Of a DNA stretch of 64,000 nt, positions 1-64,000 are shown piece after piece. The notes below the pieces were generated by a model. That model was not told the origin of the DNA, did no database searches, and saw nothing but the letters and a program-made list of their open reading frames with translations. Numbering within the stretch: position 1 is the first letter of the stretch; each line of letters opens with the position of its first letter. Source of the DNA: Micavibrio sp. (GTDB lineage Bacteria > Patescibacteriota > Minisyncoccia > Moranbacterales > GCA-2747515). The stretch covers positions 117,902-181,901 of the forward strand of contig DYDB01000001.1 in NCBI GenBank assembly GCA_020718085.1. The letters run 5' to 3'. The translations under genes were made by a program, and so were the position numbers.

Positions 1-103
1 CTCCATGACATAGCTAAAGAGGATGACGAATCACGTCACGCATAAGAGGCGTGTCACACAAAAACAGGGAAACAAAATTGTATTTTTGTTTCCCTGTAAT
101 TTT

Positions 104-2317
104 TTATGAATTCTTTGCAAGTTTATCTGGACGATGATTCGGACAGGTTTTGTCACTGCATCTCTCGGGAATTGTTTTGGTGCCTTCCATCATGAGAGCG
201 CCACATGTCTGCCCATCCTTGTCTTCGCGTTTGTAGGCACATGTTTTTCCTGTTGGTTTGGTTTTGATCGCATTTTTACATGTTGGATATTCACTGCAAC
301 TATAAAAGATCCCAAATCGTCCACTACGCTCCACCATCTCACCCTTGCCACACATCGGACATTTCACGCCTGTTTTTTTCTTCTCAGCTTCCGTAGGATC
401 CTCTTTGATGTATTTGCATTTTGGGTAGTTGGCGCAGGAGATAAATTTACCAAACCGTCCCTCGCGTTCCACAAGTTTACCAGTTTCACACTTCGGACAA
501 GATTCGCCGGTTTCCTTGGGTCCTTGCATTTCTTTGCCATCGATCAATCGTGCACCATCGCAATCGGGGAATTTTTTGCAACTGAGAAATTTACCATTTT
601 TCCCGAGTTTAATGATCATTGGACCCTTGCATTTTGGACAGGTGAATTTGGGATCTGCTTCACCGAGATCAGTTGCCTTGTCCAACTTTGCTTTGGATTT
701 TACATCTTTATGAAACGGCTTATAAAAGTCAGTCAGTGTTTTGACATATTCGCGTTCTCCGCGAGCGATGTCATCAAGCTCATCTTCCATTTCTGCGGTA
801 AATGTATCACTGATATATGTGGCAAAATGTGCAGAGAGAAAATCACTGACAACCTCACCGGTATCAGTCGGTTTGAGAGAGCGTCCTTCTTTTTCTACAT
901 AGCCGCGTGTCTGAATGGTGCGGATAATAGAAGCATAGGTACTTGGACGGCCAATGCCACGTTTCTCCAATTCTTTTACAAGTCCGGCCTCACTATAACG
1001 TGGCGGTGGAGTAGTTTCTTTTTCATCTGAATGAAATTTCACGAGCTTCAATGATTCTTGTGGCGCGATCAGAGGCACTTCAACATCATCCTTGCGAGCT
1101 ACTGGGTCAGCAGAAAGCCATCCCAATGAAATGATACGAGATCCTGTTGTTGTAAAATCAGGGATCTCACCATTGGTGATGTTGGCGGTGATGCGCGTTT
1201 TTTTGATCTGTGCATCGATCATTTGTGATGCGAGTGTACGTGTGCGAATGAGCTCGTAGAGACGTTTTTGATCACTGGTCATACCAGCTTGTTCTACGCG
1301 TAGATCTGAAGGGCGAACGGCCTCATGCGCCTCCTGTGCATTTTTACTTTTTGTTTTGAACATGCGCAATTCATATTGATCTGCGCCGTAGGTAGATGTC
1401 ACAACATTTTTAATTGCTTTGAGAGCATCTTGTGAAAGAGTGGTAGAATCAGTGCGCATATATGTGATATGACCGGCTTCATAGAGTTTTTGTGCTGTTT
1501 GCATTGTGCGTGATGGAGAAAAGCCCAAACGTGATGAGGCAGTTTGCTGGAGCGTTGATGTTGTAAATGGTGCATAGGGGCGACGTTTTTGCATTGATTC
1601 TTTTACATCTGTAATGTGCCACACGCCTTTTTGTCCAACTTTTGCTATGCGCTGCGCCTCTTTTTCATCACGAGGCTCCTCTTTGCATGTGAGTGTGAGA
1701 GGGTCTTTTTTTGTGGTGAGAAAGTCTGCAGAGAGCGTCCAGTATTTTTCCGGGATGAATGCTTGGATTTCTTTTTCGCGTTCTACGATGATACGCAAAG
1801 CGGGAGACTGCACACGACCGGCGGAAAGTCCATAGCGCACTTTTTGCCAAATGATACCCGATAGGTCATATCCCACTAAACGATCCAAGACACGACGTGC
1901 TTCTTGTGCACGGCGCAAATTTTGATCGACTTTTTTGGGGTGGAGAAGAGCGTCATTTACAGCTGTTTTGGTGATCTCATGAAAAACAATGCGTTGCATT
2001 TCTGATTTGGGTATACCGGCATCCTTGAGAACTTCAGCAACATGCCATGCGATTGCCTCTCCCTCGCGGTCCGGATCTGTTGCCAAGTAGATCTCATCGG
2101 CTTTTTTGGCAAGTGATACGAGGTCTTTGACGACCTTTTCTTTGTCTGGAGAAATAACATAGCGCGGTTTGAAGTCATTTTCAATGTCAATTGCATCTTT
2201 ATTGGACTTTGGAAGGTCACGAATGTGGCCAACGCTGGAGGTTACTTGGTAACCTGTGCCGAGGTACTTCTTGATGGTTTTGGTCTTGGAAGGGGACTCT
2301 ACGATGAGGAGTTTCAT
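104..2317 (-). CDS. topA: DNA topoisomerase I; Toprim N-terminus plus four C-terminal C4 zinc-ribbon repeats
   Basis: 737 aa ORF with N-terminal MKLLIVESPSKTKTI...GHIRDLP Toprim signature; C-terminus has repeated CPKC...C..C zinc ribbons. Confidence 0.92.
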   Translation of the reverse strand: MKLLIVESPSKTKTIKKYLGTGYQVTSSVGHIRDLPKSNKDAIDIENDFKPRYVISPDKEKVVKDLVSLAKKADEIYLATDPDREGEAIAWHVAEVLKDAGIPKSEMQRIVFHEITKTAVNDALLHPKKVDQNLRRAQEARRVLDRLVGYDLSGIIWQKVRYGLSAGRVQSPALRIIVEREKEIQAFIPEKYWTLSADFLTTKKDPLTLTCKEEPRDEKEAQRIAKVGQKGVWHITDVKESMQKRRPYAPFTTSTLQQTASSRLGFSPSRTMQTAQKLYEAGHITYMRTDSTTLSQDALKAIKNVVTSTYGADQYELRMFKTKSKNAQEAHEAVRPSDLRVEQAGMTSDQKRLYELIRTRTLASQMIDAQIKKTRITANITNGEIPDFTTTGSRIISLGWLSADPVARKDDVEVPLIAPQESLKLVKFHSDEKETTPPPRYSEAGLVKELEKRGIGRPSTYASIIRTIQTRGYVEKEGRSLKPTDTGEVVSDFLSAHFATYISDTFTAEMEDELDDIARGEREYVKTLTDFYKPFHKDVKSKAKLDKATDLGEADPKFTCPKCKGPMIIKLGKNGKFLSCKKFPDCDGARLIDGKEMQGPKETGESCPKCETGKLVEREGRFGKFISCANYPKCKYIKEDPTEAEKKKTGVKCPMCGKGEMVERSGRFGIFYSCSEYPTCKNAIKTKPTGKTCAYKREDKDGQTCGALMMEGTKTIPERCSDKTCPNHRPDKLAKNS

Positions 2318-2453
2318 TATTTAGGGCATTTAAAAAGTAGTATGTGGTGAAGTAATAACTTCACGCACATTTATCTCACAAAATACAATCAAAGTAGTAA
2401 TTTGTCAAATTATTGGCAAAAAATGGTGATAATTACAAGTAGGAAATCTTTGA

Positions 2454-3572
2454 TTACAGAGCAATAAATGTTTGATTACCAATGTTTTTAATAATTCCGT
2501 CAATCTCAAGCATTGTGAGTGTGGTGGAAACCGTGGTTGTATCAAAGTTGGTCTTTTTGATGATATGGTTGATGGATATGCCATCATGTGAGGCAATCAT
2601 ATTATAGACGGTTTTGTGATCAGGATGAGAGAAAGTTCGTTCTTTTTCACTGATTGAAAGAAAAGTATTTTCTTCATGAAAAAGCGTTAATATTTCGGCG
2701 CTTGTGAATAGTGGCGTGGCAATGCCGTTTCTTATAAGCTCGTTGGAACCGGCTGCCTGTGGGGAAAAGATCGATCCGGGGAGTGCAAATGTTTTTTTGT
2801 TGTACGTATGCGCATATGCGGCAGTGATCAATGTGCCAGAGTCTTTGGCTGCTTCGGTGATGAGCGTTGCATCGGCAAGTCCTGCCATGAGGCGATTGCG
2901 GGCAGGAAATGTTCCACGGCTGGGTTTTGTGCCAATGGGATATTCTGATATAATCGTGCCACTGTGATCGAGGATCTTATGCGCAAGTGATAGATGCGAG
3001 CGCGGTGCAAGAGACGCATCATCTACACCGCCGGCAACGATAGCAATTGTTGTTCCGTTATTTTCCAACGTGGTGCGATGTGCGAGTGCGTCTGTGCCAA
3101 GGGCCAGTCCGGATAATACAGTGATGCCACTGCGTGCGATCTCACCTGTGAGTAGCGTGGTCGCGCGTATGCCGTATTCACTGATCTTGCGTGAACCAAC
3201 GATCGCTACAGATGGCGTGGAAAGAGCGTTGATATTGCCCCGTACATACAAGCAAAATGGCGGTTGGGGAATTTCTCTCAATTTTTTTGGGAAATGCGAT
3301 TCAGAGAACACAAGAAGTTTGGTATCTGATCGTGTCATTTTTTCCCATGAAGTGATCGGATCAATGTGTGATCTGTATAGAAGTGTTGCAGAGATCAATT
3401 TTGTAGAAAGTCCTGCAGCAGCCAGCTCTTCGGCAGGCGCATGCCAGGCTGTTTCAAAAGAATCAAAATGATTGGAAAGAAAAAATAATTTTTGTGCACC
3501 AATGCCGGGGATCATGTTGAACGCATTGATGTATATATGATCTTGTGACACGGGATTTGGCACAGTTGACAT
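2454..3572 (-). CDS. dprA: DNA processing protein A (Smf/DprA)
   Basis: 372 aa; Rossmann-like core with LSGLALGTDALAHRTTLE...TIAIVAGGVD motif typical of DprA. Confidence 0.85.
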   Translation of the reverse strand: MSTVPNPVSQDHIYINAFNMIPGIGAQKLFFLSNHFDSFETAWHAPAEELAAAGLSTKLISATLLYRSHIDPITSWEKMTRSDTKLLVFSESHFPKKLREIPQPPFCLYVRGNINALSTPSVAIVGSRKISEYGIRATTLLTGEIARSGITVLSGLALGTDALAHRTTLENNGTTIAIVAGGVDDASLAPRSHLSLAHKILDHSGTIISEYPIGTKPSRGTFPARNRLMAGLADATLITEAAKDSGTLITAAYAHTYNKKTFALPGSIFSPQAAGSNELIRNGIATPLFTSAEILTLFHEENTFLSISEKERTFSHPDHKTVYNMIASHDGISINHIIKKTNFDTTTVSTTLTMLEIDGIIKNIGNQTFIAL

Positions 3573-3773
3573 AAAGTAATAAATTTGTTATTATAGCGAA
3601 CTACCTTTTCAGCATAATATATGTACACAGTTCCGTCTACAGTGGGAAATGTGCAGGTTATCTCCTCCTTACCTGTACGTTCGTTTCCTCGTGACTTTAT
3701 GTGACGGGGAACTATATGTAGATGGAACTGTGGGTATATATGTGTATTTTTACATCAAAATAAGGAGACAAAG

Positions 3774-4271
3774 ATGCACGCGTTCGGAATGTTGATGTAT
3801 GGAGTGATATTTTTTATCCAAATTCATTATCCTATTTATATCATAGACAAATTGATCATTGATGATGATCAAGTACAAAGACGAGAATTTGACAGAGATC
3901 AAAAAGCCATGTCGGACGCATTGATGTTGATCAACGAACTTATGTTGGTACATGAGAACGCCCCTCTTGAAAAATGGCCGAAGGATGTGAATGTCAAGCA
4001 AGGAATTCGCTCTGCGTGCCAGGTGACACAGCCACAAGTGGAAAATATGCTTAGAACGCACGCCCTCACATATGAGGGTGGAGTTACTGCGGATCATATG
4101 AAACGAGTGGCTGATCGCATGTCCAAGGCAATCGGATTTTATGCGGATGCAACGGGAAATGATGACGGAAAAGTGTATCTCGGAGAGTTTGAAGACTTTC
4201 TTCGCAGTAAAAACGTTATAGAAAATAACGGCATGTTCTTTCTTCTTTGCTTCATTGAGACGTACAAGTAA
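3774..4271 (+). CDS. hypothetical protein
   Basis: 165 aa ORF with RBS-like AAGGAGA upstream; no recognisable motif; internal start possible. Confidence 0.4.
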   Translation: MHAFGMLMYGVIFFIQIHYPIYIIDKLIIDDDQVQRREFDRDQKAMSDALMLINELMLVHENAPLEKWPKDVNVKQGIRSACQVTQPQVENMLRTHALTYEGGVTADHMKRVADRMSKAIGFYADATGNDDGKVYLGEFEDFLRSKNVIENNGMFFLLCFIETYK

Positions 4272-4315
4272 AACTCAGATCGCTCCGTGCAATCATATTT
4301 GCATAGGGCGATCTT

Positions 4316-4864
4316 TCATTTTATGCAGAAAATTTGTGCGATGATCTCATCGTACACGCGAGTGCAGGTTTCTTGTTCTGCGGAAGAAAGATCTTGAAGT
4401 ACGTACGCTTCGCCGGAAATGTGGCCACGCTCTTTTTTGCCACCTGCGGATTCAATACCGATGCGAATACGCATGAAGTCTTGTGTGCCGAGAACATTGA
4501 TAATATTTTGTACGCCGTTGTGTCCCGCAGCGCGTGTATCATGGGACACCTTGTATTTACCAAGTGTAATGTCAAGGTCATCATGCACAATGATCAAGTC
4601 AGATGGAGATATTTTATAAAATTGCATCACAGAGGCAATCGCAATACCTGAACGGTTCATAAATGTTTGCGGCTTGAGAAGAATGATCTTATCTGTGTTA
4701 CATGGTATGAAACCCTCGCTGGTGTGTGCATCGTGTTTTTTATCGTGTGTGAAGGGTGGAAAATGAAAGTGGTGCGTAAAGTGATCTAAGAATAAAAAAC
4801 CGATATTATGTCGCGTATGTATATATTGCATACCGGGATTGCCGAGTCCGCAGATCAGTTTCAT
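4316..4864 (-). CDS. pth: peptidyl-tRNA hydrolase
   Basis: MKLICGLGNPG...HNIGF...NRSG motifs. ORF as given starts at 4879; the second Met at 4864 avoids overlap with the upstream gene and matches canonical Pth N-terminus. Confidence 0.88.
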   Translation of the reverse strand: MKLICGLGNPGMQYIHTRHNIGFLFLDHFTHHFHFPPFTHDKKHDAHTSEGFIPCNTDKIILLKPQTFMNRSGIAIASVMQFYKISPSDLIIVHDDLDITLGKYKVSHDTRAAGHNGVQNIINVLGTQDFMRIRIGIESAGGKKERGHISGEAYVLQDLSSAEQETCTRVYDEIIAQIFCIK

Positions 4865-4868
4865 AGAA

Positions 4869-6542
4869 TTATTGTTCATTAGTATTTAGGAGATTCTCTT
4901 GTTCCAGCTCATCACGAGATATTTCTGTATACGTGTATGTATTGAGGATATCATTTCCAAGCATGATCGCAAAATCTGATGTAATTTTTTTGTCGATGTC
5001 CGTAGCACCTTTTGTTGCAGGAACCTTTTTGATCAATTCATCCAAAGAGAAGGGTTTTGATCCGGATGTGCGATCAACGATCACTGTTGTTTCTTGTGGA
5101 ACAATTTTTTTATTCTTTGGATCAGAAAATACGGTGATACTTTGAAAGCCGATCTTTTTGAGAAGTCCGGATACACGCTCTGGAAGATCCGTGTCGGACG
5201 TAGTGTTGATGAGTGTGATCGTAGGTTCTTCGCCGTGGATGTCTTTTTCGCGTTGTGCAATTTTTTGGAGATCGAAAATGAGCTCTGCGCGTTCGCGAAT
5301 TTCTTTATAATTGCCTGTGCGTGGTGTGAGACCGGAAATGCCACCGCCGGATCCATATTGTCGCGTGCTCATAAGGAGGCTTCCGGGTTGCCATGCATCA
5401 ATTACAACAGTTGTAATGTTTTGGGTATCAAGTTTTTTGATCAAAGCGATGAACGGTTCAATTTCGTTGGGAGAGATATTGGTGTGAATATGATCGCCTA
5501 GTACATCAAATATTTCGGCAATGCGCATAGGATTTACGATTGTGCCAAGAGAGAATGCCTTGTTTTTGGCAGATTGCATGATCTGTTGTTGTCTTTTTGC
5601 GCGACCAAAATCACCTTCGGCATCATGACGTGTGCGAGCGTACTTGAGAGCGGTTTCGCCGTTGAATTTTTGTAATCCAGGATATACTTCGAATGTCTCG
5701 TAGCTGTATCCCGGTCCGGGATAGCGTTCGTCTTTGATATGACTGGGTACATCGACATTGATGCCCTCGAGCGTATCTATAATTTTAATAAAACCCTCAA
5801 AGTCCATGACAACATAATAGTGAATGGTTTGTCCGGTAATGTCTTGTACAATGTTGGTGATATGATCAGCGCCGACATTATTGCGCAGACCAGTTTGATA
5901 TACCGAGTTGATCTTGACATAGCCATAATCTGTTTGCACGAGGAGATCGCGCGGAATAGAAAAAAGTCCAATAGTATAATTTGTGGTGTTGATGCTTGCT
6001 ACCATGATCGTGTCGGTAAGATCTTTGCCGGATTTATGTGTATTCGCTCTGCCAAGAAGAAGAATGTTTATACGCCCACTATCAAATCCATTGAGCGTTT
6101 TGTATGAGTGCGGATTGGCGATATTGGCAAGTGCTTTCATAACTGACGGTTGTTCCTTATCGTCAGATATACGTGCAAGAGTCTCGTTGGTCTTGTGTAA
6201 CACGGCATATCCAGCCCATAGAATGCTTGCAAAAAATGCGATGAACGCAAGCCAAAAAATCCATTTTCCAAAAGAAAAACACCGTCGGGGCTTTTCAGTG
6301 ATCTTGGTGCGACGAATATATTCATCAAATGTCTCGACTGTATGATGCTGTGGTAACGCAGAGGGAGTTGGGGATGTGTTGTTTTTTTGAGATGAGATCG
6401 CTATGCGCGAGGATTGTGGCTGCCTAACGTTTTTGGCAAGTGATGCTGAACGATTGGGTATGGGCATTTTGGTAGATTGTGGGCGCTTAACAATGTCCAT
6501 TGCAGTGCAAATATAGTAACGAATATAATAATATTCTAGCAC
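4869..6542 (-). CDS. LytR-CpsA-Psr (LCP) family cell-envelope phosphotransferase with C-terminal extension
   Basis: 557 aa; N-terminal TM then LCP core INILLLGRANTHKSGKDLTDTIMVASIN...FSIPRDLLV. Confidence 0.8.
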   Translation of the reverse strand: MLEYYYIRYYICTAMDIVKRPQSTKMPIPNRSASLAKNVRQPQSSRIAISSQKNNTSPTPSALPQHHTVETFDEYIRRTKITEKPRRCFSFGKWIFWLAFIAFFASILWAGYAVLHKTNETLARISDDKEQPSVMKALANIANPHSYKTLNGFDSGRINILLLGRANTHKSGKDLTDTIMVASINTTNYTIGLFSIPRDLLVQTDYGYVKINSVYQTGLRNNVGADHITNIVQDITGQTIHYYVVMDFEGFIKIIDTLEGINVDVPSHIKDERYPGPGYSYETFEVYPGLQKFNGETALKYARTRHDAEGDFGRAKRQQQIMQSAKNKAFSLGTIVNPMRIAEIFDVLGDHIHTNISPNEIEPFIALIKKLDTQNITTVVIDAWQPGSLLMSTRQYGSGGGISGLTPRTGNYKEIRERAELIFDLQKIAQREKDIHGEEPTITLINTTSDTDLPERVSGLLKKIGFQSITVFSDPKNKKIVPQETTVIVDRTSGSKPFSLDELIKKVPATKGATDIDKKITSDFAIMLGNDILNTYTYTEISRDELEQENLLNTNEQ

Positions 6543-6689
6543 ATGTTCTTGTAATCAGTAAAAAATAGTCTGGAATAAATGAGGAATTCTTGCTCTAACA
6601 CGATCTCATATATTATGCTACTATAGTGAGGAACAATTTCATTTCAATAATTCACCAATTACTTGTTACCAGTTATTAGCTACTAAACT

Positions 6690-9035
6690 ATGTTTCTCAA
6701 AAGACTCGAAATTAAAGGATTCAAATCATTTGCTACGGAAACAACATTTGATTTTTCGCCGCGATGCATGGGTTCGCACAAGGACGGTGCGATGCACACG
6801 TGTGGCATTACGGCAATTGTTGGACCAAATGGTTCGGGAAAATCCAATGTGTCTGATGCAGTGCGCTGGGTGATGGGTGAACAATCCATGAAAACCTTGC
6901 GTGGTAAAAAGGGTGAGGATGTGATCTTCTCCGGATCTGAAAAGCGCGGCAAATTATCGATGGCGGAAGTATCTTTGGTTTTTGATAACGCGGACAAGGT
7001 GATGCCGATCGAATTTAATGAAGTGATCGTTTCGCGTAAAGTCTATCGCAATGGTGAGAGTGAATACTTGATCAATGATGCACATGTGCGACTTCTGGAT
7101 GTTGTGGATCTTTTGGCTCGTGTAGGCATCGGGAAAGAGAGTTATTGTGTGGTGGGACAGGGTATGACAGATGCGATCTTGAACGCAACTCCATTGGAGC
7201 GGCGCGAGATCATCGAGGATGCAGCAGGTGTGAAGCATTTTCAGATTCGTAAAGCACGTGCGATCAAAAAATTGGATCGTACAAAGGAAAATTTGGATCA
7301 AGTGCGTGCGATCATTACAGAAGTGACGCCGCATTTGCGTTCATTGCGCAGGCAGGCAGGTAAGGCAAAACAAGGAAAAGAAGTATATGAAGCTCTCAAA
7401 GAATCGCAACGAAATTATTTTGCATTTATGTGGAATAATTTATATGGCGAAAAAGTGCGCTTGGAAGATGAGCGTCAACGTATTGGCATTGAGCTCAAAA
7501 ATGCAGAGCGTGAAGTGGACAAGCTCAATGATCAGATCATGGCGGAGTCCAAGAAAGTAGAGGATGCTGAGAAAATAGAAATATATGAAAAAGAAAAACG
7601 TGCCGTGTATGTAAAACTGCAGTCATTGGAAAAAAAGATCGCAGTGGCGGAAGGACATATTGAAATACAAAAAGAACGGCGTAATCATGAAAAAAAAGTG
7701 CGCAGTATTCCTGTGGACTTGCAGTATGTGCAAAAACAACTGTCAGATATACGTGCCAAACAGGATGCACTCGTAGCGGAACTGGATGCGGTTTTGGACA
7801 TAGGTGAAATAAAAAACATCGTCAAAAAGCTCAAAGCGATCCATAAAGAAGTGGACAGACTTTATGATGATGCAGGAAAAAAGCATGTAGAAGTGGTTCA
7901 GGATGATTATGATGAGCGTGTGAAAAAATACGATGACAAAGTTGCGGAATTGGATGCGGAGATCGTGGAACACACAAAAAATATTGTAGAAATTCGTGCG
8001 GAAATTGAGCGATTGAACCATTTGATCACAGAGGCTGTTGCTGCCGATAAGCATGCGCGCATGCAATTTTTTGCTTTGGAAAAAGAATTGCGAGAAAAGC
8101 AGAGATTGCTTGATGCAATCCGCGAGCGATTTAACGATGTGAAGGTGGAAATTGCCCGTACGGAGGTCCGTGAGGAAGATGTGGTGACGGAGGTGCGGCA
8201 AGAGTTGGGTATCGAAGTGGATGCGCTTGGTGCATGTGTCGATGCAACGGCAACGCGTGAAGAGATGGAACGTGAGATGTATCGATTACGTGCCAAATAT
8301 GAACAGATTGGAGGAATCGATCCGATGGTAATCGAAGAATACGAAGAAATGCAGGAGCGTTTTGATGTACTTGCCAATGAATCAGAAGATCTCACACAAG
8401 CGATCGCGCAGCTGCGAGAAGTGATCAAAGAAATGGATCAAAAGATCCATACGGAATTTGTGTCCGCATATAAAGAAATTAATGTGGAATTCACAAAGTA
8501 CTTTCGTATTTTGTTCAACGGTGGAAATGCAAAATTGAGCAAAATAACCGTTGATGTAACGCCAAAACAAAAGAAAACAGATGAGATTGAGGGTGATGTG
8601 GAATTGGAAATATTGCAAGACGTTGTAGATGAGGAGGAGGGCGAAACACAAAAAACGCAGGGAAAGACCGAAGTGGGTATTGAGATCGTGGCATCCCCTC
8701 CAGGCAAAAAGATCAAGCACCTCTCATCACTTTCTGGTGGGGAGCGATCACTCACATCTGTTGCGATGCTATTGGCGATCATTTCTTACAATCCGCCACC
8801 ATTTACAATTTTAGATGAGGTGGAAGCGGCACTTGATGAGGCAAATTCTCGACGCTTGGCAAAGATCTTTGCAGAGCTTTCACACAAAACACAATTTATT
8901 ATCATTACACACAATCGGGAGACGATGCGACATTCCGATACGATGTATGGTGTAACGATGGGACACGATGGTGCGTCACAGATCCTTTCTGTCAAATTAG
9001 AGCAGATCAAAAATGACGGAGAGATCGAAGCTTGA
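6690..9035 (+). CDS. smc: SMC-family chromosome segregation ATPase, short form without evident hinge
   Basis: N-terminal IKGFKSF...GPNGSGKSN Walker A, RGKKGEDVIF, long coiled-coil, C-terminal LSGGERSLTSVAMLLAI signature and ILDEVEAALDEAN D-loop; only 781 aa. Confidence 0.8.
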   Translation: MFLKRLEIKGFKSFATETTFDFSPRCMGSHKDGAMHTCGITAIVGPNGSGKSNVSDAVRWVMGEQSMKTLRGKKGEDVIFSGSEKRGKLSMAEVSLVFDNADKVMPIEFNEVIVSRKVYRNGESEYLINDAHVRLLDVVDLLARVGIGKESYCVVGQGMTDAILNATPLERREIIEDAAGVKHFQIRKARAIKKLDRTKENLDQVRAIITEVTPHLRSLRRQAGKAKQGKEVYEALKESQRNYFAFMWNNLYGEKVRLEDERQRIGIELKNAEREVDKLNDQIMAESKKVEDAEKIEIYEKEKRAVYVKLQSLEKKIAVAEGHIEIQKERRNHEKKVRSIPVDLQYVQKQLSDIRAKQDALVAELDAVLDIGEIKNIVKKLKAIHKEVDRLYDDAGKKHVEVVQDDYDERVKKYDDKVAELDAEIVEHTKNIVEIRAEIERLNHLITEAVAADKHARMQFFALEKELREKQRLLDAIRERFNDVKVEIARTEVREEDVVTEVRQELGIEVDALGACVDATATREEMEREMYRLRAKYEQIGGIDPMVIEEYEEMQERFDVLANESEDLTQAIAQLREVIKEMDQKIHTEFVSAYKEINVEFTKYFRILFNGGNAKLSKITVDVTPKQKKTDEIEGDVELEILQDVVDEEEGETQKTQGKTEVGIEIVASPPGKKIKHLSSLSGGERSLTSVAMLLAIISYNPPPFTILDEVEAALDEANSRRLAKIFAELSHKTQFIIITHNRETMRHSDTMYGVTMGHDGASQILSVKLEQIKNDGEIEA

Positions 9036-9055
9036 TCCATAATAATGTGAATTTT

Positions 9056-9095
9056 AAAACATGATCCAGTGGTTTTGGATCATGTTTTTGTTTTG
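9056..9095 (+). terminator. rho-independent terminator after smc
   Basis: AAAACATGATCCAGTGGTTTTGGATCATGTTTTTGTTTTG hairpin plus T-tract. Confidence 0.7.
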
Positions 9096-9171
9096 ACAGG
9101 GCATAGATATGCATGATACGATGTGCTATTGTTCTTTTGTTTATCAATTTATACATACGGAGGATCCAGAA

Positions 9172-9447
9172 ATGCCGAATATTGAACTTCACGGTTTTGG
9201 AGCAGAAAATGGGAAAAACGCGATTCAATTGATGAAAAAAATTTTTACTGGTACGCCATGGCAAGATGATTATGTCACGACGCATGTATTATCTGAAGTG
9301 CAGGATCATCATAGTTGTGAACAGCCATACTTTCGGGTGTTTGGCACTAAGCAAAGTGAAATTGATGCTTTGGCGACAATCTTGGCACAATTGGGTTATG
9401 ACATTGAGCTTATGCCACCAATTAAATTCTTACCAAAGAAAAAGTAA
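9172..9447 (+). CDS. hypothetical small protein
   Basis: Start chosen at ATG 8 nt after GGAGGA (MPNIELHGF...); 91 aa; no known motif. Confidence 0.45.
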   Translation: MPNIELHGFGAENGKNAIQLMKKIFTGTPWQDDYVTTHVLSEVQDHHSCEQPYFRVFGTKQSEIDALATILAQLGYDIELMPPIKFLPKKK

Positions 9448-9525
9448 AGGTATTCTGTCGTACTCAGTAAAGATGAAAGGCTGCAAGAAAATTTTCTCGC
9501 AGCCTTTTACATTTTGTGTAAGATA

Positions 9526-10035
9526 TCACTCTTTTATACGGTTGCGCAAAAGTGAAACGTGATACAGAACACACCATATCATGCATGCAAGTAGCATACT
9601 ACAGCTAAAAATGAGTGCAGTTTTACGATCGATCAATGGTATGGCAAAATGGTGAATGGCCTCGGCTGCATCAACGAGAAAAAAGATCGCGATGCCAATG
9701 CTACACATTATGACCAATCCTTCACAAAATGTGATCAGTGCTATGAGACCCCCGTCATTTTCACAGATCTTCCCGAGGTTAAAATAATCTTTCAACCAAG
9801 GAGGCTGCAATACCGAAGTTTCTGAATTATGAAGAAATTTCCATAAAATGATACATGCGACGGTGATCTTTACAAAAAGCCATCCTGCGGATAACGTCCA
9901 AATGAAAAGGTCCATGACAATGTGCCTCCCGGTGATGAAGTTGATCTTTACATGATAAGAACGATGACATCGTGAATGTATCATTGCATAGTAAATTTTG
10001 CAAATAAAATTCACGATCTGTAAGGAGTGATGCAT
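9526..10035 (-). CDS. hypothetical membrane protein
   Basis: 169 aa ORF with several hydrophobic helices; start uncertain. Confidence 0.35.
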   Translation of the reverse strand: MHHSLQIVNFICKIYYAMIHSRCHRSYHVKINFITGRHIVMDLFIWTLSAGWLFVKITVACIILWKFLHNSETSVLQPPWLKDYFNLGKICENDGGLIALITFCEGLVIMCSIGIAIFFLVDAAEAIHHFAIPLIDRKTALIFSCSMLLACMIWCVLYHVSLLRNRIKE

Positions 10036-10081
10036 AATGAGATATAATTTGGTACAATGAGAACAATATATCAGTAATACA

Positions 10082-11095
10082 TTGCAAAATATGAAAATCT
10101 TAGTTACAGGTGGAGCAGGGTTTATCGGGAGTAATTATATTCAGTACATGTTGGAGAAATATCCAAATGTCACAATTGTTAATTTGGATCTTTTAACGTA
10201 TGCGGGAAATGTGGCAAATCTGGCTATTGTGGAAAATGATGCACGATATTTTTTTGTAAAAGGTGATATTTGTGATGCTAAGTTGGTAAATGATCTGGTA
10301 AAAGACGTGGATACGATCGTACATTTTGCTGCAGAATCACATGTGGATCGATCGATCATGGATAGTAGTTCATTCGTGCACACAAATGTTGTAGGGACTC
10401 TTACACTTCTTGAAGCAGCAAAGAACAACGGCAATAAGCGATTTCATCATGTATCAACAGATGAAGTTTTTGGCTCATTGGGGAAAAATGATCCGGCGTT
10501 CAACGAATCAACGCCATACGATCCGCGCAGTCCGTACAGTGCGTCCAAAGCGGGATCTGATCATCTCGTGCGTGCATATTTTCATACGCATGGACTACCT
10601 ATTACAATTTCCAATTGTTCCAATAATTATGGTCCGTATCAATTTCCAGAAAAGTTGATCCCGCTCTTCGTGTCAAATTTGATCGATGGCAAAAAGGTGC
10701 CAATATATGGTGCGGGAGATAATATTCGCGATTGGCTCCACGTGAGGGATCACTGTAGTGCAATTGATCGCGTTGTGCATGAGGGCAAGATCGGAGAGAC
10801 GTATTGTGTAGGAGGAAATGCTGAGCGTACAAATATGCAGATCACACAAATTATTCTTACGGCGATGAACATGAACGATGAGATGATCGAATTTGTGGAT
10901 GATCGCAAAGGACATGACAAGCGGTATGCAATTGATAATACAAAGATCAAAGCAGAGCTTGGATGGGAACCGTCTGTGACATTTGAAGAGGGGATCACAC
11001 AAACGATCCACTGGTACAAGGAAAATCAAAAATGGTGGCGTGATATCAAGAGTGGTGAATATCAGGAGTACTATAAAAAGCAATATAGTGTCTAA
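10082..11095 (+). CDS. rfbB: dTDP-glucose 4,6-dehydratase
   Basis: MKILVTGGAGFIGSN Rossmann start, SDR extended family, YSASKAGSDHLVRAY catalytic YxxxK. Confidence 0.9.
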   Translation: MQNMKILVTGGAGFIGSNYIQYMLEKYPNVTIVNLDLLTYAGNVANLAIVENDARYFFVKGDICDAKLVNDLVKDVDTIVHFAAESHVDRSIMDSSSFVHTNVVGTLTLLEAAKNNGNKRFHHVSTDEVFGSLGKNDPAFNESTPYDPRSPYSASKAGSDHLVRAYFHTHGLPITISNCSNNYGPYQFPEKLIPLFVSNLIDGKKVPIYGAGDNIRDWLHVRDHCSAIDRVVHEGKIGETYCVGGNAERTNMQITQIILTAMNMNDEMIEFVDDRKGHDKRYAIDNTKIKAELGWEPSVTFEEGITQTIHWYKENQKWWRDIKSGEYQEYYKKQYSV

Positions 11096-11175
11096 TATGA
11101 TGGCGTATTTTAGAAAATAAATATAATTATGCTATATTAATTATATAAGTAAATTAAATATTAATTAAAAAATCT

Positions 11176-11511
11176 ATGGAAAGAATGGGTATGCCACCGG
11201 TGGTTGGAGAAACGCCGGGAAAAAAAGAAGAAAAAAGAAGTGCTGATGCAATTGCTATGGGCTCTTTCAATGAGATGGGTCGCATGGCGATAGATGAAAT
11301 GAATGATCCAGTGGCACAAAAAGCTATGGATAAAGCTGTTGATGCAATGCATGAATTGGATATGGCAGAGATTGCAGCCAAGAAGGCTGAGGGTGGAAGT
11401 GGGCGAAGCCAGGAAGAAATTATAGCCTCATCTTTCTATTCTGCATCTGATGTTGCTAAGGAGGGACCAGAAAATGCAGAGGCTGACAGAAAATTTGCTA
11501 ACAATATGTAG
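11176..11511 (+). CDS. hypothetical acidic protein
   Basis: 111 aa ORF, Ala/Glu/Met-rich, no motif. Confidence 0.4.
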   Translation: MERMGMPPVVGETPGKKEEKRSADAIAMGSFNEMGRMAIDEMNDPVAQKAMDKAVDAMHELDMAEIAAKKAEGGSGRSQEEIIASSFYSASDVAKEGPENAEADRKFANNM

Positions 11512-11674
11512 GAAATAGGCCAGACAAAATATCTGGCTACGCAATTTTGAGCAATGAATAAAGCACTTCAAATCGGAGTGTTTTGTTTATTTCATAAGAA
11601 TAAATATTCGTATTTTGGCTTAAAAATGGTATTATATTTACAAGAGTCTAGATAATTTCTTTAAATAAAATACT

Positions 11675-12547
11675 ATGGGTGGTGGATTTGAGTTTTCATT
11701 AGGGGAGCAACCAAAGGCTGCTATAAAAAAAATAGAGAGAGCAGACATTTCTAGGGAGGTGATTGGAGAGGGGGAGACAGAAATAATAATGCAAAGGCAC
11801 GAAGCTTATATTCGCGATGTTGAGGATGAAAAAGCGGGAAGCTTAAAGGAAGAAGAGGCAAAAAAATCTTATGACCTGGCAGTTGAGATTTTCAAATCAA
11901 AGCTTGAAAGTTTGCTGGAAGATGAGCGGAGCACAGTAGACGTGCTAGTCATTGCCAGCAATACCCAATATGTAAAAGGCAGAAGAAGCGTTGAGACAGC
12001 AACTGAGGTTTTGAAAGGTGTCGAAGATGTTTTCAAGGCATATGGCCTTAATGAAAAACAAATTCTTAATTCCGGAGCAAGGCGCACAGGAGAAGAAAAT
12101 CGTCCAACAAAAAACACGGCTATATTGGAGCCTCAATTTATCGATCAATCTCCGGAGTTCAGGGAATTTCTGAAAGAAAAATATGGAGATGGAGCAATGA
12201 ACCAAAAATTTTGGCAAGCTTTTGAGGAGGATTGGGAAAAAGAAGAGCGTGAAAAAATCGGAGCTGAAGGTCCGGATGATATTTTGGAGCGCTATACTAA
12301 ATTTATGAATGTCTTGGCCAAGTTTTCTGAAGTGTATCACAAAAAACATCCCGGAAGACGTCTCATTATTTGGCCGACGTCCCACTATGACACCATTAGT
12401 CCATATGTTAAAAAAATGACTGGGATGGATACGAAAACAGATTACTTGCCGGTTGATTATGGTGCTGGGATTAGTTTGAAAATAGATAAAATGGGGAATA
12501 TGACAAGCAAGATAAAAGGTCAGGAATTTGTTGTTGAAAAAAATTAA
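11675..12547 (+). CDS. hypothetical protein, possibly histidine-phosphatase-like
   Basis: 290 aa; QRHEAY near N-terminus and TSHYD near C-terminus resemble the RHG...SHG motif pair of the PGM/SixA superfamily, weakly. Confidence 0.45.
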   Translation: MGGGFEFSLGEQPKAAIKKIERADISREVIGEGETEIIMQRHEAYIRDVEDEKAGSLKEEEAKKSYDLAVEIFKSKLESLLEDERSTVDVLVIASNTQYVKGRRSVETATEVLKGVEDVFKAYGLNEKQILNSGARRTGEENRPTKNTAILEPQFIDQSPEFREFLKEKYGDGAMNQKFWQAFEEDWEKEEREKIGAEGPDDILERYTKFMNVLAKFSEVYHKKHPGRRLIIWPTSHYDTISPYVKKMTGMDTKTDYLPVDYGAGISLKIDKMGNMTSKIKGQEFVVEKN

Positions 12548-12671
12548 ATTAAAAAATATGTTTCAAGTGTTTTGCGACAGGGAAGACATTTTAGAAAAAA
12601 TCAAAAAAGAATATGTTGTTCACAATAGAAGTTTCTTATCTTAGCTCCATCTGGAACTGGGAAGGCTTATT

Positions 12672-13250
12672 TTGTTAAAAACCAACTTAGGAAAGAGGGG
12701 TGTAATATCAAAAGTGGAGAATATCAGGAATATTATACAAGACAATATGATAAGTAATAAAATATACATGAATCAAAAATATCTAGGCATCTTAGTCGCG
12801 TGTCTTGTGGGAGTGATTGTGGTACCAGCGCATTATGTGGTTTCAAATCATTATGAAATTGATATACGAGCATACTTTTTACCATTTTTTGTCGGATATT
12901 TTTGGGGTGCTATTGCGCAAGAAAAAAGTACCTGGCTTGCGTATTTTTTTACGACGTTGATATGTGAGTTTTTTCTGATTGCAATAATTCCAATAATTCT
13001 ATTTGCATTTCCATTAATTTATGTTTTTATTTTATTCTGGGTTGTCGTAGGTCACTATATAGGTATTTTTTTAAAAAATATTGGCGGTAAGAAATGGTTA
13101 CTTGTGTTAGGAGGCATCTTTTTTTGGGTTTTTTTAACAGTTTTATTTACTTTGTTGGAAAGCTATCACGGTGATATCCAGGATCCAATAGGTAAGTTAG
13201 AGATGGATACACCACCTATTAACAGTATGAGAATTGAACATAATTATTAG
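12672..13250 (+). CDS. hypothetical polytopic membrane protein
   Basis: 192 aa, four or more hydrophobic helices, very AT-rich codons. Confidence 0.45.
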   Translation: MLKTNLGKRGVISKVENIRNIIQDNMISNKIYMNQKYLGILVACLVGVIVVPAHYVVSNHYEIDIRAYFLPFFVGYFWGAIAQEKSTWLAYFFTTLICEFFLIAIIPIILFAFPLIYVFILFWVVVGHYIGIFLKNIGGKKWLLVLGGIFFWVFLTVLFTLLESYHGDIQDPIGKLEMDTPPINSMRIEHNY

Positions 13251-13318
13251 GAGCACTCTATAAAAACGGGATAAATACACAAAAAACGCTAGAAGACATA
13301 AATATATATTATGAACGT

Positions 13319-14275
13319 ATGAATGATATTGATCAAAAGAAATTTGATGCGCCTCCAGAAATGGTCGTATATGCTGCGCCGATGCCGTTGAGTGCAAAGC
13401 TTGTCCTCATGATCGCCGGTTTAATTTTTTCTTTTTTTGTAAGTAAGCCGGTTTTTATTGTGGCATCTTGCATGTTGTGTATTTATTTTTACAATGTGAT
13501 CGCACAAAAGATCGTTTATCGACGAGCCTTCAAAGCATTGGAAAATCAACCGCCAGATGAATTGCGTCCGGCAGAGATTGGCATGCTTTATGATCATCGT
13601 CAAAGTGTGTGGGAAGTGGTATCAGTATATTTATATTTGATCGCACATAAATTTATTGACGTGGAAATTCGCAAGGTGGGAGAGGGATTGTTGGCCGGAG
13701 AACATGTATTGCGTGTAACTGACAAAGATCGTTCAGTATTGCGACAATATGAGCGTGATCTGCTTGCGAGTATTTTTGCTGAGGGTGCAGAAGTGACAAC
13801 AATGGATGTCCGCAACCAAGCAATTGTCAACGCACGTCTGACACATGGCATAAAGCAATTCATGCAACAACAAGGATATTACTTTTTTGACAATACATTC
13901 ACAATAGATACATACGAGCAGGCACAACGCAAGAAATTGACGCGTTTTTTCAGTAACTGGAAACATTTTTTTTCGATAGGCAAAGGTGATGCAATGTATG
14001 TAACACTGAAAGGAAAAGAATTGTGGATGCGCACTGCGGGATTTAAGCATTATCTGAAAGTTGCGGAAAAAACACGCGTTAAATTTCACACTGATCCAAA
14101 CCAAAAACAAAATATCTATATTGATGAGATGGCACCTTATGCCGTGGCCTTGGGTATAGATACGGAATGGACCAATGAACTTTTTGGTTGGGAAAAAGTG
14201 GAAAAAACGTCACAGCACAAAGGAGATTGGGGATATGTTTTGAAAAAGATCAAGGAGCAGCAGAATAAGAAATGA
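13319..14275 (+). CDS. hypothetical membrane-anchored protein
   Basis: 318 aa, two N-terminal TM helices then soluble domain; no confident family. Confidence 0.5.
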   Translation: MNDIDQKKFDAPPEMVVYAAPMPLSAKLVLMIAGLIFSFFVSKPVFIVASCMLCIYFYNVIAQKIVYRRAFKALENQPPDELRPAEIGMLYDHRQSVWEVVSVYLYLIAHKFIDVEIRKVGEGLLAGEHVLRVTDKDRSVLRQYERDLLASIFAEGAEVTTMDVRNQAIVNARLTHGIKQFMQQQGYYFFDNTFTIDTYEQAQRKKLTRFFSNWKHFFSIGKGDAMYVTLKGKELWMRTAGFKHYLKVAEKTRVKFHTDPNQKQNIYIDEMAPYAVALGIDTEWTNELFGWEKVEKTSQHKGDWGYVLKKIKEQQNKK

Positions 14276-14712
14276 GCATGGAAATGAAAAGAAATATACA
14301 TAAATTCTTCTACGATATTTATGTGGATGTGACAATTGTGCTTGCAGCATTGTTGTATGCGACATTGCATTACAAGGATAATATATGGAGCATTATCGGC
14401 ATTTGTCTTGTGTGTGTATCGGTAATATTGTGGATCATTGCCAGAACCCAGCTTGGAGATGCTTTTTCTGTTGAGCCGAAAGCACGTTCATTGGTAGTGA
14501 AAGGATTGTATGCAAAAATACAACACCCGATGTACATTTTTTCTTTTCTGGCGACAGTGGGGGTTTTGCTGATGTTACAAAATATGTATCTGTGCATAAT
14601 ATTGCCGGTCATGGCAGTAGTTCAGATCAAAAGAATAATGACGGAGAATGCACTCTTGAAAAAAATGCATGGTAGTGTATATGATACATATGTAAAGAAT
14701 ATATGGTTCTAA
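14272..14712 (+). CDS. isoprenylcysteine carboxyl methyltransferase / PEMT-family membrane methyltransferase
   Basis: GLYAKIQHPMYIFSFL (G-x-Y...HPxY) and C-terminal EN-LLKKMHGSVYDTYVKN match the ICMT/PEMT signature. Confidence 0.6.
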   Translation: MSMEMKRNIHKFFYDIYVDVTIVLAALLYATLHYKDNIWSIIGICLVCVSVILWIIARTQLGDAFSVEPKARSLVVKGLYAKIQHPMYIFSFLATVGVLLMLQNMYLCIILPVMAVVQIKRIMTENALLKKMHGSVYDTYVKNIWF

Positions 14713-14815
14713 AATTGATCTTGAGAGACATCTTTGAAAAACAATGAAAGTTTTCTTGATTGAAATATTGTCATAATTTTTTTATTATGATATTATATCA
14801 ATATAAATTGATATA

Positions 14816-15133
14816 ATGGTCATTGATATGTCATTAACGTGTTTTAAGAATAAAAAATCTGTACAGGAATTGTCGGAAACGGCGGATTTTTTGAAGGTGA
14901 TCGCGGAAGAAAACCGTCTCAAGATCTTATGTATGCTCAGAAATGGTGAAAAATGTGTATGTGAGATCTGGCAATATTTGGATCTGCCACAAAACCTCAC
15001 GTCACATCATCTCAAGATCTTGCGAGACCAGGGATTGATCAGTGCGCGCAAAGATGGACAAAAGATCTATTATGCGACTGATAAGGAAATCTTATCGCGA
15101 TATGCAAAATTGTTGCATAATTATTTAAAATAA
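14816..15133 (+). CDS. arsR: ArsR/SmtB family transcriptional regulator
   Basis: NRLKILCMLRNGEKCVCEIWQYLDLPQNLTSHHLKILRDQGLI wHTH with metal-binding Cys pair. Confidence 0.8.
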   Translation: MVIDMSLTCFKNKKSVQELSETADFLKVIAEENRLKILCMLRNGEKCVCEIWQYLDLPQNLTSHHLKILRDQGLISARKDGQKIYYATDKEILSRYAKLLHNYLK

Positions 15134-15143
15134 ATAGAAGATT

Positions 15144-16103
15144 ATGAATATTTTTTACCCCATTCAATTATTTTCAGACATTGTTACATATCATTTTTTA
15201 GGATTATCTCATGATGATGTATTGGGTGAGACAATAAACTATTTTATTTTTGACTCGATTAAGATATTTTTCCTTCTCGCGGTGATCATTTTTGTTGTGT
15301 CGATCATCCGAACATTTTTAGCACCTGCAAAGATTCGTGCTTTTTTGGCGGGACACAATAAATTTGTGGGGCATGTCATTGCAGCGGTGACTGGTGTTGT
15401 GACCCCGTTTTGTTCATGTAGCGCGGTGCCGCTATTTTTGGGATTCGTAGAGGCTGGTGTGCCATTGGGTATTACATTTTCATTTCTCATTGCTTCGCCG
15501 ATGATCAATGAAGTTGCGCTCGTCATGTTAATTGGCAGCTTTGGATTAAAAATCGCACTGATCTATATTGTGAGCGGATTTCTGATCTCTATCATAGCGG
15601 GATTGGTGATCGGGCGTATGCGTGTGGAACATTTGATTGAAGATCTTGGAAAGTATAAGGGTCAGGATAGCGATATGACATACACATCCTGGAAAAGTCG
15701 CATACAATATGCGCGAGGATATACATGGGACATTATTACAAAAGTTGGAGCATATATTATTATCGGTGTGGCAATTGGTGCGTGGATCCATGGTTATGTA
15801 CCGGCTGATTTTCTTGTGACGTATGCTGGCTCGAATGTGTGGTACGCCGTACCACTGGCAACGCTTGTGGGTATTCCGCTTTATGCTAATGCTGCGGGTG
15901 TCCTGCCAATTGTGAGCGCACTTTTTGCAAAGGGTGTGGCACTTGGTACGGTATTGGCATTTATGATGGCTGTGACAGCTTTGTCTTTGCCGGAATTCCT
16001 TATTTTGCGCAGGATCATGAAGCCAAAACTAATCGCGATCTTTGCGTGTGTCGTTGGTATGGGAATTATTTTTACAGGATATATATTTAATGCCATAATA
16101 TAA
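15144..16103 (+). CDS. permease, DUF318/ArsP-like
   Basis: 319 aa polytopic; TPFCSCSAVPLF motif characteristic of the ArsP/DUF318 permease family; adjacent to arsR. Confidence 0.6.
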   Translation: MNIFYPIQLFSDIVTYHFLGLSHDDVLGETINYFIFDSIKIFFLLAVIIFVVSIIRTFLAPAKIRAFLAGHNKFVGHVIAAVTGVVTPFCSCSAVPLFLGFVEAGVPLGITFSFLIASPMINEVALVMLIGSFGLKIALIYIVSGFLISIIAGLVIGRMRVEHLIEDLGKYKGQDSDMTYTSWKSRIQYARGYTWDIITKVGAYIIIGVAIGAWIHGYVPADFLVTYAGSNVWYAVPLATLVGIPLYANAAGVLPIVSALFAKGVALGTVLAFMMAVTALSLPEFLILRRIMKPKLIAIFACVVGMGIIFTGYIFNAII

Positions 16104-16125
16104 GCGCAAACATTGATAAGAAAAT

Positions 16126-16680
16126 ATGAAAAGATTGTTTATTATACATCGGTGGGATGGCTCACCGGAGAAGGATTGGCTGCCATGGGCAAAAGAAGCA
16201 TTTGAGAAAAAAGGCTTTGACGTGATCGTACCGCTTATGCCACATCCGGATGAACCAATGATTGAAGAGAGAGTTCCTTTTCTAGCACAACTTGTGGGTG
16301 AAATGGATGAGAACACATTTTTTATCGGACATTCTATAGGGTGTCAGACGATCATGCGTTGTATAGAAAGCGTGTCTCCCAAAAAAGTTGGGGGCATTAT
16401 TTTTGTGGCTGGTTGGTTTAATCTGATCAATCTTGAAGATGAGGAGAGCAAAAGAATTGCCAAACCATGGGTTGAGACACCGATTGATTGTGAAAAAATA
16501 AAAAATGCATGTGAAAATATCACAGCGTTCCTATCTGATGATGATCCGTTCGTGCCGCTTTCGGATAAAGAAATTTTTGAACAAAAATTGGATGCAAAAG
16601 TAATTATAGAAAAGAAAAAGGGTCATTACACAAAGCGTGACGGTGTGATAAAATTACCGGAAATTTTGGATATATTTTGA
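16126..16680 (+). CDS. alpha/beta serine hydrolase, RBBP9/YdeN-like
   Basis: 184 aa; FIIHRWDGSPEKDW N-terminus and GHSIG nucleophile elbow. Confidence 0.55.
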   Translation: MKRLFIIHRWDGSPEKDWLPWAKEAFEKKGFDVIVPLMPHPDEPMIEERVPFLAQLVGEMDENTFFIGHSIGCQTIMRCIESVSPKKVGGIIFVAGWFNLINLEDEESKRIAKPWVETPIDCEKIKNACENITAFLSDDDPFVPLSDKEIFEQKLDAKVIIEKKKGHYTKRDGVIKLPEILDIF

Positions 16681-16815
16681 GTTAGATACGCATTTGCTTT
16701 TTGGAAAAAGGTGAATAGTTAAGAATCTGATACTTGATTTTTCATATAAAGTATGATAGTGTACGCAGTCGGTTTTTGGAATGTTATTTAATAAGATCAC
16801 TTATCTTTTATAACC

Positions 16816-18033
16816 TTGGTGGAGGTGAACATGCTGAAAGACGGTACAGATTTGATCGTTTTGCCAAACAGTCCCTTTTGGGATGTGTTTAAGCGATTTG
16901 GCAGTGATGAGGTGTTGGCACTTATCATAAATTCCGGTGCAACCTTTCTGTTGGGATTGTATTTTGTACATACGCCGGGAACGGAAATTGTTGCAAACTT
17001 TGTCGGAGTGCATATCACGTTAAATGTTTTGTTTTCACTCATTGGTCCGGTTGTGGAAAAAGTTGGATTTTTCCCCTTGCATTTTTGGGAAGCATGGAAG
17101 ATCTACAGATCAACCGTGAAAGAAAATAGACGGAAGTTGTGTTATTATTTTCGCGGAGCATTAAAGAACGGCAGTAAAAGTTTGATGCAAGATGTTTTGG
17201 TGCATGATCCGGTGTATATCGCGATCATGTATGTGGGATTGTTTTGTCTACCGGAAACGCCTGCATGGCTTTTGTCCTTTTTTAGTTTTGTTGTAGCTGT
17301 GTTCATTGTGGCTGGTGGTGAGGTAAGTGTTGTGGAATTGCTTTATGTCAGATTTAAACGAGCGTTAAAAAAATTGGGATTTAGTGAGATATCCTATCTC
17401 GAATCTCGATTCTATTTTGATTCTCATACGTCGGCAAAAAACATATTCAACATGCTTGTTGCGCGATATGAGCTTGCCACTATGGGAGTTGATGGCACCG
17501 TCATTAGTCAGGGCCCATCTGTCAGTCAATATTGCGATCGCTATATTGGCAATAAACTGTCGGTTTATAATGCCAGAAGACCTCGCGTACGTTTCAGGCA
17601 ACGAGATTCGCGGGTGGACAAAAAAAGTTTGATGTCCATTCAGATCGTGTTTACGCTCACAAAGGAAATGGATCGGAGGGAGGTGACACAATATCGATAT
17701 TTTCCAATTCGGAAAGACAAGCTTTATTGCAGATTTCCCGGATGCATGTGTGAAAATGTCATTGACGCACTTGGTTCATCCACAAGAAAATTTCTGAAAA
17801 GATTTTTTGTTCCAACAGACGTGATCGATGTGCAGTTCTCTCGCATGGTCGCGAATAATCCGGAGACGATCCTTGTTTCATTGGATCAAGTTGGCGACGT
17901 GTCGATTCTGGAAATAAAAGCGTATGTGGGCAAAGAAGCAGTCTTGAAAGAGGCAATGCGCTTGGCCATGCATCATGGAGGTCAACAAACGACACATGAT
18001 AAACATATAATTATGTGTACGTGTACAAATTAA
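16816..18033 (+). CDS. hypothetical protein; N-terminal membrane region plus uncharacterised C-terminal domain
   Basis: 405 aa ORF; own promoter-like region upstream and strong terminator downstream. Confidence 0.5.
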   Translation: MVEVNMLKDGTDLIVLPNSPFWDVFKRFGSDEVLALIINSGATFLLGLYFVHTPGTEIVANFVGVHITLNVLFSLIGPVVEKVGFFPLHFWEAWKIYRSTVKENRRKLCYYFRGALKNGSKSLMQDVLVHDPVYIAIMYVGLFCLPETPAWLLSFFSFVVAVFIVAGGEVSVVELLYVRFKRALKKLGFSEISYLESRFYFDSHTSAKNIFNMLVARYELATMGVDGTVISQGPSVSQYCDRYIGNKLSVYNARRPRVRFRQRDSRVDKKSLMSIQIVFTLTKEMDRREVTQYRYFPIRKDKLYCRFPGCMCENVIDALGSSTRKFLKRFFVPTDVIDVQFSRMVANNPETILVSLDQVGDVSILEIKAYVGKEAVLKEAMRLAMHHGGQQTTHDKHIIMCTCTN

Positions 18034-18063
18034 GCACTCATGTAGTGATAAATACACATAAAT

Positions 18064-18104
18064 AGCACCAATTCTCTTGCTATGAGGATTGGTGCTTTTT
18101 CATT
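18064..18104 (+). terminator. rho-independent terminator
   Basis: AGCACCAATTCTCTTGCTATGAGGATTGGTGCTTTTTCATT. Confidence 0.7.
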
Positions 18105-18257
18105 GTAATGTATGTATAAAGGCCTTAAATGTATATTTTGATAATTTTTGTTGGAAAGGTTAATTAGATGTATTATATATGTAGTAATTAATGTGCGTGC
18201 AATTAAATATATTAAAAAAGTACGCAGAACAAGTCTAAATTTAGTTAATCAATAATA

Positions 18258-18647
18258 TTGAACTTTATGAATAAGCAAAAAATATTCATGATCATAACGA
18301 TCGCTATAGCATTGGTTGGAGTGGGATCATATTTTCTTTTGCCAGATGAATCGGCAAAGAATTCATTGCCGACTGATATTGTTTTCTATTATGGCGATAC
18401 ATGTCCACACTGCAAAAAGGTAGATGAATATGTAGTTCAGAACAATGTACAAGAAAAAATGCCTTTTGTGCAAAAGGAAGTGTATAATGATGAAAAAAAT
18501 TCTGCAGAGCTTGCAAAAATTGCGGAAAAATGCGGCATGGCTGCAGATGAGGTGGGTGTGCCGTTTCTATGGGCTGATCAGCAGTGTTTTGTGGGGGATA
18601 AAGATATCATTGATTATTTTTCACAGAAAATTGAAACACAACAATAA
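18258..18647 (+). CDS. membrane-anchored thioredoxin-fold protein
   Basis: N-terminal TM then YYGDTCPHCKK (CPHC active site). Confidence 0.65.
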   Translation: MNFMNKQKIFMIITIAIALVGVGSYFLLPDESAKNSLPTDIVFYYGDTCPHCKKVDEYVVQNNVQEKMPFVQKEVYNDEKNSAELAKIAEKCGMAADEVGVPFLWADQQCFVGDKDIIDYFSQKIETQQ

Positions 18648-18655
18648 TATATTTT

Positions 18656-18997
18656 ATGACGAATGCGAAAGATTTTTTACATAAACCTGTATCTGTGACA
18701 GTTGATCGACCGATGGGTTCACGCCATCCCACACACGGCTTTTTTTATCCTGTAAATTATGGCTACGTAAAAGATACGATCATGCCGGATGGGGAAGAAT
18801 TGGATGTCTATGTCCTAGGTATTTTTGCACCGTGTGATAAATTTGATGGTGTATGTATTGCATATATTCAAAGATTGGATGAAATGGATGATAAATTGAT
18901 CGTGGTACCTAAGGGAGTGACATATAACGATATGCAGATCCGTGCACTCACAGAATTCCAAGAACAATTTTTTCGCTCACGCATTATTCGTTTGTGA
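18656..18997 (+). CDS. inorganic pyrophosphatase-like protein, short
   Basis: YPVNYGYVKDTIMPDGEELDVYVL matches the family I PPase YPxNYGFIPxT..DGDPLDVLV core; only 113 aa. Confidence 0.45.
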   Translation: MTNAKDFLHKPVSVTVDRPMGSRHPTHGFFYPVNYGYVKDTIMPDGEELDVYVLGIFAPCDKFDGVCIAYIQRLDEMDDKLIVVPKGVTYNDMQIRALTEFQEQFFRSRIIRL

Positions 18998-19004
18998 TAT
19001 TTTT

Positions 19005-19550
19005 ATGAACATTCCAAAACAATATAGATCATTGCAATATGTACATGATATTGAATGGCGGGATGTTTTTGCTGTGTGGCGTTCTTATGAGGCTTATCAA
19101 AAAGGATGGGAGACGCATTGGGTGGAACGAGGATTTGATTCATGGGATGCATGGCGAGGTAATTATGCCGCACCACTTTTACCAGAAAAACGTGTATGGA
19201 AAGTATATCGAATTGCAGATCCCTTGTGTGATGTGCCGCTGATGTATGGTGTGCCGTCACGTGGATGGCAAGCAAAATGTTATGATGGCATGCCAACAAA
19301 AATGATTGCCGATATTTTATTACATTCGACCGTAGCAAATAATCCAAAAATATCCGCTGTGCAAGAGAATTTTCCGTTTCAAACAATGTTCACGGGCATA
19401 GTACACAAAGAAAAGATCATTCTGGTAGAAGGCATGCACCGTGCATGCGCATTGGCGCGCATGAGAGAATATGCAGGTGATGTGGTTATTGCTCTTGCAA
19501 TGTATGATGGTGACATTCCGTCAATCGGTAAGGGTGATGTGGTTTTGTAG
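19005..19550 (+). CDS. hypothetical protein
   Basis: Start chosen at ATG 19005 (MNIPKQ...) just after upstream stop; Trp-rich; no motif. Confidence 0.45.
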   Translation: MNIPKQYRSLQYVHDIEWRDVFAVWRSYEAYQKGWETHWVERGFDSWDAWRGNYAAPLLPEKRVWKVYRIADPLCDVPLMYGVPSRGWQAKCYDGMPTKMIADILLHSTVANNPKISAVQENFPFQTMFTGIVHKEKIILVEGMHRACALARMREYAGDVVIALAMYDGDIPSIGKGDVVL

Positions 19551-19603
19551 GGTTTTTGTGTGTTATAATAAAAAATGAAATACATAACTTTTAAAACAAA
19601 AAT

Positions 19604-21493
19604 ATGGACAAGCTCATAGAGCTCATTCTTGGTTTGCGTCAGGACGTTGCCAGCTTGCGATCTGATGTGCATACCTTGTCGGAGAAAGTGGATCATCTAT
19701 CCGCTCAACCGCAGGTGCAAAATGTGCAAACTGCACAATCTGTACAAGCACAGAATGTACAAAATACGCAACATGCAGGCTATGGACGAGAATTGTCGGC
19801 ATCAGAAAAAGCATATCTTGATCGGTTGCATGGTGTATCGCAACAAGGAGAAAGAACAATAGAAACTGAAAAGACCAATTTTGAAAACACAGATGTGCCA
19901 CAAGCACCTACAGCAATGACACAAACTCCGGCAATGCAATATGTTGCACCTTCCGGACCGAATGTTGTTGAACGATTTTTCATGTGGCTTCAAAAAGATT
20001 GGCCGATGAAAGTGGGTGGCTTCTTTGTCATTGCTGCTGTCGGATGGTTCGTGACATATGCTGCAAAAGTGGGATGGTTATCTGAAACGGCGCGAGTGGT
20101 TCTGGGTTACGGATTTGCGGTTGTGTGTATCACATTTGGTACACTGCGTGCAGAGAAAGAACGAGCACAAGGAAATGTGTTTTTGGTGATCGGTAGCGGT
20201 GCAATGCTTATCTCCACACTTGCCGGTATTTATTTTGATTTGATCGTGCACGGTGTGGGGCTTTTTGTGATGTTATTATCCGTCGGTTTTGTCACATTGG
20301 TTTCTCTAAAGCAAAAAAGTGCCGCACTTACATCATCGATGATCTTTTTTGGTGCGATCATTCCGCTGTTCTTTTTTTCCGGCGTGAGCATCAATACGAT
20401 CTTCGTATATCTTTTTATTTTGACGCTTGGCACACTGTGGATCGTGTCATTTATGCAGTGGCGTGGACTGACATTTCTCATGTTATGCGTCGTAGCATTT
20501 TATTCATTCGGATATATGATCGATGCCTATGATTCGATGGATATCGAAAGCGTGCGCAATATTATCATCGCTTTCCTTTTTACCGCAACATTTTATATCG
20601 CAAATGTGTCAGCTGTGATCAAATCACAAAAACCGCATGTATATGATCTGATGACCGCAATTGGTTTGGGATTTCTTTTCTTGGTGTGGATGTTGAGTTT
20701 TTCACCTGAAGCAGTGGAGGTTTTCTTACTTCTCATTGGTACGTTATTTTTTGCAATCGCTTCTTATATGGTCTTTGTACGTACAGAGCATAGGGCGCCG
20801 ACAGTAATCTATGGTGGTGTGGGTGCGATGCTTTTTGCTGTAGCAACAGCATTGCAATTTGACGGTCCGGTATTGGTCACTGCATACGCTACTGAAGCAG
20901 CTGCAGTCATTATCGTTGTATTATATTTTGTAAGACAAAATATCTCCAATGGAACGCGCACATTCCTTACATTACTTTATGGTGTGCCGGTGATCATGTC
21001 CTTGTATTATGTTGCGACAATTTTCGACTATCTGTTGTATCCGGATCATGACATTATGAGCCAGATGCCCGCACTCTTTGCCGTTTTTGTGATCTGTGTA
21101 ACAGCTTTTGGTGTGGCGGTGGGTATTTTGCGTCTTACAGGGGCACAAAATGGTGAAAATATGACATTTTTCCGCATATTTGCCTACTTGGGAGGTTTCT
21201 ATGCATTACTACTTGTATGGTTTGTGACGCACATTTTTATGCGTGATTATGATGTAGCGACGTTCATATCACTTGTGATCTATACGGTGGTTGGTGTAGC
21301 ATTTTATATCTTGGGCATACGTGAAAACTATAAACCATACATGACTGTGGGGGGCATGTTGTTTGGGCTTGTTGTCGCTCGCGTGCTTTTTGTGGAATTT
21401 TGGGAAATGGACATTGTCATGCGCATTATCACATCATTTGTGTTGGGTGCACTTCTGATCTCTACAGCGTTCATTCGTAAAAGTAAGAAATAA
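19604..21493 (+). CDS. DUF2339-like polytopic membrane protein with Gln-rich coiled-coil N-terminus
   Basis: 629 aa; N-terminal amphipathic/Q-rich segment then more than 12 hydrophobic helices. Confidence 0.55.
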   Translation: MDKLIELILGLRQDVASLRSDVHTLSEKVDHLSAQPQVQNVQTAQSVQAQNVQNTQHAGYGRELSASEKAYLDRLHGVSQQGERTIETEKTNFENTDVPQAPTAMTQTPAMQYVAPSGPNVVERFFMWLQKDWPMKVGGFFVIAAVGWFVTYAAKVGWLSETARVVLGYGFAVVCITFGTLRAEKERAQGNVFLVIGSGAMLISTLAGIYFDLIVHGVGLFVMLLSVGFVTLVSLKQKSAALTSSMIFFGAIIPLFFFSGVSINTIFVYLFILTLGTLWIVSFMQWRGLTFLMLCVVAFYSFGYMIDAYDSMDIESVRNIIIAFLFTATFYIANVSAVIKSQKPHVYDLMTAIGLGFLFLVWMLSFSPEAVEVFLLLIGTLFFAIASYMVFVRTEHRAPTVIYGGVGAMLFAVATALQFDGPVLVTAYATEAAAVIIVVLYFVRQNISNGTRTFLTLLYGVPVIMSLYYVATIFDYLLYPDHDIMSQMPALFAVFVICVTAFGVAVGILRLTGAQNGENMTFFRIFAYLGGFYALLLVWFVTHIFMRDYDVATFISLVIYTVVGVAFYILGIRENYKPYMTVGGMLFGLVVARVLFVEFWEMDIVMRIITSFVLGALLISTAFIRKSKK

Positions 21494-21498
21494 TTTTT

Positions 21499-22728
21499 AT
21501 GAAAAAATACATAGTTGGTGCAGCGTTGATGATGAGCAGTGTTTGTGTGGGAACATATACATATGCACAGTCATCCGTACAAGCTACAGCTGAACAGAAA
21601 AGCGCATTTATGTCACAGGCACACGTTGTGCCAAATGATGTTGTTGTGCCAAAGATGATCGATGTGCCATTGGCTTTCAACGAAAATAGTCAACTCACAA
21701 CTCTTGTGGTAGATGAGGCAGGAAATGTTACACCGTCTACAGTGATCACTCATACGCAACAGCAAGCTTTACATCTCACTGCAAAAGATTCCTTTGGCAA
21801 TCAGAATTCCACAAGGATGGTGGATGGTTCGCATGACACATTTACAGAATTTCCTTTTGTGGAGGGGCAGGTAGTAGATGAGAGCATTGTATCAATAACA
21901 GATCAAAATGATCACGAAACATTTGTAGGGGAGCGGGCAACCGTTTCTAATCCTGAAAATATTGTACAGATTGATGTAACTGCAGACAGGGCTTTTACAA
22001 CAGATCAAGTGTCCTTATATTTTGATGCGCATGTTACACAGCCGACACATGTGCGGATTGCCTCTGTAGATGCGGATGGTAAAGAGCATCTCTTGCTTCC
22101 GGAAAAGTTTTTTACACAAGCAAGCGTCAGTTTTCCCAAAGAAACAGCAGATCATTTTCGTATCACACTGAAATACGTGAAGCCATTGCGTATCAATGAG
22201 ATCAAGTTCTCCGAGCAAGGTGTACCACAAAAAGTAGATCGTCTCGTGCGATTTGTTGCGCAGCCGCAAAAAACCTATGATGTGTTTTTTAATGTGACAG
22301 AACATGTGGACATGCCTCAGCAAGAATCTCCGGATTTTCACAAGAACAGTGCCGTGATGATTGTTGCGCCGGAAAAAATGATGAATAATATGCTCTATAA
22401 GGGCGCCGATACGGACGAGGATGGCGTGATCGATCGTGAGGATAATTGTATCGGTATTGTAAATACTGATCAGATCGATAAGGACGGTAACAGCATCGGT
22501 GATGCATGTGAAGATTTTGACCATGACGGGATAATCAATGCCACAGACAATTGTCCTGATGTTGTCAATCGCATGCAGGATGATGAGGATATGGACAATG
22601 TCGGTGACGCATGTGATGGCATAGAAAGTCGATTTATGGAAAAATATCCGTGGATCCCATATGTTGCTCTGGTGGTGGTTTTTGGCGTTGTGACAACACT
22701 GATCATAAAAACACTAAAAAAGAATTGA
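21499..22728 (+). CDS. secreted calcium-binding protein with thrombospondin type-3-like repeats and C-terminal TM anchor
   Basis: Signal peptide; repeated DxDxDGxxDxxDNC units (DTDEDGVIDREDNC, DKDGNSIGDACEDFDHDGIINATDNC, DDEDMDNVGDACD); C-terminal hydrophobic helix. Confidence 0.65.
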   Translation: MKKYIVGAALMMSSVCVGTYTYAQSSVQATAEQKSAFMSQAHVVPNDVVVPKMIDVPLAFNENSQLTTLVVDEAGNVTPSTVITHTQQQALHLTAKDSFGNQNSTRMVDGSHDTFTEFPFVEGQVVDESIVSITDQNDHETFVGERATVSNPENIVQIDVTADRAFTTDQVSLYFDAHVTQPTHVRIASVDADGKEHLLLPEKFFTQASVSFPKETADHFRITLKYVKPLRINEIKFSEQGVPQKVDRLVRFVAQPQKTYDVFFNVTEHVDMPQQESPDFHKNSAVMIVAPEKMMNNMLYKGADTDEDGVIDREDNCIGIVNTDQIDKDGNSIGDACEDFDHDGIINATDNCPDVVNRMQDDEDMDNVGDACDGIESRFMEKYPWIPYVALVVVFGVVTTLIIKTLKKN

Positions 22729-22742
22729 TAAAGTGATGTGAT

Positions 22743-23084
22743 ATGAAAAAGGGAATTGTGATCGTATGTATTATTTTTTTGTTCCTGATCTGTTTTTATC
22801 TGATCTATAAAAATGCTTTTTTTGACAGTGAAGTTGATGTAGTTCAAAAGAGTGAATTGGAAACTAATGAAAGTGATGTGCGCATCGACGATCATATGAA
22901 ATGTACAAGTGATCAGGAATGTGTGCCGGCAACGTGTTGCCATCCAACAGAAGTGGTGAACAAGAACTTTTCTCCAAATTGTAGTGGAAGATTGTGCACG
23001 ATGTCATGTGAGACGATTCTTGACTGCGGACGTGGTAAACCTGTATGCAACAATGGTTTCTGTGACATAGATGTGCTACAGTGA
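22743..23084 (+). CDS. small Cys-rich secreted/membrane-anchored protein
   Basis: N-terminal TM/signal, about 12 Cys in 113 aa. Confidence 0.45.
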   Translation: MKKGIVIVCIIFLFLICFYLIYKNAFFDSEVDVVQKSELETNESDVRIDDHMKCTSDQECVPATCCHPTEVVNKNFSPNCSGRLCTMSCETILDCGRGKPVCNNGFCDIDVLQ

Positions 23085-23118
23085 TAATGTAAGTAGGGTT
23101 TTTATAGTTTGCAATGAT

Positions 23119-24063
23119 ATGAAGAGAATCTTGATCTTGGGGTCCAAAGGTATGCTTGGGCAAGAATTGTTGCGTGTTTTTCAACATGATAAGAAATATG
23201 ATGTTACGGCGTGGGATCGCGAGGACATCGATGTGACACAATTTGATGCATTATACCGCAGAGTTAGTGATATGTGGCCGGATGTGATCTTCAATGCAAT
23301 TGCGTACAACGCGGTGGATGCATGTGAAACAGATGATGATGAATATGCAAAAGCGCGTATGCTCAATAGTGATTTTCCGGGGGAATTGGCACGTGCAGCA
23401 AAGGCTGTTGATGCTGTGCTCGTACACTATTCTACGGATTATGTGTTTGACGGAGAACGTCCACAATATCCAGAAGGAAAAAATCCCGGATGTTGTGGCA
23501 GTGGATGTGCCGGATGTATGTATAAAGGTCCGGACGAAACGTTACCGTATTATTCTTACCATGAGGATGATATCGCGCGACCGCTATCTCGTTATGGCCA
23601 TACAAAATTAAAAGGAGAGCAAAATGTGATGAAAAATGTCAACAGACATTATATCATTCGGTTGTCAAAATTATTTGGCAAGCCGGCAGAAAGTGTATTG
23701 GGGAAACGAAGTTTTTTTGATGTCATGCGTGAATTGGGTGAAACAAAAAAAGAAGTGCAAGCGGTAGATGGAGAGATGAGCAAATTTACCTATGCACCGG
23801 ATCTCGCAAAAACAAGCAAAGAGATCGTGGAAAATAATCTTGCACCAGGAATTTATCACGTGGCAAATGATGGTGCGGCCACATGGTATGATGGCGTGAA
23901 AGAGTTCTATAAAATTCTGGGTATCAAAACAAAAGTTGTGTCTGTGCCACCGGAGACATTTCCTCGCCCAGCCAAACGTCCGAGTTCATCTGTGCTCAAA
24001 GTGACCAAGATCAAAAACCTGCGACATTACAGTGAGGCGTTAAAAGAATACTTAGAAAAATAA
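23119..24063 (+). CDS. rfbD: dTDP-4-dehydrorhamnose reductase with Cys-rich insertion
   Basis: MKRILILGSKGMLGQEL, YSTDYVFDG, YGHTKLKGE (RmlD YxxxK); about 27 aa insertion GKNPGCCGSGCAGCMYKGPDETLPYYS. Confidence 0.8.
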   Translation: MKRILILGSKGMLGQELLRVFQHDKKYDVTAWDREDIDVTQFDALYRRVSDMWPDVIFNAIAYNAVDACETDDDEYAKARMLNSDFPGELARAAKAVDAVLVHYSTDYVFDGERPQYPEGKNPGCCGSGCAGCMYKGPDETLPYYSYHEDDIARPLSRYGHTKLKGEQNVMKNVNRHYIIRLSKLFGKPAESVLGKRSFFDVMRELGETKKEVQAVDGEMSKFTYAPDLAKTSKEIVENNLAPGIYHVANDGAATWYDGVKEFYKILGIKTKVVSVPPETFPRPAKRPSSSVLKVTKIKNLRHYSEALKEYLEK

Positions 24064-24110
24064 GGGTGAAAATTCAAAAATATTTTCAGCGTAGCTTCAT
24101 GATGTGTATG

Positions 24111-24152
24111 AAAAACTGCCTACGAAAAAATTAATTTCATAGGCAGTTTTGG
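24111..24152. terminator. bidirectional rho-independent terminator
   Basis: AAAAACTGCCTA...TAGGCAGTTTTGG hairpin with A-tract upstream and T-tract downstream, between convergent genes. Confidence 0.7.
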
Positions 24153-24177
24153 TGAGCGCTATTACGTGCTTAGTGTT

Positions 24178-24819
24178 CTATTCCGTGATGACTTTGGGTG
24201 TGCCACTTTTTAATAGTGCCTCCCAAGTCATGTCTTTTGCAATATATGCAAGTGAATCCGAAATGGAGGTGATCAACACAGTTTTCTTTCCCGAAGGTCG
24301 TTCTTCCCAGAGTTTGAGAAACAATTGATAAATCCATTCACAAACCTTCGTTGCAGTCCAATAGGGCTCCTCGATAATTCCATTGACAAGATAATTTCCT
24401 GCGACACAGATATCCTCTCCTCGACGCAATCTTATTTGGTAGAAAAATCTTCCGAAATCATCATATGATTTTTCGATCACTTGTGCCGCACAGTGACTGC
24501 TCATCAAATGAGACGGAGCCACTTTACCACTCATGTAGTTTTCGCGACAATGTGTGTCTATCGTGAATAAGAGGCTGGTATTGTTTCTGGGAACACCGGC
24601 GAGGAAATAGACTGGCTTATTTTCATCTTCCACGATCAAAAATCGCCTATCCTTCTCATGACCATTGTGTACCGCAAAAATTTCTACACCAGATCCTACT
24701 CCCAGATCATATTCACTATGACTAGGGGTTGAATCATTTCCTTTTTTAGAAAAGTACAGAGAAATTAGATCTCCCATAATGCACCTCCTCGGTTGCGTTG
24801 ATAACATTGCTTCGCGCAC
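24178..24819 (-). CDS. hypothetical protein, orphan
   Basis: 213 aa ORF on opposite strand to neighbours; no motif. Confidence 0.45.
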   Translation of the reverse strand: MREAMLSTQPRRCIMGDLISLYFSKKGNDSTPSHSEYDLGVGSGVEIFAVHNGHEKDRRFLIVEDENKPVYFLAGVPRNNTSLLFTIDTHCRENYMSGKVAPSHLMSSHCAAQVIEKSYDDFGRFFYQIRLRRGEDICVAGNYLVNGIIEEPYWTATKVCEWIYQLFLKLWEERPSGKKTVLITSISDSLAYIAKDMTWEALLKSGTPKVITE

Positions 24820-25083
24820 ATGCTATCGCTTATGGATTTTTGGATGCAAAAAGCATCATTTTGTTACGACGATCGCAACCGATTATTATACCAAAAAATA
24901 AAAGATTTGTCAATATTGTGTGCAAAATGAGTGAGGTATATGATGAGTTATTGACAATATAAAGATTTTACAGTATCTTAGATAAAGCTATTTGCGAATA
25001 GTGTTTTTTGCTTATATTGGTATGGGTTACTGTATAAGCAAAAGAGTTGCAAGAAATTCTAATCAATATAACAGTAAATTATT

Positions 25084-25497
25084 GTGCCTACAATCAATCA
25101 ACTGAAACGTCGTGCGCGTAAAAGTCAAAGCAGAAAAAATACTGCACCAGCAATGACAAATGTTTTTAACACATTGCAAAACCGACCAATTAAATCACAA
25201 AGCCCGTTCAAACGCGGTGTGTGTTTGAAAGTGTCTACAACAACACCAAAAAAGCCGAACTCCGCTTTGCGAAAGATCGCGCGTGTGAAGCTTACCAACG
25301 GTATGGAAGTTACAGCATATATTCCAGGTGTTGGACACAACTTGCAGGAGCACTCCATTGTGATGATCCGTGGTGGTCGTGTAAAAGACTTGCCGGGTGT
25401 ACGTTATCACGTAGTGCGTGGCGTTCTTGACTGTGCCGGAGTGGATGGTCGCCGTCGTGGACGTTCAAAATACGGAGCAAAGAGACCACAAGCGTAG
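25084..25497 (+). CDS. rpsL: 30S ribosomal protein S12
   Basis: [14 protein letters not shown]...KPNSALRK...VRYHVVRG; GTG start. Confidence 0.95.
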
Positions 25498-25536
25498 TTT
25501 CATCTTTCAATATTTAGAAATCTAATTGTAAAAATT

Positions 25537-26004
25537 ATGCCAAGACGTAAAAGAGTTTATAGAAAGTCATGGCGACCTGATTCTCAGTATAATAATATAT
25601 TGGTTGGTCGTTTTATCGGACAGATCACATTAAGTGGAAAGAGATCAACTGCAGAGCGGTTGGTGTATGATGCATTTGATGTTATTCAACAACGTACAAA
25701 AAAAGGCGGTTTGAATGTTTTTGAACAAGCGATCAAAAATGTTTCTCCTCTTGTTGCACTTAAATCACGCCGTGTGGGTGGTGCAAACTATCAAGTTCCA
25801 GTGCCAGTTGTTGGTGAGCGTCGTCAAACCCTAGCGATGCGTTGGATTCGTGAAGCATGCCGTAAAGGAAAAGGAAAAGGTTTTGCCGATAAACTTGCCA
25901 CAGAATTGATCGCAGCTGCAGAAAAAGAAGGTTTGGCAATGAAAAAACGCGAAGAAACTCATCGTATGGCAGATGCAAACAAGGCTTTTGCACACTTTGC
26001 GTAG
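25537..26004 (+). CDS. rpsG: 30S ribosomal protein S7
   Basis: MPRRKRVYRK...NVSPLVALKSRRVGGANYQVPV. Confidence 0.95.
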   Translation: MPRRKRVYRKSWRPDSQYNNILVGRFIGQITLSGKRSTAERLVYDAFDVIQQRTKKGGLNVFEQAIKNVSPLVALKSRRVGGANYQVPVPVVGERRQTLAMRWIREACRKGKGKGFADKLATELIAAAEKEGLAMKKREETHRMADANKAFAHFA

Positions 26005-26184
26005 TAAGTAACTGTCTAAATATCTCACCGCCATAAAATGGCTTGCCGATTGAAATTCTAAAATTTCGGCTGCAAAACCTTCAGATCTCATCATGTTACC
26101 TACGGGTAGCATTCTCTCGATCTTCATATTTTTCGCTCGAAATTTTAGGATTTCAACCCGACATGAGATATTAGACAGTTACTA
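26005..26184. repeat. 180 bp nested imperfect palindrome (MITE-like element or long-hairpin attenuator) immediately after rpsG stop
   Basis: Outer arms 26005-26027 and 26164-26184 (TAAGTAACTGTCTAAATATCTCA / TGAGATATTAGACAGTTACTA); inner arms 26050-26068 and 26138-26156 (18/19 complementary). Confidence 0.6.
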
Positions 26185-26240
26185 AGAGAAATATTCTTTT
26201 CTTATACCATTTTTGTCATCTAACAAAATAAAAAAAACAT

Positions 26241-27140
26241 ATGAAGAAAGTATTGCGTCGCTTTGTGGACGTGTGGAAGCTAGATTTTTTGGCGAAGTTT
26301 TTTGCTGGGGAATATCGTGACACGCGGACAACAATCGTTTTTTGGATCCTTTCTAATATTATGGTGGTTTTTATTTTTACCATGCAGATCTTTTTTGGTT
26401 TGCTAATGGTGAAGGATGACCTCGTGAATGGTATACAGAAAAATGTCAATGATGGTGCGGCAGTCGCATTTTTTGACGGACAACTGACGATCGAAAACGT
26501 GGAAGATCCATTCTTTCGAGAAGTTAAGGCGACAAATGATGACGGACAAGGTGCAAACTTTGTAGTGATCATTGATCAACGTGCAGATACATATGATCTG
26601 AATGCGCTGGATGAGTATGCAAGTGGCATGATCTTTCTACATGATCGAGCATATATGAAAGATGGCAGTGACATTACGCAAGTGCTTTATGCGGATGTGC
26701 CAAATTTTTCACTATCCAAAGAGCAATTATTGGAATATTTTGATCGTTATTATATATTTCCATTTTCGATCGGTATTACGATCGTTGCGGGTGTTTTCAT
26801 GTTATTCTTCTTCTTGTGTCTGAGAACGATCGGGGCGTTGTGGTGGGCGCTTATGCTTTATGTGATCGGCTTGGTCATGAACGTGCATATGGCATATAGC
26901 GTTGCATATAAAAGCACGCTCAATCTGTATTTTGTACCAATGATCGTTGTGACACTGGTGACGGTTGTTGCAGGAACGCAAATCCCTCTTTTGACAACGG
27001 TAATTTTCATTGCAGTTTTTGTGGCAAATCTTCTGTGGTTCAAGAAACACATGAAGAAAGAAGAGACAGTGGAAAATGAGGTAATTATACCTGCACAAGT
27101 AAATACAGAAGAAAATATCAGTACCTCAGTGAAAAAATAG
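26241..27140 (+). CDS. hypothetical membrane protein inserted between rpsG and fusA
   Basis: 299 aa; N-terminal TM, periplasmic segment, C-terminal multi-TM bundle. Confidence 0.55.
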   Translation: MKKVLRRFVDVWKLDFLAKFFAGEYRDTRTTIVFWILSNIMVVFIFTMQIFFGLLMVKDDLVNGIQKNVNDGAAVAFFDGQLTIENVEDPFFREVKATNDDGQGANFVVIIDQRADTYDLNALDEYASGMIFLHDRAYMKDGSDITQVLYADVPNFSLSKEQLLEYFDRYYIFPFSIGITIVAGVFMLFFFLCLRTIGALWWALMLYVIGLVMNVHMAYSVAYKSTLNLYFVPMIVVTLVTVVAGTQIPLLTTVIFIAVFVANLLWFKKHMKKEETVENEVIIPAQVNTEENISTSVKK

Positions 27141-27249
27141 ATCAGCATTTGTCATGGATATATACCGTGACAAAGTTCATATGATGTGTTACAGTGATGC
27201 AATAATCAATTTTTTAGATATTTATAAATAAATCAATTAATCAATCATT

Positions 27250-29343
27250 ATGAGTAGGAAGACACCCCTTGATCAGTTACGTAATATTGGCATCATTGCA
27301 CACATCGATGCAGGAAAAACAACAACAACAGAACGCGTTCTGTATTATACGGGCATTTCGCATAAGATCGGTGAGGTGCATGAAGGTGAAGCAACCATGG
27401 ACTGGATGGAACAGGAGCGTGAACGTGGTATTACCATTACGTCGGCTGCAACAACAACATTTTGGAAAGATCATCAGATCAATATTATTGATACACCGGG
27501 ACACGTTGATTTTACTGTGGAGGTTGAACGCTCTATGCGCGTGCTTGACGGTGGTGTTGTAGTTTTCGACGGAAAAGAAGGTGTGGAACCACAGTCAGAG
27601 ACAGTGTGGCGCCAAGCAGATAAATACAAGGTGCCACGCATTTGTTTCATCAATAAGATCGACAAGGAGGGTGCGGATTTTGATCGTGCACTTACATCAA
27701 TTCATGAGCGTCTGACACCTCATGCAATTGCAGCGCAATTACCGGTTGGTGAGCGTAGCGGATTTGAAGGCGTGATCGATCTGATCACAATGAAAAAAGT
27801 GACATTTGGCGGTAAAATGGGTGAAGAGGTGATCACAGAAGAATGTCCGGAGGAATTAAAGGCAAAAGCTTTGGAATGGCGTGAAAAATTGGTAGAAAAA
27901 GCAGCTGAGCAAGATGATGATCTCATGGAAAAATATTTGGGCGGAGAAGAACTTAGCGAGGCAGAGATCAAGTCAGCTATTCGCAAGGGCGTGATCGCAA
28001 CAACACTCATCCCTGTGTTCACGGGAACAGCACTTCAGAATAAAGGCGTGCAGTTGGTTTTGGATGCAGTGGTGGATTATTTACCGGCACCAAATGAGAT
28101 CCCACCTATTATCGGTAAAGATCCACGTAATGCAGATAAAGAAATAATCCGTCAAGCGACAGATGAAGAACCTTTTGCTGCACTTGCATTTAAAGTCGCA
28201 ACAGATCCTTTCGTAGGACAGCTGATCTTCTTCCGCATCTATTCCGGTTCACTCCAATCCGGATCATATGTTGTAAACACTACAAGTGGCAAGAAAGAGC
28301 GTGTAGGACGTATCTTGCGCATGCATTCCAACAATCGTGAAGAGGTGCAAGAGTTGTTTGCTGGTGAAATTGGTGCGCTTGTAGGACTCAAGGCAACAAA
28401 AACAGGAGATACATTGTGTGATCCTGACAATCAAGTAGTACTTGAATCCATTGAATTTCCAGAACCGGTGATCGCAATTGCTGTAGAACCAAAGACAAAG
28501 GCTGATCAAGAAAAAATGGGCATTGCACTCGGCAAGCTCGCAGAAGAGGATCCAACATTTCGTGTGCGCACGGATGAAGAATCTGGTCAAACGATCATTT
28601 CTGGTATGGGCGAATTGCATTTGGATATTATTGTTGATCGTATGCGTCGTGAATTTAAAGTAGAAGCTAATATTGGGCAGCCACAAGTATCATATCGTGA
28701 AACGATCACACAAACGGCAGAAGGTGAAGGAAAGTTCATCAAGCAATCTGGTGGACGCGGACAATATGGTCATTGTTGGGTACGCATTTCACCACGTGAA
28801 CAAGGTCAGGGATTTGAATTTGTGGATGAGATCAAGGGCGGTGTAATTCCACAGGAATATATCAAACCTGTTCAACAAGGTGCTGCTGAGGCGATGAACA
28901 ATGGTGTGATTGCAGGTTATCCAATGGTTGATGTTTCCGTTGCCCTTTATGATGGTAGTTACCATGATGTGGACTCCTCTGAAGCAGCCTTCAAAGTTGC
29001 GGGATCCATGGCCTTCAAAGCCGCCGTGCGCAATGCAAAGCCGATCATTCTTGAGCCGATCATGGCAGTGGTGATCCTTACGCCGGAACAGTCCATGGGT
29101 GATGTTGTGGGTGATGTGAACGCAAAGCGTGGTGTAATCAAGGAAATGAATGATCGTGGAGAAGGTATGGCGATTCTCAAAGAGATCCACGCAGAAGTTC
29201 CACTTTCCGCAATGTTTGGATATGCAACACAATTACGCTCCATGTCACAGGGACGAGCAAGTTCCACGATGGAATTTAGTCACTATGCGGAAGTGCCAAA
29301 TAATATTGCACAAGAGATCATTGGAAACAGTGAAAAGAAATAG
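27250..29343 (+). CDS. fusA: elongation factor G
   Basis: [20 protein letters not shown]...[13 protein letters not shown]...[11 protein letters not shown]. Confidence 0.97.
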
Positions 29344-29369
29344 GCGATCATTTGAAACAGCTTTTTTGG

Positions 29370-29407
29370 GAACCCTGCACATCTTGTGCAGGGTTTTCTT
29401 TTTTTGG
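29370..29407 (+). terminator. rho-independent terminator after fusA
   Basis: GAACCCTGCACATCTTGTGCAGGGTTTTCTTTTTTTGG. Confidence 0.8.
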
Positions 29408-29670
29408 AATAGTCCTTGTGTACAGCTGTCGGCAAGTAGATTTAATAGTGCTCGTATAATGTCATTCTCGACTTCGATCAGGAATCTAGAAAATATTGCT
29501 ATAAATAATATTCTTCTGGATCTTCAGATTGAGTCTGTCTGCCGGTAAGGAGGGGTAACATATGATAAAAATGAGATGGTCTCTTATATTACGGAAAATC
29601 AAAAAAGCAGCGATTGCTCGCTGCTATTTGATTATTACAAGGATATTTTCATATCCTGTAAGAAGTCGTA

Positions 29671-29871
29671 TTACGCTCGGCTAACATTCACTGCGTTCTG
29701 GCCTTTTGGACCATCTGCAATTTCAAATGTTACGTCGTCACCTTCCTGTAGGTCATTGAATTCAACACCCTGCAATTCAGATGCATGAAAGAATAGATCT
29801 TTTTCTGCACCATCTTGAGAGATGAATCCAAAACCACGGTCTGTGAGACGAGCAATTTTTCCTTTGTTCAT
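29671..29871 (-). CDS. cspA: cold-shock protein CspA family
   Basis: 66 aa; GFGFI (RNP1) and FFH (RNP2) motifs. Confidence 0.92.
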   Translation of the reverse strand: MNKGKIARLTDRGFGFISQDGAEKDLFFHASELQGVEFNDLQEGDDVTFEIADGPKGQNAVNVSRA

Positions 29872-30045
29872 CGTTTGGAATAGCTTATATTTGTTACTTG
29901 TTCAAATACAGGGTTCTGTTTGATGAAACTCGACTACGATCTTCTTACAGTTCTGATTTGATTGCATCAAGCATAACAGTAAAATATAATTTTGTCAACC
30001 CTTGTGAATATGATATGATAAATGAGTAAAAAATAAACATAAAAA

Positions 30046-31014
30046 ATGGAAGAAGGCATGGATTTGGACAAGAAAGATGATGAACAAAATCCTCTACCAA
30101 TACCGCCACAAGCACAGAGCAATGATAATGATATGACAGAAGAAAATCGCTCTCCTGAAATGTTGTCAGACATTCCTATGACAGAAAATGCACAAAGTGA
30201 CATGCGATCTTCCGGAAAACTGATTGGCGTAATTGTGGGAATCGTAATATTTTTGATCCTACTCATCATCGTTGGTGTGGTTGGATTTTTCTTTTTTCGT
30301 GGAGGCATCATGGAGCGCTCGGGACAGGTTTTTGGCGATTCTGAGAATGTTGTTGAAAGTGATGTGCGTGCGGATCTGGGTGTGCGATCTGCAGCATGTA
30401 AGGATCTCATATCCAATGGCATTATGGGTGAAGATGTCGTTGAAAGTGAAATAAAAAATTTGCAAGAGGAGATCAATGACGCGTTACAAAATAATGGTGA
30501 TGGTGACATACAATTAACATCGGAGGAAGCATGTTTGGTTAGCATGGTCAGTACCGCTGTTGTTGCCGCTGGTGAACAGGAGAATCTTGAAAATATAGAT
30601 ATTGTAGAAATGAAAGCACTCATAAAATATAATACGCAATATGATGTGACGCAAAAATCGGCTGATCGTATTGCTCTTGCAACAAAGGTAGTCTTACAAA
30701 ATATGGCGGGTGATGCACTAACTGCATCAATTAAATCCATGATTTCCTCAACGGTTCCCGGCATGATCCTTTGTATGGAGGATAACGGATATTTAACAGA
30801 GCCGAAGGAGGGTCAAGAGATGTGCCGTGGAAATAGTGCATATGGTGTGTGGCCTGTGTTGAATGATAAGGGTGCCAAGTGGGGTGGGTGCAAAATGAGC
30901 GTAGAACGCGTGGGTGGTATGATAGAGCATTTTGCATATTGCGCAACAATGGCAGATGGTATGATTGTGATGTGCAGAGAGAGTGGTTGTGACTTTGACG
31001 GTAAAGATAGTTAA
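30046..31014 (+). CDS. membrane protein with disordered acidic N-terminus, one TM and C-terminal pilin-like Cys-containing domain
   Basis: 322 aa; C-terminal about 110 aa homologous to C-terminus of next gene (ASIKSMISSTVP..MILCMEDN..WPVLND..FAYCA..CRESGCDF). Confidence 0.6.
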   Translation: MEEGMDLDKKDDEQNPLPIPPQAQSNDNDMTEENRSPEMLSDIPMTENAQSDMRSSGKLIGVIVGIVIFLILLIIVGVVGFFFFRGGIMERSGQVFGDSENVVESDVRADLGVRSAACKDLISNGIMGEDVVESEIKNLQEEINDALQNNGDGDIQLTSEEACLVSMVSTAVVAAGEQENLENIDIVEMKALIKYNTQYDVTQKSADRIALATKVVLQNMAGDALTASIKSMISSTVPGMILCMEDNGYLTEPKEGQEMCRGNSAYGVWPVLNDKGAKWGGCKMSVERVGGMIEHFAYCATMADGMIVMCRESGCDFDGKDS

Positions 31015-31105
31015 AAAAAGTAATATGGATGACATATAACAGAAAAAGGGAACAATCAAGTAAAATAGCAATTTTAGATCATTTAATTTTTTAATTCTAA
31101 AAGTT

Positions 31106-32101
31106 ATGAATCAACAAATCATAGAATATCTTCAGACAAATAAAACGCAATACACCAAAGAATCGTTGGTTGCACAATTACGTGTTGCAGGGCATGGGGA
31201 AAATGACATTAATGAAGCAGTGAATATGGTCTATGGTGATATGTCTGTGGCACCGGTTAACGAACAACCTGTTAAATATGCAGGATTTTGGATTCGATGG
31301 GTTGCCGCTTTTGTTGATGGGCTCATTGTGGGTATTGCAAGTCTTCCGCTGAGGTTGCTTTTTGGCATTGTTTTGAGTGACATGCCAAGTGCGATCAATA
31401 GTATTTTGCAGAGCGTGATCGGTTTTGGATTACTATGGACATATTATGTTTTTATGACGCATAAGTATCAGGCAACAATAGGTAAGAAATTAGTTGGTAT
31501 TGAAGTGCGTGCAGTTGACGGTGTTGGTAAGGCGGCACTGGGTAACGTTGTGATTCGTGAAACTGTTGGCAAGCTCATTTCTGCAGTCGTTCTATATATT
31601 GGTTACATTATGGCAGGTTTCACATCAAAAAAGCAGGCGTTGCATGACATGATCGGAAGCACTGTTGTGGTGTACAAAGACCCACAGAAAAAAACAAATA
31701 CAGCCGTGATCGCAGTTGTGGTCATTGTTGTTGTTTTTGTGATGATCGCGATCATTGGCATACTTGCATCAATCGTACTTGTGTCACTTAACTCGGCTCG
31801 TGGCAAAGCACAAGATGCGTCTTTCAAAGCCACAGTATCATCAACTGTTCCGATGGCAATGATCTGTATGGATGAAAATCAAAATATTTTACCACCAAGT
31901 GAATATGCAAAAATGTGCAAAATGGGAACTGGTGAGGAATATATATGGCCAATGCTCGATGAAACTGGTGAGTGGGGTACATTGATCGATGGAAATGTGG
32001 CAGATGGCACATTCGCATATACGGCGGAGTTTGCGGAAAGTGGGTTAACGGCCACATGTACACAGCTAGGATGTGAATTTTCTGATGAATCTGTCTACTA
32101 G
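31106..32101 (+). CDS. RDD-family membrane protein fused to a type IV pilin-like C-terminal domain
   Basis: RDD core (WIRWVAAFVDGLIV...KKQALHDMIGSTVVV); then IIGILASIVLVSLNSARGKAQDASFKA (pilin alpha1-helix-like) and C-terminal C..GCEF disulfide-loop-like region. Confidence 0.65.
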   Translation: MNQQIIEYLQTNKTQYTKESLVAQLRVAGHGENDINEAVNMVYGDMSVAPVNEQPVKYAGFWIRWVAAFVDGLIVGIASLPLRLLFGIVLSDMPSAINSILQSVIGFGLLWTYYVFMTHKYQATIGKKLVGIEVRAVDGVGKAALGNVVIRETVGKLISAVVLYIGYIMAGFTSKKQALHDMIGSTVVVYKDPQKKTNTAVIAVVVIVVVFVMIAIIGILASIVLVSLNSARGKAQDASFKATVSSTVPMAMICMDENQNILPPSEYAKMCKMGTGEEYIWPMLDETGEWGTLIDGNVADGTFAYTAEFAESGLTATCTQLGCEFSDESVY

Positions 32102-32328
32102 ATCATGTGCTATATAAAGAAACGCTGTCATATAAAAAACGACCATGTTAGTCTATATGGTCGTTTATTGGTAGAACGTATTGTCGCGTAATATATTTTT
32201 TGTTACAATGGTCATATATGTGGACAAAGAAAAAAAGAAGAAAGATTGATGCAATCGGTTTTGTTTTTGCTATCCTTATGATCATTCTCATGGTGGGCTT
32301 TTTGCTTTTACCATTGTTGTATGTATAA

Positions 32329-32727
32329 ATGGATGCAATTACTATGAATCAAAAATTGCGTACGATCATCACAGCCCTATTATTTATTGGAAGTGTCGTT
32401 GTCATATCGGTAACGCTGGTTTTGGTCGTGAAAGAAAAACGACGTGCACGCGTAATTCAAGATGAGATCAGTGCATTACAGGAAGAAAAGAAATTATACG
32501 AACACGAAAATAGTGAATTGGCGGATCGTATTGCATATTTGCACTCGGAACACTCCTACGAAAAAGAAGCGAAGAATTTGAACTACAAAAATCCCGGGGA
32601 ACGTGTAGTTGTAATTCGTCGCTCACAAGGGAATAATGACAACGCGCAAATATTGGGTAGCGATACGCAGAAAAGTGATGATGTGGAAAAACCGCATTAT
32701 CGTGTTTGGTTTGATTATTTCTTTTAA
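32329..32727 (+). CDS. ftsB: septum formation initiator (FtsB/DivIC family)
   Basis: N-terminal TM then heptad coiled coil (RVIQDEISALQEEKKLYEHENSELADRIAYL). Confidence 0.7.
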   Translation: MDAITMNQKLRTIITALLFIGSVVVISVTLVLVVKEKRRARVIQDEISALQEEKKLYEHENSELADRIAYLHSEHSYEKEAKNLNYKNPGERVVVIRRSQGNNDNAQILGSDTQKSDDVEKPHYRVWFDYFF

Positions 32728-32739
32728 CAAAAAATTCAT

Positions 32740-33780
32740 ATGACAAGTGTGCACAAAAAGATCTTGGTAATTGGCGGAACGGTTCTTCTCATTTGCATCG
32801 TTTTTATCGGTGTGCTCACATACGTGTTTCGTGTGGACACACCATTGATCACTTATGCGCGACGCATTTTGCATCTACCTGCAATCGTTGTGAATACCAC
32901 GTCGATCTCGATGCAAGAAATAGAGGAAAACACCGCATCAATTAAAAAGTTCTATGAAAATCAGGATTTTTCTTCTTACGGTATTCGCATTGACTTTACA
33001 ACAGAGGATGGTCAAAAACGTCTCAAGATCCAACAAAAGAGAATGCTCAATAAATTGATCGAGGACATTGCAATTGAAGAGATGGCAAAAAAATGGAATA
33101 TCACCATCAGTGATGAGGCTGTGAAAACGGCGATGGATCGGCCGATGAGCGAGGTGGGAACGCGAGATAGTGTAACAGAAAACTTAGAAAATCTCTATGG
33201 ATGGACACTGGATGATTTTGGTCAAAAAGTTGTATATGGACAGTTGTTGCGTGAGAAAGTTACGGCAAAATTTGAGCAAGAAAATATTGCCACGCCTGAA
33301 ATGCATGACAAGATCGCTCAAGCCAAGAAAGAACTTGATGATGGAAGATCGTTTGTGGACACTGCAATGAAGTATTCTGATGGTTCCACTGCATCGGAGG
33401 GCGGTGTAATGGGATGGTTTGCGTCAAATGAATTACAAGATGAGATTGGGAAAAAGATCTTTACAATGGAGAAGGGTGCGTATACTGATGTGATCGAAAC
33501 ACAGTTGGGATTACACCTTGTACGTGTGAACGATATCTCAGAAAAAGATAATGTTAAGTTGGTGCATGTCTCGCAAATTGTCATAAAGAAGCAAAATTTT
33601 GCGCAATATCTCGAAGAATGGATCAAAAAGATGAATGTGAAAATATTTCTCCCACAATACGCGTGGGATGCGCAAACCGGTTTGCTGATCTTTGATGATG
33701 AAGAACTGCAGGTATTTGAAGAAAAAATGCGTGCAGAAGCACTTGAAATGCAAAAAAAAGTAAATCAAGAAAAGAAATAA
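32740..33780 (+). CDS. parvulin-type peptidyl-prolyl cis-trans isomerase (PrsA/SurA-like)
   Basis: N-terminal TM; PpiC domain RSFVDTAMKYSDGSTASEGGVMGWF...GLHLVRV. Confidence 0.75.
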   Translation: MTSVHKKILVIGGTVLLICIVFIGVLTYVFRVDTPLITYARRILHLPAIVVNTTSISMQEIEENTASIKKFYENQDFSSYGIRIDFTTEDGQKRLKIQQKRMLNKLIEDIAIEEMAKKWNITISDEAVKTAMDRPMSEVGTRDSVTENLENLYGWTLDDFGQKVVYGQLLREKVTAKFEQENIATPEMHDKIAQAKKELDDGRSFVDTAMKYSDGSTASEGGVMGWFASNELQDEIGKKIFTMEKGAYTDVIETQLGLHLVRVNDISEKDNVKLVHVSQIVIKKQNFAQYLEEWIKKMNVKIFLPQYAWDAQTGLLIFDDEELQVFEEKMRAEALEMQKKVNQEKK

Positions 33781-33787
33781 TAATTAT

Positions 33788-35041
33788 ATGGAAAACGAAA
33801 ATAATATTGATCAAACAATACACATGAACATGGAAAAAAAACCGGTCAGAGAATCGCGCGTGATGTCACTTATGCTCATGATCGCTATTAGTTTGCTTGT
33901 GAGCATTGTAGGTAGCGCGATCGTGTGCACCTTCGTTTTTGACCGTTATATTCAAAAGTTGGGCACGCAGCAATCAGATCCTGTTGTCAAAAAAGTTGTA
34001 CAAATGCAAGATGATAGTATTGTGGATATGGTGGAAAATGTATCGCCGGCAGTGGTGAGCATTGTAGCAAAAAAAGAAGTGGCACAATATCGTCAAATGA
34101 GCCCGTTCGATCTTTTTTTTGGTGTGCCGCAACAAGAGCAGCAAAATGGACCGAGTGAGAAGCAGAAGGTTGGTGGTGGTACAGGATTTTTTGTATCAGC
34201 AGATGGTATGATCATAACGAATCGTCATGTGGTGGTGGATGCTGATGCGGAATATACAGTTTTGACAAATGACGGCACAGAACATCCAGCTACAGTTCTG
34301 GCGCGTGATGAATATTTGGATTTCGCCGTATTAAAAGTGGAAGGAAATGATTTTACTGCAGTTGAATTGGGAGATTCCAGTGCTATTAAACTTGGGCAGA
34401 CGGTAGTTGCAATCGGCAACTCGTTGGGTGAGTTTTCCAACTCGGTCAGTCGCGGTATTGTTTCTGGTGTGCAAAGAAATATTGTTGCCGGTAGCGGTTT
34501 TGGTGACACAGAAGAATTGACCGATATCATACAAACAGATGCAGCGATCAATTTTGGCAATTCGGGCGGACCACTTCTCGACCTTAATGGAAAAGTGATC
34601 GGTATAAATACTGCTGTGGCGCAAGGTGCGGAGAATATCGGTTTTGCGATCCCGATCAGTCAAGTCATGCGACTGATCGATGATGTGAAGGCGACTGGTA
34701 AGATCTCACGTCCGTTCATTGGCGTGCGATATGTGGCAATGACAGACGAAATACGAAAAGCATTGAATGTATCATATGATTATGGCATTTTGGTTGTGCG
34801 TGGCGATAAGATCACAGATTTTGCGGTGTTACCAGGCTCACCGGCAGATGAAGCAGGTTTGATGGAAAATGATATCATTTTAGAGATAAATGGTGAAAAG
34901 ATCGATGAAACAAATACACTGACAAAAAAAATCGCTGAGCACAGCGTTGGTGATACGATCACATTGAAAATTTGGCATAAGGGTGAGGAAAAAGAAATAA
35001 AGGTCCTCTTGGAGGAAAAAATGGATCTCAACAAAAAATAA
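33788..35041 (+). CDS. htrA: HtrA/DegP family serine protease with PDZ domain
   Basis: TNRHVV (His), DFAVLKV (Asp), GNSGGP (Ser) catalytic motifs; C-terminal PDZ. Confidence 0.9.
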   Translation: MENENNIDQTIHMNMEKKPVRESRVMSLMLMIAISLLVSIVGSAIVCTFVFDRYIQKLGTQQSDPVVKKVVQMQDDSIVDMVENVSPAVVSIVAKKEVAQYRQMSPFDLFFGVPQQEQQNGPSEKQKVGGGTGFFVSADGMIITNRHVVVDADAEYTVLTNDGTEHPATVLARDEYLDFAVLKVEGNDFTAVELGDSSAIKLGQTVVAIGNSLGEFSNSVSRGIVSGVQRNIVAGSGFGDTEELTDIIQTDAAINFGNSGGPLLDLNGKVIGINTAVAQGAENIGFAIPISQVMRLIDDVKATGKISRPFIGVRYVAMTDEIRKALNVSYDYGILVVRGDKITDFAVLPGSPADEAGLMENDIILEINGEKIDETNTLTKKIAEHSVGDTITLKIWHKGEEKEIKVLLEEKMDLNKK

Positions 35042-35068
35042 GAATAAGATCATTTATCTTATGCACTT

Positions 35069-37660
35069 ATGAATATCGATCAATTTACTACAAAATCACA
35101 GGAAGCATTGCAATTGGCGCAGAGTGGTGCAACGCGACGTGAGCATCAGGCTGTTTTGCCATATCACCTTGCAGAGGCGTTGTTGACACAAGATGGCTCG
35201 ATCGTGCCGATCGTTCTCAAAAAAAATGATATTGCATATGCGGACCTTGTGCGAGAAGTTGGAGTGATCATTGATACTTCTGTACCAAAAGTTAAAACGG
35301 AGCAGGGGTCGTCACAAGTGTATATAGCACAGGAGCTGTCTCGCGTGCTTACACAGGCAGAAACAGAGATGAAATTAATGGGAGACACTTTTATTTCCAC
35401 AGAACATCTGATGCTGGGGCTTTTTTCTGCAGATCGTGCGGTACGCGATATGTTTGGGCGATATGGCATTACTTATGACCTTTTCAAAAAAGCGCTTGCA
35501 GATGTGCGCGGAACTGTGCATGTGGATAGTCAAAATCCTGAAGAGACCATGCACATGATCGAGAAGTTCACGATCAATCTTACGGACAAGGCGCGCAAAG
35601 ATGATCTGGATCCAATTATCGGTCGCGATGAAGAAGTGCGACGTGTGATGCAAATTCTTTCACGACGTACAAAAAATAATCCGGTGTTATTGGGTGAACC
35701 CGGTACGGGAAAAACAGCGATCGTGGAAGGGCTTGCACAGCGCATTGTTGCGGGTGATGTGCCAGAATCGCTCAAGGATAAGGAAATTCTCGCACTTGAT
35801 CTAGGTCAGCTTATTGCAGGTGCAAAATTTCGCGGTGAGTTTGAAGATCGTCTCAAAGCTCTCATCAAAGAATTGAACGGTGCATCAGGACGTATGATTC
35901 TCTTCATTGACGAATTGCACACATTGGTTGGCGCGGGAGCAAATGAGGGAGCGATGGATGCGTCAAATATGCTCAAACCGGCATTGGCGCGCGGCGAGAT
36001 TCGCACGATTGGTGCAACAACATTGAAAGAATATCAAAAATATATTGAAAAAGACGCTGCTTTGGAACGTCGCTTTCAACCGGTATATGTGACAGAACCA
36101 TCACCGCAGGATGCTATTGCCATTTTGCGTGGCGTGAAGGAAAAATATGAGTTACATCATGGTGTGCGTATTACAGATGATGCTGTTATTGCAGCGGTGG
36201 ATCTCTCACGTCGATATATTGCAGATCGATTTTTGCCGGACAAGGCAGTGGACTTGATCGATGAAGCAGCGTCTTCCTTGCGTATGGAGATCGATTCTAT
36301 GCCGGCGGAAGTGGATCAAATGGAGCGAAAAATTCGTCGCATGGAAATTGAAAAAAAAGCCTTGCAAAAGGAGAAAAAAAATGGCAATCAAGAAAAGATC
36401 GATAAGATCGATAAAGAGCTTTCAGAGTTGAAAGAACATTCAAAAAAAGTCTTGATGCAGTGGCAAGCGGAAAAAGATATCTTACGATCGATGCACAATT
36501 CAAAAGAATTGATCGAAAAATTGCGTATTGAGGCAGATAATTTGGAACGTACGGGCGATTTTGACAAGGTTGCCGAAATTCGTTACGGCAAGATCCCGGA
36601 AGCGGAACAGGAAATAAAGAAAATACAAGAAAAATTACATGATATTCAAGCGGATGGTGGCATGCTGCGTGAAGATGTAACTGAGAAGGATATTGCGCGG
36701 ATCGTATCCAAGTGGACCGGCGTACCTGTATCAAAAATGCTGGATTCAGAAAAAGATCGACTGACGACAATGGAAGATGTATTGGCACATCGTATTGTGG
36801 GACAAAAAGATGCTGTGAGCGCAGTGTCCAATGCGATTCGTCGTGCGAGAGCGGGTATTTCTGATGAAAGTCGTCCAATCGCCTCATTTATCTTTTTGGG
36901 ACCGACAGGTGTGGGAAAAACTGAGCTTGCGAAGGCATTGGCAGAGTTTCTTTTTGATGATGAGAGGTCACTTGTGAGAGTTGACATGAGCGAATATATG
37001 GAATCACATGCAGTTTCGCGACTGATCGGATCACCGCCGGGATATGTAGGGCATGAAGAAGGGGGACAACTGACAGAGATCATTCGACGCAAACCGTACA
37101 GCGTGATCTTGTTTGATGAGATCGAAAAAGCTCATCCTGATGTGTTCAATATTTTTCTGCAGATCCTGGATGATGGACAACTTACTGACAGCAAGGGACG
37201 TATGGTAAATTTCAAAAATACGGTGATCATCATGACATCCAATGTCGGCTCAGAGGAAATATTTGCCATGCAAAAAGAAGCACAGGAGATCGTGTATGAT
37301 TCTGTCATGCGAGAACTGCAAAGGCGATTTAAGCCGGAATTTTTGAATCGTATTGATGATATTATTGTCTTCCATGCGTTGACAGAAGAGATGATTCGGT
37401 ATATAGTGGATATTCAGTTGGACCATGTGCAAAAAAGATTGCTTGAAGAAAAAATAGGTGTTGAGATCTCGGAAAAAGTACGGATTTTTCTTGCGCAAAA
37501 AGGATTTGATCCGGCATATGGTGCACGACCGCTCAAGCGTGTCATTCAGCGATTGGTGTTGGATCCGCTTGCGATGAAAATTGTTGACGGCAGCATCGGT
37601 GCAGGAAAAAAGGCACAAATCGATGTTGACGGCGACCGTATCGTTATATCAGTAAAATAA
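35069..37660 (+). CDS. clpB: chaperone ClpB
   Basis: 863 aa; two AAA+ modules (GEPGTGKTA and GPTGVGKTE Walker A), middle coiled-coil domain. Confidence 0.95.
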
Positions 37661-37666
37661 ACCATC

Positions 37667-38416
37667 ATGATCGCTCATCTGCGTAGTTTGGTATTCACGA
37701 TCATTTTTTTTGTCGGCATGGAATTGATCATAGCGCTATCTCTTTTGGGTGAGCGTATGGGTCTTATATTGGGTATATCCATAATGCTTCTTGCATTATA
37801 CGCTGGATGGAATGTGGGCAGATCTTTCGTGTATGCATTTTTTCCGTTTGCACTGTCTGTTGCATCATTTGGGCTGCTATATTTCATTGATAATTTTCAT
37901 GAGAGGCAAATATTCGGTATTCTTGTTTCCTTATTGTATTACGCTACATTATTTGGCATCAAACGTATTCGTAAAAATCCATTCGATATGACTGCACGAA
38001 GTTTATTTTCAGCATCGCTCATCGCAACTGTGTTTTTGTTTTATGCTGTTGTATATGGGTTTTATATTAATTTCAATATCCCGATCTGGCTTTTTATGTT
38101 GACCCATTTTGTTTTTGTGGGTCTGATGACATTTGTTTCTTTGCGCGCGTATTCCAGTGATGTAAAGCGTACGATGGTGTACAGTGCCGTGATCGCATTT
38201 GCCATGATCCAATTTGTGTGGATGACAACATTTTGGCCGTTTGGATATCTTACTATGGCGGCGATCAATTTAATGTTCTATTATATATTATGGGATCTGG
38301 TGCAGATGGTCTTTTTGGAAACATTGTCAAAAAAACGAATTGTGATCTCAATTATCTATTGTGTGATATTGACGATCGCTGTTCTCGTAACAACCCAATG
38401 GTTATTAGTTGATTAA
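37667..38416 (+). CDS. hypothetical polytopic membrane protein
   Basis: 249 aa, about 8 hydrophobic helices. Confidence 0.5.
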   Translation: MIAHLRSLVFTIIFFVGMELIIALSLLGERMGLILGISIMLLALYAGWNVGRSFVYAFFPFALSVASFGLLYFIDNFHERQIFGILVSLLYYATLFGIKRIRKNPFDMTARSLFSASLIATVFLFYAVVYGFYINFNIPIWLFMLTHFVFVGLMTFVSLRAYSSDVKRTMVYSAVIAFAMIQFVWMTTFWPFGYLTMAAINLMFYYILWDLVQMVFLETLSKKRIVISIIYCVILTIAVLVTTQWLLVD

Positions 38417-38424
38417 TATTTTTT

Positions 38425-39573
38425 ATGAAAAAAATTGGAAAAATTTTTATGCTTGTAAGTGCTGTTCTGGTGATCGGTGGCATCGGTGGCATGTTCTTTG
38501 ATTATATCTTTTTTGCACAAATGGTGAACAATCCTACATGGGCCAATAACGATACTGTCAAAACAATGGCCAGTCGTTATCAAGTGATCAAAAATACAGA
38601 AAAAATTATTGTGGAAAATAGCGAATCGATTGCCGATATTGCTTCGCGTGCAGCAACATCTGTTGTATTCGTGGAAGCTGTGAATGCGGAAGGTGTAACA
38701 TCTGTTGGTAATGGTGTTGTGGTGAGCAGTGATGGTGTGATCGCGACAACAAAAACGGTTGTTCCGACAGGGTTTGATACGCAATATGTGAAATATGCCG
38801 ATGGAAAAGTATACACTGTCACAGATGCGTATACGGATGCGTATAGTGGTATTGTGTTTTTGAGAACAGAGGCAAAAGATCTTGCAACGATCTCATTTGC
38901 AAATTCTGACGATGCGCAAAGCGGTAAACAATTGATCAGTATCATGCAACCGCGTGCAGACAATGGTGCGCATTTTTCTGCCGGCGGACTTGTGGGAAAT
39001 ATATATGATTTTGCAACACAAAGTCCGGCAAGTGATCATTTGCAGGGGGTGCTGGATCTTGATTTTTCTGAAACTGTTTTGCAACAAAATATTGGTGCGC
39101 CGGTCGTGGACTATCAAGGTAATATGATCGGTATGATCTCTGTGAAGAAAGATCAGCCAACGGTAGAAGGTGAATATTATGCGATTGCAGCAAATGATAT
39201 CTATCATGCTTTTGAATCATATTTGCGTGCAAAAAATGTTACGGAGGGTGATACTGTCACACAGCCGCTGTTATTGGGCACAGATTATGAGATCATCAAT
39301 GCAATTGATGCACAGATCAAAAAGATCTCTGTGGATCGTGGAGCGATTATTCCTACGCCTGTCACATATCAAGAAAATGTATTATTCAATGCAACAGTAG
39401 CTGCAAAATCGGGCTTGCGTGCCGGTGATGTGATCATTATGGTAAATAACGATGAGGTGAGTCCAAAGAACAATCTCTCGCGTCTTTTGCATAAATATGA
39501 TCGATCACAAAGTGTGAATTTAACGGTTTTGCGTGCGGGAGAGATCATGACCGTGACAATTCCACAGATTTAA
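38425..39573 (+). CDS. HtrA-like pseudoprotease with PDZ domain; catalytic His and Ser replaced
   Basis: Trypsin-like fold alignable to htrA; His position reads TTKTVV (vs TNRHVV) and Ser position reads QNIGAP (vs GNSGGP); C-terminal PDZ GLRAGDVIIMVNNDEV. Confidence 0.65.
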   Translation: MKKIGKIFMLVSAVLVIGGIGGMFFDYIFFAQMVNNPTWANNDTVKTMASRYQVIKNTEKIIVENSESIADIASRAATSVVFVEAVNAEGVTSVGNGVVVSSDGVIATTKTVVPTGFDTQYVKYADGKVYTVTDAYTDAYSGIVFLRTEAKDLATISFANSDDAQSGKQLISIMQPRADNGAHFSAGGLVGNIYDFATQSPASDHLQGVLDLDFSETVLQQNIGAPVVDYQGNMIGMISVKKDQPTVEGEYYAIAANDIYHAFESYLRAKNVTEGDTVTQPLLLGTDYEIINAIDAQIKKISVDRGAIIPTPVTYQENVLFNATVAAKSGLRAGDVIIMVNNDEVSPKNNLSRLLHKYDRSQSVNLTVLRAGEIMTVTIPQI

Positions 39574-39680
39574 GGAGTCATATTGACAGAGAAAGAAAAA
39601 AGTAGTATATTTGAGGGACGCTGGTGACTTCAAAGTTCACTGTAGATTCAGAGCGTAATTTTTATGTTTATTTCAAGACC

Positions 39681-39989
39681 ATGTTAGCAATCATCAAAAC
39701 AGGCGGAAAACAATACAAAGTTGCAGAAGGTGACAAGATCAAAGTGGAAAAGCTCGCTGGGGAAGTGGGTGATTCCATCAAATTTGACGAGGTGCTTTTT
39801 GTAGGTGATGAGAAAAAAGTAGAAGTTGGTACACCAACAATTGTCAAAGCTACAGTGGAAGGTAAGATCATCGACCAAGACCGTCATGATAAAGTATGGG
39901 GTATCAAATTTAAAGCAAAAAAACGTTTCAAACTGAAGTTTGGTCACAAACAGGCATATACAGAGATTGAGATCACAAAAATTGCATAA
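39681..39989 (+). CDS. rplU: 50S ribosomal protein L21
   Basis: MLAIIKTGGKQYKVAEGD...KFGHKQ; start at ATG 39681. Confidence 0.93.
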   Translation: MLAIIKTGGKQYKVAEGDKIKVEKLAGEVGDSIKFDEVLFVGDEKKVEVGTPTIVKATVEGKIIDQDRHDKVWGIKFKAKKRFKLKFGHKQAYTEIEITKIA

Positions 39990-40001
39990 AGAATTTTACA
40001 G

Positions 40002-40030
40002 CCACCTCGCTCAAGCGGGGTGGTTTTTGT
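40002..40030 (+). terminator. rho-independent terminator after rplU
   Basis: CCACCTCGCTCAAGCGGGGTGGTTTTTGT. Confidence 0.7.
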
Positions 40031-40061
40031 ATTGACAAAAAATCATAACCGTGGTAGAGTC

Positions 40062-40217
40062 TAGTCAAGTAAAAACGTCCCGTGAGGGACACTGTAAACC
40101 GAGTGGCATGATTGACGGATGAGCAACTTCTCATCCACACACATTTCTCTCCCAAGAGTGCCTCTCAACAACCAAACCCCTGTGTCGACTGATGTTGACA
40201 CAGGGGTTTTTCTTTTA
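40062..40217 (+). ncRNA. candidate small RNA (unknown family) with its own promoter and terminator
   Basis: TTGACA(40032)-N17-TAGAGT(40055) promoter; internal hairpins GTCCCGTGAGGGAC and GGATGAGCAACTTCTCATCC; ends in AAACCCCTGTGTCGACTGATGTTGACACAGGGGTTTTTCTTTTAT; no ORF. Confidence 0.35.
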
Positions 40218-40260
40218 TCCTGCAGACAGGCCAGGCGAAGTGGTAATTTAAAAGGCAGAC

Positions 40261-41409
40261 TCAATCATTGATCCTCCAGTGTGTTTCCCAGATCAATTGA
40301 GTTAGTTTTGCATATATTTTTTCAGCATGAAGGCGTGTTTCGAGAGGGATGGTTGCGAGTGATCGCATGGCAAAAATGAGCTCACGCGCACCTTTTTCGA
40401 TATCCGTAGGACTCCAACTGATCGGGGCGGTTTCGATGAGTTTTGCTCTCGTTGACCACCACCACGCACAACTTGCCATTCCGCGATCTGCATGTTTACG
40501 AGCCGATATGTAATTTTTATCATCTGCGTGTGCAGTAACTGTCTCAAGTGTGAAGAGAACAAATTTCCATAGGGATGTATGGATCACATTGTCACTGGCG
40601 TTCCAGAGTTTAAATGGATTTTGTTCATTTAATTCTTCTTCAAGTGATTCCCAACTCGCTTCTCGCGGTGTAATTATTTTTTCCTGCTTTAAACTATTCA
40701 TATACTCGGATATAGTTGACATGACAATTGCAGGGTCGGTAAATGCTTTTTTGTAATATCCATGATCATCTTTATGCCAATGTCCGTAAAGTTCACCATC
40801 ATGGGCGATGATAAGTGTTTGGCCATCGATTTCGTCGCGCTGTTCGATGATGGATTGGGGTGGAAATGATTTTGAGAATGATCTGTCTCGAAAAAGCACA
40901 CGTAGACCGTTATGCGCAATTACATAGCGAACAGAATTATCTGGTTTACATTTAGAAATGTGGATCTCATCTAAAATAGTCCATTCAAAGCCCAGTGAAT
41001 ATATAATATCTGCAACCTTTTTACTGTAAGCCATTTCAGGGATGTAAAAACCCTTTGGCTTGTACGCATTTCCAAAAATCCTCTGACTGATCTCCGTATG
41101 TAAAGTGATTTGCCGACGTATTTCTTCATCTGAAAAAAAAGTGAGAATTGGGTGATACATGGCACTGCCAACAAGTTCTATTCTACCCGTTTCTACGAAT
41201 TCACGATATTCATTCAGGATTTTGTGATATCCGTGTGCTTCCATCAATTCCAACAATGAACCGGAAAAGTTCATGGTTAATCGAAGATGTGGGTATTGCC
41301 TCATCAGTTGTGGAATAAACGCGTATGATTCTTTGACGATCTGATCCACGATCTCCTTCGTTTGTGTTGGCGGCTGATAAAGGTGTAAAAAATTTATCCA
41401 TGTGATCAT
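40261..41409 (-). CDS. glycoside hydrolase family 57 (alpha-glucan branching/amylase-like)
   Basis: N-terminal WINFLHLYQPP (GH57 HQP motif region), about 380 aa catalytic domain. Confidence 0.7.
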   Translation of the reverse strand: MITWINFLHLYQPPTQTKEIVDQIVKESYAFIPQLMRQYPHLRLTMNFSGSLLELMEAHGYHKILNEYREFVETGRIELVGSAMYHPILTFFSDEEIRRQITLHTEISQRIFGNAYKPKGFYIPEMAYSKKVADIIYSLGFEWTILDEIHISKCKPDNSVRYVIAHNGLRVLFRDRSFSKSFPPQSIIEQRDEIDGQTLIIAHDGELYGHWHKDDHGYYKKAFTDPAIVMSTISEYMNSLKQEKIITPREASWESLEEELNEQNPFKLWNASDNVIHTSLWKFVLFTLETVTAHADDKNYISARKHADRGMASCAWWWSTRAKLIETAPISWSPTDIEKGARELIFAMRSLATIPLETRLHAEKIYAKLTQLIWETHWRIND

Positions 41410-42971
41410 GTGTGTGGTGTATTACGTAATAACTTAGATTTTCTGATTCGTTCCTGATGGTTCTGTTTTTTGAGTTGGATCGTTACTAAATATAGATCAA
41501 CATATTTCTGGGCAGGAAGTCGCCATGAATTAGCCTCAGAGAGTCCAAAAATACACAGATCCCTCCATGCACGTTTATGTTTAAAATTCTCCAGAGCGCG
41601 AATAATGGCGATGAGCAGATCGGTTGCGTTGTAGCGGTCAAAAGAAAAGCCATTTCCTGTTCTTGTCTGTGGGTCGTAGTCTTCTATGGTATCGGCAAGG
41701 CCGCCAATGTGATGCACAACAGGAATGCATCCATACCGCAAAGCGATCATCTGATTGATGCCGCATGGTTCAAAGCGAGACGGCAAAAGAAATATTTCCG
41801 CTCCGGCATACAATAATGTTTCTTCCTCTTGGTTGAATTTAGTATACGCAACTTGTCCAGGGAATTCTTTTTGCAATTCCTGAAATGATCTGACAGTTTG
41901 ATTGTCACCGTCACCCATAATCAGAAATTGCACACCACGTTGAAGAACATCACGGATAATTTCAAAGATCAGTTTAAACCCTTTTTGTTCGCATATGCGT
42001 GACGTTGTGCATATGAGCGGAATTTCTACATCAACAAAAAGTCCATATCGCATTTGCAGAGCTTTCTTATTGTACTTTTTCAGCCTTACGGATTTGCTAC
42101 TGTAATGTCGAACTAATCCTGGGTCTGTTAGTGGGTTAAAATCATCGTAATCAATGCCATTTACTATACCGAATAAGATATTTTTTTTGCTCTTGAGAAG
42201 TTGATCGAGATCTTCTCCAAATGGTTTTTTGAGTATTTCCTCACGATATGTTTCAGATACTGCATTGATCGCGTCTGCATAGAGAATGGCGCGTTTTGCG
42301 AAATTCAGTCGTTCTATTTTCTTCGTATTTGCAAATAGGGGGAGTTTTGAATGCCCATCGTCGATGCCTTTGGGTGGGATAGTGAACCAATCATGGCCTA
42401 GCTGAAAGGATAAATTATGGATGGTAAAAAGTGTTGCTGTCTTGTCCCAAAACGGATCTTTCTTATAGCGAGTTTTCAAAAGAAAGGGGATCATTCCTGC
42501 ATGCCAGTCATGACAGTGGATGATCGTAGGTGTGAAATTGATCTTTTTCAAGAGAAAAAGTGTCGCAATGTTGAAAAATAGAAATCGTGCATTATCATTA
42601 TCTGCACCATAATATTTTTTATGTTGTCCAAAATACTTTTTATTTTCTATAAAATACACAGGCACCTTTTCAGTTCCAAGTAAACCTTTGCGATAGTAGA
42701 CTTTTTCAAAAACTCCCGGCTCCACTTCAATTTTTTCTACACCTCCGACACGATCAATCGTATAGGTGGCGGTGTCGATCAATTTTTCATAATACGGTGT
42801 AATGATAATGGTATCAATACCCAGATCCTGCTGTGCTCGTGGTAAAGATCCAAGTACACTGGCAAGTCCGCCAGTTTTTGAGAATGGATCTACTTCCGAT
42901 GCGATATGGGCAACGCGCATTTTGAGCATGTTCCGAATGGGATTTTTTTTCATAATGTGTGATACATGCAT
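41406..42971 (-). CDS. glgA: glycogen synthase (GT5); true start probably about 42917
   Basis: MRVAHIASEVDPFSKTGGLASV (KTGGL motif). Confidence 0.85.
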   Translation of the reverse strand: MHVSHIMKKNPIRNMLKMRVAHIASEVDPFSKTGGLASVLGSLPRAQQDLGIDTIIITPYYEKLIDTATYTIDRVGGVEKIEVEPGVFEKVYYRKGLLGTEKVPVYFIENKKYFGQHKKYYGADNDNARFLFFNIATLFLLKKINFTPTIIHCHDWHAGMIPFLLKTRYKKDPFWDKTATLFTIHNLSFQLGHDWFTIPPKGIDDGHSKLPLFANTKKIERLNFAKRAILYADAINAVSETYREEILKKPFGEDLDQLLKSKKNILFGIVNGIDYDDFNPLTDPGLVRHYSSKSVRLKKYNKKALQMRYGLFVDVEIPLICTTSRICEQKGFKLIFEIIRDVLQRGVQFLIMGDGDNQTVRSFQELQKEFPGQVAYTKFNQEEETLLYAGAEIFLLPSRFEPCGINQMIALRYGCIPVVHHIGGLADTIEDYDPQTRTGNGFSFDRYNATDLLIAIIRALENFKHKRAWRDLCIFGLSEANSWRLPAQKYVDLYLVTIQLKKQNHQERIRKSKLLRNTPHT

Positions 42972-43313
42972 CTTATAAATTATTTTAGACCGATAGAAAT
43001 TATATCTAAAAGTGTGAAGTTATAAAAGGGCCGTTTTTTGTTTTTGTGTACAAGTAGAGAAATAGGGTTAAACAAATTTTATGCAATAAAAAGATAAATT
43101 TGGCAAATGATAATATAGTAAGCTTAGCATTGTTTTTAACTAAAGTATATGGGTACATCTCATATGCTTTATATCTAAAATTATATTTCTGTATAATTCA
43201 TTGACATATTCTATTTAGCATGGTATTGTTCAAAGTCTTTTATTTGGATAATGTGTTTTTTTAATAACGGTCAGGTATTTTTGACGTAATCTTATGTAAA
43301 GAAGGAGGGGTAT

Positions 43314-43820
43314 ATGGTCAGAATTGATATTATCAGCTTTGAACGTGAAACTGTAAATATCGGGCGCAGAGTATTGGAAATATTGCGCAAAATAGGCAAA
43401 GGTGAAAGCGATGTAACGGTTTTGGCACTTCCGCATAAAACGGAAGAAAATACAGAACCATATATCAAAATGGTCTGTGTTGAGTTGTCTCCAGTTATGG
43501 AGATTCTTTCTGCATTTAGGCAAGAAAAATATTTCCAGAATGTGTGTATTATTGCCGGCTCCATCTGTGGCATGAGGATTTCCGCATCAGAATTTGATCA
43601 AAAAATATCTGATATTGAGACCGCATGGAATAAAGGGCCACGATATGGTGTATCTGACAAGGTTCAATGTCATGGTCTTCCCGGTACTATCAAAGAAAGA
43701 CAGTTGATATACCACAATCGAGGCGAAACGTGGACATGGGGATATGACGTTGAATGGGACAAAGAAAAACCCAGTATTTCACTTGTATATCTGCCGGAAG
43801 GATATTTGCAAGATGCATAA
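43314..43820 (+). CDS. hypothetical protein (cassette A)
   Basis: 168 aa; RBS GAAGGAGGGG upstream; promoter-like TTGACA at 43203. Confidence 0.5.
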   Translation: MVRIDIISFERETVNIGRRVLEILRKIGKGESDVTVLALPHKTEENTEPYIKMVCVELSPVMEILSAFRQEKYFQNVCIIAGSICGMRISASEFDQKISDIETAWNKGPRYGVSDKVQCHGLPGTIKERQLIYHNRGETWTWGYDVEWDKEKPSISLVYLPEGYLQDA

Positions 43821-43847
43821 AGCAGTTTAGTCGGTGAAAAGATCGAC

Positions 43848-43889
43848 AAAACGACCCGCTTATAATAAGCAGGGTCGTTTTCTTTTTCC
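43848..43889 (+). terminator. terminator, member of conserved AAAACGACCC...GGGTCGTTT family
   Basis: AAAACGACCCGCTTATAATAAGCAGGGTCGTTTTCTTTTTCC. Confidence 0.75.
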
Positions 43890-43903
43890 TTATAAAAATC
43901 ACT

Positions 43904-43951
43904 GTCATCCCGCCACTACGCCTGCCTGCCGGTAGGCAGGGTCGGGATGAC
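43904..43951. repeat. hairpin repeat, CATCC...GGATG family (copy 0)
   Basis: TGTCATCCCGCCACTACGCCTGCCTGCCGGTAGGCAGGGTCGGGATGACA; shares CTGCCTG.CCGGTAGG core with copies at 46331 and 47150. Confidence 0.6.
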
Positions 43952-44018
43952 AAAAAAATCGTGTGATTGTTTATAGTTGTAGCTGTTTTTAGTTTTCAGA
44001 TTGTTTGACGCGATACTA

Positions 44019-44048
44019 TTGACAAAAACACAAAATTAATGTATAGTG
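44019..44048 (+). promoter_or_regulatory. sigma70-type promoter for cassette B
   Basis: TTGACA-N18-TATAGT. Confidence 0.6.
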
Positions 44049-44108
44049 GCAAGTTGGGTTTTTTAACAGAAGACAGCAAGTAATCACAAAAACACATTGA
44101 GGAGGATG

Positions 44109-44783
44109 GTCATGGTAGAGGACATTTTTTCTGGTGAAGTGATGGGAAGTCCTGCTTTTCCGAAAAAGGGTTTTTTGAACGCATGGGACAAGAGGGATTG
44201 GGGAATCAAAGTCCTGGAAGAGTACGTGAGGAAAATTCATGGACGTACGATCTCCGCCTATGACAACGGCAACAGGCAGGGTCGTTTGACCGGAATAAAA
44301 GCGTTTGTTCAGCTGGGTGAAAAACTGATCACATACGCCCTGATCGAGCCCAAAAAAAAGCAGGACCAGGTTCTGATCGTGCGCACAGAGTCGCATGTTG
44401 ATGAGCTCTCTACTGTCGAGTGCCTACCGTCCGAGAATGATAGTGTCAACACACTCGCAAGTGCGTTCACAAAAGCAAAGATCGATCCAGATCAGCTCAG
44501 GCAGGAACTTCCTTCCAAAGATGAGCTGATGGTTGTGGAGATCAATCACAATCGTAAAACCAACTCACTGGGAATTGCACCACAATATCTGGATGAGGAT
44601 CCTTTGTTGAGCGGTCAGAAATCCATGCGCGTTTTTTATCCCGTTTCGGTTAATGGTGAGCTGCAGATTGGCCAAAAATGGCGCTGTCGGCAGACAAAAA
44701 AACCTGTCGTTGCCGGTGCAAACAAGCATGGCGTCCCGATGATTCACATCAATGTGGAGCTCATGCGGGCCATGGCAGCTTAG
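44109..44783 (+). CDS. hypothetical protein (cassette B)
   Basis: Start at ATG after GAGGAGG; about 224 aa; higher GC than neighbours; no motif. Confidence 0.5.
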   Translation, partial: VMVEDIFSGEVMGSPAFPKKGFLNAWDKRDWGIKVLEEYVRKIHGRTISAYDNGNRQGRLTGIKAFVQLGEKLITYALIEPKKKQDQVLIVRTESHVDELSTVECLPSENDSVNTLASAFTKAKIDPDQLRQELPSKDELMVVEINHNRKTNSLGIAPQYLDEDPLLSGQKSMRVFYPVSVNGELQIGQKWRCRQTKKPVVAGANKHGVPMIHINVELMRAMAA

Positions 44784-45026
44784 ACAAAATTTCCACAAAG
44801 GAAAAATATACGACTCAGTCATCCGATGATGATTGGGTCGTATTTATTTTTGCAAATCGTATGTAATTGTAGGGTCTTTGCGAGAAACGGAGCAAAGCGT
44901 AGTGACGAAGCAATCTCAATTGATGTATGAGAAATTGCATATGTGAGATGGCTTCGTTGCCACACTCCTTCCGTCAGAAGTAAGACAAGTGTAAAGCTGT
45001 CAAAAAAGTGAACATTTTATACTGCA

Positions 45027-45054
45027 TTGACTATAAATATGTAGAGGATATAAT
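45027..45054 (+). promoter_or_regulatory. sigma70-type promoter for cassette C
   Basis: TTGACT-N16-TATAAT. Confidence 0.55.
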
Positions 45055-45113
45055 ATACGGAAATAGTATTATTAACAACAATATAATAAAAAATATCTGA
45101 AAAAGGAGCGAAG

Positions 45114-45392
45114 ATGTTTTCATCACAGAATATTATAATTCTCTGTATTTTTATCGGTCTTTTGCTCATTACGGCAGGAGCCATGTTCTATCTGGGTATG
45201 TGTTATGGCAAGGAGGAAGAAAAAGATGGATGGCATAAAAAATTTTTAAAAGATGTGGTCAAATCACAATCAAAAAAATGGGTGTGTACAGTTCTCATCA
45301 CATACCGCAAAGATTCAGATGTTGTACCCGATATCAACGTGGCCATCGGAAGCATGAAACCGGCTGATCCTGCATCCGATGGCAAAAAGTAA
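45114..45392 (+). CDS. small membrane protein (cassette C)
   Basis: 92 aa, one N-terminal TM; RBS AAGGAG. Confidence 0.5.
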   Translation: MFSSQNIIILCIFIGLLLITAGAMFYLGMCYGKEEEKDGWHKKFLKDVVKSQSKKWVCTVLITYRKDSDVVPDINVAIGSMKPADPASDGKK

Positions 45393-45436
45393 TATCAAAC
45401 CGCATATCAGATTTTTTTCAACAGATCTATTTTGCA

Positions 45437-45480
45437 AAACGACCCGATCACATAATGTGAGAGGGTCGTTTAATTTTTTT
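45437..45480 (+). terminator. conserved-family terminator (copy 1)
   Basis: AAAACGACCCGATCACATAATGTGAGAGGGTCGTTTAATTTTTTT. Confidence 0.75.
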
Positions 45481-45503
45481 ATAACAGTGGGACTTATGTG
45501 TTT

Positions 45504-45593
45504 GTCATCCTGAGCGAAGTCGAAGGATCTTAAAATGCAAAAAATACGATGGAGTGCCGTTGTAGGAGATTCCTCCACTTCGGTCGGAATGAC
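45504..45593. repeat. imperfect hairpin repeat GTCATCCTGAGCGAAGTCGAAGGATC ... TTCCTCCACTTCGGTCGGAATGAC
   Basis: 26 nt left arm nearly identical (24/26) to inverted copy at 51913-51938; right arm partially complementary. Confidence 0.6.
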
Positions 45594-45633
45594 ATAGACT
45601 CTCATATCGTAAGATGTATTAAAAAGTCGATAA

Positions 45634-45662
45634 TTGACAAGCGGTTGTAAAAATAGTACAAT
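45634..45662 (+). promoter_or_regulatory. sigma70-type promoter for cassette D
   Basis: TTGACA-N17-TACAAT. Confidence 0.55.
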
Positions 45663-45728
45663 GGTGAGTCTTTGGTCATTTAAAAAAGTATTTCTACAAA
45701 CAACGCTATATATTGTGGAGGTTCAAAA

Positions 45729-46235
45729 ATGGAATTGAAAGAGGGTCTCGTGTTAGTCCTTGATGATGGGAGTTATTCTTATGAATTAGAAAAAGATTTT
45801 GTCGCTTTTGCGGCAGATGAGCGATTGATCCATTATGCGTGCATGGCCGCGCGACCGGGATTTGAAGAATTATCAGCAAAGCTTGAACATACACATTACA
45901 AACCACTGACAGTGCGAAATGAGCTCATGAGTGTACGAGCGTTGTTGTGGAATGACATCACGTGGTTCGTGATCAGTATACCATCCAAAGAAAAACATCT
46001 TTTGGAGGATATGGCCGGAACGTATGGCATGCGAGTCGCCAACGGTGTTCCGATGATGTTCGGACATAATTGCCGTATGCATTTTCCGATACGCGGTAAA
46101 AATGTCTTTACATTGGAAAACGTGGCTGGCCATCCGGTGTATCGCAACGACGCTGCCATTAATTGTGCAATGCAACAAGCAGAGCGTGAGGCTGCGGAGA
46201 ACATCAGAGCCGACAAAGAACAAAAGCCAAGTTAA
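45729..46235 (+). CDS. hypothetical protein (cassette D)
   Basis: 168 aa; RBS GGAGG; no motif. Confidence 0.5.
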   Translation: MELKEGLVLVLDDGSYSYELEKDFVAFAADERLIHYACMAARPGFEELSAKLEHTHYKPLTVRNELMSVRALLWNDITWFVISIPSKEKHLLEDMAGTYGMRVANGVPMMFGHNCRMHFPIRGKNVFTLENVAGHPVYRNDAAINCAMQQAEREAAENIRADKEQKPS

Positions 46236-46279
46236 AAACCCACCAGCAGAAAATCTGCTTCGGTGGGTTTTCTGTTTTT
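46235..46279 (+). terminator. rho-independent terminator
   Basis: AAAAACCCACCAGCAGAAAATCTGCTTCGGTGGGTTTTCTGTTTTT. Confidence 0.75.
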
Positions 46280-46330
46280 ACAATATGATAAATAGAGGAT
46301 AATTACGAAAACTTAAAAAATCACATATGT

Positions 46331-46388
46331 CCCCATCCCTATGGGAGAGTCTGCCTGTCCTGCAGGGATGGGTTGGGGTGAGGGAAGT
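46331..46388. repeat. hairpin plus G-quadruplex-motif repeat (copy 1)
   Basis: CCCCATCCCTATGGGAGAGTCTGCCTGTCCTGCAGGGATGGGTTGGGGTGAGGGAAGT; contains GGG-AT-GGG-TT-GGGG-TGA-GGG. Confidence 0.65.
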
Positions 46389-46417
46389 TGAAAAGGGTTA
46401 GACATTATCGGCATGTA

Positions 46418-46446
46418 TTGACAATATATCAAAAATGTTCTATAAT
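46418..46446 (+). promoter_or_regulatory. consensus sigma70 promoter for cassette E
   Basis: TTGACA-N17-TATAAT exact consensus hexamers. Confidence 0.65.
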
Positions 46447-46514
46447 GTCCAGATGCTTAATAGTGAGCGGAATCTCGTTTCTTTACAATATCAACTTGAA
46501 TAAGGGGTGAAAAT

Positions 46515-47075
46515 ATGAAAAAAGGCGATATCATCATCAAAAGTACCAATCGTGGATACATGTCAATGAACTTTTGGGCAGTGTTATGGTGCGTTGGTTT
46601 TTATTTCATCGCCAGATGGGCGGATCTATATATGGAAGATGATTATATGAGTTATAGATTGTTTCCATGGCCGCCTCTCTGTGTGTATGGTTCGTATGTG
46701 GTAATGGGTATTATTGCAGTGGTTAATATATATACTATTATTTACTCTGCTAAAGAGGTGGGAATCATCTCATACGGGGAAAATGGTTTTTTGGAAAAAC
46801 TTTCTGCTTGGTCATATGGTTTTCCATTTTCCAAGCGAACCGTAGATTTACCATTCAATCGCATTATTGAAATTGAAGTCTCGCAAGGAAGCATTGACCG
46901 TTTGCTCAATACCGGTTCGCTGACTGTAAAATTCATTACATTTGCGAATGCAGAGACCTTGGAGAAAAAGTGGACATTTCCTGCGATCTGCGCTCCAGTA
47001 GCGAGAAAAAAAGAGATTGAAGAAGCCATAGCAGACCATGAGGGCCTGCTGGTCAAGTTGAAAACAGAGCAGTAA
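46515..47075 (+). CDS. bacterial PH-domain membrane protein (bPH_2/YdbS-like, DUF304) (cassette E)
   Basis: Two N-terminal TM helices followed by VDLPFNRIIEIEVSQGSIDRLLNTGSLTVKF, the characteristic bPH_2 core. Confidence 0.6.
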   Translation: MKKGDIIIKSTNRGYMSMNFWAVLWCVGFYFIARWADLYMEDDYMSYRLFPWPPLCVYGSYVVMGIIAVVNIYTIIYSAKEVGIISYGENGFLEKLSAWSYGFPFSKRTVDLPFNRIIEIEVSQGSIDRLLNTGSLTVKFITFANAETLEKKWTFPAICAPVARKKEIEEAIADHEGLLVKLKTEQ

Positions 47076-47106
47076 AATATCACTGCTCAAAAAAGAGAAA
47101 AGATCT

Positions 47107-47144
47107 CAAATCATAATGGTTTGAGATCTTTTTACTTTATGTAA
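47107..47144 (+). terminator. rho-independent terminator
   Basis: AAAAGATCTCAAATCATAATGGTTTGAGATCTTTTTAC. Confidence 0.7.
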
Positions 47145-47149
47145 AAAAA

Positions 47150-47210
47150 GCCCCTTCTCCCTATGGGAGAGCATGTCTGTCCGGTAGGGATGGGTTGGGA
47201 TGAGGGAAGT
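47150..47210. repeat. hairpin plus G-quadruplex-motif repeat (copy 2)
   Basis: CCCCTTCTCCCTATGGGAGAGCATGTCTGTCCGGTAGGGATGGGTTGGGATGAGGGAAGT. Confidence 0.65.
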
Positions 47211-47238
47211 CGAATTCGTTCGGATAGGATCAAAGAAA

Positions 47239-47268
47239 TTGACAAAAATAGAAATTTATGATATAATG
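47239..47268 (+). promoter_or_regulatory. consensus sigma70 promoter for cassette F
   Basis: TTGACA-N18-TATAAT. Confidence 0.65.
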
Positions 47269-47331
47269 GTCATTCAGAAAAACTCTGATTTTTATTATTT
47301 AAAAACCACCATAAGATAAAGGAGAGAAAAG

Positions 47332-47850
47332 ATGAAGAAGGTAATGATCAATACAAGCATTGTATGTGCAGCGATTATTATTTTATTTGGAGGAACTGGA
47401 ATTGTTTTTTTGAAGATCATGTGTAGCGACAAGATTTCTACGGAAATGCTTGTTGATATACACAATGATCCGTTCAAATTCCCACTGTGGGAAATGACAA
47501 AAAAAGATCTTCAAAAAGAAATACCGGCGATGTCAGGAAAAAATCTCGGAAAACTAATTCAGAACATGAACCAGTTTGCACGAGAACTATCGTCGAATGA
47601 GATCGTTAAGCGAATTTCTGCTTACAGTTCGGGAGATGTCATAACTTTAGGCAATGAAATCAATCGAATGGATGTTTGGGAGGTGCTAATCGCCAAAGAA
47701 ATATCTCCCAGAATTAAAGATCTTGATGCAATGGATCTTCATAGCTTGTCAAAAACTCCTTTGAGAGATTTGGCAATTGCTGAGATTCGTTATCGCATTA
47801 GCAACAGCACATTGGATCAGAAATTTCTTCAAATGTGCATGATAGATTGA
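47332..47850 (+). CDS. hypothetical secreted/membrane-anchored protein (cassette F)
   Basis: 172 aa; N-terminal signal/TM; low GC; RBS AGGAGAG. Confidence 0.5.
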   Translation: MKKVMINTSIVCAAIIILFGGTGIVFLKIMCSDKISTEMLVDIHNDPFKFPLWEMTKKDLQKEIPAMSGKNLGKLIQNMNQFARELSSNEIVKRISAYSSGDVITLGNEINRMDVWEVLIAKEISPRIKDLDAMDLHSLSKTPLRDLAIAEIRYRISNSTLDQKFLQMCMID

Positions 47851-47868
47851 AGAGCACTTCATTTTATC

Positions 47869-47912
47869 AAAACGACCCGATCACATAACTGTGGTTGGGT
47901 CGTTTAAATTTT
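47869..47912 (+). terminator. conserved-family terminator (copy 2)
   Basis: AAAACGACCCGATCACATAACTGTGGTTGGGTCGTTTAAATTTT. Confidence 0.75.
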
Positions 47913-48046
47913 AATAATATTATTAATGTGATAATAAGTATTTTGAACTTGTGTACCATGTTTGAACTTTTTATACAAAAACGAGGATATTCGACCACTT
48001 TAGATCGCGAATCAGAAAACCTAAAAAATCATCTATATATCAACAA

Positions 48047-48172
48047 ACCCCCTCTCCCTATGGGAGAGGGTTGGGGTGAGGGAATTAGTAAATTGTGCAA
48101 GAATGGCATATTTTTTGTGTATGAGAAATGTTATATCCCTCACCTCAGTCCTCTCCCATAGTGAGAGGAGGC
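48047..48172. repeat. G-rich repeat copy 3 (48047-48084) with diverged inverted partner (48135-48172) forming a large hairpin
   Basis: AACCCCCTCTCCCTATGGGAGAGGGTTGGGGTGAGGGAATT ... ATCCCTCACCTCAGTCCTCTCCCATAGTGAGAGGAGGC. Confidence 0.6.
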
Positions 48173-48197
48173 AATATTTTATTGGCAGGTTGGATAT

Positions 48198-48226
48198 TTG
48201 ACAAATCCAATATAATGGTATATAAT
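48198..48226 (+). promoter_or_regulatory. consensus sigma70 promoter for cassette G/H
   Basis: TTGACA-N17-TATAAT. Confidence 0.6.
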
Positions 48227-48259
48227 GCGAATTTGACGTGGTGTCAATTTATGAATTAA

Positions 48260-48757
48260 TTGTTCGTTGTCAAATTTTACTCAGGAGTGTATATGAAAGC
48301 TAAATATCTGCAATACTGCGTGTTATTGGCAATCTCATGTTTTATTATGGGAATTCATTCTATCGCTTGCGCCGATGATTTTAAAGCTATGTTGGCGCCA
48401 GCACCAGATCAAGAGATCTCTGTGAGAGGGCATCTGGAAAAGGATGGTAAAAAAATGATCGTGGAATATGTTTTTGATTTCCACAATCCTGATCAGCGCA
48501 ATCGTTCTCAAAAGATTTTTGATGACGTTTATCTCAGGTTGCTACGAAATAATTGGAAGCAATCGTTGAGTTTTAATGTCACTTTAGCCGACTATTATGT
48601 TTCGCTGACCTATGTATTCGAGAAGTCACCAAAACAATTGGCAGGCATTATGGTGGAGCGGTGTCAAAAAGGTGACATTAAAGAAAAGCAGATACTATTG
48701 CAATATGGTGCTAATGCCGCGGAACACGTAGTTTCAGCACTAGATAGTGTTAAGTAA
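48260..48757 (+). CDS. hypothetical secreted protein (cassette G)
   Basis: Signal peptide MKAKYLQYCVLLAISCFIMGIHSIACADD; 165 aa; no motif. Confidence 0.5.
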   Translation: MFVVKFYSGVYMKAKYLQYCVLLAISCFIMGIHSIACADDFKAMLAPAPDQEISVRGHLEKDGKKMIVEYVFDFHNPDQRNRSQKIFDDVYLRLLRNNWKQSLSFNVTLADYYVSLTYVFEKSPKQLAGIMVERCQKGDIKEKQILLQYGANAAEHVVSALDSVK

Positions 48758-48778
48758 TCATAGTACGTAATTCAACGG

Positions 48779-49198
48779 GTGAATTACGCTTCACAGCATC
48801 GCTCTTATAATGAGGGCACAGCACCGGAGGTAATGACAATGGAAAATTCAGTAAAGATCGAACAGGCAGAAGGTGATTTTCAAGTTCATGCACAATTATC
48901 TAGCGAATTGCTTAGCAACATTGATGACTTAAAGGCGCTATTAAATCAATCCTTGAGTCGGAACAACATACATGCGTGCATGTGTAGATTCAATGATGTT
49001 GTCGTATTTTCATCCTCTAATTTTGGGGGATGGTCAGAGAAGACGGCGCAGATCGTGTTTGGGAAAGTGGTTGAATGTTTACCGGTTTATGAACTGAGCA
49101 TAAAGCTGACCAAACGGAAAAGACAGGTTCGGGATGCACTGAACAAGTGCACTGATCCTACACTCATCGAAGAGATCGGACGCCTGTTAAGAGTCTAA
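48779..49198 (+). CDS. hypothetical protein (cassette H), co-transcribed with G
   Basis: 139 aa; start may be internal Met; no terminator between G and H. Confidence 0.45.
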   Translation: MNYASQHRSYNEGTAPEVMTMENSVKIEQAEGDFQVHAQLSSELLSNIDDLKALLNQSLSRNNIHACMCRFNDVVVFSSSNFGGWSEKTAQIVFGKVVECLPVYELSIKLTKRKRQVRDALNKCTDPTLIEEIGRLLRV

Positions 49199-49211
49199 TG
49201 ACTCACCAACG

Positions 49212-49255
49212 AACAACCCAATCACATAATGTGGCTGGGTCGTTTAATTTTTATT
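49212..49255 (+). terminator. conserved-family terminator (copy 3)
   Basis: AACAACCCAATCACATAATGTGGCTGGGTCGTTTAATTTTTATT. Confidence 0.7.
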
Positions 49256-49445
49256 GGACGATAAAATGCGAAAAATACGTAGTTGGCTCTATCGGAGGAA
49301 ATCCGAACTATTTTATGTAATTTATAGAAAATATTGTCAATTTCTGGTATACTTCAGCTATAAAAGTAAAGAGGTTTACTTTACTATATTGTATGATATT
49401 ATATTGTGTTACAATGCGATACATAGACATTAATTAGATGGTGAT

Positions 49446-49784
49446 ATGAGAATAGAAAATGGAAAAATTGAGGGAGATTTAATAGTTGATACAGGTATAG
49501 ATTTGCGCGGAATGGTCACTGGTAATGTTTTTGTAACGAATGGTTCAAATTTTATACTGCACGGTCAGGTGTGTGGAGATTTGATAATTGAAGATGATGC
49601 TAATGTTATGATATTTGGGCAAGTCGTTGGAGACGTTATCAATAATGGGAATAAACTTGAAGTCATGGGAGTAATTTCTGGATCTCTGATAAACAACTCT
49701 AGAAAATCAAAAATAGCATCAAGCGCAAGTATCGGTAAATTTATCGAATATGACAAAAAAATTCAATCCATTTGTACCACATAG
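49446..49784 (+). CDS. bactofilin-like beta-helical repeat protein (cassette I)
   Basis: 112 aa; repeated G-x-V/I-x-G-D/N-V/I units (GMVTGNVFV, GQVCGDLII, GQVVGDVIN, GVISGSLIN) resembling the bactofilin/CcmA DUF583 beta-helix. Confidence 0.45.
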   Translation: MRIENGKIEGDLIVDTGIDLRGMVTGNVFVTNGSNFILHGQVCGDLIIEDDANVMIFGQVVGDVINNGNKLEVMGVISGSLINNSRKSKIASSASIGKFIEYDKKIQSICTT

Positions 49785-51009
49785 TCCTGTTTATAATGAC
49801 ATGTTTGCTGGTAGAATGACGGAAATAGAACATATAGATAATGCATTATATCAAGCAAAGAAAGGAAATCCGACACATATAATGTTGACTGGCGAAAGAG
49901 GCATTGGTAAAACTTCTCTGCTTTTGTTAGCCAAATTCTTTGCAAATGGAGAAATTATTTATGATGATGCTTCGCATAATTTTCTGACTGTGCAAGTAAC
50001 GTTGACGAACAAAATGTCCATTGTTGATCTTGCTGTTTCTCTAAAAAAGAACATTAAACGTGAAATTGATAAACGAGATCCTGACAGCGCATTGATAAAA
50101 AAATGTTGGAATTATTTTTTAAAAATAGAAGCTTGTGGATTAGCTTTTAGGGGAGATAAAAGTGAGGAAACTACGTTTCAAAAAGATCAAGTAGTAGATG
50201 AATTTATATACGCATTAGTTGATACAGTAAAGAATGTCACGGGTGATTCATTAGCAACAGACATGGGATTGAAAAGTCCATTGGATGGCCTGGTGGTGTT
50301 AATTGATGAGGCAGATAATGCAAATGCGGATTTGGATCTCGGTGTATTTTTAAAGAAGGTTAACGAAACTCTTGTATCAGAGAGGTGTAATAATGTAATG
50401 TTTTTACTAGCAGGGTTGCCTAATCTACATGAGGTGTTAAGCAAAAGTCACGAATCATCTTTAAGATTATTTAAAAATTATAATTTGGATCCACTTACAA
50501 GAGCTGAGGTAACACAAGTAATGAAAAGTGGATTGAGCGAGTATTATGATGAGACTGGTGAAAAAGTTACAATTGATGACGATGCATTAAGACTCATATA
50601 TCTATATTCTGAAGGCTATCCTCATTTTGTCCAGCAAATTGGTCATTCAATATTTGAAAATTTAAAAGGAAATAAAATTATAGAAACTGATGTACGAAAA
50701 AGCTTTTTAGGAAAAAATGGTGCATTGAAACTTATTGGTGATCGATATTATTATAAGATTTTTTACATTGATATAAAAACAGATGTTCAGAGAAAAATAT
50801 TATCGATTATGGCAGAAAATTGGGATGAATGGGTGGATAGAGATTTTATTAAAAGGCGTTACAAAGGTAAAGTGGCAACATTAGATAGTGGATTAAAATC
50901 ACTGAGAGAAAAAAATATCATCTTATCTCGCAAAGGTAAGAGGGGTCAGTATAGGTTACAATGGGCAAGCTTTGCTTTTTGGATAAAAAAACATAAAGAA
51001 ATGCAGTAA
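49750..51009 (+). CDS. AAA+ ATPase, archaeal-ATPase/AAA_16-like, with C-terminal winged-helix-like region (cassette J)
   Basis: IMLTGERGIGKTSLL Walker A, VVLIDEADNA Walker B; N-terminal NPFVP..P....FAGR..E pattern of ATPase_2/AAA_16 proteins; 35-nt overlap with upstream gene; GC clearly lower than flanks. Confidence 0.6.
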   Translation: MTKKFNPFVPHSPVYNDMFAGRMTEIEHIDNALYQAKKGNPTHIMLTGERGIGKTSLLLLAKFFANGEIIYDDASHNFLTVQVTLTNKMSIVDLAVSLKKNIKREIDKRDPDSALIKKCWNYFLKIEACGLAFRGDKSEETTFQKDQVVDEFIYALVDTVKNVTGDSLATDMGLKSPLDGLVVLIDEADNANADLDLGVFLKKVNETLVSERCNNVMFLLAGLPNLHEVLSKSHESSLRLFKNYNLDPLTRAEVTQVMKSGLSEYYDETGEKVTIDDDALRLIYLYSEGYPHFVQQIGHSIFENLKGNKIIETDVRKSFLGKNGALKLIGDRYYYKIFYIDIKTDVQRKILSIMAENWDEWVDRDFIKRRYKGKVATLDSGLKSLREKNIILSRKGKRGQYRLQWASFAFWIKKHKEMQ

Positions 51010-51275
51010 GTAAAAATCTTGCATTTTTCCTTCATTCGAATACTATATTAGTCATAATTATATAGTATGTTTTACAATCCTAATAAGTTATGCGAAGAAG
51101 CACTTATCGATATATTCCAGATAATGAAGTAAATTCGAAAAGTGCAACAATTAAAGCAGAAAAATAAATTCTGTTTTCTTATTCGTGATTATGAATATAG
51201 CTATTTGAAGAAAAATTAAACTCTTCTTCAAAACAAAAAAACGTTCCGAAAGGATAGGTTGATAGGATTCGAACT

Positions 51276-51866
51276 CTATGAAATCTTCTCACGATTGTTA
51301 ATCGCACTACGAATTGTCATGTCGTCTGCATATTCAATATCCGAGCCTGTGGCGAGTCCACGCACAAGTCGTGAAATGTGAATATCTTTATTTGCACGCA
51401 CGAACATATCTTGTAAATACATTGCTGTCAGATCTCCTTCTGTGGTGAAATTGGTCGCGATAATGATCTCTGTGAAACCATTTTGTAGCACTCTCTTGAG
51501 AAGTGGTTCGATTGAGAGGTGATGCGTGTCCTGTTTTTTGATCGTGCCACCGAGGACGTGATACATGCCATTGTATGCACGAGATCGTTCGATCGGGAGA
51601 ATGTCCAACGATTCTTCCACAATGCATAACTGCGTATGATCACGCGAAGAATCTGCACAGATCTTGCATTGGTCACTTTCAGCGATATTGAAACACGTTT
51701 TGCATGATGTGATGTCTTTGATGCGGAGCAGGTCACGTGCAAAATCATCTATGCGATCTGAACTGTTTTTGTACAGATGAAGCACGAGTCGTTCCGCCAT
51801 TTTGGGACCGATGCCTGGGAGACTGTTGAAATGATCGATCAATTTTTGAAATGATGAGGGGTACAT
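51276..51866 (-). CDS. recR: recombination protein RecR
   Basis: HhH (LPGIGPKMAERL), C4 zinc finger (CKTCFNIAESDQCKIC), Toprim domain. Confidence 0.92.
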   Translation of the reverse strand: MYPSSFQKLIDHFNSLPGIGPKMAERLVLHLYKNSSDRIDDFARDLLRIKDITSCKTCFNIAESDQCKICADSSRDHTQLCIVEESLDILPIERSRAYNGMYHVLGGTIKKQDTHHLSIEPLLKRVLQNGFTEIIIATNFTTEGDLTAMYLQDMFVRANKDIHISRLVRGLATGSDIEYADDMTIRSAINNREKIS

Positions 51867-51912
51867 TTTTATTAATGAATAATTAATAATGAAAAATGAT
51901 ATTTACATGTGA

Positions 51913-51938
51913 GATCTTTCGACTTCGCTCAAGATGAC
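51913..51938. repeat. inverted copy of the GTCATCCTGAGCGAAGTCGAAGGATC repeat
   Basis: GATCTTTCGACTTCGCTCAAGATGAC is the reverse complement of 45504-45529 with 2 mismatches. Confidence 0.6.
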
Positions 51939-51986
51939 ACGCTCTTTTGTAAACTGTAAATTGAGAATTGAAAATTATTGCACATG

Positions 51987-53336
51987 TTATTCGTGGTGTT
52001 GCATCATGTGGTGTTTTTCGAGACTTTTGTATGATGCGGCTTCTTCGTGGAAGTAGAGTTGTTTGGAACCTACTGGGCCGTTACGGTGTTTAGCGATGAT
52101 GATCTCTGCAACCCCTTTATTTTCTGTGTCGGGATTGACGCGGTCTTCACGATAGATGAACATAACCACGTCAGCATCCTGCTCGATGGATCCGGATTCA
52201 CGAAGGTCGGAGAGTTTTGGACGTTGATCGGGACGTGATTCTACAGCACGGGACAACTGGGAGAGTGCAACGATTGGGATATTTAATTCTTTGGCGAGCA
52301 TTTTGAGACCGCGGGAAATTTCGGAGATCTCTTGTACGCGGTTTTCATTGCCTCTGCCTTCCATAAGCTGGAGGTAGTCGATGATGATGAGTCCCAGATT
52401 ATGTTCTGCCTGGAGACGACGTGCCATTGTGCGCATTTCCATGATATTGGCACTTGAGGTGTCATCGATGAAGATCGGTGCTTCGGACAGTGTGCCCATT
52501 GCTTCGTTGATTTTGGTAAAATCAGAATCCTTGAGATTGCCGGTGCGAAGTCGCCAGAGGTCGAGATTGGACTCAGCGGCGATCATACGATCGACCAACT
52601 GGTCCGCGGACATTTCCAGTGAGAAGATGCCCACAGGAATGCGTGCGAGCGTGCCTACTTGGCGTGCGATATCAAGCGCGAGCGATGTCTTACCGACAGA
52701 TGGACGGGCAGCGAGGATGATGAGATCGGATTTTTGCAGTCCGGAAAGAAGATCATCCAAATCAGGAAATCCCGTAGGTACACCGCGCATGACGCCTTTA
52801 TTTTTATGTAGATCATCCAAACGATCAAATGCCTCACCCAAAATTGTTTTGATGGAGGTGAATTCTTGCTTGAGTGATTTTTGAGAAACGCTGAAGATCT
52901 TTTGTTCCGCATCATCCAAAACCTTTTCAATATCTTCCGCTTCATTGTAGCCAAGTTCATTGATCTCTGACGCAACGCCGATGAGACGTCGCAATACGGA
53001 TTTTTTTTGAATGATCTTTGCATAGTACGTGATATTGGATGCGCTAGTGACACCACGTACAAGAGAGGCGAGATAGGATGCACCACCGATCGACTCGATG
53101 CGCTTTGTTTCTTCGAGCGCATTGGAAAGACTGAGCACATCGATGGGATCATTGTGTTCGTAGAGTTTGAGCATCGCATCATAAATGACATTGTGGGCTT
53201 CTTTGTAAAAATCACCAACGCCAATCGTATCTGCAATTTTTGTGATCGCGTCTTTGTCGACCATGAGGGCGCCAAGAACGGTTTTTTCTGCTTCCATCGC
53301 ATGCGGGGGCATGCGTGTGTCTGTATTTTCTGCCAT
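51987..53336 (-). CDS. dnaB: replicative DNA helicase DnaB
   Basis: N-terminal PHAMEAEKTVLGALM; RecA-like domain with ARPSVGKTSLAL Walker A and IIIDYLQLM. Confidence 0.93.
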   Translation of the reverse strand: MAENTDTRMPPHAMEAEKTVLGALMVDKDAITKIADTIGVGDFYKEAHNVIYDAMLKLYEHNDPIDVLSLSNALEETKRIESIGGASYLASLVRGVTSASNITYYAKIIQKKSVLRRLIGVASEINELGYNEAEDIEKVLDDAEQKIFSVSQKSLKQEFTSIKTILGEAFDRLDDLHKNKGVMRGVPTGFPDLDDLLSGLQKSDLIILAARPSVGKTSLALDIARQVGTLARIPVGIFSLEMSADQLVDRMIAAESNLDLWRLRTGNLKDSDFTKINEAMGTLSEAPIFIDDTSSANIMEMRTMARRLQAEHNLGLIIIDYLQLMEGRGNENRVQEISEISRGLKMLAKELNIPIVALSQLSRAVESRPDQRPKLSDLRESGSIEQDADVVMFIYREDRVNPDTENKGVAEIIIAKHRNGPVGSKQLYFHEEAASYKSLEKHHMMQHHE

Positions 53337-53580
53337 AGGGGAACGGTTTTATAAACTAGTGTATTTATTATAGCAGAAATACCCAGAAACCGTCTGTTCA
53401 CAACGTGTGTACAGAATGTGGGTATTTTTTTGGCTTAAATGGTCGATTTTTGGTCATTTTGCCATGAAGATATTGACAGAACTAGTACTTCATGATACAA
53501 TACACAGTCATCTTTATAAGAGTGATTTTCTTATGGAATTTTGCTATTATAAGATAAATTATTCATTAGTATATGTATAT

Positions 53581-54117
53581 ATGCAAAAAATGAACATTAT
53601 AGTTGCGATTTGTGCAGCTTTTATCGGTACAGTGATCGCTACACAGGTCCATGCGGCAACAATTGGAAATACTGTGTGGCATGATCGCAATGCAAACGGC
53701 GTACAAGATGCCGGAGAAGAAGGTATTGCAAATGTGCGCGTAAAACTCTACAACGGTGACGAAGTAGAGACAGATCGCACAAATTCTTCTGGGCGATATA
53801 AATTTGATGATCTTGAACCGGGACAATATACGATCGTTGTGGCACAAGAAACATTGCCAGCAGGTTGTCGTCCAACATATGATCGTGATGGAAATAAAAA
53901 TGGTGTGTACAGCGATAAATATCTTCATGAGGAAGACAAATTTACGCATGCAGACTTTGGGTACAAATGTACACAAGCAACAACATCACATGCACGTAAG
54001 ATCTCTCCTGCAACAGGTGCAGGCACTGTATCTGCGGTAATTGCAACAGCTGTTGCTGTAGCTATTGGTGCATATGTATATCGTCGTCGTACGATCAAAA
54101 ATATTCTACAAAAATAA
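53581..54117 (+). CDS. SdrD B-like (Cna-B-type) domain surface protein with sortase-type tripartite C-terminal signal
   Basis: Signal peptide; GNTVWHDRNANGVQDAGEEGIANVRVKLYNGD...SSGRYKFDDLEPGQYTIVV; C-terminus SPATGAG plus hydrophobic helix plus RRRTIKN. Confidence 0.6.
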   Translation: MQKMNIIVAICAAFIGTVIATQVHAATIGNTVWHDRNANGVQDAGEEGIANVRVKLYNGDEVETDRTNSSGRYKFDDLEPGQYTIVVAQETLPAGCRPTYDRDGNKNGVYSDKYLHEEDKFTHADFGYKCTQATTSHARKISPATGAGTVSAVIATAVAVAIGAYVYRRRTIKNILQK

Positions 54118-54231
54118 TTACACAGAGAACAAAAAATGCAACAAAAGACTTGCTATAATAGGCAAGTCTTTTGTATAGCACGCTTTATGATCATGGTGTA
54201 TAATTGAAAACACATGTTCGTTGATATTATT

Positions 54232-54591
54232 GGAAGTTCGTCGGATGACAGCTCTACGGAGAGGAAAGTCCGGACACCTGCACGCCTTTGGCGTGTATAA
54301 CGGTAGTGGGTAATACCCACCTAGAGTGATCTACGAGGTGCGAGCAGTGACGCATAGAACCGCAAGGTTGTATGACCCAGTTTCTCTTTGAGACGGGGAT
54401 ATGCTCATAGTAATATGAGAGTGAAACGGCTAAATCTTTACCAAGGTGCAAGATCGTGTCACGCACCCAAAAACACCAAAGTTTTTTGATGTTCTTGGGT
54501 GCGTGAAGAATCGCAAAGACGCATATGGCAACATAGGCGCAAGACAGATTGTCATCTTCAACGACAGAATCCGGCTTACAGATGATCTTCC
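54232..54591 (+). ncRNA. rnpB: RNase P RNA (bacterial type A)
   Basis: P4 strands GAGAGGAAAGTCCGGACACC (5-prime) and ACAGAATCCGGCTTACAG (3-prime) match universally conserved RNase P RNA sequences; GGAAG...CTTCC P1 pairing; TATAAT at about 54199. Confidence 0.85.
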
Positions 54592-54652
54592 AATAATGCA
54601 AATGAACAAGTATATATAATTATGATCGATATTTGATAGAATATTTATTTTT

Positions 54653-56077
54653 ATGAAAAAATCAGAATTACTTTTTAGTATCATGCAGGTATTCATGGAC
54701 TTCGCACTTCTCGTTTGTGGTGCGCTTGTGGCCTATAGATTACGTGACACGACACAGATCCAAAGTTTGATCAATAAGGAGGGTTTGTACAATGTATCAC
54801 TTGAACAATATGTACAACTCACCATACTGGTGGCGATCGTTGCTGTGATCGTTTATGCATTTGAGGGCTTGTACAATATACGTTCCACGAGACATTTTTG
54901 GCAGGAATCTTATGCGGTCTTCAAAGGATCGACGATCGTCATCGTGATGGTGATGATCGGGTTCTTCTTGCAACGTGAGTGGTTTTCTTCTCGATTTATC
55001 ATCGTTTCGGCGTGGGGATTGGCAATTGTTTTTGTATGTTTTGGTCGCGTATTTTTGCATGGATTGCAAAAATACTTTTTGGTATACAAGGGCATCGGTG
55101 TGCATCGCGTGCTTCTCGTGGGAGCAGGTGAAAAAATGAAATACATTTGCAGTGTGATCCGCGCACAGAAACATTTGGGTTATCGCATTGTGGACCATGT
55201 AGAGTACATCAATATTCCACAGATCAAGAGCATTCACAAGTTACAAGGCATTGATGAGGTGATCGTACATGAATCATCACTTCCGGATGATCTTTTGATC
55301 AAGCTGCATGACTTTTGTGAGATCAATAATATTACGTATAAATATATGCCGTCATCTTTGCAGGCGACGCGCTTTGAGATGTCCATGTTTGCCGGTGAAC
55401 CATTAATTGAACATTTGCATACACCGCTTGACGGATGGGGAAAGATCATCAAGAGAGTGATGGATATCATCATTTCCGGTGTACTTATCATATTCACGAG
55501 TCCGATCATGCTCATCTCCGCTCTTTTGGTAAAGCTGGAAAATGTGCATGCGCCGATCGTATTCAAAAATGCCCGTATCGGTGCCGATGGAAAAGAATTT
55601 AACGTCTACAAATTTCGTTATATGAAATGGCAGTGGTGTACAACAAAGAAAAATCCCGACTGGGAAAAGGCAATGGCTTATGAAAAAGAACTGATCGCAA
55701 AACGATCTGTGCGCGTAGGTCCGATTTACAAGATCAAAGATGATCCGCGAAAGTCATGGATCGGCAAATTTCTCGAGAGATTCTCACTTGATGAGTTCCC
55801 ACAATTTTTTAATGTATTTTTGGGTGATATGAGCTTGGTGGGACCGCGACCGCATCAAGGACGTGAAGTGGAAAAATATCGTGAATATCATCGTCGTCTC
55901 CTCACGATCAAGCCGGGTATTTCTGGTATGGCACAAATTTCCGGACGTAGTGATCTGAATTTTGAAGATGAATATCGATTGGATGTGTATTACATCGAAC
56001 ATTGGTCGATCCTTCTTGATCTCAAAATACTTCTCAAAACACCATTTGCTGTTTTGCGTTCACGCAACAATTCATAG
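54653..56077 (+). CDS. polyprenyl-phosphate hexose-1-phosphate transferase (WbaP/WcaJ-like bacterial sugar transferase)
   Basis: 474 aa; N-terminal multi-TM; C-terminal domain with FRYMKW, LDEFPQFFNVFLGDMSLVGPRP motifs. Confidence 0.85.
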   Translation: MKKSELLFSIMQVFMDFALLVCGALVAYRLRDTTQIQSLINKEGLYNVSLEQYVQLTILVAIVAVIVYAFEGLYNIRSTRHFWQESYAVFKGSTIVIVMVMIGFFLQREWFSSRFIIVSAWGLAIVFVCFGRVFLHGLQKYFLVYKGIGVHRVLLVGAGEKMKYICSVIRAQKHLGYRIVDHVEYINIPQIKSIHKLQGIDEVIVHESSLPDDLLIKLHDFCEINNITYKYMPSSLQATRFEMSMFAGEPLIEHLHTPLDGWGKIIKRVMDIIISGVLIIFTSPIMLISALLVKLENVHAPIVFKNARIGADGKEFNVYKFRYMKWQWCTTKKNPDWEKAMAYEKELIAKRSVRVGPIYKIKDDPRKSWIGKFLERFSLDEFPQFFNVFLGDMSLVGPRPHQGREVEKYREYHRRLLTIKPGISGMAQISGRSDLNFEDEYRLDVYYIEHWSILLDLKILLKTPFAVLRSRNNS

Positions 56078-56085
56078 TATAATGG

Positions 56086-56457
56086 ATGCATAATTATAAA
56101 TATGCATATTATATGAGATATGTTATCAAACTCCTTCTCGTTGCTGGATCATTACTGGTCGCTTCGCATTTTGTAGACGGAATCACAATTGATCGTTTTT
56201 GGCCAACGGCGATCATCGCTGCGCTTGTCCTTGGATTCTTGAATAGTGTGCTCAGGCCTATATTAAAGACCCTATCTTTGCCAATCAATGTGCTTACACT
56301 TGGTCTGTTTGGTTTTTTGATCAATATTTTTATATTTTGGCTTTTGACATTTGTACCGGGCGTTGCGATCGACGGTTTCATGGCGGCGATGTGGGGCGTG
56401 ATCATTGTGTCAATTATGGGATGGGTGATCGATATGGTTACGCAAAAGAAAGAATAA
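56086..56457 (+). CDS. small membrane protein, DUF360/holin-family-IV-like
   Basis: 123 aa, 4 TM, GFLNSVLRPIL...LTLGLFGFLIN pattern. Confidence 0.5.
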   Translation: MHNYKYAYYMRYVIKLLLVAGSLLVASHFVDGITIDRFWPTAIIAALVLGFLNSVLRPILKTLSLPINVLTLGLFGFLINIFIFWLLTFVPGVAIDGFMAAMWGVIIVSIMGWVIDMVTQKKE

Positions 56458-56458
56458 C

Positions 56459-57577
56459 ATGAAAATTGCATTGGTACATGATTATCTCGTACAACACGGA
56501 GGCGCGGAAAAAGTGTTGGAATGTTTTTGTGAACTTTTTCCTACGGCGCCTGTTTTTACATTGATCTATGATCGTGATGCGATGGGCAAAACATTTGCAG
56601 ATCGTACGATCTACACATCGCGTTTGCAAAAAATACCTTTTGCACAAAAAAAACATCGTATCTTTCCACTTCTTATGCCTATGGCAATCGAGGAGTTTGA
56701 TCTATCGCAGTATGACATCGTCCTATCTGACTCTTCCAGTTTTGCAAAGGGTATTATCACGCGACCGGAAACCCTGCACGTGTCATATGTGCATACGCCG
56801 ATGCGTTATGCATGGGACGATTGTCAGAAATACACAACCGATTTCGGTTTCCCAAAAATAGTGGAGCGCATTGTGCCGTTCATGATGAATGTCGTACGTG
56901 TGTGGGATCGTGTGAGCAGTGATCGTGTCGACCAGTATATCGCAAATTCAAAATTCGTCTCGCGACGCATTAAAAAATATTACAATAAGGATGCGATAGT
57001 CATAAATCCTCCCGTGGATACAAAGAACTTTTATGTAGATCACGCCACGGAGCATGAGGAATACTACTTGATGGTGGGACGATTGATCGCATATAAAAGA
57101 CATGACATTGCCATTGAGGCATTTAATCGTTCCGGTTTACCGCTGAAGATCATCGGACGTGGACCGGAGTTGGCTGCTCTCAAGCGCATTGCCAAACCAA
57201 ATATTGAGTTTTTGGAACGTGTGGATGACAAAGCACTTGCACGGTATTATGCACACGCCAAGGCATTTATTTTTCCACAGGAAGAGGATTTCGGCATTGT
57301 TGCGATCGAAGCGATGGCCTCAGGCAGGCCGATCATTGCATACCATGGAGGAGATATTGTGGAAAATCTGGAAGAAGGGAAGACAGGAGTTTTCTTTTAC
57401 GAGCAAACACCGGAAGCTCTGATAGAAGCGGTAAAAAAAGCGGAGACATGTACTTTTGATAGGGATTATATCAGAAAGCACGCACTGCAATTTGACAGAG
57501 AAATTTTTAAGCGTACAATGAAAGACTACATTGGCGCTGCATATGAAAAGCATATGCAAAAAAGAGCACAATATTAA
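56459..57577 (+). CDS. GT4-family glycosyltransferase
   Basis: 372 aa GT-B fold; C-terminal E-x7-E-like region (EEDFGIVAIEAMASGRPII). Confidence 0.8.
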   Translation: MKIALVHDYLVQHGGAEKVLECFCELFPTAPVFTLIYDRDAMGKTFADRTIYTSRLQKIPFAQKKHRIFPLLMPMAIEEFDLSQYDIVLSDSSSFAKGIITRPETLHVSYVHTPMRYAWDDCQKYTTDFGFPKIVERIVPFMMNVVRVWDRVSSDRVDQYIANSKFVSRRIKKYYNKDAIVINPPVDTKNFYVDHATEHEEYYLMVGRLIAYKRHDIAIEAFNRSGLPLKIIGRGPELAALKRIAKPNIEFLERVDDKALARYYAHAKAFIFPQEEDFGIVAIEAMASGRPIIAYHGGDIVENLEEGKTGVFFYEQTPEALIEAVKKAETCTFDRDYIRKHALQFDREIFKRTMKDYIGAAYEKHMQKRAQY

Positions 57578-57588
57578 AAATAATATCT

Positions 57589-58170
57589 ATGGAATTATAT
57601 AATTTTTTTGACATTTTTTGTGTTCATAAGAAACTTTTTTGGGGCATTATCCTTGTAAGCGTTGTGTGTGGCGCTCTCTATTTTTTATTGCAAGAGCAGA
57701 ATTATAAGACATCATTGGTCCTCAATGTAACGCGTGATGTGTCAAATGTGCAGCAAAATGAATACACATATGATGATTTTTATCGCTTACAAGCAGATGA
57801 GCGCTTTGCCGATACGGTTGTGCAGTGGATCAAGTCTCCTTTTATAAGAGCGGAAATTAAAAATGTACAAGGTAAAATGACCGCCAAAAGACTCTCATCA
57901 CAAGTGATCGATGTGCGTTTTACGACGGCAACGCGTGCACATGCAGAAACTGTCGCTCATGATCTGATAGATGTGCTCAATCAAGAGTCGCATAAGTTAA
58001 ATGATAAGCAGGCGCAAGATCACTGGTTTATTATCCAAGGAAGCACACCGACCGTCACCGATGGTCGTTACACGCTGTTTTTTCTTACAGGGCTAAGCGG
58101 AGCGTTGGGATTTTTTGTGGCATTTTGGGCTGTGTTGTTGCGACATTATGTCAATGGATTTAGGAAATAA
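57589..58170 (+). CDS. Wzz-like polysaccharide chain-length-determinant-type membrane protein (tentative)
   Basis: 193 aa; TM at each end with soluble middle; position within glycosyltransferase cluster. Confidence 0.35.
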   Translation: MELYNFFDIFCVHKKLFWGIILVSVVCGALYFLLQEQNYKTSLVLNVTRDVSNVQQNEYTYDDFYRLQADERFADTVVQWIKSPFIRAEIKNVQGKMTAKRLSSQVIDVRFTTATRAHAETVAHDLIDVLNQESHKLNDKQAQDHWFIIQGSTPTVTDGRYTLFFLTGLSGALGFFVAFWAVLLRHYVNGFRK

Positions 58171-58182
58171 GAATCGTGTGTT

Positions 58183-59337
58183 ATGAGAATAGGTATTGAT
58201 GTGCGTTGTTTCGCACGTGGCAAAACAACCGGTGTAGAAGGATACACACAAAAAATGTTGGCAACGCTCTTTCGTAATGATCCGCATAATGAATATGTGC
58301 TTTTTTTTAATGCTTTGAGACATAAGGATGTGGATTGGACATGGATTGATGAATTTTCGCATGTGTCACTCAAAACATTTGCCGTACCAAACAAATTGCT
58401 CAATCTGTCTTTTTGGTTATTACAATATCCAAAGGTCGATCGCTTGTGTGGCGGTGTAGACCTTTTTTTCATGCCAAATATCAATTTCATTGCACTGTCT
58501 TCGCATGTGCCATTGGTCCTCACGGTACATGACCTTTCCTTTGAACATTACAAAGAAACTTTTTCATTCAAGCGGCGGATGTGGCATTACTTTGTGAATC
58601 CTCGCAAGCTTGTTGCGCGTGCAGTGCATATTATTGCTGTGTCGGAATATACAAAGGAAGACATATGTAAAACGTATCAAAGAAAAACGGATACAGTCAC
58701 GGTGTTATTAAATGGTCTGACATCGATCATGGGGGATCTGGATCGCAATAGCATTGAGCTGATTAACGTAAAGGAAAAATATGAACTGCCATATAATTTT
58801 ATTTTATATTTTGGTACGATCGAGCCACGGAAGAACATCGGCGGATTGATTCGTGCATATACAATGTTGAGACAGACAGATGATACGATCACGCAACATC
58901 TTGTACTTGCCGGATCATGTGGATGGGGAAGAGGTGAGATTGATCAGGAGATCACAGCATCGCCTTTCTCTGCAGATATCCATATGATCACAGATATTCC
59001 GGAAGAAGACAAAGAGGCTTTTTACACCCTCTGTGCAGTTTTCGTATACCCTTCATTTTTCGAAGGATTTGGTTTTCCTCCTCTGGAAGCCGCGATGTGC
59101 AAAAAACCGGTGATCACATCTCACACATCAGCATTATCGGAAGTTGTGGGCGAACAGGCGATTATGATCGATCCGTTTCGTATAGAAGAGTTGATGGAAG
59201 CTATGCGAGCTGTGTTGACACAAAAAGATCTGGCAGAAAGAAGCGCACAAACGAATGAAACGGTTTTTTTGCGCAAGTTCAATTGGGAGCATAATGTGCA
59301 TGATTTTTTGCATATCGTGCACACATTGCAGGATTGA
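58183..59337 (+). CDS. GT4-family glycosyltransferase
   Basis: VYPSFFEGFGFPPLEAAMCKKPVITS signature. Confidence 0.85.
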   Translation: MRIGIDVRCFARGKTTGVEGYTQKMLATLFRNDPHNEYVLFFNALRHKDVDWTWIDEFSHVSLKTFAVPNKLLNLSFWLLQYPKVDRLCGGVDLFFMPNINFIALSSHVPLVLTVHDLSFEHYKETFSFKRRMWHYFVNPRKLVARAVHIIAVSEYTKEDICKTYQRKTDTVTVLLNGLTSIMGDLDRNSIELINVKEKYELPYNFILYFGTIEPRKNIGGLIRAYTMLRQTDDTITQHLVLAGSCGWGRGEIDQEITASPFSADIHMITDIPEEDKEAFYTLCAVFVYPSFFEGFGFPPLEAAMCKKPVITSHTSALSEVVGEQAIMIDPFRIEELMEAMRAVLTQKDLAERSAQTNETVFLRKFNWEHNVHDFLHIVHTLQD

Positions 59338-59385
59338 TCCCATCTCCTCCCATTTTTTCGCAAATTTTGTTATACTTAGAGGCAT

Positions 59386-60510
59386 ATGCGCATAGGTATT
59401 GATGCACGGTTCTTTGGTCCGGATAGCAAAGGTTTGGGGCGATACACACAGAAGTTGATCACCCATATGGAGCAGATCGACCAAAAGAACGAATATATCA
59501 TTTTTTTGCGAAAGAGCAATTATGATAGCTACGTGCCACAAAATTCTCATTTCAAAAAAGTAATTGCCGATTACCAATGGTATAGTTTTGGTGAGCAGAT
59601 ATTTTTTCCCTTCATACTCTATAAATATAAATGCGACCTCGTGCATTTTATTCATTTTAATGTGCCACTTTTCTATTTCAAACGATCGATCGTCACAATA
59701 CATGATCTGATTCTTTTGCGTTATCCGACGCGTAAGGCATCAACGCGCAACAGATTATTCTATTGGATCAAATTCTTATGTTATCGCACGGTGATATCTT
59801 CTGCTGTAAAAAAAGCATGGAAGATCATCGCTGTGTCGCAATTTACCAAAATGGAGATCTGCAATCAATACCCGTACGCGCGTGAAAAAACGACTGTTGT
59901 ATATGAATCTGCTGAAATATTTATGCAAAATAAGCCGCAAGATCATGAGGATTTTTTTGCTAAATATGGTATAATGAAACCGTACATGCTCTATGTCGGG
60001 AATGCATATCCACACAAAAATCTTCATAATCTTGTGGATGCATTTGCGTTGTATGTTGCAGATGGTGGGGCTGTACGACAGTTGATCCTGGTTGGACGTG
60101 ACGACTATTTCTATGCGCGGTTAGAAGAATATATTGCGGAAAAAAAGATCGCGAATATTATCATTTTGCATACGATCAGTGATGAGTTGTTGTACATATT
60201 GTACAGACATGCGATCATATTTGTCTTTCCTTCCTTATATGAAGGATTTGGACTCCCACCTCTCGAAGCGCAACTGCTTAAGGTGCCTGTGTTGTCATCG
60301 GAGCATCCATGTATGAAAGAAGTTTTGTCACAGGAGGGTGCATTTTTTACAGATGCATCGGATGTGCGTGCGTTTGCTCGAGCGATGAACTGCGTTATTA
60401 CAGATACGTCCATGCGCAAGGAGCTGATCGTGCGCGGTTACGACAATGCGCGAAGATATTCGTGGCATGCAATGGCACAAGAAATACATAATATATATAT
60501 GCAAAAATAA
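59386..60510 (+). CDS. GT4-family glycosyltransferase
   Basis: VFPSLYEGFGLPPLEAQLLKVPVLSS signature. Confidence 0.85.
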   Translation: MRIGIDARFFGPDSKGLGRYTQKLITHMEQIDQKNEYIIFLRKSNYDSYVPQNSHFKKVIADYQWYSFGEQIFFPFILYKYKCDLVHFIHFNVPLFYFKRSIVTIHDLILLRYPTRKASTRNRLFYWIKFLCYRTVISSAVKKAWKIIAVSQFTKMEICNQYPYAREKTTVVYESAEIFMQNKPQDHEDFFAKYGIMKPYMLYVGNAYPHKNLHNLVDAFALYVADGGAVRQLILVGRDDYFYARLEEYIAEKKIANIIILHTISDELLYILYRHAIIFVFPSLYEGFGLPPLEAQLLKVPVLSSEHPCMKEVLSQEGAFFTDASDVRAFARAMNCVITDTSMRKELIVRGYDNARRYSWHAMAQEIHNIYMQK

Positions 60511-60512
60511 AA

Positions 60513-62996
60513 ATGGACGGTGTTTCTCGTAAAAAATATCATACGCACAGTGCATTTGATCGTGGCATGTCTGCCAAAACGATCGCGCATCAGCAAAAGA
60601 TCATACAAAAAGAAACTCCGATCGTGCAATATCATTTGTATCAATTGGGAAAACCCTATGCTACGTGTTTTGACGATTGCATTGGCAGTGATGTGCGCGA
60701 AGGATGCACGATGACATTTGATGCGCGAACCGCACTCATGCAAAAAGAAGGGGATTTTTTTCCGTCAGAAACAATGACACCGGGAGCGGCAACATTTACG
60801 GAGATTACCGAATATCTGGAGGATCATAAAGAAGAATATGTGCAGAAAGAATCGGTCTTTCAACAAGATCATAGATCACAAGATGGTGTGCACTTTCATT
60901 TGCGCGATATTCCAATTTTTGTACATGAAAGCGTCTTGCATCCGCATCATATATCTTTTCGTTATGCATTCGCGATGACGGCGATGTTTATTGCAGTGGG
61001 ATCATTGATCTTTATGGGTACTGCATATGCGGTCAAAGAACGCGTGGATGATGCTTCACTAGATGCTGTGCGATCTTTGAGATCGGCGATGGGCAGTATT
61101 GCACAAAATGATTTTTCATCATCAAGTGAGGAATTGGATAAAGCGTATCAAGATTTTGCATTTGCGTCGTCGGAATTAGGGAGGATCAACATGCTCGCAA
61201 AGTATATTTCCCAGTTCGTGCCTGGTGCATCGCGCTTGGCAAGTGGCAGCCACATTATAGAAGCGGGAAAATATCTAACGCATACCGCAAAGGAACTGCA
61301 TAGTATTATTCCGGAGGTAATTGGCGATGATCATAAGTTAGTGTCCACAGATGGTGTGCATGTATCTTTCTTGGCATTTTATCAAATACTGGCAGATCGC
61401 ATGGATATTGCGCGGTATGATCTTGCAGAAGCGCAAAAACATCTTGATCAGGTATACATTGATGATGTGCCGGATGAATATCGTGATACATTTGTACAAA
61501 TGAAAGAGATTTTACCCGAGATCAATACATCTTTGCGCATCATTACGGAATCGCGCGCAACTGTTGAGGAAATGCTTGGAGCAAAAGGTCCGCGTACATA
61601 TCTCTTTTTGTTCCAAAACAATCATGAAATGCGTGCTACTGGTGGTTTTATCGGTAGCTATGGAATTATAAAGATCAATAATGGACGTATTACACAGATG
61701 ATGATCGATGATGTCTATAATCCGGATGGTCAATTGATCGATCGCATTGTACCACCACTGCCAATCCAGAAGGTTTCAGCGGATTGGAGCATGCATGACA
61801 GTAATTGGTTTGCTGATTTTCCCGTTTCAGCACAAAAGACAATGGATTTTTATGAACGTACGGGAGGTGCAACGGTAGATGGTGTGATTGCGGTAACACC
61901 TGAAATGATGCGAAAATTTCTCACAATTTCCGGCCCAATTGTTGTGGAATCTCACAATGTGACATTGACAAGTGATAATTTTATGCAGGTTTTACAAAGT
62001 GAGATCGAGGATGTAAACAATTATCAAACAGCAGATGCGACTATAAATGATAGTGAATTAATAAAAAAACAAGGTCCGCAAGAAGAGAAAAAGACAGAAA
62101 ATAATATTGCGGAAGGAAAAAAAGAAACGTCAAAGAAGATCTTGGCCGATGTCATGCCTATCATGATCGACAAATTATTTGACCGCAAAAACCCCGAGCA
62201 TCTCTCCGCTGTTGCACAAGCAATTTCTCTCGGCTTGAAAGAAAAGCATATCGTAATGTATATGAAAAAAACGGAGGCGCAGACAATTATCGAAAATAAT
62301 GATTGGGGTGGAACAATCACAGATACGGATAAGGATTATCTCAGTGTGATCAATACCAATATAAATGGATTTAAGACAGACGGTGTGATTACGGAAACGA
62401 TCTCACATACAGCAACTATTGATGCTGATGGTGAGGTCATTGATACCGTGCAGATCAAAAGGAAACATACGGGAGGACAGACCGGATATCCGTGGTGGGA
62501 CGCTGTGAATGCAAATTATATGCGTGTGTATGTGCCAAAAGGATCGGAGTTGATCTCTGTGGAAGGGCATACGCGAGAGCTAAACGTGGAACGATTGGAT
62601 TATGATACACTTGGTTATGAACGAGATAAAGATGTTGTAGAGGAAGAAAAAAATATGCACATTGATGAGGAAACAGGTACGCGTATTTATGAACAATCTG
62701 ATAAAACGGTTTTTGCAAATTGGGTGTATGTTTCGCCACAAGAGAGCGTGACCGTAACCTATACATATCGATTACCGTTTCGTGTAAGTTTTGACGAAGA
62801 TCGTGAAGGAAAATTTGGTTCATATGCAGTTTTGTTTCAGAAACAATCCGGCAGTATAAACTCAACTATAGAGAGTGATATTCACCTTGATGATGATTTT
62901 TCTTCTGTGTGGCATGCACATGATAATAAAGATCTCACAATGCAAGGTGCGCTGACCACAGATCGATATAATGGAACAGTTTTTCGTGTGAAGTGA
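60513..62996 (+). CDS. large membrane-anchored extracytoplasmic protein, DUF4012-like
   Basis: 827 aa; single N-terminal TM; central RATGGFIGSYGIIKINNG segment reminiscent of DUF4012 proteins that accompany polysaccharide loci. Confidence 0.45.
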   Translation: MDGVSRKKYHTHSAFDRGMSAKTIAHQQKIIQKETPIVQYHLYQLGKPYATCFDDCIGSDVREGCTMTFDARTALMQKEGDFFPSETMTPGAATFTEITEYLEDHKEEYVQKESVFQQDHRSQDGVHFHLRDIPIFVHESVLHPHHISFRYAFAMTAMFIAVGSLIFMGTAYAVKERVDDASLDAVRSLRSAMGSIAQNDFSSSSEELDKAYQDFAFASSELGRINMLAKYISQFVPGASRLASGSHIIEAGKYLTHTAKELHSIIPEVIGDDHKLVSTDGVHVSFLAFYQILADRMDIARYDLAEAQKHLDQVYIDDVPDEYRDTFVQMKEILPEINTSLRIITESRATVEEMLGAKGPRTYLFLFQNNHEMRATGGFIGSYGIIKINNGRITQMMIDDVYNPDGQLIDRIVPPLPIQKVSADWSMHDSNWFADFPVSAQKTMDFYERTGGATVDGVIAVTPEMMRKFLTISGPIVVESHNVTLTSDNFMQVLQSEIEDVNNYQTADATINDSELIKKQGPQEEKKTENNIAEGKKETSKKILADVMPIMIDKLFDRKNPEHLSAVAQAISLGLKEKHIVMYMKKTEAQTIIENNDWGGTITDTDKDYLSVINTNINGFKTDGVITETISHTATIDADGEVIDTVQIKRKHTGGQTGYPWWDAVNANYMRVYVPKGSELISVEGHTRELNVERLDYDTLGYERDKDVVEEEKNMHIDEETGTRIYEQSDKTVFANWVYVSPQESVTVTYTYRLPFRVSFDEDREGKFGSYAVLFQKQSGSINSTIESDIHLDDDFSSVWHAHDNKDLTMQGALTTDRYNGTVFRVK

Positions 62997-63086
62997 TCGC
63001 ATGGTTTTTATGCTTGCAAAACGTCAGAAAAATGCGTATAGTATGATTTGATCCGTGGATAATTATTTTTTTTAAACCATTCTGTT

Positions 63087-64000
63087 GTGATCGCAAATAT
63101 CAAAAAATTTGTTACACAGTCATCCCAAGAATCGATTGCGGTAGCGGCACTTATTGTCGCATTTTTTGGTATTGCCAGTCGCTTACTGGGAGTGGTGCGT
63201 GATCGTGTTTTGGCAGCACAATATGGCGCCGGAGATGCGTTGGACGTATATTATGCTGCGTTTCGTTTGCCAGATCTTACGTTTGAGATCTTGGTTGTCG
63301 GTGCACTTGGAGCTGCATTTATACCAATTTTTAGCAAATTGATCACACAAGAAGATCGTGAGCGAGCATGGGAATGCGCCAACGGGGTCATGCTGGTCAT
63401 TGTGATATCGCTCATCTTTCTTTCAGTGATCGGTATTGTATTTGCACCATTTTTTATTCATATCATCGCACCGGGATTCCCAGCAGAAAAAATGATGGAG
63501 ACGGTGAAGTTGTCTCGCATCATGTTCATCAGTCCGATCTTCCTTTCCGCAAGTGCTGTTTTGGGGGGAGTACTGGTCTCATTTCGTCGTTTCGTGATCT
63601 ATTCGATGGCACCGATCTTTTATAACATTGGCATTATTATTGGTGCGACAGTTTTTACAAAATACATTGGCACAATTGGATTGGCATGGGGCGTTGTCAT
63701 TGGATCAATTTTACATTTCGTCATTCATGTGATCGCAGTAAAAGCGGTTCAATTTCGATTTGTACATAGTAATCCGTATCGCAATGTTGATGTACGCAAA
63801 ACGATCATGCTCATGGCCCCACGAATGTTTTCCAGTGCGTCGAGCCAGCTTTCTCTTCTTCTTGTAACATTTTTTGCTTCTACTCTTGCAGCGGGCAGTG
63901 TAACCGTATTTACATTTGCCAATAATGTACAGGGTGTGGTTTTGGGCCTTATTGGTGTTCCATTTGCGTTAGCCGCTTTTCCTGTGCTGAGTAATAAATT
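63087..64000 (+). CDS. murJ: lipid II flippase MurJ (N-terminal part; continues beyond window)
   Basis: GTG start; SRLLGVVRDRVLAAQYGAGDALDVYYAAFRLPDLTFEILVVGALGAAFIPIF matches MurJ/MviN N-terminus; open to end of window. Confidence 0.8.
   Translation, partial: MIANIKKFVTQSSQESIAVAALIVAFFGIASRLLGVVRDRVLAAQYGAGDALDVYYAAFRLPDLTFEILVVGALGAAFIPIFSKLITQEDRERAWECANGVMLVIVISLIFLSVIGIVFAPFFIHIIAPGFPAEKMMETVKLSRIMFISPIFLSASAVLGGVLVSFRRFVIYSMAPIFYNIGIIIGATVFTKYIGTIGLAWGVVIGSILHFVIHVIAVKAVQFRFVHSNPYRNVDVRKTIMLMAPRMFSSASSQLSLLLVTFFASTLAAGSVTVFTFANNVQGVVLGLIGVPFALAAFPVLSNK

Follow-up and report, generated by a model that had tools for sequence, protein, structure and literature searches.

A probable MITE-like mobile palindrome inserted just after rpsG in the str operon of a Candidatus Moraniibacteriota genome

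In the stretch of DNA analysed here (64,000 nucleotides, hereafter the window; G+C 40.6%), a long palindrome and a membrane-protein gene lie between rpsG and fusA, within the highly conserved str operon. This arrangement raises the question of whether one event brought both into the operon, and of what the palindrome is. A first reading made from the sequence alone (the sequence-only reading) had treated the two as a single interruption, suggesting that the gene may have arrived with the palindrome and that the latter could be a MITE-like insertion, a long-stem attenuator or a structured RNA. The host lineage, Candidatus Moraniibacteriota, belongs to the CPR and has small genomes; the best identity of the window's S7 protein is 72%, to metagenome-assembled genomes (MAGs) labelled Candidatus Moraniibacteriota or Parcubacteria.

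All genes of the operon are on the forward strand. A promoter-like site (TTGACA-17-TATCTT, 24951..24979, a consensus match only) lies 5' of rpsL and is likely the operon promoter. Downstream are rpsL (ribosomal protein S12, 25084..25497; Pfam Ribosom_S12_S23, E 2e-37), rpsG (ribosomal protein S7, 25537..26004; Pfam Ribosomal_S7, E 2e-55; stop codon TAG at 26002-26004), the palindrome, the gene for a 299-aa membrane protein (26241..27140), a 109-bp spacer (27141-27249) and fusA (EF-G, 27250..29343; 84–98% identity to fusA of relatives). An intrinsic-terminator-like hairpin, 14 pairs then a T-run, lies 3' of fusA on the same strand (29368..29398), and the whole rpsL–fusA block is bracketed by the promoter-like site and this hairpin.

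The membrane protein belongs to a known domain family. It matches PF06691 (DUF1189) with an E-value of 1.6e-12 (47.9 bits, against a curated cut-off of 28) over residues 31-260, covering profile positions 25-237 of 244, and its hydropathy profile has one hydrophobic segment near the N-terminus and about four towards the C-terminus. A protein search gave 20 homologues of 42–100% identity, PF06691 being present in 20 of 20, and the genomic context was looked up for eight homologues (L081-L084, L091-L094). The contig with the closest of these (L081, 89% identity) starts inside rpsG and carries the 3' end of rpsG–DUF1189–fusA, with 57 bp between rpsG and the DUF1189 gene. The order rpsL–rpsG–DUF1189–fusA is complete in the others, with the same spacer measuring 67 bp in L082 (65% identity), 43 bp in L083/L084 (58%), 50 bp in L092 (47%), 39 bp in L091 (46%) and 56 bp in L093/L094 (41%). 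All relatives looked up, the most divergent at 41% identity, thus have the gene between rpsG and fusA, and none has it together with a palindrome. Because it holds the same position in relatives that have no palindrome, it is a long-standing, clade-wide member of the operon that arrived separately; judged from these loci, it predates the palindrome by far and is unconnected with it. The idea of a joint arrival therefore falls. What had been described as an interruption is real in the sense that palindrome and gene are both there, but it is the product of two unrelated events of very different age. In distant Moraniibacteriota (S7 67–72% identical, L001-L009) the rpsG–fusA junction has no DUF1189 gene. 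The DUF1189 protein also evolves much faster than its operon neighbours (41–89% identity, against 88–94% for S7 and 84–98% for EF-G at the same loci), and the contexts looked up give no hint of the reason for a membrane protein staying in the str operon.

The comparison of rpsG–fusA junctions that the sequence-only reading had proposed, in which the DUF1189 gene is kept and the palindrome is absent from the compared relatives, also supplies the empty site. L081 is 88.4% identical to the window in DNA over 3.2 kb, and its junction reads GCGTAGTAAGAGAAAT, i.e., GCGTAG-TAA-GAGAAAT. The window reads GCGTAG-TAA-[175 bp]-TAA-GAGAAAT, the 175 bp (26008-26182) starting with GTAACTGTCTAA and ending with TTAGACAGTTAC, and the spacer is otherwise identical base for base. 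The filled and empty sites together define a left copy (26005..26007) and a right copy (26183..26185) of a duplicated TAA target. The length of the duplication is ambiguous at 2–4 bp (TA, TAA or TAAG), TAA being the most symmetric reading. The rpsG reading frame is intact because the target lies just past its TAG stop codon.

The rpsG–DUF1189 spacer measures 236 bp in the window, as opposed to 39–67 bp, free of any palindrome, in relatives. The element is absent from L081, L082, L083, L091, L092 and L093. With six outgroup loci of the same gene order lacking it, absence is ancestral and a gain in the lineage of the window is the parsimonious reading. A contig from the same groundwater metagenome as L081 (L085; ERZ909603) is 100% identical to the window across rpsL–fusA, element included, and the element is 100% identical in L085 and L086. 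This set of junctions shows that the insertion is younger than the split from the 88%-identical sister species, and that the element entered an operon already ordered rpsL–rpsG–DUF1189–fusA; among the loci compared, it is confined at the rpsG site to one species. Conservation of the palindrome at rpsG–fusA throughout the lineage, which would have marked it as a lineage feature, is contradicted by the compared relatives, which carry the gene without it.

The palindrome is full-length and imperfect and begins 3 nt past the rpsG stop codon. Its terminal inverted repeats, at 26008..26019 and 26171..26182, are perfect complements over 12 bp and extend to ~20 bp if one bulge is allowed. The outer arms (26007-26027 and 26164-26183) form 13 perfect base pairs, a 1-nt bulge and 7 more base pairs, and the inner helix (5' arm at 26050-26070 on the plus strand, partner at 26136-26156) has 21 uninterrupted pairs, the inner-arm repeat reaching 38 nt at 76% complementarity. 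A side hairpin on one arm only (GCCAT-AAA-ATGGC, 26030..26042, plus strand) and an apical hairpin with a UACG loop on the plus strand (26093..26112) complete a single rod in which 67 bases per side are paired. All the parts described by the sequence-only reading, a long imperfect palindrome with nested arms just after the rpsG stop, are in the sequence, and the fold check that it had called for gave a strong hairpin: the RNA fold of 25995-26245 has −76.3 kcal/mol, with no sign of the lack of stability that would have spoken against it (z −9.5; dinucleotide shuffles −37.5 ± 4.1, 0 of 200 as good). The minus strand folds equally well (−80.1, z −6.9) and there are two G-U pairs on one strand versus four on the other; since neither measure favours a strand, we read the structure as a palindrome at the DNA level with no strand preference.

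At 175 bp the element is short (<500 bp) and non-coding, as MITEs are, with open frames of at most 57 aa, one of which is open for all 57 codons. The scan for plus-strand promoter-like sites found none within the element or between it and the DUF1189 gene, and the scan for terminator-like sites found none at the palindrome; no U-tract follows the stem, and the nearest U-rich run, ~14 nt past it, is part of the native spacer. Rfam 15 at gathering thresholds gave no match for the palindrome, and at E<10 the best match was to a plant microRNA hairpin (17 bits, against a gathering score of 90). The one Rfam match in the window is elsewhere, a bacterial class A RNase P RNA at 54233-54594 (106 bits, gathering score 100), several of whose helices are shortened or missing. 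The 64 kb hold just one further palindrome of similar size (48048-48171), which indicates that the intergenic spacers of this genome do not routinely contain such structures. That second palindrome is in an A+T-rich intergenic spacer; its arms, CCCCCTCTCCCTATGGGAGAGGGTTGGGGTGAGGGA and the partner of this, are rich in G+C, and its fold has −68.6 kcal/mol (z −7.1). In sequence it has no relation to the rpsG element, and it may be either a further small mobile element or a structured RNA.

Homologous copies were sought through spurious ORFs that might have been called on them, with the 57-codon open frame of the element as the query. A word-index search with this peptide gave nothing. An exhaustive search of 1.84 billion representatives gave one match (P0021, E 5e-4), which proved to be a spurious ORF called on a further copy, in a contig of 52.7 kb (L096); a profile built from the two peptides found nothing further. 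At the DNA level L096, and likewise L097 and L098, holds a full-length homologue (blastn 76% identity, E 3e-21), which a covariance model (R1) scores at 217 bits, and copies of this type recur in two other samples (L098, L099). The L096 host has 54% GC, and its pseudouridine synthase clusters at at least 90% identity with a protein of a Candidatus Moraniibacteriota MAG. The L096 element is flanked on one side by a hypothetical gene and on the other by cysS, whose 3' end is ~90 nt upstream of it; relative to the upstream gene, its orientation matches that of the window copy. As the cysS context is unrelated to the str operon, homologous copies occupy unrelated loci, which is what mobility predicts. 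No orthologous empty site was found for the L096 copy, synteny breaking in the related genome (L100/L101), and this copy has no clean direct repeat, with TCA on one side and TGA on the other.

The rod shape is kept between the two copies. Of 57 predicted pairs common to both, seven have changed on both sides and still pair, three differ on one side only, by a change to or from G-U, and no pair has been lost. The compensatory changes extend to the terminal repeat, GTAACTGTC in one copy and GTATCTCTC in the other, mirrored at the opposite end. The one-sided extra segment that forms the side hairpin is on the same arm in both copies, and the apical stem is kept in L096 while its loop is not. In L096 the homologous core is central in a longer palindrome of ~290 nt (~838-1135, equal to L097 ~3970-4270), which has an extra motif, CGCAAAGACGG, repeated twice on one side; either the copy is nested within a second palindromic element into which it inserted, or L096 carries a longer version of the element. 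A Logan contig (L099) ends, at position 4043, inside the L096-type palindrome, and this end may be an assembly break caused by the palindrome. Palindromic elements could for this reason be under-represented in collections of short contigs.

Copies within a genome are another matter. The BLAST search for further copies that the sequence-only reading had put forward as a test for a MITE, run on the 64-kb window (blastn, word size 7) along with a terminal-repeat search allowing three mismatches and covariance model R1, gave no second copy; in the window and 262 kb of related sequence, one copy only was found. Several copies per genome, as expected of a MITE, are thus not seen within the scope of the window. 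In JGI metagenomes, the pattern GTAACTGTCTAAN{0,1}TATCTCA gave four single-ended matches, all in coding sequence and all by chance; three patterns gave nothing in viral contigs, and blastn in distant mode gave nothing in plasmids. In these three collections the terminal-repeat pattern revealed neither a transposase nor an IS with matching ends.

Several known families offer points of comparison. Correia elements of Neisseria (CREE/NEMIS) are non-coding, ~100–155 bp long, have terminal inverted repeats and a TA-containing target duplication, and lie in intergenic spacers, also inside operons, where they are co-transcribed; the hairpin that they form can be cut by RNase III or affect the stability of the mRNA (PMC2649163, PMC10969869). 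The 175-bp element is likewise short and non-coding, with terminal inverted repeats and a TA-containing duplication, and is intergenic within an operon; it has no sequence similarity to Correia elements and comes from another phylum. Correia elements are present in many copies in Neisseria, whereas one copy of the 175-bp element was seen, and the IHF sites and promoter fragments of Correia elements were not detected in it. The ERIC/IRU and RUP/BOX MITEs are imperfect palindromes of 100–200 bp just 3' of genes, are transcribed, affect transcript stability and are down to one copy per genome in some hosts (PMC10969869, PMC3049150). They belong to other lineages and have no homology to the 175-bp element, for which presence and absence at a single site, with a clean duplication, are better documented than family size.

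Taken together, these observations make it very probable that 26008-26182 is a non-coding, non-autonomous, MITE-like mobile palindrome, one of a small family in Candidatus Moraniibacteriota, that inserted at TAA after the rpsG stop codon. Of the options that had been offered for the palindrome, the MITE-like insertion is the one borne out by the empty site, the 12-bp terminal inverted repeats, the direct repeats, the absence from relatives and the homologue at an unrelated locus. A flanking target-site duplication with a matching empty site, as expected of MITEs, is seen at rpsG in the form of TAA, although the L096 copy lacks a clean repeat. The element is probably a new family of a well-known kind. 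Its terminal inverted repeats and direct repeat suggest that it would be mobilised in trans by a DDE transposase.

In the operon, the element would be transcribed within the polycistronic rpsL–rpsG mRNA, given that the likely operon promoter is upstream of rpsL and that the rpsG–DUF1189 spacer appears to have no promoter of its own. Its RNA would be a ~67-bp rod that includes the 21-bp perfect helix. A perfect helix of 21 bp is long enough for RNase III cleavage, and the hairpin could plausibly serve as an RNase III substrate or stabilise the 3' end of the rpsL–rpsG message. (A search of the window for an RNase III signature motif found none, which is uninformative.) Read-through into the DUF1189 gene is to be expected, as the stem has no U-tract after it. 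These predictions of transcription, read-through and RNase III behaviour follow what has been described for Correia and ERIC elements (PMC2649163, PMC10969869). The net effect on the host would most likely be that of a tolerated, near-neutral insertion of a selfish element.

Pairing is conserved over the whole length, which exceeds what a DDE transposase would need and hints at an additional constraint. This might act on a single-stranded DNA hairpin, on the RNA, or through self-templated repair of the arms. REPINs and PATEs keep their hairpin shape by compensatory changes, as the window and L096 copies also do, and the element might accordingly be a hairpin moved as single-stranded DNA by an HUH/Y1 transposase, like REPINs (with RAYT) or the IS200/IS605-derived PATEs. 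TAAG would then be the target motif beside the insertion and the second TAAG the element's own end, with no duplication. Indeed, no duplication is required to read the filled site, direct repeats are missing from the L096 copy, and pairing is kept over the whole length with seven compensatory changes and no broken pair in copies that have diverged by 24%. We nevertheless consider this route unlikely. Perfect 12-bp terminal inverted repeats next to a direct TAA are the signature classically left by DDE enzymes, and neither a RAYT nor a TnpA gene was seen in the window (RAYT was looked for in the window only). Copy number is very low where REPINs are abundant, and the element forms a single continuous rod in place of two REP units or two subterminal hairpins. 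REPINs consist of two short REP units, are abundant, have a RAYT gene alongside and do not show the signature of terminal inverted repeats with a duplication; the 175-bp element was seen in a single copy, with no REP-like units.

Two further explanations are less likely still. A selected cis-regulatory RNA (an attenuator, processing site or mRNA stabiliser) that parts rpsL–rpsG from DUF1189–fusA would account for a very stable fold (z −9.5) placed exactly at a cistron boundary, for the pairing kept in the L096 homologue, and for the unrelated hairpins at the same junction in other Moraniibacteriota (L003, L007, L009). It would hardly be missing in the sister species and in every other relative that shares the operon, nor recur as a homologue at an unrelated locus, and the structure has no strand preference, no U-tract after the stem and no Rfam family; we give it very little probability. 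For the attenuator or lineage-conserved structured RNA that had been proposed from the sequence, the presence in one species only, the missing U-tract and the lack of an Rfam match are adverse as well, and the features of an intrinsic terminator or attenuator are wanting, there being no direct U-run and the stem being absent in all relatives. It would be more improbable still for the palindrome to have been born in place, by template switching or fold-back duplication, or to be ancestral and precisely deleted in L081. Replication errors can create and remove long palindromes, and the end-points of such a deletion would lie in short direct repeats (TAA), but a homologous element sits at an unrelated locus in a different genome, and the six outgroup loci without the element make gain the parsimonious reading.

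The MITE-like insertion, then, is the reading we retain, and a bolder one may be considered beside it. Both copies seen are in sense orientation just downstream of a stop codon (after rpsG, after cysS). The two may represent an as yet undescribed CPR/Patescibacteria family of rod-shaped mobile hairpins in which the shape, and not just the ends, is selected and which land in sense just 3' of stop codons, a proposal that we regard as speculative and rather unlikely to hold. Such elements might move as single-stranded DNA hairpins via an HUH-type enzyme, or might persist as portable mRNA 3'-end or RNase III modules in genomes with little other mobile DNA.

The neighbouring signals suggest how the operon could have accommodated the insertion. 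The sequence-only reading had noted a separate promoter-like region before fusA, and a −35/−10 motif there is conserved across the clade. In the window it is GTGACA-17-TACAGT, TG-extended (27167..27195, plus strand), and it is conserved in seven relatives, in which TGACA is invariant, as are the T, G, T and A positions of the −10-like TG-TA box that follows. The box itself varies, being TACAGT in the window, TATAGT in two relatives and of other forms in the rest. Having its own clade-conserved promoter-like motif could buffer fusA against the insertion and so make the spot permissive. A small 10-bp hairpin (27148..27174, plus strand), made by a ~20-nt insertion that is present only in the window and L081, has its 3' arm over the −35 box (GTGACA); it might occlude or modulate the promoter-like motif, or end DUF1189 transcripts.

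Other insertions have been found at this junction elsewhere in the phylum. In a Parcubacteria MAG (L003, 4469-4955), the rpsG–fusA spacer holds a PDDEXK_3 ORF (PF13366, E 3e-23) bracketed by a ~33-bp stem (z −4.2) that starts directly behind the rpsG stop and ends shortly ahead of the fusA ATG. This inverted-repeat-bracketed insertion shares its junction with the 175-bp element and differs from it in having an ORF and an unrelated sequence; the ORF may be akin to the GxxExxY-type ORFs of 23S rRNA intervening sequences. L002 has at the junction a 154-aa hydrophobic ORF with no Pfam match (4480-4944), and L007 (4469-4653) and L009 (4469-4617) have A+T-rich low-complexity palindromes with z about −3. 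In three other Moraniibacteriota the junction is only 50–60 bp. From these sequences the rpsG–fusA junction looks permissive for insertions, and across the phylum it has repeatedly taken up different ones.

The overall weight of the finding is limited. The element is of a known kind; its host lineage is unusual, and the site that it occupies is conserved to an unusual degree. A limited search of the literature found no relevant paper on MITEs in Patescibacteria. It does provide a clean and datable transposition, with the filled and the empty site in two co-occurring groundwater populations and in a highly conserved operon. It also corrects the picture of an interrupted str operon, DUF1189 being stable clade-wide in rpsL–rpsG–DUF1189–fusA. 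Finally, the conservation of shape between the two copies raises a small and testable question, namely what keeps these palindromes paired.

Follow-up and report, generated by a model that had tools for sequence, protein, structure and literature searches.

A near-complete type IV pilin without its cleavage motif behind an RDD membrane domain, encoded beside a stalked pilin-type head protein in Candidatus Moraniibacteriota

Pilins are usually defined by a cleavable class III signal, and Glu5, like the free N-terminus, plays an important part when the subunits of type IV pili dock. In CPR/Patescibacteria, these pili are thought to be central to host finding and holding (PMC6744442, PMC11623550). 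The only experimental report on the RDD family of membrane proteins concerns the protein of Halobacillus andaensis, described as a Na+(Li+,K+)/H+ antiporter (PMC5996927). Here we analyzed two adjacent genes from an ultrasmall CPR bacterium of groundwater, Candidatus Moraniibacteriota; one of the genes joins an RDD domain to a pilin. The initial annotation of this DNA could not place such a combination in a described family; likewise, we found in the searchable literature no account joining the two and no description of an RDD-pilin family.

The gene pair and the stalked protein p1

In the window, that is, the whole 64-kb stretch of DNA that was analyzed, positions 30046-32101 hold exactly two plus-strand ORFs, named here p1 and p2. 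The ORF and its homologs describe p1 (30046..31014, 322 aa) as a bitopic membrane protein with a stalked pilin-type head, and p2 (31106..32101, 331 aa) consists, according to its ORF and the AlphaFold2 model, of a three-helix domain, an RDD domain, and a pilin that is predicted to be non-cleavable. A promoter-like site (TTGTCA, 16 nt spacer, TG-TATGAT; 29992..30019, plus strand) is located 27 nt 5' of the p1 start codon, with 10/12 matches and an extended -10 TG; it is a candidate obtained by consensus match alone. The intergenic scan found no terminator-like site between the genes, which are probably co-transcribed as one transcript. Among the gene contexts examined, the p1-p2 pairing was also present in L002 and L015, where it persists at 44% and 61% identity.

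The domain common to both proteins comprises the C-terminal ~105 residues. In a single BLASTP comparison, p1 215-318 aligned with p2 226-326 with 34% identity and 54% positives (E=8e-15), and the motif AS-I/F-K..SSTVP..CM-D/E-N..WP..G.WG..FAY.A..C...GC-D/E-F, by which a shared domain had been proposed, could be read in that alignment. The two proteins had also been called tandem paralogs, and this holds for their C-terminal domains and not for the rest: a recent tandem duplication is excluded because the paralogy is confined to these domains, which belong to two distinct head subtypes.

By composition, residues 1-57 of p1 (30046..30216, plus strand, as all features below) form an acidic Pro-rich tail with 15 D/E against 4 K/R and 6 Pro, presumably cytoplasmic. 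The tail ends in the juxtamembrane motif DMRSS, kept in P0122-P0124 and P0127. The hydropathy scan gave one hydrophobic segment, at residues ~58-84, which corresponds to a single transmembrane helix KLIGVIVGIVIFLILLIIVGVVGFFFF (residues 58-84, 30217..30297). A long acidic N-terminus with one transmembrane helix had been described previously and is borne out by these values. A stalk of ~130 residues, omitted in that description, separates the helix from the head (residues 85-214, 30298..30687). It is acidic in composition and predicted to be extracellular, and the homolog alignment revealed two conserved cysteines, C118 and C163, both retained in P0127. Residues 215-322 (30688..31011) were assigned, by homology to the p2 head, to an alpha1-C remnant followed by a six-cysteine head (WGGC...YCAT; Cys 243, 260, 282, 299, 310, and 315). 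Only the amphipathic second half of the pilin alpha1 is kept in p1; this remnant is predicted to be soluble, and the former alpha1-N appears to be replaced there by soluble sequence. The homology to p2 also suggests a pilin fold for the p1 head. Four close homologs of p1 were found, P0127 being 44% identical over 304 aa, stalk included. The search of p1 against Pfam gave no family above its cut-off, and no match to RDD (PF06271).

The RDD domain and the pilin part of p2

The N-terminal part of p2 is a small domain (residues 1-42, 31106..31231) with AlphaFold2 helices at 3-12, 18-27, and 32-42. It has no match in Pfam and is presumably cytoplasmic; in P0058, P0068, and P0084 its place is taken by a zinc ribbon (PF13240 or PF13248). 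The RDD membrane domain follows at residues 58-184 (31277..31657). It had been regarded as complete, and indeed it covers profile positions 1-136/137 of PF06271 (E=4.1e-22), with 79.4 bits against a gathering cut-off of 24.1. The signature residues R64, D71, and D181 were invariant in 61 aligned family members. The pLDDT of the full-length p2 model was 91.4.

According to the model and the BLASTP register, residues 199-256 (31700..31873) form one continuous helix of 58 residues that is both the last transmembrane segment and the pilin alpha1. In the AlphaFold2 models it leads into an alpha-beta loop, after which four strands (288-295, 304-309, 314-319, and 322-327) form an antiparallel sheet; loop and sheet take up residues 257-331 (31874..32098). 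We examined this helix with an alpha1 HMM trained on the N-terminal 46 residues of free CPR prepilins (182 sequences). It matched p2 residues 211-249 with 57 bits (E about 1e-17), starting at HMM position 8, and the best score among ~70 other ORFs of the window, many of them with transmembrane helices, was 4.2 bits; the likeness to pilin alpha1 is not that of a generic transmembrane helix. It also reaches beyond the helix, since p2 207-327 was 52% identical to a free prepilin (L003) in BLASTP (E=9e-41), helix and head covered. p2 contains almost the entire type IV pilin, from mature residue ~7 to the C-terminus, in frame behind the RDD domain. With this identity the register could be set, the matches to PDB pilins being used as well: the mature pilin number equals the p2 residue number minus 204, so that G218, nearly invariant across the family, is G14, and V209, V205, and V204 stand at Glu5, Phe1, and Gly-1. 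When a helix-plus-head profile was compared with the PDB, seven of the top eight sequence matches were to pilins or to GspG, and these seven shared one register.

Residues 196-331 were modeled separately because a multidomain full-length query swamps the small head. The pilin-like alpha-beta fold anticipated in the initial annotation was recovered: one long helix and a 4-stranded antiparallel sheet (pLDDT 86.9), with PAK pilin 1oqw_A as the top Foldseek match in the PDB (prob 0.91, TM 0.55/0.52, 135 columns; the E-value of 0.2 is not significant by itself). With the full-length model Foldseek returned nothing significant against the PDB. The best matches there were Pex2/10/12 transmembrane domains, which aligned with the RDD part at E 0.3-0.5, and one pilus chain from Geobacter scored only E=7. 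C254 at the end of alpha1, C271, C318, and C323 were invariant in 12 heads; judging from their position, a CxxxxC pair at the beta3-beta4 turn and a helix-loop pair would form disulfides.

The absence of a prepilin-peptidase site from p2, pointed out earlier, was found again and extends to its relatives. No match to N_methyl (PF07963) was obtained for p1 or p2 at E<=1, and a G/FTLIE-type motif was absent from p2 and from the 120 homologs listed. The hydrophobic helix of p2 reaches ~7 residues further in the N-terminal direction, where a polar leader would be expected, and leader, Gly-1, Phe1, and Glu5 are all substituted by hydrophobic residues. Therefore, p2 should not be a prepilin-peptidase substrate, nor be methylated, nor be extractable into a filament; the sequence argues against processing and polymerization by prepilin peptidase and PilB/PilC.

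Free relatives, unlike p2, do carry N_methyl-type leader features. A head-only profile that excludes the transmembrane helix retrieved 159 representative proteins at E<=1e-3, and at least 77 of the 147 inspected were canonical free prepilins of ~125-140 aa with N-termini KGFTLIELLVVIAIIGILASIVLVSLNSAR. Such a prepilin was located directly 3' of pilC in five related Moraniibacteriota genomes and inside a pilO-pilB-RR-pilT-pilC-pilin operon in one complete genome, and in a single MAG the free pilin (L003) occurs together with a fusion of RDD and pilin (L008). Thus, free pilin genes with the same head, which the initial annotation had proposed to look for, exist after pilC in related genomes. The searches in the present genome, which covered the 64-kb window and the best 120 matches of a related-pilin query, gave none: the six frames of the window contained no prepilin motif, tblastn found no pilC there, and none of these 120 matches fell on the 388,850-bp contig carrying p1.

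Breadth of the family and proposed role

The homology search with p2 returned 335 homologs, with names that include Moranbacteria, Parcubacteria, Yonathbacteria, and Taylorbacteria; some of them bear the JGI automatic label "RDD family membrane protein YckC / pseudopilin PulG". The RDD-pilin fusion constitutes a large family of Patescibacteria in which heads are swapped or missing and, in the 120 homologs listed, the cleavage motif is never present. The alpha1 HMM matched 116/122 sequences of the RDD family (median 39.9 bits). Its match always began at HMM position 4 or later, mostly at 7-13, and therefore the processing motif is systematically missing. Gene conversion between free pilins and the fusion was considered and rejected, since third-position identity was only ~0.4 in the identical ASIVLVSLNSAR stretch; alpha1 positions 10-34 are retained through purifying selection and not through recent gene conversion. 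Among the sequences retrieved, P0128 (2757 aa, 11 repeats matching the head profile) was set aside as what appears to be a giant surface protein from outside CPR, in which the summed weak similarity of the repeats is probably meaningless.

Taking all this into account, it is very probable that p2 is a nearly whole pilin of the lineage's own type fused in non-cleavable form behind an RDD domain, that p1 is a stalked six-cysteine head, and that the two are a conserved pair. In this reading, the hydrophobic alpha1-N helix of the pilin now serves p2 as its last transmembrane segment. The Lys-rich YKDPQKKTNT just before it mimics the positively charged leader of pilins; the expected orientation is therefore N-in/C-out, with the head of p2, presumably disulfide-bonded, on the external side of the membrane. 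As a mechanism, we propose that the pilin head is a static module of the cell surface and not a filament subunit. The cell body would show copies of the pilus surface domain close to the membrane (p2) and raised on a stalk (p1). These copies would most likely act in contact or adhesion there, for instance by holding whatever the pilus head binds after retraction, and the RDD domain would be a membrane anchor or have a coupled membrane function. That a pilin head had been repurposed as a permanently membrane-tethered surface module was already the suggestion of the initial annotation, and the tethering appears well founded from the sequence. Static display of the pilin head, most likely for contact or adhesion, is a tentative proposal with a chance below even; the combination of non-cleavable fusion and static surface display is the best explanation overall, to which we give slightly less than an even chance.

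Several observations led us to the display of a surface head. First, the same head sits on many different anchors, which include stalked bitopic proteins, the two-head protein P0143, P0135, where a Cys-rich domain accompanies the head, and the RDD-less P0125 and P0126. Second, the six-cysteine subtype was never seen in free pilins (0/77) and occurred in 34 anchored proteins. Third, the type of head does not follow the RDD backbone: RDD identity was lowest (39%) for the members that have the same head, and unrelated heads were found at 57% RDD identity. Moreover, an optional distal add-on domain is present in both paralog lines, the RDD-pilin genes were unlinked to type IV pilus genes in all six contexts (the window, L008, and L011-L014), and L002 and L015 have kept the p1-p2 pair. 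The MdbA-like and VKOR disulfide machinery for pilins reported to be encoded by CPR bacteria (PMC6744442) was also counted in favor.

Alternatively, p2 could imitate a pilin and cooperate with the type IV pilus machine, whether as a terminal anchor, a primer, a brake, or a sensor of pilin level. Held by RDD, the non-extractable alpha1 would dock in the membrane with pooled pilins, with the PilC platform, or with the fiber base; matching the resident pilin would be all that the head does. The transmembrane interaction between PilA and PilS in Pseudomonas offers an analogy. This would account for the purifying selection on alpha1 positions 10-34, whose consensus is that of free pilins throughout the RDD family, whatever the head, for the headless members that consist of RDD plus alpha1, and for the head type of p2, which is that of the operon pilin of its lineage. 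However, p2 is missing Glu5 and the free N-terminus, and no link to pilus genes was seen in any of the six neighborhoods examined. Stalked proteins (P0133, P0139, and L010) likewise retain the SLNSAR.KA motif, there far from the membrane, and therefore it probably serves head folding and not contact with the machinery; the transmembrane part might be conserved just because it packs against the RDD helices. By analogy, then, such a role for p2 is conceivable, but we regard it as rather improbable. The broader version, in which RDD plus a non-extractable alpha1 is an unrecognized Patescibacteria-wide pilus component (anchor, brake, or sensor) that docks with the pilin pool or the fiber base and whose head has been repeatedly exchanged to match the pilin, seems to us unlikely. 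If true, it would provide the first mechanistic role for the RDD family in these organisms and a new part of the pilus machine in episymbiotic ultrasmall bacteria.

Considering that the RDD signature residues are invariant and that the one experimentally studied member is reported to be an antiporter (PMC5996927), the core function could instead reside in the RDD domain, ion antiport being an example. The pilin fold would modulate it as an extracellular sensor or regulatory lid, and p1 would be an unrelated neighbor with the same fold. RDD-only paralogs adjoin the fusion gene in L008, and the gene contexts of RDD-pilin genes have a housekeeping character, both of which agree with this idea. 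Nevertheless, a tuned regulatory domain would not be expected to be swapped or lost as freely as the heads are on similar RDD backbones, there are forms of the fusion that lack RDD (P0125 and P0126), and the conservation of the p1-p2 pairing at the identities given above does not suit an unrelated neighbor. We consider it quite unlikely.

The near full length of the pilin part and its identity to a real pilin would also fit a cryptic prepilin, cut by some protease at the RDD-helix junction or near it so that the pilin enters the filament; this is highly improbable in view of the missing equivalents of Gly-1, Phe1, and Glu5 in p2 and the 120 listed homologs, the lack of an N_methyl match, and the hydrophobic stretch that takes the position of the leader. 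An artefact, whether RDD and pilin genes joined by an assembly or frameshift error, as an apparent frameshift inside the gene of the relative L004 might hint, or a chance resemblance of transmembrane helices, is refuted by the VVVYKDPxKK junction in a continuous ORF in more than 100 independent assemblies (NCBI, JGI, ENA, and Logan), by an identical copy of the ORF on an independent ENA contig, and by head homology to pilins down to E=9e-41.

The two proteins indicate that an entire pilin, helix included, has been removed from the filament pathway and that the pilin was fixed to the membrane in two different ways. Pilin heads are thereby singled out as general surface modules in minimal CPR cells. 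For annotation, this is a warning that "pilin-like" proteins of CPR are not always filament subunits, and the fusion gives a concrete handle on the nearly uncharacterized RDD family.

Comparison with known systems

In Patescibacteria, a group of bitopic proteins carries a pilin head on a stalk (P0127, P0133, P0137, P0139, P0140, and P0143). p1 is included in this group, for which no publication or family name was found. Their architecture is an N-terminal tail, one transmembrane helix, an acidic two-Cys stalk, an alpha1-C remnant, and the six-cysteine head; some members, unlike p1, have two heads or extra Cys-rich domains.

For p2, the closest comparison is the operon prepilin of Moraniibacteriota (L003 5893-6294, L007 5893-6285; PF07963). 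The 52% identity to p2 207-327 extends from alpha1 (residues 7-53) through the alpha-beta loop and the sheet to the Cys pair at the C-terminus, and the motifs IAIIGILASIVLVSLNSAR, SSTVP, CMD, WP, and GC.F are common to both. The operon prepilin has the leader MKKG, then FTLIE, an N_methyl match, and a position after pilC, all of which p2 lacks; unlike it, p2 carries ~200 residues of RDD protein before the pilin part.

PAK pilin 1OQW, the type IVa major pilin of Pseudomonas aeruginosa, is 20% identical to the p2 model over 135 columns (TM 0.55/0.52, with a Foldseek E of only 0.2). Both have the same topology, in which a long helix at the N-terminus leads through an alpha-beta loop into a sheet of four antiparallel strands. 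However, 1OQW is processed and assembled into filaments, and it has Phe1 and Glu5, neither of which is present in p2, and the disulfide pattern expected for p2 is unlike that of PAK pilin. With GspG/PulG (TIGR01710; PDB 5wda) there is a weak alpha1 match (E=0.026 for p2 208-246 and E=1.3 for the profile). These pseudopilins are cleaved class III signal-peptide proteins that polymerize, which p2 is not predicted to do, and in its head p2 specifically follows the CPR pilins, not GspG. Finally, residues 58-184 of p2 match the full profile of the RDD family (Bacillus YckC and the Halobacillus andaensis protein) with its R/D/D signature; described RDD proteins have neither a pilin-derived helix nor a pilin-derived head, whereas p2 has both.

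The p1-p2 locus and its products

The adjacent pair of genes placed by the initial annotation at 30046-32101 corresponds to exactly two ORFs on the + strand, p1 (30046-31014, 322 aa) and p2 (31106-32101, 331 aa). The host lineage belongs to Patescibacteria (CPR), and an identical copy of the region was found on a groundwater-metagenome contig (ENA ERZ909603, locus L001). The eight loci with this C-terminal pilin-type domain (hereafter head) in GTDB species genomes are titled Candidatus Moraniibacteriota, save one MAG labelled "uncultured Micavibrio sp." Locally, the gene order is rpsL, rpsG, DUF1189, fusA (EF-G), csp (minus strand), p1 and p2, followed by genes for a DivIC-like protein, a PpiC/SurA-like foldase, HtrA, ClpB, DUF5656, a second HtrA-like protein and rplU. 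A promoter-like site lies 27 nt 5′ of p1 and no terminator-like site was detected in the 92 nt gap between the two genes, so they are likely co-transcribed. Across the whole 64 kb window, neither type IV pilus genes nor prepilin motifs were found. At 18258-18647 the window also encodes a 129-aa protein that starts with a TM helix and contains a CPHC motif (Pfam Glutaredoxin, E=0.0016, under the cut-off). As a candidate thiol-disulfide oxidoreductase anchored in the membrane, it could oxidise the Cys-rich heads of proteins such as p1 and p2 once they are exported.

As initially annotated, p2 has a complete RDD domain (residues 58-184, 79.4 bits versus a cut-off of 24.1); none of 61 relatives departs from its signature residues R64, D71 and D181, and p2 is a genuine member of the RDD family. 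In both AlphaFold2 models, one of the full protein (pLDDT 91.4) and one of residues 196-331 (86.9), a single helix of 58 residues leads into a loop and four antiparallel strands. Considering that K and R abound in loops 122-144 and 172-198, that the Lys-rich stretch YKDPQKKTNT directly precedes the pilin helix, and that the head is homologous to exported, Cys-bonded pilin heads, we suggest a topology in which the N-terminus would be inside, followed by two RDD TM helices, a re-entrant segment (145-171) and the pilin helix crossing from inside to outside, with the head outside. The RDD part of the full-length model (window 31277-31657) weakly resembled the TM domains of the Pex2/Pex10/Pex12 peroxisomal retro-translocon 7t92; this Foldseek match (E 0.3-0.5, prob up to 0.85) is not significant, and the RDD fold has no other structural lead.

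The acidic N-terminus and single TM helix described for p1 were both recovered: the tail is Pro-rich, with 15 D/E versus 4 K/R in 57 residues, and the single hydrophobic segment spans 58-84. A stalk of ~130 residues with two Cys follows, which adds to that description. The C-terminal parts of p1 and p2 proved homologous, as had been claimed, over ~105 residues (34% identity, E=8e-15).

Pilin identity of the p2 C-terminal module

The C-terminal module of p2 is a type IV pilin by descent and fold, according to four independent lines: direct homology, a head profile, an HMM of the long pilin helix (alpha1) and predicted structure. Residues 207-327 aligned with the 133-aa free prepilin of a related Moraniibacteriota MAG with 52% identity (E=9e-41), from the helix through the loop and sheet to the terminal Cys pair. 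By this register p2 residue r equals mature pilin residue r-204, so that G218 is the conserved Gly14; the processing positions Gly-1, Phe1 and Glu5 are occupied by V204, V205 and V209, respectively. The head-only profile (93 positions, beginning after the TM helix) was searched against 1.84 billion representative proteins and matched 159 at E<=1e-3. At least 77 of the 147 matches inspected were canonical prepilins of ~125-140 aa starting ...KGFTLIELLVVIAIIGILASIVLVSLNSAR, and Pfam N_methyl was present in all close free relatives. The alpha1 HMM, made from the first 46 residues of 182 free prepilins, gave p2 57 bits and matched 116/122 RDD-family sequences (median 39.9 bits). The best score among ~70 other window ORFs was 4.2 bits; the resemblance is thus specific, and a generic TM helix, the refutation named by the initial annotation, does not account for it. 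Foldseek of the 196-331 model against the PDB returned as top match the full-length PAK pilin 1oqw_A (prob 0.91, TM 0.55/0.52, 135 columns, 20% identity; the E-value of 0.2 is not significant by itself), in agreement with the fold that had been proposed. A PDB sequence search with a helix-plus-head profile yielded 8 weak matches, the top 7 being type IV pilins or GspG in a common register. Four Cys (C254, C271, C318 and C323 in p2) are conserved without exception across 12 heads.

Free pilin genes with the same head, which the initial annotation had proposed to look for, were found in related genomes: a prepilin of ~130 aa is encoded directly 3′ of a 402-aa PilC in five of them (loci L003, L005, L006, L007 and L009), and the complete genome CP175956 has the order PilO, PilB, response regulator, PilT, PilC, pilin, all Pfam-confirmed. 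One MAG supplies both L003 and L008, and the RDD-pilin fusion of the latter (P0006) lies in synteny with the window; a single genome can therefore hold a free pilin and a fusion. For the window's own genome, no free pilin on the contig that carries p1 appeared among the best 120 matches to a related pilin. In the MAG with both forms ASIVLVSLNSAR is protein-identical while third codon positions agree only ~40%, which rules out recent gene conversion as the keeper of the shared helix.

The prepilin-peptidase site, noted earlier as missing from p2, is missing well beyond it. No G/F-T-L-I-E-type motif occurs in p2 or in any of the 120 homologs listed, Pfam N_methyl did not match p2, and across the RDD-pilin family the alpha1 HMM match never begins before HMM position 4 and mostly at 7-13; this family thus systematically lacks the class III signal peptide. 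In its place, the hydrophobic helix of p2 is lengthened by ~7 residues N-terminally.

RDD-pilin fusions and stalked heads

We detected 335 homologs of p2, under names that include Moranbacteria, Parcubacteria, Yonathbacteria, Taylorbacteria and "Patescibacteria group". Nearly all have an RDD domain, then ...IIGILASIVLVSLNSARxKAxDA..., and after the SLNSAR motif a variable domain: the p2-type head, several other Cys-containing heads similar to those of other CPR pilins, long extensions, or a tail of only ~19 residues (headless members such as P0066, P0072 and P0076). Heads of p2 type occur on the members of lowest RDD identity (39%: P0011, P0012, P0014, P0016) and unrelated heads on members with 55-57% RDD identity. 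RDD and head identity are decoupled; heads have thus repeatedly been exchanged or acquired.

The presumed cytoplasmic N-terminal module (window 31106-31231 in p2) is also interchangeable. It is a three-helix module of UBA-like look (by pattern only, with no Pfam match) in p2 and close relatives, replaced by a zinc ribbon (PF13240 or PF13248) in other members; the set compared was P0058, P0068, P0075, P0084 and P0113. RDD-less versions join the three-helix domain straight to the TM helix and head (P0125; P0126 in L004). P0125, from another assembly, is in frame (194 aa); at L004 5684-6270 the two parts are split over two overlapping frames, which suggests a frameshift or sequencing error. At L008 4600-5193, a 197-aa RDD-only paralog (P0040) stops exactly where the pilin helix would start. 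It lies directly upstream of the fusion, in the place held by p1 in the window, so the slot between csp and the RDD-pilin gene is variable, with different membrane proteins in different Moraniibacteriota. On one Patescibacteria contig (L014 6001-9098) an RDD-pilin gene lies within the ribosomal protein cluster between rplB and rpsH, accompanied by a PsbP_2-domain gene and a Fic gene, where ~ten r-protein genes normally stand.

A word-based search gave four close homologs of p1, and the head profile a wider family consisting of tail, one TM helix, acidic two-Cys stalk, alpha1-C remnant and head (among them P0127, P0133, P0137, P0139, P0140); P0143 has two heads and P0135 an additional Cys-rich domain. 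Their heads are of a six-cysteine subtype (W-G-G-C ... Y-C-A), found in 0/77 free prepilins, 34 anchored proteins and one or two RDD fusions; this subtype is thus a pilin-head lineage established outside filaments. The tandem is kept in L002 and L015 (in L015, 44% identity for the p1 homolog and 61% for the p2 homolog) and is degenerate in L004. A ~95-residue add-on with two Cys (...TYAD..LT.D.M.GVVAK..LGC...TETRG.GTVWTIE/K) follows the head in P0124 (L002 213-1436), P0004 (L011 6001-7314), P0146 and L004 5180-5584. Its presence in the p1 homolog of one genome and the p2 homolog of another makes it a second mobile module, moving between both paralog lines. The head profile also matched 11 tandem repeats of ~95 residues (ICAGSNFSQTNP...WQLETG...YADNGKKVRFTATNGCG) in P0128, a giant secreted protein of 2757 aa. 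This match was set aside: the protein looks non-CPR, and its score probably adds up many faint resemblances to a small Cys-bridged beta domain.

Possible function and relation to described pilins

Both proteins would stay in the membrane with the head outside, with neither prepilin-peptidase processing nor entry into a filament. Our preferred but tentative reading is that the cell body displays pilin heads statically, to make surface contact or to adhere. In its favour are the presence of the head on many unrelated anchors, multi-head proteins, distal add-on domains and free head swapping. The main rival, somewhat unlikely, is that p2 is a membrane-locked pilin mimic that touches the pilin pool or the pilus base; members that have RDD and alpha1 but no head agree with it, as does the purifying selection seen in the TM part of alpha1, but Glu5 is lost, and RDD-pilin genes showed no linkage to pilus genes in six contexts (the window, L008 and L011-L014), which also counts toward display. 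Against the mimic stands as well that stalked proteins (P0133, P0139, L010) retain SLNSAR.KA at a distance from the membrane, which suggests that this motif serves head folding. Taking into account that the sole assayed RDD protein was reported as a cation/proton antiporter (PMC5996927), the pilin part might be a regulator or sensor of RDD transport, which we consider improbable. Cryptic processing of p2 is very hard to credit, and an assembly artefact is excluded by >100 independent assemblies sharing the RDD-pilin junction.

The initial annotation could place the combination in no described family; in the searchable literature we found no paper with both "RDD domain" and "pilin", and a CPR protein-family survey highlighting pilins does not mention RDD. 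JGI automatic annotation gives some homologs both COG names, so the architecture is visible in databases yet undescribed. The finding would surprise a pilus specialist, is testable and extends widely through a major bacterial radiation; the function given here is inferred. By the defining feature of type IV pilins, the class III signal peptide, the module falls outside that family, and "pilin-derived, non-cleavable paralog" describes it best.

Follow-up and report, generated by a model that had tools for sequence, protein, structure and literature searches.

A triad-less, membrane-anchored HtrA homologue encoded beside a DUF5656 membrane protein in Patescibacteria

The window—the whole 64,000-nt stretch of DNA analysed here—carries on its forward strand a cluster of genes running head to tail in the order DivIC-like, PpiC, HtrA, ClpB, DUF5656, psHtrA and rplU. 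The first gene (32329–32727) encodes a DivIC/FtsB-like small membrane protein, its Pfam score of 27.0 falling just under the cut-off of 28.9, and the second (32740–33780) a PpiC-type rotamase, whose N-terminal part includes a SurA-like domain and a hydrophobic segment and which resembles the extracytoplasmic foldases PrsA and PpiD. A canonical HtrA of 417 aa follows (33788–35041), presumably active, with H147, D178 and S259, a transmembrane (TM) anchor and one PDZ domain; between it and DUF5656 lies the ClpB disaggregase (35069–37660), a facultative member of the cluster. DUF5656 itself (PF18900; 37667–38416) is a protein of 249 aa with nine TM helices, and is separated by 8 nt from the gene of principal interest, psHtrA (38425–39573), which has an ATG start and encodes 382 aa of a putative membrane-anchored HtrA-family pseudoprotease. 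The initial annotation had set this gene directly after clpB and a ‘small membrane protein’ in the same direction: order and strand are as it described, but ‘small’ does not suit a protein that spans the membrane nine times.

Gaps between genes are short throughout, at 6–27 nt from DivIC through psHtrA and 6–8 nt across clpB, DUF5656 and psHtrA. Judged by consensus matches only, there is no strong terminator-like site within the cluster, strong ones being found only after rplU, while a promoter-like site (39583–39611, forward strand; TTGACA-17-TATATT, an 11/12 match) lies just past the psHtrA stop codon and before rplU, suggesting that the transcription unit ends with psHtrA. Long contigs, among them a complete Moraniibacteriota chromosome of 1.29 Mb, show the same gene order, as do 35 species-representative genomes. 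ClpB belongs to the cluster in only some of these; many loci run from HtrA directly into DUF5656, and in one locus (L004) ClpB is reduced to fragments.

psHtrA is confirmed as a full-length HtrA homologue, comprising a TM helix, a trypsin-like domain and one PDZ domain. A lysine-rich N-terminus precedes the helix (approximately residues 7–30), which contains a GG-x-GG motif; there follow a conserved linker (31–66), the trypsin-like domain (67–270) and the PDZ domain (281–382), the C-terminal PDZ sequence being GLRAGDVIIMVNNDEV. Homology across the protease domain, with an N-terminal anchor and a C-terminal PDZ, had been proposed from the sequence at the outset, and each of these elements was borne out. 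BLASTP aligned residues 95–373 with residues 131–400 of the window’s HtrA, a region spanning protease domain and PDZ (22% identity over 289 residues, E 2e-11). Pfam Trypsin_2 matched over its entire length (model positions 1–144 of 144, E 4e-12), and both PDZ_2 (7.5e-9) and PDZ_6 (2.7e-7) exceeded their Pfam cut-offs. The NCBIfam models for HtrA, DegP and DegS match psHtrA from end to end but at 52–77 bits, far under their cut-offs (best scores NF047968, 76.6 bits against a cut-off of 470, and TIGR02037, 68.2 against 416). The window’s active HtrA also falls under those cut-offs, yet scores 247–309 bits.

Comparison with solved structures pointed the same way. A profile of the psHtrA family, searched against PDB sequences, found DegP-like proteins at 8e-35 and HTRA1/HTRA2 at about 1e-30 (8e-35 to 1e-29 overall), with alignments running from the N-terminal helix through the PDZ. 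An AF2 monomer model of psHtrA, built with 46 family members, had a mean pLDDT of 84 and a pTM of 0.73 (core mostly >86, PDZ 86–91), and the best 50 Foldseek matches of this model in the PDB were all HtrA-family proteases (1e-21 to 1e-16). Topmost were DegP, DegQ, MucD and DegS (1e-21 to 1e-17), with a TM-score of at most 0.80, to MucD. A link to a defence system was considered and set aside, the PADLOC match being weak and only to a generic trypsin-like protein.

The catalytic residues, by contrast with those of the window’s HtrA, are gone. In multiple alignments that include canonical HtrAs, all of which retain His, Asp and Ser, the catalytic columns hold T111, G142 and I223 in psHtrA against H147, D178 and S259 in the window’s HtrA. 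The His-box reads TTKTVV rather than TNRHVV (His to Thr111) and the Ser-box QNIGAP rather than GNSGGP (Ser to Ile223, with the oxyanion Gly at −2 replaced by Gln), both as the initial annotation had read them; the Asp, which it had called ambiguous, can now be counted as lost too (YSGIVFL against YLDFAVL, Asp to Gly142). One possible rescue of the nucleophile arose from HMMER, which sets the L1 gap on the opposite side, so pairing Ser328 of HTRA1 with T217 of psHtrA. It was rejected: the T217 column is not conserved, holding T, A or S in the close clade and K, Q or E in the second tier of orthologues, and it is I223 that directly precedes the conserved G-[AG]-P anchor. No conserved His or Ser was gained by any alternative alignment.

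These losses are a property of the family rather than of one sequence. Homology searches returned approximately 50 orthologues with 42–94% identity to psHtrA, plus a second tier at 27–31%, and not one of either group has a His or a Ser at the catalytic columns: the His column varies freely, the Ser column holds V, I, L, M or A (once E), and the Asp column is mostly G or N. His is likewise absent from that column in psHtrA of all 35 Moraniibacteriota species genomes. Among 60 full-length proteins encoded 3′ of DUF5656 on metagenome contigs, His was found in 0/60, the Ser column was V in 28, L in 11, I in 10 and A in five, with a single Ser, and the Asp column was N in 47, G in seven, D in four and E in two. 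The substitutions thus recur in orthologues, and a canonical triad was found in none of the approximately 50, the second tier or the 60 metagenome copies. A wider HMMER search through 1.84 billion cluster representatives yielded 6645 relatives; among the best 150 of these, the top-scoring 70 or so were triad-less, and canonical H-D-S sequences dominated only at lower scores. A third search, with a profile of the distant tier, contributed few new members among the matches listed. Some distant sub-families keep Asp and Ser and lack His. A scan of column conservation found no position in the psHtrA family with His or Cys at ≥80%.

Loop L1 has also changed. Its family consensus is x-S-V-G-A-P, preceded by an insertion of 3–6 residues that forms a short helix (216–221) in the AF2 model. 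Lying as it does beside the lost nucleophile, the insertion means that the cleft has been remodelled, such that it may or may not hold a polypeptide; the insertion could occlude it.

Far from decaying, psHtrA is under strong purifying selection. Against an orthologue with 94% identity, dN/dS was 0.042 at a dS of 0.64 (Nei–Gojobori), and the same comparison gave 0.040 for the adjacent ribosomal protein L21 and 0.023 for DUF5656; against an orthologue with 70% identity the value for psHtrA was 0.13. Intact open reading frames are present in 35 species-level genomes. In a neighbour-joining tree of 164 sequences, 98 of the 102 triad-less proteins fell into one clade that held 0/62 canonical H-D-S sequences, and the canonical set lying outside it includes the HtrAs of Moraniibacteriota themselves. 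This topology fits a single ancient loss of the triad, although the method is crude and long-branch attraction is possible. The family is not small, its best matches alone comprising at least approximately 100 clusters at 50% identity, and the named sources of orthologues are Candidatus Moraniibacteriota and Patescibacteria (‘Parcubacteria group’).

Taken with the family-wide absence of the triad, selection at this level makes psHtrA very probably a selected, non-catalytic pseudoprotease, and the membrane-anchored pseudoprotease that had been suspected from a single sequence is upheld. Its relatives are labelled in their source records ‘S1C family serine protease’, ‘serine protease Do’ or ‘trypsin-like peptidase domain-containing protein’; such protease labels are misleading. 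psHtrA should rather be filed as a non-peptidase homologue of HtrA/S1C than as a member enzyme, since it lacks the defining catalytic features of that family.

The company that psHtrA keeps is highly specific. A DUF5656 HMM detected this domain immediately 5′ of psHtrA, in the same orientation, in 46/46 informative loci (those with sufficient upstream DNA). Included in this count are eight very divergent members, only about 20–25% identical to the query, in two of which the trypsin domain is no longer detected by Pfam. The surroundings of these distant loci are unrelated to one another: ClpB, an AI-2E transporter with Wzz, Wzy, a TraG-like ATPase, or radical-SAM and glycolysis genes. In one of them DUF5656 and psHtrA overlap by 4 nt, and the two genes may be translationally coupled. 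A scan in the reverse direction, starting from DUF5656 on metagenome contigs, found a triad-less HtrA-like reading frame immediately downstream in 70 of 72 informative loci and an active HtrA directly 3′ of DUF5656 in 0/72. Both exceptions (L082 and L133) have the arrangement PpiC, DUF5656, a gap and an MscS channel, and no psHtrA remnants were found in either; DUF5656 can therefore persist without psHtrA, still beside the PpiC foldase.

Other members of the cluster are less faithful. Active HtrA adjoins in most Moraniibacteriota loci but in only 2/8 distant loci, the remaining 6/8 having no active HtrA within 6–7 kb of psHtrA, and several loci consist of DivIC, PpiC, DUF5656 and psHtrA with no HtrA between PpiC and DUF5656. 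ClpB was rejected as a functional partner, as many lineages have no ClpB in the cluster and L004 has only fragments. The near-invariant neighbour of psHtrA is DUF5656, not ClpB or active HtrA. Given a constant DUF5656 and a patchy ClpB and HtrA, the weight that the initial annotation had placed on the latter two as context proves to have been off target, and DUF5656 had been passed over. The roles it had suggested for psHtrA, those of a substrate-trapping chaperone or a regulator of active HtrA, are plausible conjectures.

What DUF5656 does is less readily read from its sequence. Its assignment to PF18900 is secure (39.4 bits against a gathering cut-off of 23.3, E 5.6e-10), and the predicted model, with nine TM helices, is of very high confidence (pLDDT 91, pTM 0.88). 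Searched against solved structures in the PDB, the model gave no related fold (best E 0.6, TM-score <0.3); there was no further Pfam match, and neither Pfam nor the PDB fold search detected similarity to TauE, a transporter or an enzyme. No paper mentioning DUF5656 was found in the literature. Basic residues cluster in loops 4–5, 6–7 and 8–9, from which, by the positive-inside rule, we infer an N-in/C-out topology. The invariant residues (D75, N135, the P-F-G-Y-L loop at 191–195, and W245) would then be exposed on the outer face of the membrane, the side predicted for the psHtrA ectodomain. DUF5656 may be unrelated to protein folding.

Several features of psHtrA bear on how it might work. From the lysine-rich N-terminus ahead of its TM helix, psHtrA is predicted to have an N-in, ectodomain-out topology, which is that of Gram-positive-type HtrAs. 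Across 30 genomes carrying both paralogues, conservation in psHtrA was even along the protein (TM 2.35, linker 2.61, protease-like domain 2.53 and PDZ 2.52 bits/column), as against active HtrA, where it was concentrated in the protease core (3.30) and PDZ (3.01) rather than the TM (1.83) and linker (1.44). GG-x-GG is near-invariant in the TM helices of the psHtrA family, and few stretches of the protein are as conserved as the linker motif V-I-[NK]-[KN]-T-E-[QK]-[VI]. That so conserved a linker is assigned a pLDDT of only 46–60 in the AF2 monomer is the signature of an interaction segment, whether with a partner or within an oligomer. The N-terminal segment that aligns to the trimer-contact region of HTRA1 is conserved, although its aromatic residues are not. 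The PDZ retains the carboxylate-binding loop L-G-[VIT]-x-Y and the AGL..GD.I..VN region; with these motifs kept, peptide binding by the PDZ is plausibly retained.

The following explanation would accommodate these observations. An ancient duplication of a TM-anchored HtrA would have been followed by loss of the His-Asp-Ser triad and the oxyanion hole, the dead copy being kept as a non-enzymatic binding module. psHtrA would most likely be complexed with the nine-TM DUF5656 protein, docked through its GG-x-GG helix and juxtamembrane linker, which would put the protease-like cleft and the PDZ groove at the outer face of the cytoplasmic membrane. In that position its task would be to bind, but not cleave, unfolded stretches or C-termini of exported proteins, through the PDZ and perhaps also the vestigial cleft. 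It could act in this way as a holdase or adaptor beside the PpiC/PrsA-like foldase and active HtrA, possibly passing clients to HtrA. We would assign this full model, a psHtrA–DUF5656 complex with a role in envelope proteostasis, a probability of roughly 0.5; the complex, the peptide binding and the quality-control role are each drawn from patterns of sequence and gene order. A bolder version is possible but doubtful, namely that psHtrA and DUF5656 form a two-component membrane machine specific to Patescibacteria/CPR, in which the dead HtrA would be the substrate-recognition ectodomain of a nine-TM protein with a new fold. Such a machine might be, for example, an insertase, a holdase or an export-quality-control device, replacing envelope proteostasis factors missing from reduced genomes.

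Two alternatives question whether psHtrA is a dead protein with a function at all. A sequencing or assembly error, or an HtrA pseudogene inactivated only recently, has in its favour the absence of a triad from a single sequence and nothing more, and is refuted by the recurrence of the same substitutions in >100 independent assemblies, as well as by the dN/dS of 0.04 and the intact reading frames of 35 species genomes. It is also very unlikely that psHtrA remains a hydrolase by virtue of some non-canonical catalytic apparatus elsewhere in the fold. Candidate residues do exist, S102, S161, S203, D103, D138 and D213 all being conserved, and the distant sub-families with Asp and Ser but no His might be read in the same sense; across the psHtrA family, however, there is no conserved His, Cys or catalytic-type Lys, the conserved Ser and Asp residues sit in motifs that are structural in canonical HtrAs too (FANSDDA against LGDSSAI, for example), the Gly of the oxyanion hole has been substituted, and an aliphatic residue almost always occupies the nucleophile position.

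Other alternatives accept a non-catalytic psHtrA and assign it a different task. It might mix with or dock onto active HtrA to tune or activate proteolysis in trans, as MamO does for MamE, leaving DUF5656 as a bystander or scaffold. MamO activates MamE non-catalytically (PMC4794232), and a degenerated domain mediates trimerisation in DEG7 (PMC3194040); moreover, psHtrA shares its operon with active HtrA both in the window and in most Moraniibacteriota loci, and the profile alignment of psHtrA reaches the N-terminal segment that makes HtrA trimer contacts. Mirror-tree correlations were all about 0.8 and did not discriminate between the two pairings, with a partial r of 0.53 for psHtrA and HtrA given DUF5656 against 0.35 for psHtrA and DUF5656. 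We nevertheless consider regulation of this kind unlikely: DUF5656 adjacency is near-universal, whereas 6/8 distant loci have no active HtrA nearby and several loci have none separating PpiC from DUF5656, and HtrAs of other phyla match psHtrA no worse (29% identity, 67 bits) than does the HtrA of its own genome (22%, 51 bits). Similarly improbable is that DUF5656 is a transporter or enzyme outside protein quality control and psHtrA its accessory ectodomain, in the role of lid, sensor or ligand-binding subunit. A near-obligate pair found in contexts as varied as AI-2E transporter, Wzz, Wzy and TraG-like genes would suit such a role, as would the invariant polar and aromatic residues that the positive-inside rule predicts on the outer face of DUF5656, and MamO, in which a dead protease domain and a TauE-type transporter domain are joined in one protein, offers a precedent. 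Yet the commonest wider context is one of proteostasis genes (PpiC foldase, HtrA and ClpB), both DUF5656 loci that lack psHtrA still carry PpiC upstream, the PDZ peptide-binding motifs have been kept, and DUF5656 has no detected transporter or enzyme similarity. A peptide-binding psHtrA held by DUF5656 at the outer face of the membrane remains the preferred reading.

Patescibacteria hosts are ultra-small, with genomes of approximately 1 Mb from which dispensable genes are discarded, and psHtrA has been kept under selection of ribosomal-protein strength despite that reduction. Its pairing with DUF5656 gives a first functional handle on that domain, and points towards extracytoplasmic folding or quality control. 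In addition, an HtrA scaffold stripped of proteolysis amounts to a natural experiment, bearing on the question of how far HtrA proteins act as proteases or as chaperones. Literature searches found no description of an HtrA pseudoprotease in CPR/Patescibacteria, nor of a pairing with DUF5656. To our knowledge, HtrA-derived pseudoproteases are known only from a few cases, MamO in magnetosomes and the internal dead domain of DEG7 and Nma111; what is new here is a large, old family with a dedicated new membrane partner, the kind itself being known.

The HtrA/DegP/DegS family (MEROPS S1C) is exemplified by E. coli DegS, Gram-positive TM-anchored HtrA and M. tuberculosis HtrA Rv1223. psHtrA shares with these proteins its fold and its domain order of TM anchor, trypsin-like domain and one PDZ. 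It departs from them in the family-wide loss of the triad and oxyanion-hole Gly, in the small L1 insertion, in a TM and linker conserved as strongly as the domains, in forming its own clade, and in its near-obligate DUF5656 neighbour. In DEG7 a degenerated protease domain has become specialised for protein–protein interaction and oligomerisation (PMC3194040). Like psHtrA, DEG7 and yeast Nma111 thus contain a duplicated HtrA domain from which catalysis has been lost, but the dead domain of DEG7 belongs to the same polypeptide as an active one, acting in cis to homotrimerise a soluble eukaryotic enzyme, whereas psHtrA is a bacterial protein in its own right, anchored in the membrane, equipped with a PDZ and encoded next to a dedicated membrane protein.

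In functional terms the nearest parallel is MamO (PMC4794232). This HtrA-family pseudoprotease has a residue other than Gly in the oxyanion position, carries a multi-pass membrane domain and activates MamE non-catalytically. The two proteins have in common a degenerate triad, a non-Gly oxyanion residue, retention beside an active paralogue (MamE in the case of MamO) and association with a multi-pass membrane module. They differ in how these parts are put together. MamO has a TauE membrane domain built into its own chain and is without the PDZ arrangement of psHtrA, which ends in its PDZ and has its membrane protein encoded by a separate gene; the fold of DUF5656 differs from that of the MamO membrane domain and is unmatched; and a surface di-His motif binds metal in MamO, while the psHtrA family is without any conserved His. 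The MamO model NF040961 gave no match to psHtrA, although it matches the window’s active HtrA at 2e-17. psHtrA is not a relative of MamO, and the origins of the two are independent, a dead HtrA scaffold having come to be associated with a multi-pass membrane module in both.

Within the HtrA-like clade, a sub-family lacking the catalytic His carries a cytoplasmic N-terminal extension of 20–50 residues, beginning M..[IV][RK]IKS[IV] (P0092, P0096, P0098, P0105, P0107, P0112, P0115, P0118, P0119, P0131 and P0134). Some of these N-terminally extended proteins, in which the His is missing, retain Asp and/or Ser (EDS, QDS, SES or QNS at the His-Asp-Ser columns), and may represent intermediate states in loss of the triad.

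Two metagenome loci (L082:2959–3759 and L133:673–1497) showed the order PpiC foldase, DUF5656 (the PF18900 protein encoded directly upstream of the pseudoprotease psHtrA in the window), a non-coding gap of 550–740 nt, and an MscS-like channel; psHtrA was absent from both, and a remnant was likewise undetectable. In this lineage the pseudoprotease has apparently been lost, with DUF5656 retained beside the foldase. Many other lineages have the cluster without any ClpB, and in one Moraniibacteriota locus (L004:4712–5232, between HtrA and DUF5656) the ClpB-like remains comprise short fragments only (41–44% identity), such that ClpB appears to have decayed in that lineage. The Moraniibacteriota-type PpiC-HtrA-DUF5656-psHtrA cluster was also present in MAGs with third-party annotation whose titles read ‘uncultured Bdellovibrionales’ or ‘Micavibrio’ (L010, L012, L014–L018, L021, L022, L024, L028, L031 and L033); these taxonomic labels are probably wrong.

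DUF5656 of the window (37667–38416) is predicted, with very high confidence, to form a bundle of nine transmembrane helices (pLDDT 91, pTM 0.88; model ma07b141ead60). A Foldseek search of the PDB with this model gave no match (best E 0.6, TM <0.3), and no mention of DUF5656 was found in the literature; judged from the model, it may constitute a new membrane-protein fold. Two sites, as consensus matches only, fitted the sigma-70 consensus at 11/12: one inside the 3′ end of clpB, approximately 260 nt before DUF5656 (37379–37407), which could be an internal promoter for the DUF5656-psHtrA pair, and one shortly after psHtrA, before rplU (39583–39611).

Elsewhere in the window, on the minus strand, genes for a GH57-family glycoside hydrolase (40261–41409) and a glycogen/starch synthase (41406–42971) overlap by 4 nt, and are a compact glycogen-metabolism pair in a small genome (40261–42971). 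An RDD-family membrane protein (31106–32101, Pfam 4e-22) has a long hydrophobic helix, after which its C-terminal third bears a ‘SLNSARGKAQDA’-type motif, which may resemble type IV pilin N-termini, and then a Cys-containing domain; RDD joined to such a pilin-like C-terminal part would be an unusual fusion.

Follow-up and report, generated by a model that had tools for sequence, protein, structure and literature searches.

A probable flexible genomic islet of promoter-ORF-terminator units between rplU and recR in a Moranbacteria-like Patescibacterium

The window (the whole stretch of DNA analyzed, 64 kb in length) derives from a small uncultured groundwater bacterium, a Moranbacteria-like Patescibacterium (CPR), and the relatives of its recR bear Moraniibacteriota/Patescibacteria names. 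Between 43.3 and 51.0 kb it carries ten ORFs (A-J) arranged head-to-tail on the plus strand and immediately flanked by glgA (41406-42971) and recR (51276-51866), both on the minus strand; a test for paralogy among the ten found none, in agreement with the preliminary description, which had called them unrelated. That account also took the array to consist of single-gene cassettes throughout, which does not hold: no terminator or promoter intervenes between G and H, and I and J overlap by 35 nt, so that both pairs are bicistronic and the array comprises eight transcription units rather than ten. Along the array the order terminator, hairpin repeat, promoter recurs.

Sequences matching the sigma-70 consensus TTGACA-N16-18-TATAAT at 11-12 of 12 positions precede six of the eight units. 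All 12 positions are matched by P_E (46418-46446), P_F (47239-47267, with a TG) and P_G (48198-48226), and 11 by P_B (44019-44047, whose L156 counterpart matches at 12/12), P_C (45027-45054, with a 16-nt spacer) and P_D (45634-45662, kept in L156), L156 being the one close relative compared. P_A (43201-43229), which lies within the block aligned with L156, matches at 10/12 with a TG-extended -10; all of these promoter-like sites are on the plus strand. Ten sites with at most one mismatch occur across the 64 kb, against an expectation of about 1.0 per window, and five of them fall within 44.0-48.2 kb. The claim of a consensus promoter before nearly every unit thus stands for six units, but I is preceded by only a weak 9/12 match and G-H has no internal promoter.

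Rho-independent terminators had likewise been described after nearly every unit, and seven plus-strand hairpins followed by T-runs (-14.5 to -24.8 kcal/mol, z -3.3 to -8.1) bear this out, with no obvious terminator found after J. A strict family (the T family) is formed by T3 (45437-45471; -21.2 kcal/mol, z -6.6), T6 (47870-47905; -24.8 kcal/mol, z -8.1) and T7 (49211-49245; -14.5 kcal/mol, z -3.3). Across it 98% of cells are paired, compensatory double changes are seen in 3 of 14 pairs, and the G-U pairs are functional on the sense strand only. T3 consists of a 9-bp stem, a 2x2 internal loop, a 5-bp stem (TCACA/TGTGA) and a TAA loop, and shares 96% identity across 48 nt with the recR-adjoining hairpin of L141. 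T1 (43848-43881; -19.0 kcal/mol, z -6.4) has the outer stem of the strict family (AAAACGACCC/GGGTCGTTTT) around a loop of its own, and T2 (44808-44843; -22.5 kcal/mol, z -6.0) belongs less strictly to the ACGACYC/GGGTCGT stem family; both are kept in L156. The four same-family terminators noted earlier therefore resolve into three strict members plus T1 via its outer stem, with T2 more loosely attached. Unrelated hairpins are found in T4 (46236-46270; -20.7 kcal/mol, z -5.8), which is kept in L156 with a 77-aa ORF inserted between D and T4, and T5 (47097-47133; -22 kcal/mol, z -7.5). Taken with the 11-12/12 promoters, these seven strong terminators support the earlier view of the units as self-contained promoter-ORF-terminator modules.

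The products of the array, all encoded on the plus strand, are for the most part poorly characterized. ORF A (168 aa; 43314-43820), equipped with a GGAGG ribosome-binding site, has no match in Pfam, PADLOC, PHROG or NCBIfam, and ORF B (223 aa; 44112-44783) has five homologues at 48-81% identity and a poor structure model (pLDDT 52). Hydrophobic N-terminal segments are present in ORF C (92 aa; 45114-45392) and ORF F (172 aa; 47332-47850), and a signal-peptide-like N-terminus in ORF G (154 aa; 48293-48757). ORF D (168 aa; 45729-46235) belongs to a large uncharacterized family of 492 representative clusters (E<=1e-3), the profile of which has no PDB match; D itself has no Pfam match, and a GNAT acetyltransferase domain is matched in one of 42 aligned family members. 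The bPH_2 membrane protein reported in the array is confirmed in ORF E (186 aa; 46515-47075; Pfam 2.6e-6, 28 bits vs a cut-off of 22). ORF H (119 aa; 48839-49198) retains a leader at 48764-48838. ORF I (112 aa; 49446-49784) had been called bactofilin-like, an assignment that falls short, as its weak repeat scores 21.6 bits against the 27.9-bit cut-off of Pfam Bactofilin (2.7e-4) and is hence sub-threshold. The AAA+ ATPase is recovered as ORF J (419 aa; 49750-51009), an Orc1/Cdc6-like protein with AAA_16/AAA_22 matches and a C-terminal winged helix, whose model (pLDDT 86.6) finds its best solved folds in archaeal Orc1/Cdc6 (2qby_A, 2.5e-9), followed by TnsC and RFC. More than 500 homologues of J exist at 44-60% identity, some source-labelled Patescibacteria, Omnitrophota or Lokiarchaeota, and J was probably acquired by horizontal transfer. 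The unit-to-unit differences in GC are as previously given (B 48.5%, F 36.8%, I 33.9%, J 32.5%); by GC3, however, only B (0.54, the window maximum) and I/J (0.27 and 0.24, the lowest) stand at the two ends of the range spanned by the genes of the window.

A hairpin or G-rich repeat separates terminator from next promoter in six of the seven gaps, with a remnant in the seventh, as had been proposed. The first is a hairpin, S1 (43903-43952; GTCATCCCG...CGGGATGAC; -34.4 kcal/mol, z -7.8), at whose junction L156 has a different GTCATCC half-element. S2 (44877-44984; -39.4 kcal/mol, z -3.7) is a palindromic element of about 108 nt containing GTGACGAAGCAATCTC and GAGATGGCTTCGTTGCCAC, and is missing from L156, which has 29 nt there vs 176 nt in the window. 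S3 (45503-45594; GTCATCCTGAGCGAAGTCGAAGGATC...GATTCCTCCACTTCGGTCGGAATGAC; -39 kcal/mol, z -5.6) is a palindrome with an S7-like core; at its position L156 carries 1361 nt that contain a 178-aa gene of opposite strand. Judged by sequence, the G-rich separators are the already published intrastrand triplex motif TM/PIT (PMC4666352). Repeat comparison identifies S5 (47150-47214, plus strand) as a variant of it, and S4 (46331-46392, plus strand), which shares 88% identity with S5 across 57 nt, as another with a 20-nt insert. In S6 (48048-48171) a canonical copy (48048-48084) and an inverted copy (48137-48171) form a long hairpin (-67.7 kcal/mol, z -8.3), whose sequence CCCTCTCCCTATGGGAGAGGGTTGGGGTGAGGG agrees with the E. 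coli TM sequences of PMC4666352; S6 is also the site where one metagenome assembly breaks. The separators are not the locus-specific punctuation they had been taken for: a TM 21-mer is shared by at least 120 viral contigs whose GC content spans 32-74%, a 26-mer of the S3 GTCATCC hairpin is nucleotide-identical in unrelated viral contigs of 58-64% GC, and, in the own-genome survey covering 64 kb of the 388,850-bp contig, further copies lie outside the array at 29461 and 51912.

A third repeat is a composite of about 100 nt (T+S7), in which the recycled terminator hairpin is joined to a 28-nt element, S7. T7 is part of such a composite (100 bits with model R1), and a degenerate S7-like stretch lies 3' of T6 (model match 47867-47971, 82.3 bits). 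S7a (49281-49308, plus strand; AGTTGGCTCTATCGGAGGAAATCCGAAC) marks the left edge of the I-J insertion and aligns with the S7 copies of L156, L157, L141, L145 and L088. The right edge is marked by a short copy, S7b (51257-51274, plus strand; GGTTGATAGGATTCGAAC), which abuts the recR stop codon at the position of the recR-adjoining S7 in L141, L145 and L156; the similarity between S7a and S7b is short and gapped, and the pair was not reported by the repeat finder. L141 and L145 pass directly from terminator to S7 to recR, and their I-J site is empty. S7 resembles the 3' end of a tRNA by eye only; Rfam gave no tRNA match and ARAGORN no tRNA. In 314 kb of related DNA the T+S7 model matches only this locus, L157 (upstream of its B homologue) and L088, with no match in L158; the recycled terminator thus appears lineage-restricted and, as suspected, no genome-wide generic element.

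Comparison with one close (L156) and two middle-distance relatives (L141, L145) upholds the prediction of a variable locus between conserved flanks and relocates its left border. The glgA gene had been counted as backbone, but the place of glgA and the adjoining GH57 gene is taken by a 472-aa Fib_succ_major/fn3 gene in L156 and a hexokinase in L145; among species genomes the nearest glgA is that of L001, a Candidatus Moraniibacteriota MAG (70% identity), and it has no recR in its vicinity. The true left flank is rplU (ribosomal protein L21; 39624-39989, plus strand; Pfam Ribosomal_L21p in the L149 gene table), 96% identical at the amino acid level to that of L156 and 82% to that of L145. Homology with L156 stops at 40042, immediately past the rplU terminator, and is followed by a first variable segment (40043-43198, minus strand) with an sRNA-like unit (40032-40216), GH57 (40261-41409) and glgA. 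The right flank is recR (Pfam RecR domains; 95%, 82% and 69% amino acid identity to L156, L141 and L145) with dnaB (51987-53336), and ClpB is 98% identical to that of L156. The picture of freely shuffled mosaic payloads is contradicted by ORFs A, B, C, D and H, which occur in L156 in unchanged order, with 67-82% amino acid identity (A 78%, B 73%, C 81% across 73 aa, D 82%, H 67%) and dN/dS values of 0.12-0.28 (0.13, 0.13, 0.12, 0.21 and 0.28, respectively), vs 0.01-0.08 in flanking genes, showing that they are under purifying selection. L156 lacks E (within a 2439-nt segment absent there), F, G and I-J, and has other genes in their place, including, at its recR-proximal junction, an Mrr-like nuclease (detected by PADLOC at 8e-23) as well as an HSDR_N gene; none of E, F, G, I and J has a counterpart at the locus of any relative compared.

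The colinear blocks shared with L156 end at 40042, 43885, 44849, 45479, 46235/46324, 48764 and 49295, so that six of seven junctions fall between a terminator and the following promoter. The rule is not absolute, since one breakpoint separates the stop codon of D from T4 and another (48763/48764) a promoter from a leader: in L156 TTGACA-N17-TATAAT stands immediately 5' of the H leader, a place taken in the window by the 3' end of G. Gene order is unchanged, and no variation is seen at the locus, in three independent contigs (L149, L081 and L150) that carry 33314-53306 at 99.4-99.9% identity; turnover is therefore seen between species and not within the population.

An accessory or defence-type system had been suggested on the strength of the array. 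A PADLOC search of the locus gave no match, in L157 a homologue of B (50% identity) is found on its own at a different locus, upstream of rpsL, and homologues of J stand as single genes without I, no homologue of which was found beside them in other genomes; the array genes do not form one system. A prophage or an integron had already been doubted, rightly so, as no integrase or transposase domain is present in any ORF scanned, no recombinase was found, and attC cores, the mark of the latter, were not found either. An assembly artefact is ruled out by the matching gene order of the three independent contigs.

The interval between the housekeeping genes rplU and recR is thus quite likely a flexible genomic islet, whose content changes by gain, loss or replacement of complete units within the terminator-promoter gaps. 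Accessory genes would reside there as independent insulated units, in each of which a promoter close to the sigma-70 consensus and a ribosome-binding site lead into the ORF and a strong intrinsic terminator closes it off; exchange would take place between one terminator and the next promoter. These gaps are populated by three kinds of repeat: the pan-bacterial intrastrand triplex/G-quadruplex motif TM/PIT, the GTCATCC...GGATGAC palindromes, seemingly as widespread, and the apparently lineage-restricted T+S7 composite. The structure-prone repeats and S7 may promote rearrangements, since TM has been associated with unstable loci in E. coli and since S7 brackets the low-GC I-J insertion, the site of which is empty in two relatives. 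That breakpoints are seen between terminator and promoter could in part reflect that only such insertions leave the neighbours expressed. With entire genes gained and lost here among related genomes, the rplU-recR locus is a genuine hot spot of a fairly ordinary kind rather than a new defence machine.

The ten small ORFs lying between glgA (41406-42971, reverse strand) and recR (51276-51866, reverse strand) are all on the forward strand: A (43314-43820), B (44112-44783), C (45114-45392), D (45729-46235), E (46515-47075), F (47332-47850), G (48293-48757), H (48839-49198), I (49446-49784) and J (49750-51009). Each start codon is preceded by an RBS and, in every ORF except H, is additionally supported by an exact match in the protein collection. 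As G-H and I-J are each bicistronic, the array amounts to eight predicted transcription units. Promoter-like sites agree with the consensus at 12 of 12 positions at 46418, 47239 and 48198, at 11 of 12 at 44019, 45027 and 45634, and at 10 of 12, with a TG, at 43201; the matches of 11-12 positions upstream of six units, kept in the closest relative, represent predicted promoters. Sites with at most one mismatch number ten in the 64-kb window, as against about one expected, and half of these fall within 44.0-48.2 kb. The ORFs are trailed by seven hairpins with T-runs (T1-T7), which begin from immediately to ~45 nt past the stop codons and score -3.3 to -8.1 (z-scores) against shuffled sequences; with their GC-rich stem-loops, T-runs and proximity to stop codons they are predicted rho-independent terminators. 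The gaps recurrently run from terminator through a hairpin repeat to promoter, so that the punctuation noted in the preliminary description is computationally confirmed in its promoters, terminators and separator order. Three independent contigs (including L149 and L081) match 33314-53306 at 99.4-99.9% identity in the same gene order, for which reason an assembly chimera was rejected. Besides the 388,850-bp source contig, the locus is represented in groundwater metagenome contigs. In the groundwater assembly ERZ909603 a contig break falls at 48275-48401, near an inverted pair of triplex motifs and the promoter-like site of G, with a 127-nt overlap at the break that agrees with the window.

The closest relative is represented by L156, a 77-kb contig whose ClpB, DUF5656, HtrA, L21, recR and DnaB proteins are 93-99% identical to those of the window. 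The two are colinear (window coordinates first, L156 second) at the end of rplU (39900-40042; 3861-4004), at A with its promoter-like site and T1 (43199-43885; 5701-6382), B likewise with T2 (43953-44849; 6518-7417), C with T3 (45026-45479; 7447-7900), D with its promoter-like site (45604-46235; 9262-9890), T4 (46237-46324; 10166-10254), the leader of H, H, T7 and the start of the adjoining S7 element (48764-49295; 10348-10882), and again at recR (51263 onward; 16040 onward). The segments between these blocks differ. GH57-glgA in the window corresponds to a 472-aa Fib_succ_major/fn3 gene in L156, the separator repeat S1 to another GTCATCC half-element, S2 (176 nt) to 29 nt, and S3 (124 nt) to 1361 nt that include a 178-aa gene on the opposite strand; a 77-aa ORF of L156 has nothing opposite it in the window, the 2439 nt from S4 through G, with E, F and G, face 93 nt, and opposite the 1967 nt of I-J stand 5157 nt with an sRNA-like unit, Mrr_cat and HSDR_N genes and a gene of 180 aa.

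At greater distance, L145 (recR 69%, L21 82%) keeps both flanks around a hexokinase and five small ORFs lacking a Pfam match, and L141 (recR 82%) keeps recR-dnaB, with different ORFs again adjoining recR. The more distant Moraniibacteriota genome L158 has hisS and other housekeeping genes after recR. The retention of rplU and recR, the replacement of glgA and the divergent arrangement of L158 together mark the hot spot as a feature of a sub-lineage. A scan of species genomes for glgA yielded a single relative of moderate closeness (70% identity; a Candidatus Moraniibacteriota MAG, the recR relatives being likewise named Moraniibacteriota), which lacks synteny, and glgA is therefore not part of the backbone. 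Hence, while the earlier expectation that the locus varies among relatives is borne out in L156, L141 and L145, glgA, previously proposed as a conserved flank, is replaced in L156 and L145, and the conserved flanks are on this comparison rplU and recR. Between rplU and GH57 lies a further promoter-like site (TTGACA-N17-TAGAGT, 40032-40060), after which ~110 nt of structured sequence lead to a strong hairpin trailed by a T-run (40174-40216). The unit has no match in Rfam and no counterpart in L156; it may encode a small RNA, or else serve GH57 as a bidirectional terminator.

The best-supported reading takes the locus for a flexible genomic islet of small size, composed of accessory genes transcribed independently of one another, and not for a new system: recR-dnaB flanks it in L156, L145 and L141, and rplU also in the first two, with differing content in between, the comparison spanning one close relative (L156), two at middle distance (L141 and L145) and 64 kb of the source contig. 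Turnover would proceed unit by unit in the terminator-to-promoter gaps, which hold known, widespread, structure-prone repeats and one lineage-specific element, the ~100-nt composite of a strict-family terminator and the 28-nt S7 (T+S7). Flexible genomic islands and islets at conserved chromosomal hot spots are an established concept in bacterial comparative genomics. The present locus resembles them in its core flanks, rplU and recR-dnaB, its variable and mostly unannotated genes, the compositionally outlying I-J, the restriction-type genes at the same site in a relative, and perhaps the short, gapped repeats at one insertion boundary. However, it is very small (~11 kb), is built of single-gene units with a near-consensus promoter and a strong terminator, has no integrase, intact tRNA or mobility genes, and includes genes, A-D and H, that are apparently inherited vertically. 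A literature search on hypervariable islands in CPR bacteria found nothing specific.

Rates and composition separate the older from the newer content. Between the window and L156, dN/dS is 0.13 for A, 0.13 for B, 0.12 for C, 0.21 for D and 0.28 for H, as compared with 0.01-0.08 in flanking genes, values that speak for purifying selection on rapidly evolving genes; A-D and H seem to have been inherited vertically. The dS of A, B and C (1.1-1.3) exceeds that of the flanking genes (0.3-0.9), which may reflect exchange with more distant lineages or weaker codon constraint. The GC3 of I and J (0.27 and 0.24) is the lowest in the window, where it mostly ranges over 0.33-0.46, and atypical composition combined with patchy distribution points to a horizontal origin for I-J only.

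The separators differ between the window and L156 at the same junctions, implying quick turnover. Three of them, S4 (46331-46392), S5 (47150-47214) and S6 (48048-48084, with an inverted copy at 48137-48171), belong to the intrastrand triplex motif (TM, earlier named PIT). The sequence at 48048-48084, CCCTCTCCCTATGGGAGAGGGTTGGGGTGAGGG, fits the published motif, with CCCTCKCCC, a short loop, GGGAGAGGG, 2 nt and GGGGTGAGGG. Copies occupy three consecutive junctions (four counting the inverted copy) and were seen nowhere else in the 64-kb window; two of them carry a 20-nt insert. The 21-mer GGGAGAGGGTTGGGGTGAGGG recurs exactly in at least 120 viral contigs (L159-L278) with GC contents of 32-74%, the listed copies being mostly preceded by CCCTCTCCC and a 4-6-nt loop, and such nucleotide-level conservation across so different genomes is striking. 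In E. coli, TM copies read, e.g., CCCTCTCCCTGTGGGAGAGGGCCGGGGTGAGGGC; the motif is present in more than 260 genomes, often as inverted pairs, and loci bearing it are more rearranged between strains than control loci, no mechanism being given for its nucleotide conservation (Holder et al. 2015, PMC4666352). The same motif has also been read as a G-quadruplex-hairpin-duplex switch (bioRxiv 10.1101/032615). The window copies resemble the E. coli loci in fitting the motif, in their intergenic position, in forming a tandem inverted pair and in lying within DNA that varies between relatives; they differ in their host, a Patescibacterium of 40% GC, and in the 20-nt insert of two copies.

S1-S3 belong to a second family, of GTCATCC palindromes. 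The 26-mer GTCATCCTGAGCGAAGTCGAAGGATC of S3 (45503-45529) is found unchanged, in several copies each, in the viral contigs L279-L281 (58-64% GC), and further GTCATYC-type half-elements lie outside the array, after the fusA terminator (29461-29486) and between dnaB and recR (51912-51945, reverse strand). A sequence-based search of the searchable literature found no description of this family. Other miniature palindromic intergenic repeats include the REP/BIME and Correia elements. S1-S3 are similar to these as 50-110-nt palindromes that follow terminators and are present or absent between relatives, but the GTCATCC family is conserved at the nucleotide level between the 40% GC of the window and the 58-64% GC of the viral contigs. 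Judging from these matches, the separators are not specific to the locus. Additionally, rpsG and a DUF1189 gene are separated by an element of 182 nt (26005-26186) that ends in 23-nt inverted repeats (TAAGTAACTGTCTAAATATCTCA...TGAGATATTAGACAGTTACTAAG) and looks like a miniature inverted-repeat element of another family.

Such elements outside the array bear on a deflationary account, under which the locus would hold nothing more than lineage-specific, fast-evolving monocistronic genes with normal promoters and terminators, subject to ordinary divergence, the repeats being passive passengers that settled where alone intergenic DNA of any size was to be had. Near-consensus promoters are indeed not confined to the array, rplU and the gene at 53407 being among those preceded by one, a looser AAAACGACC...GGTCGTTT terminator stands outside the array at 32138, palindromic repeats occur at 26005-26186, 29461 and 51912, the gene order is identical in near-identical contigs, and L158 carries housekeeping genes after recR. 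Yet ordinary divergence would have to accommodate seven separate replacements in ~12 kb against a genome whose flanking proteins are 93-99% identical, the confinement of the strict T+S7 family to the locus, and the placement of TM at three consecutive junctions with none elsewhere in the window. We regard this account as unlikely, though no other alternative fares better against the islet reading.

The recycled terminator has a strict family consisting of T3 (45437), T6 (47870) and T7 (49211), all on the forward strand, in which an outer stem of 9 bp is separated by a 2x2 internal loop from an inner stem of 5 bp (TCACA/TGTGA) that closes on a TAA loop; the outer stem is common to T1 and T2. 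The hairpins of the array are 34-37 nt long, nearly perfect and followed by T-runs, with ends that read AAAACGACCC...GGGTCGTTTAAT. In L156 strict copies come after C and after H; others adjoin recR in L141 (96% identical to T3 over 48 nt) and in L145, or lie upstream of a B homologue in L157 and in the unrelated contig L088 (29% GC). Taken over eight distinct copies, 98% of cells are paired, as against 30-46% in slid controls, with compensatory double changes in 3 of 14 pairs and five G-U cells that are valid on the sense strand only, a pattern that fits a transcription terminator of the forward-strand genes. A metagenome-wide scan with an 18-mer of the terminator gave 59 matches, approximately the number expected by chance, with the full hairpin in L088 only, and the viral scan gave none.

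S7 (AGTTGG...GTTCGAAC) stands 30-50 nt downstream of each strict terminator. The T+S7 composite is alignable across the window, L156, L157, L141, L145 and L088, and its covariance model matches these loci only in 314 kb of related DNA, with no match in L158. Hence, of the two elements earlier suspected of marking variable loci, the terminator with its S7 is so confined while the G-rich repeat, i.e., TM, proved widespread. Immediately next to the recR stop codon there is a short copy of S7, in the window (51257-51274) as in L141, L145 and L156. The window thus has the order T7, S7a (49281-49308), I-J, S7b (51257-51274), recR, whereas L141 and L145 have terminator, S7, recR, the site being empty; this looks as though I-J had been inserted at S7, or as though the relatives had lost the DNA between two S7 copies by deletion. 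The similarity of S7a and S7b is short and gapped and was not reported by a repeat finder. By eye, the reverse complement of the L141 S7, GTTCGAATCC-TAC-CAGCCCA-A-CCA, is spaced like a tRNA 3' end in its T-loop, stem, acceptor and CCA; should such a tRNA gene exist, its 3' end would equal GTTCGAATCCTACCAGCCCAACCA. S7 had no tRNA match in Rfam, and ARAGORN found no tRNA genes in the window, L141, L156 or L157. A role of S7 as the chromosomal dif site was rejected, the GC skew being uniformly positive across the window with no global switch in gene orientation.

Two side observations concern S7 elsewhere. In L156, a promoter (TTGACA-N17-TATACT) followed by ~190 nt of structured sequence and a terminator (10960-11210) lies, with S7 on either side, between H and the Mrr-like gene; the unit has no Rfam match and is possibly a small RNA cassette. 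In L088, from another organism, T+S7 follows an unrelated 124-aa ORF, with a second S7 copy 411 nt further on, and on either side of the whole stretch (1-2540) lies one half of an rve-type transposase gene.

These elements raise the prospect of dedicated cassette capture, in which T+S7, or S7 alone, would be the recombination site for promoter-gene-terminator units acted upon by a recombinase encoded elsewhere. In favour of this, S7 stands on both sides of I-J in the window, as it does around two stretches of L156 (the sRNA-like unit and Mrr...HSDR_N) and around a small ORF unit of L088; the S7 sites of L141 and L145 are empty; the genes that follow T+S7 in five lineages are unrelated, and the composite is confined to these loci; and the B homologue of L157, at its different locus, comes immediately after a copy of T+S7. 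Against this, Pfam domains of integrases, recombinases or transposases are absent from the ten cassette proteins, 30 other window ORFs and the L149/L081 gene tables, A-D and H keep their order in L156, most junctions carry repeats other than S7, and the S7 similarity is short and gapped. Moreover, no direct repeats were found around J homologues in other genomes, the cases are few, and neither circular intermediates nor within-population variation were seen. On account of the tRNA likeness being judged by eye, the S7a/S7b pair going unreported and the window having no recombinase, the site-specific reading is kept as a minority hypothesis, which we consider improbable and place just after ordinary divergence. 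It is equally doubtful that the 3' punctuation of terminator and S7 doubles as an attachment site, such that some Patescibacteria would possess an integron- or pdif-like array of self-expressing cassettes. Xer-dependent pdif modules of Acinetobacter plasmids and dif-integrating elements likewise have no recombinase of their own, and pdif repeats are 28 nt long. The likeness to small gene modules bounded by 28-nt repeats is a resemblance only: the S7 copies are direct rather than alternately inverted, no dif-like sequence is evident, and the locus is not at a GC-skew switch.

The proteins themselves provide few functional clues. Paralogy among the ten was rejected, none being found; hydrophobic segments, N-terminal or internal, occur in C, E, F and G. 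Family matches were obtained for only three of the ten: E passes the bPH_2 cut-off at 28 bits, J is assigned to AAA_16/AAA_22 in Pfam, and the weak similarity of I to Bactofilin (21.6 bits) falls short of the 27.9-bit cut-off. A, B, C, D, F, G and H have no match in Pfam, PADLOC, PHROGs or NCBIfam, the latter three yielding, beyond the Pfam result, weak matches of J only. B has a poor structure model (pLDDT 52) and five homologues, one of which, at 50% identity, is found at another locus upstream of rpsL (L157). D belongs to a large uncharacterised family of 492 representative clusters (130-230 aa); D itself has no Pfam match, the family profile has no match in the PDB, and a Pfam scan detected GNAT domains in one of 42 aligned members. 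Near-invariant residues of the family are R42, G44, E53, P59, N64, W74, P85, G106, P108, F119 and P120. At the RNA level, Rfam gave nothing at gathering score over the array, and chance-level matches only at E<=1; elsewhere in the window an RNase P RNA of bacterial class A (106 bits, 54233-54594) lies just downstream of an SdrD_B-domain gene.

J combines a Walker A motif (GERGIGKTS), a Walker B motif (LIDEAD) and a C-terminal winged helix, with G48, G51, K54, D186 and E187 invariant in 44 homologues, and its model is confident (pLDDT 86.6). The top solved folds, 2qby_A, 1w5t and 2v1u, are archaeal Orc1/Cdc6 proteins bound to origin DNA, and the modeled AAA+ fold with these features is consistent with an Orc1/Cdc6-like AAA+ protein. 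While J shares with the archaeal initiators an AAA+ module followed by a C-terminal winged helix, identity is only 11-14%, TM-scores are 0.4-0.5 and no origin repeats were identified; TnsC, RFC/clamp loaders and STAND ATPases score nearly as well against the model. It is the only cassette protein matched in PHROGs, and an archaeal virus protein annotated as Orc1/Cdc6 matches it weakly. More than 500 homologues have 44-60% identity, the named sources including Patescibacteria, Omnitrophota and Lokiarchaeota, and elsewhere these are single genes in housekeeping contexts, without I.

The preliminary description had proposed an undescribed accessory or defence-type system. The presence of a P-loop ATPase, J, with weak sub-threshold similarity to STAND-type and BREX BrxC/D ATPase models, and of an Mrr-like nuclease at the same junction in L156 might suggest a single multi-gene anti-phage or accessory system with separately transcribed components. 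However, none of the ten proteins matches PADLOC at E<0.01 (best E-values 0.012-0.06, as against 8e-23 for the Mrr-like nuclease of L156), the components are not co-inherited, B standing alone in L157, and I is not conserved with the solitary J homologues. This lack of co-occurrence largely refutes the idea, which we judge very improbable.

An integron-type array or attC cluster without integrase, or a decayed prophage or integrative element, is the least probable of all, as the preliminary description had already held: head-to-tail unrelated single genes of variable content with a hairpin after each, and a tRNA-3'-end-like fragment adjoining recR, recall such elements, but IntI, attI, any tyrosine recombinase and any phage structural or replication family are missing (PHROGs matches J only), the order is largely kept in L156, the hairpins are 34-37-nt terminators with T-runs and have no RYYYAAC or GTTRRRY cores, unlike attC sites (55-140-nt imperfect palindromes with both cores), and every unit has its own predicted promoter, unlike the promoterless cassettes of integrons.

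The islet does not, then, amount to a new defence system. Genomes of Patescibacteria (CPR) are tiny, and how accessory genes reach them is little known; the locus provides a clean, small example of a fixed chromosomal interval that turns over whole self-expressing genes, with restriction-type genes in a relative. The breakpoints fall in gaps holding repeats linked to genome instability in E. coli, which extends the TM association to a distant phylum, and the lineage-specific T+S7 element is a candidate insertion site. Further, the near-consensus promoters and the terminator family offer annotation landmarks for expression signals in these uncultured bacteria.
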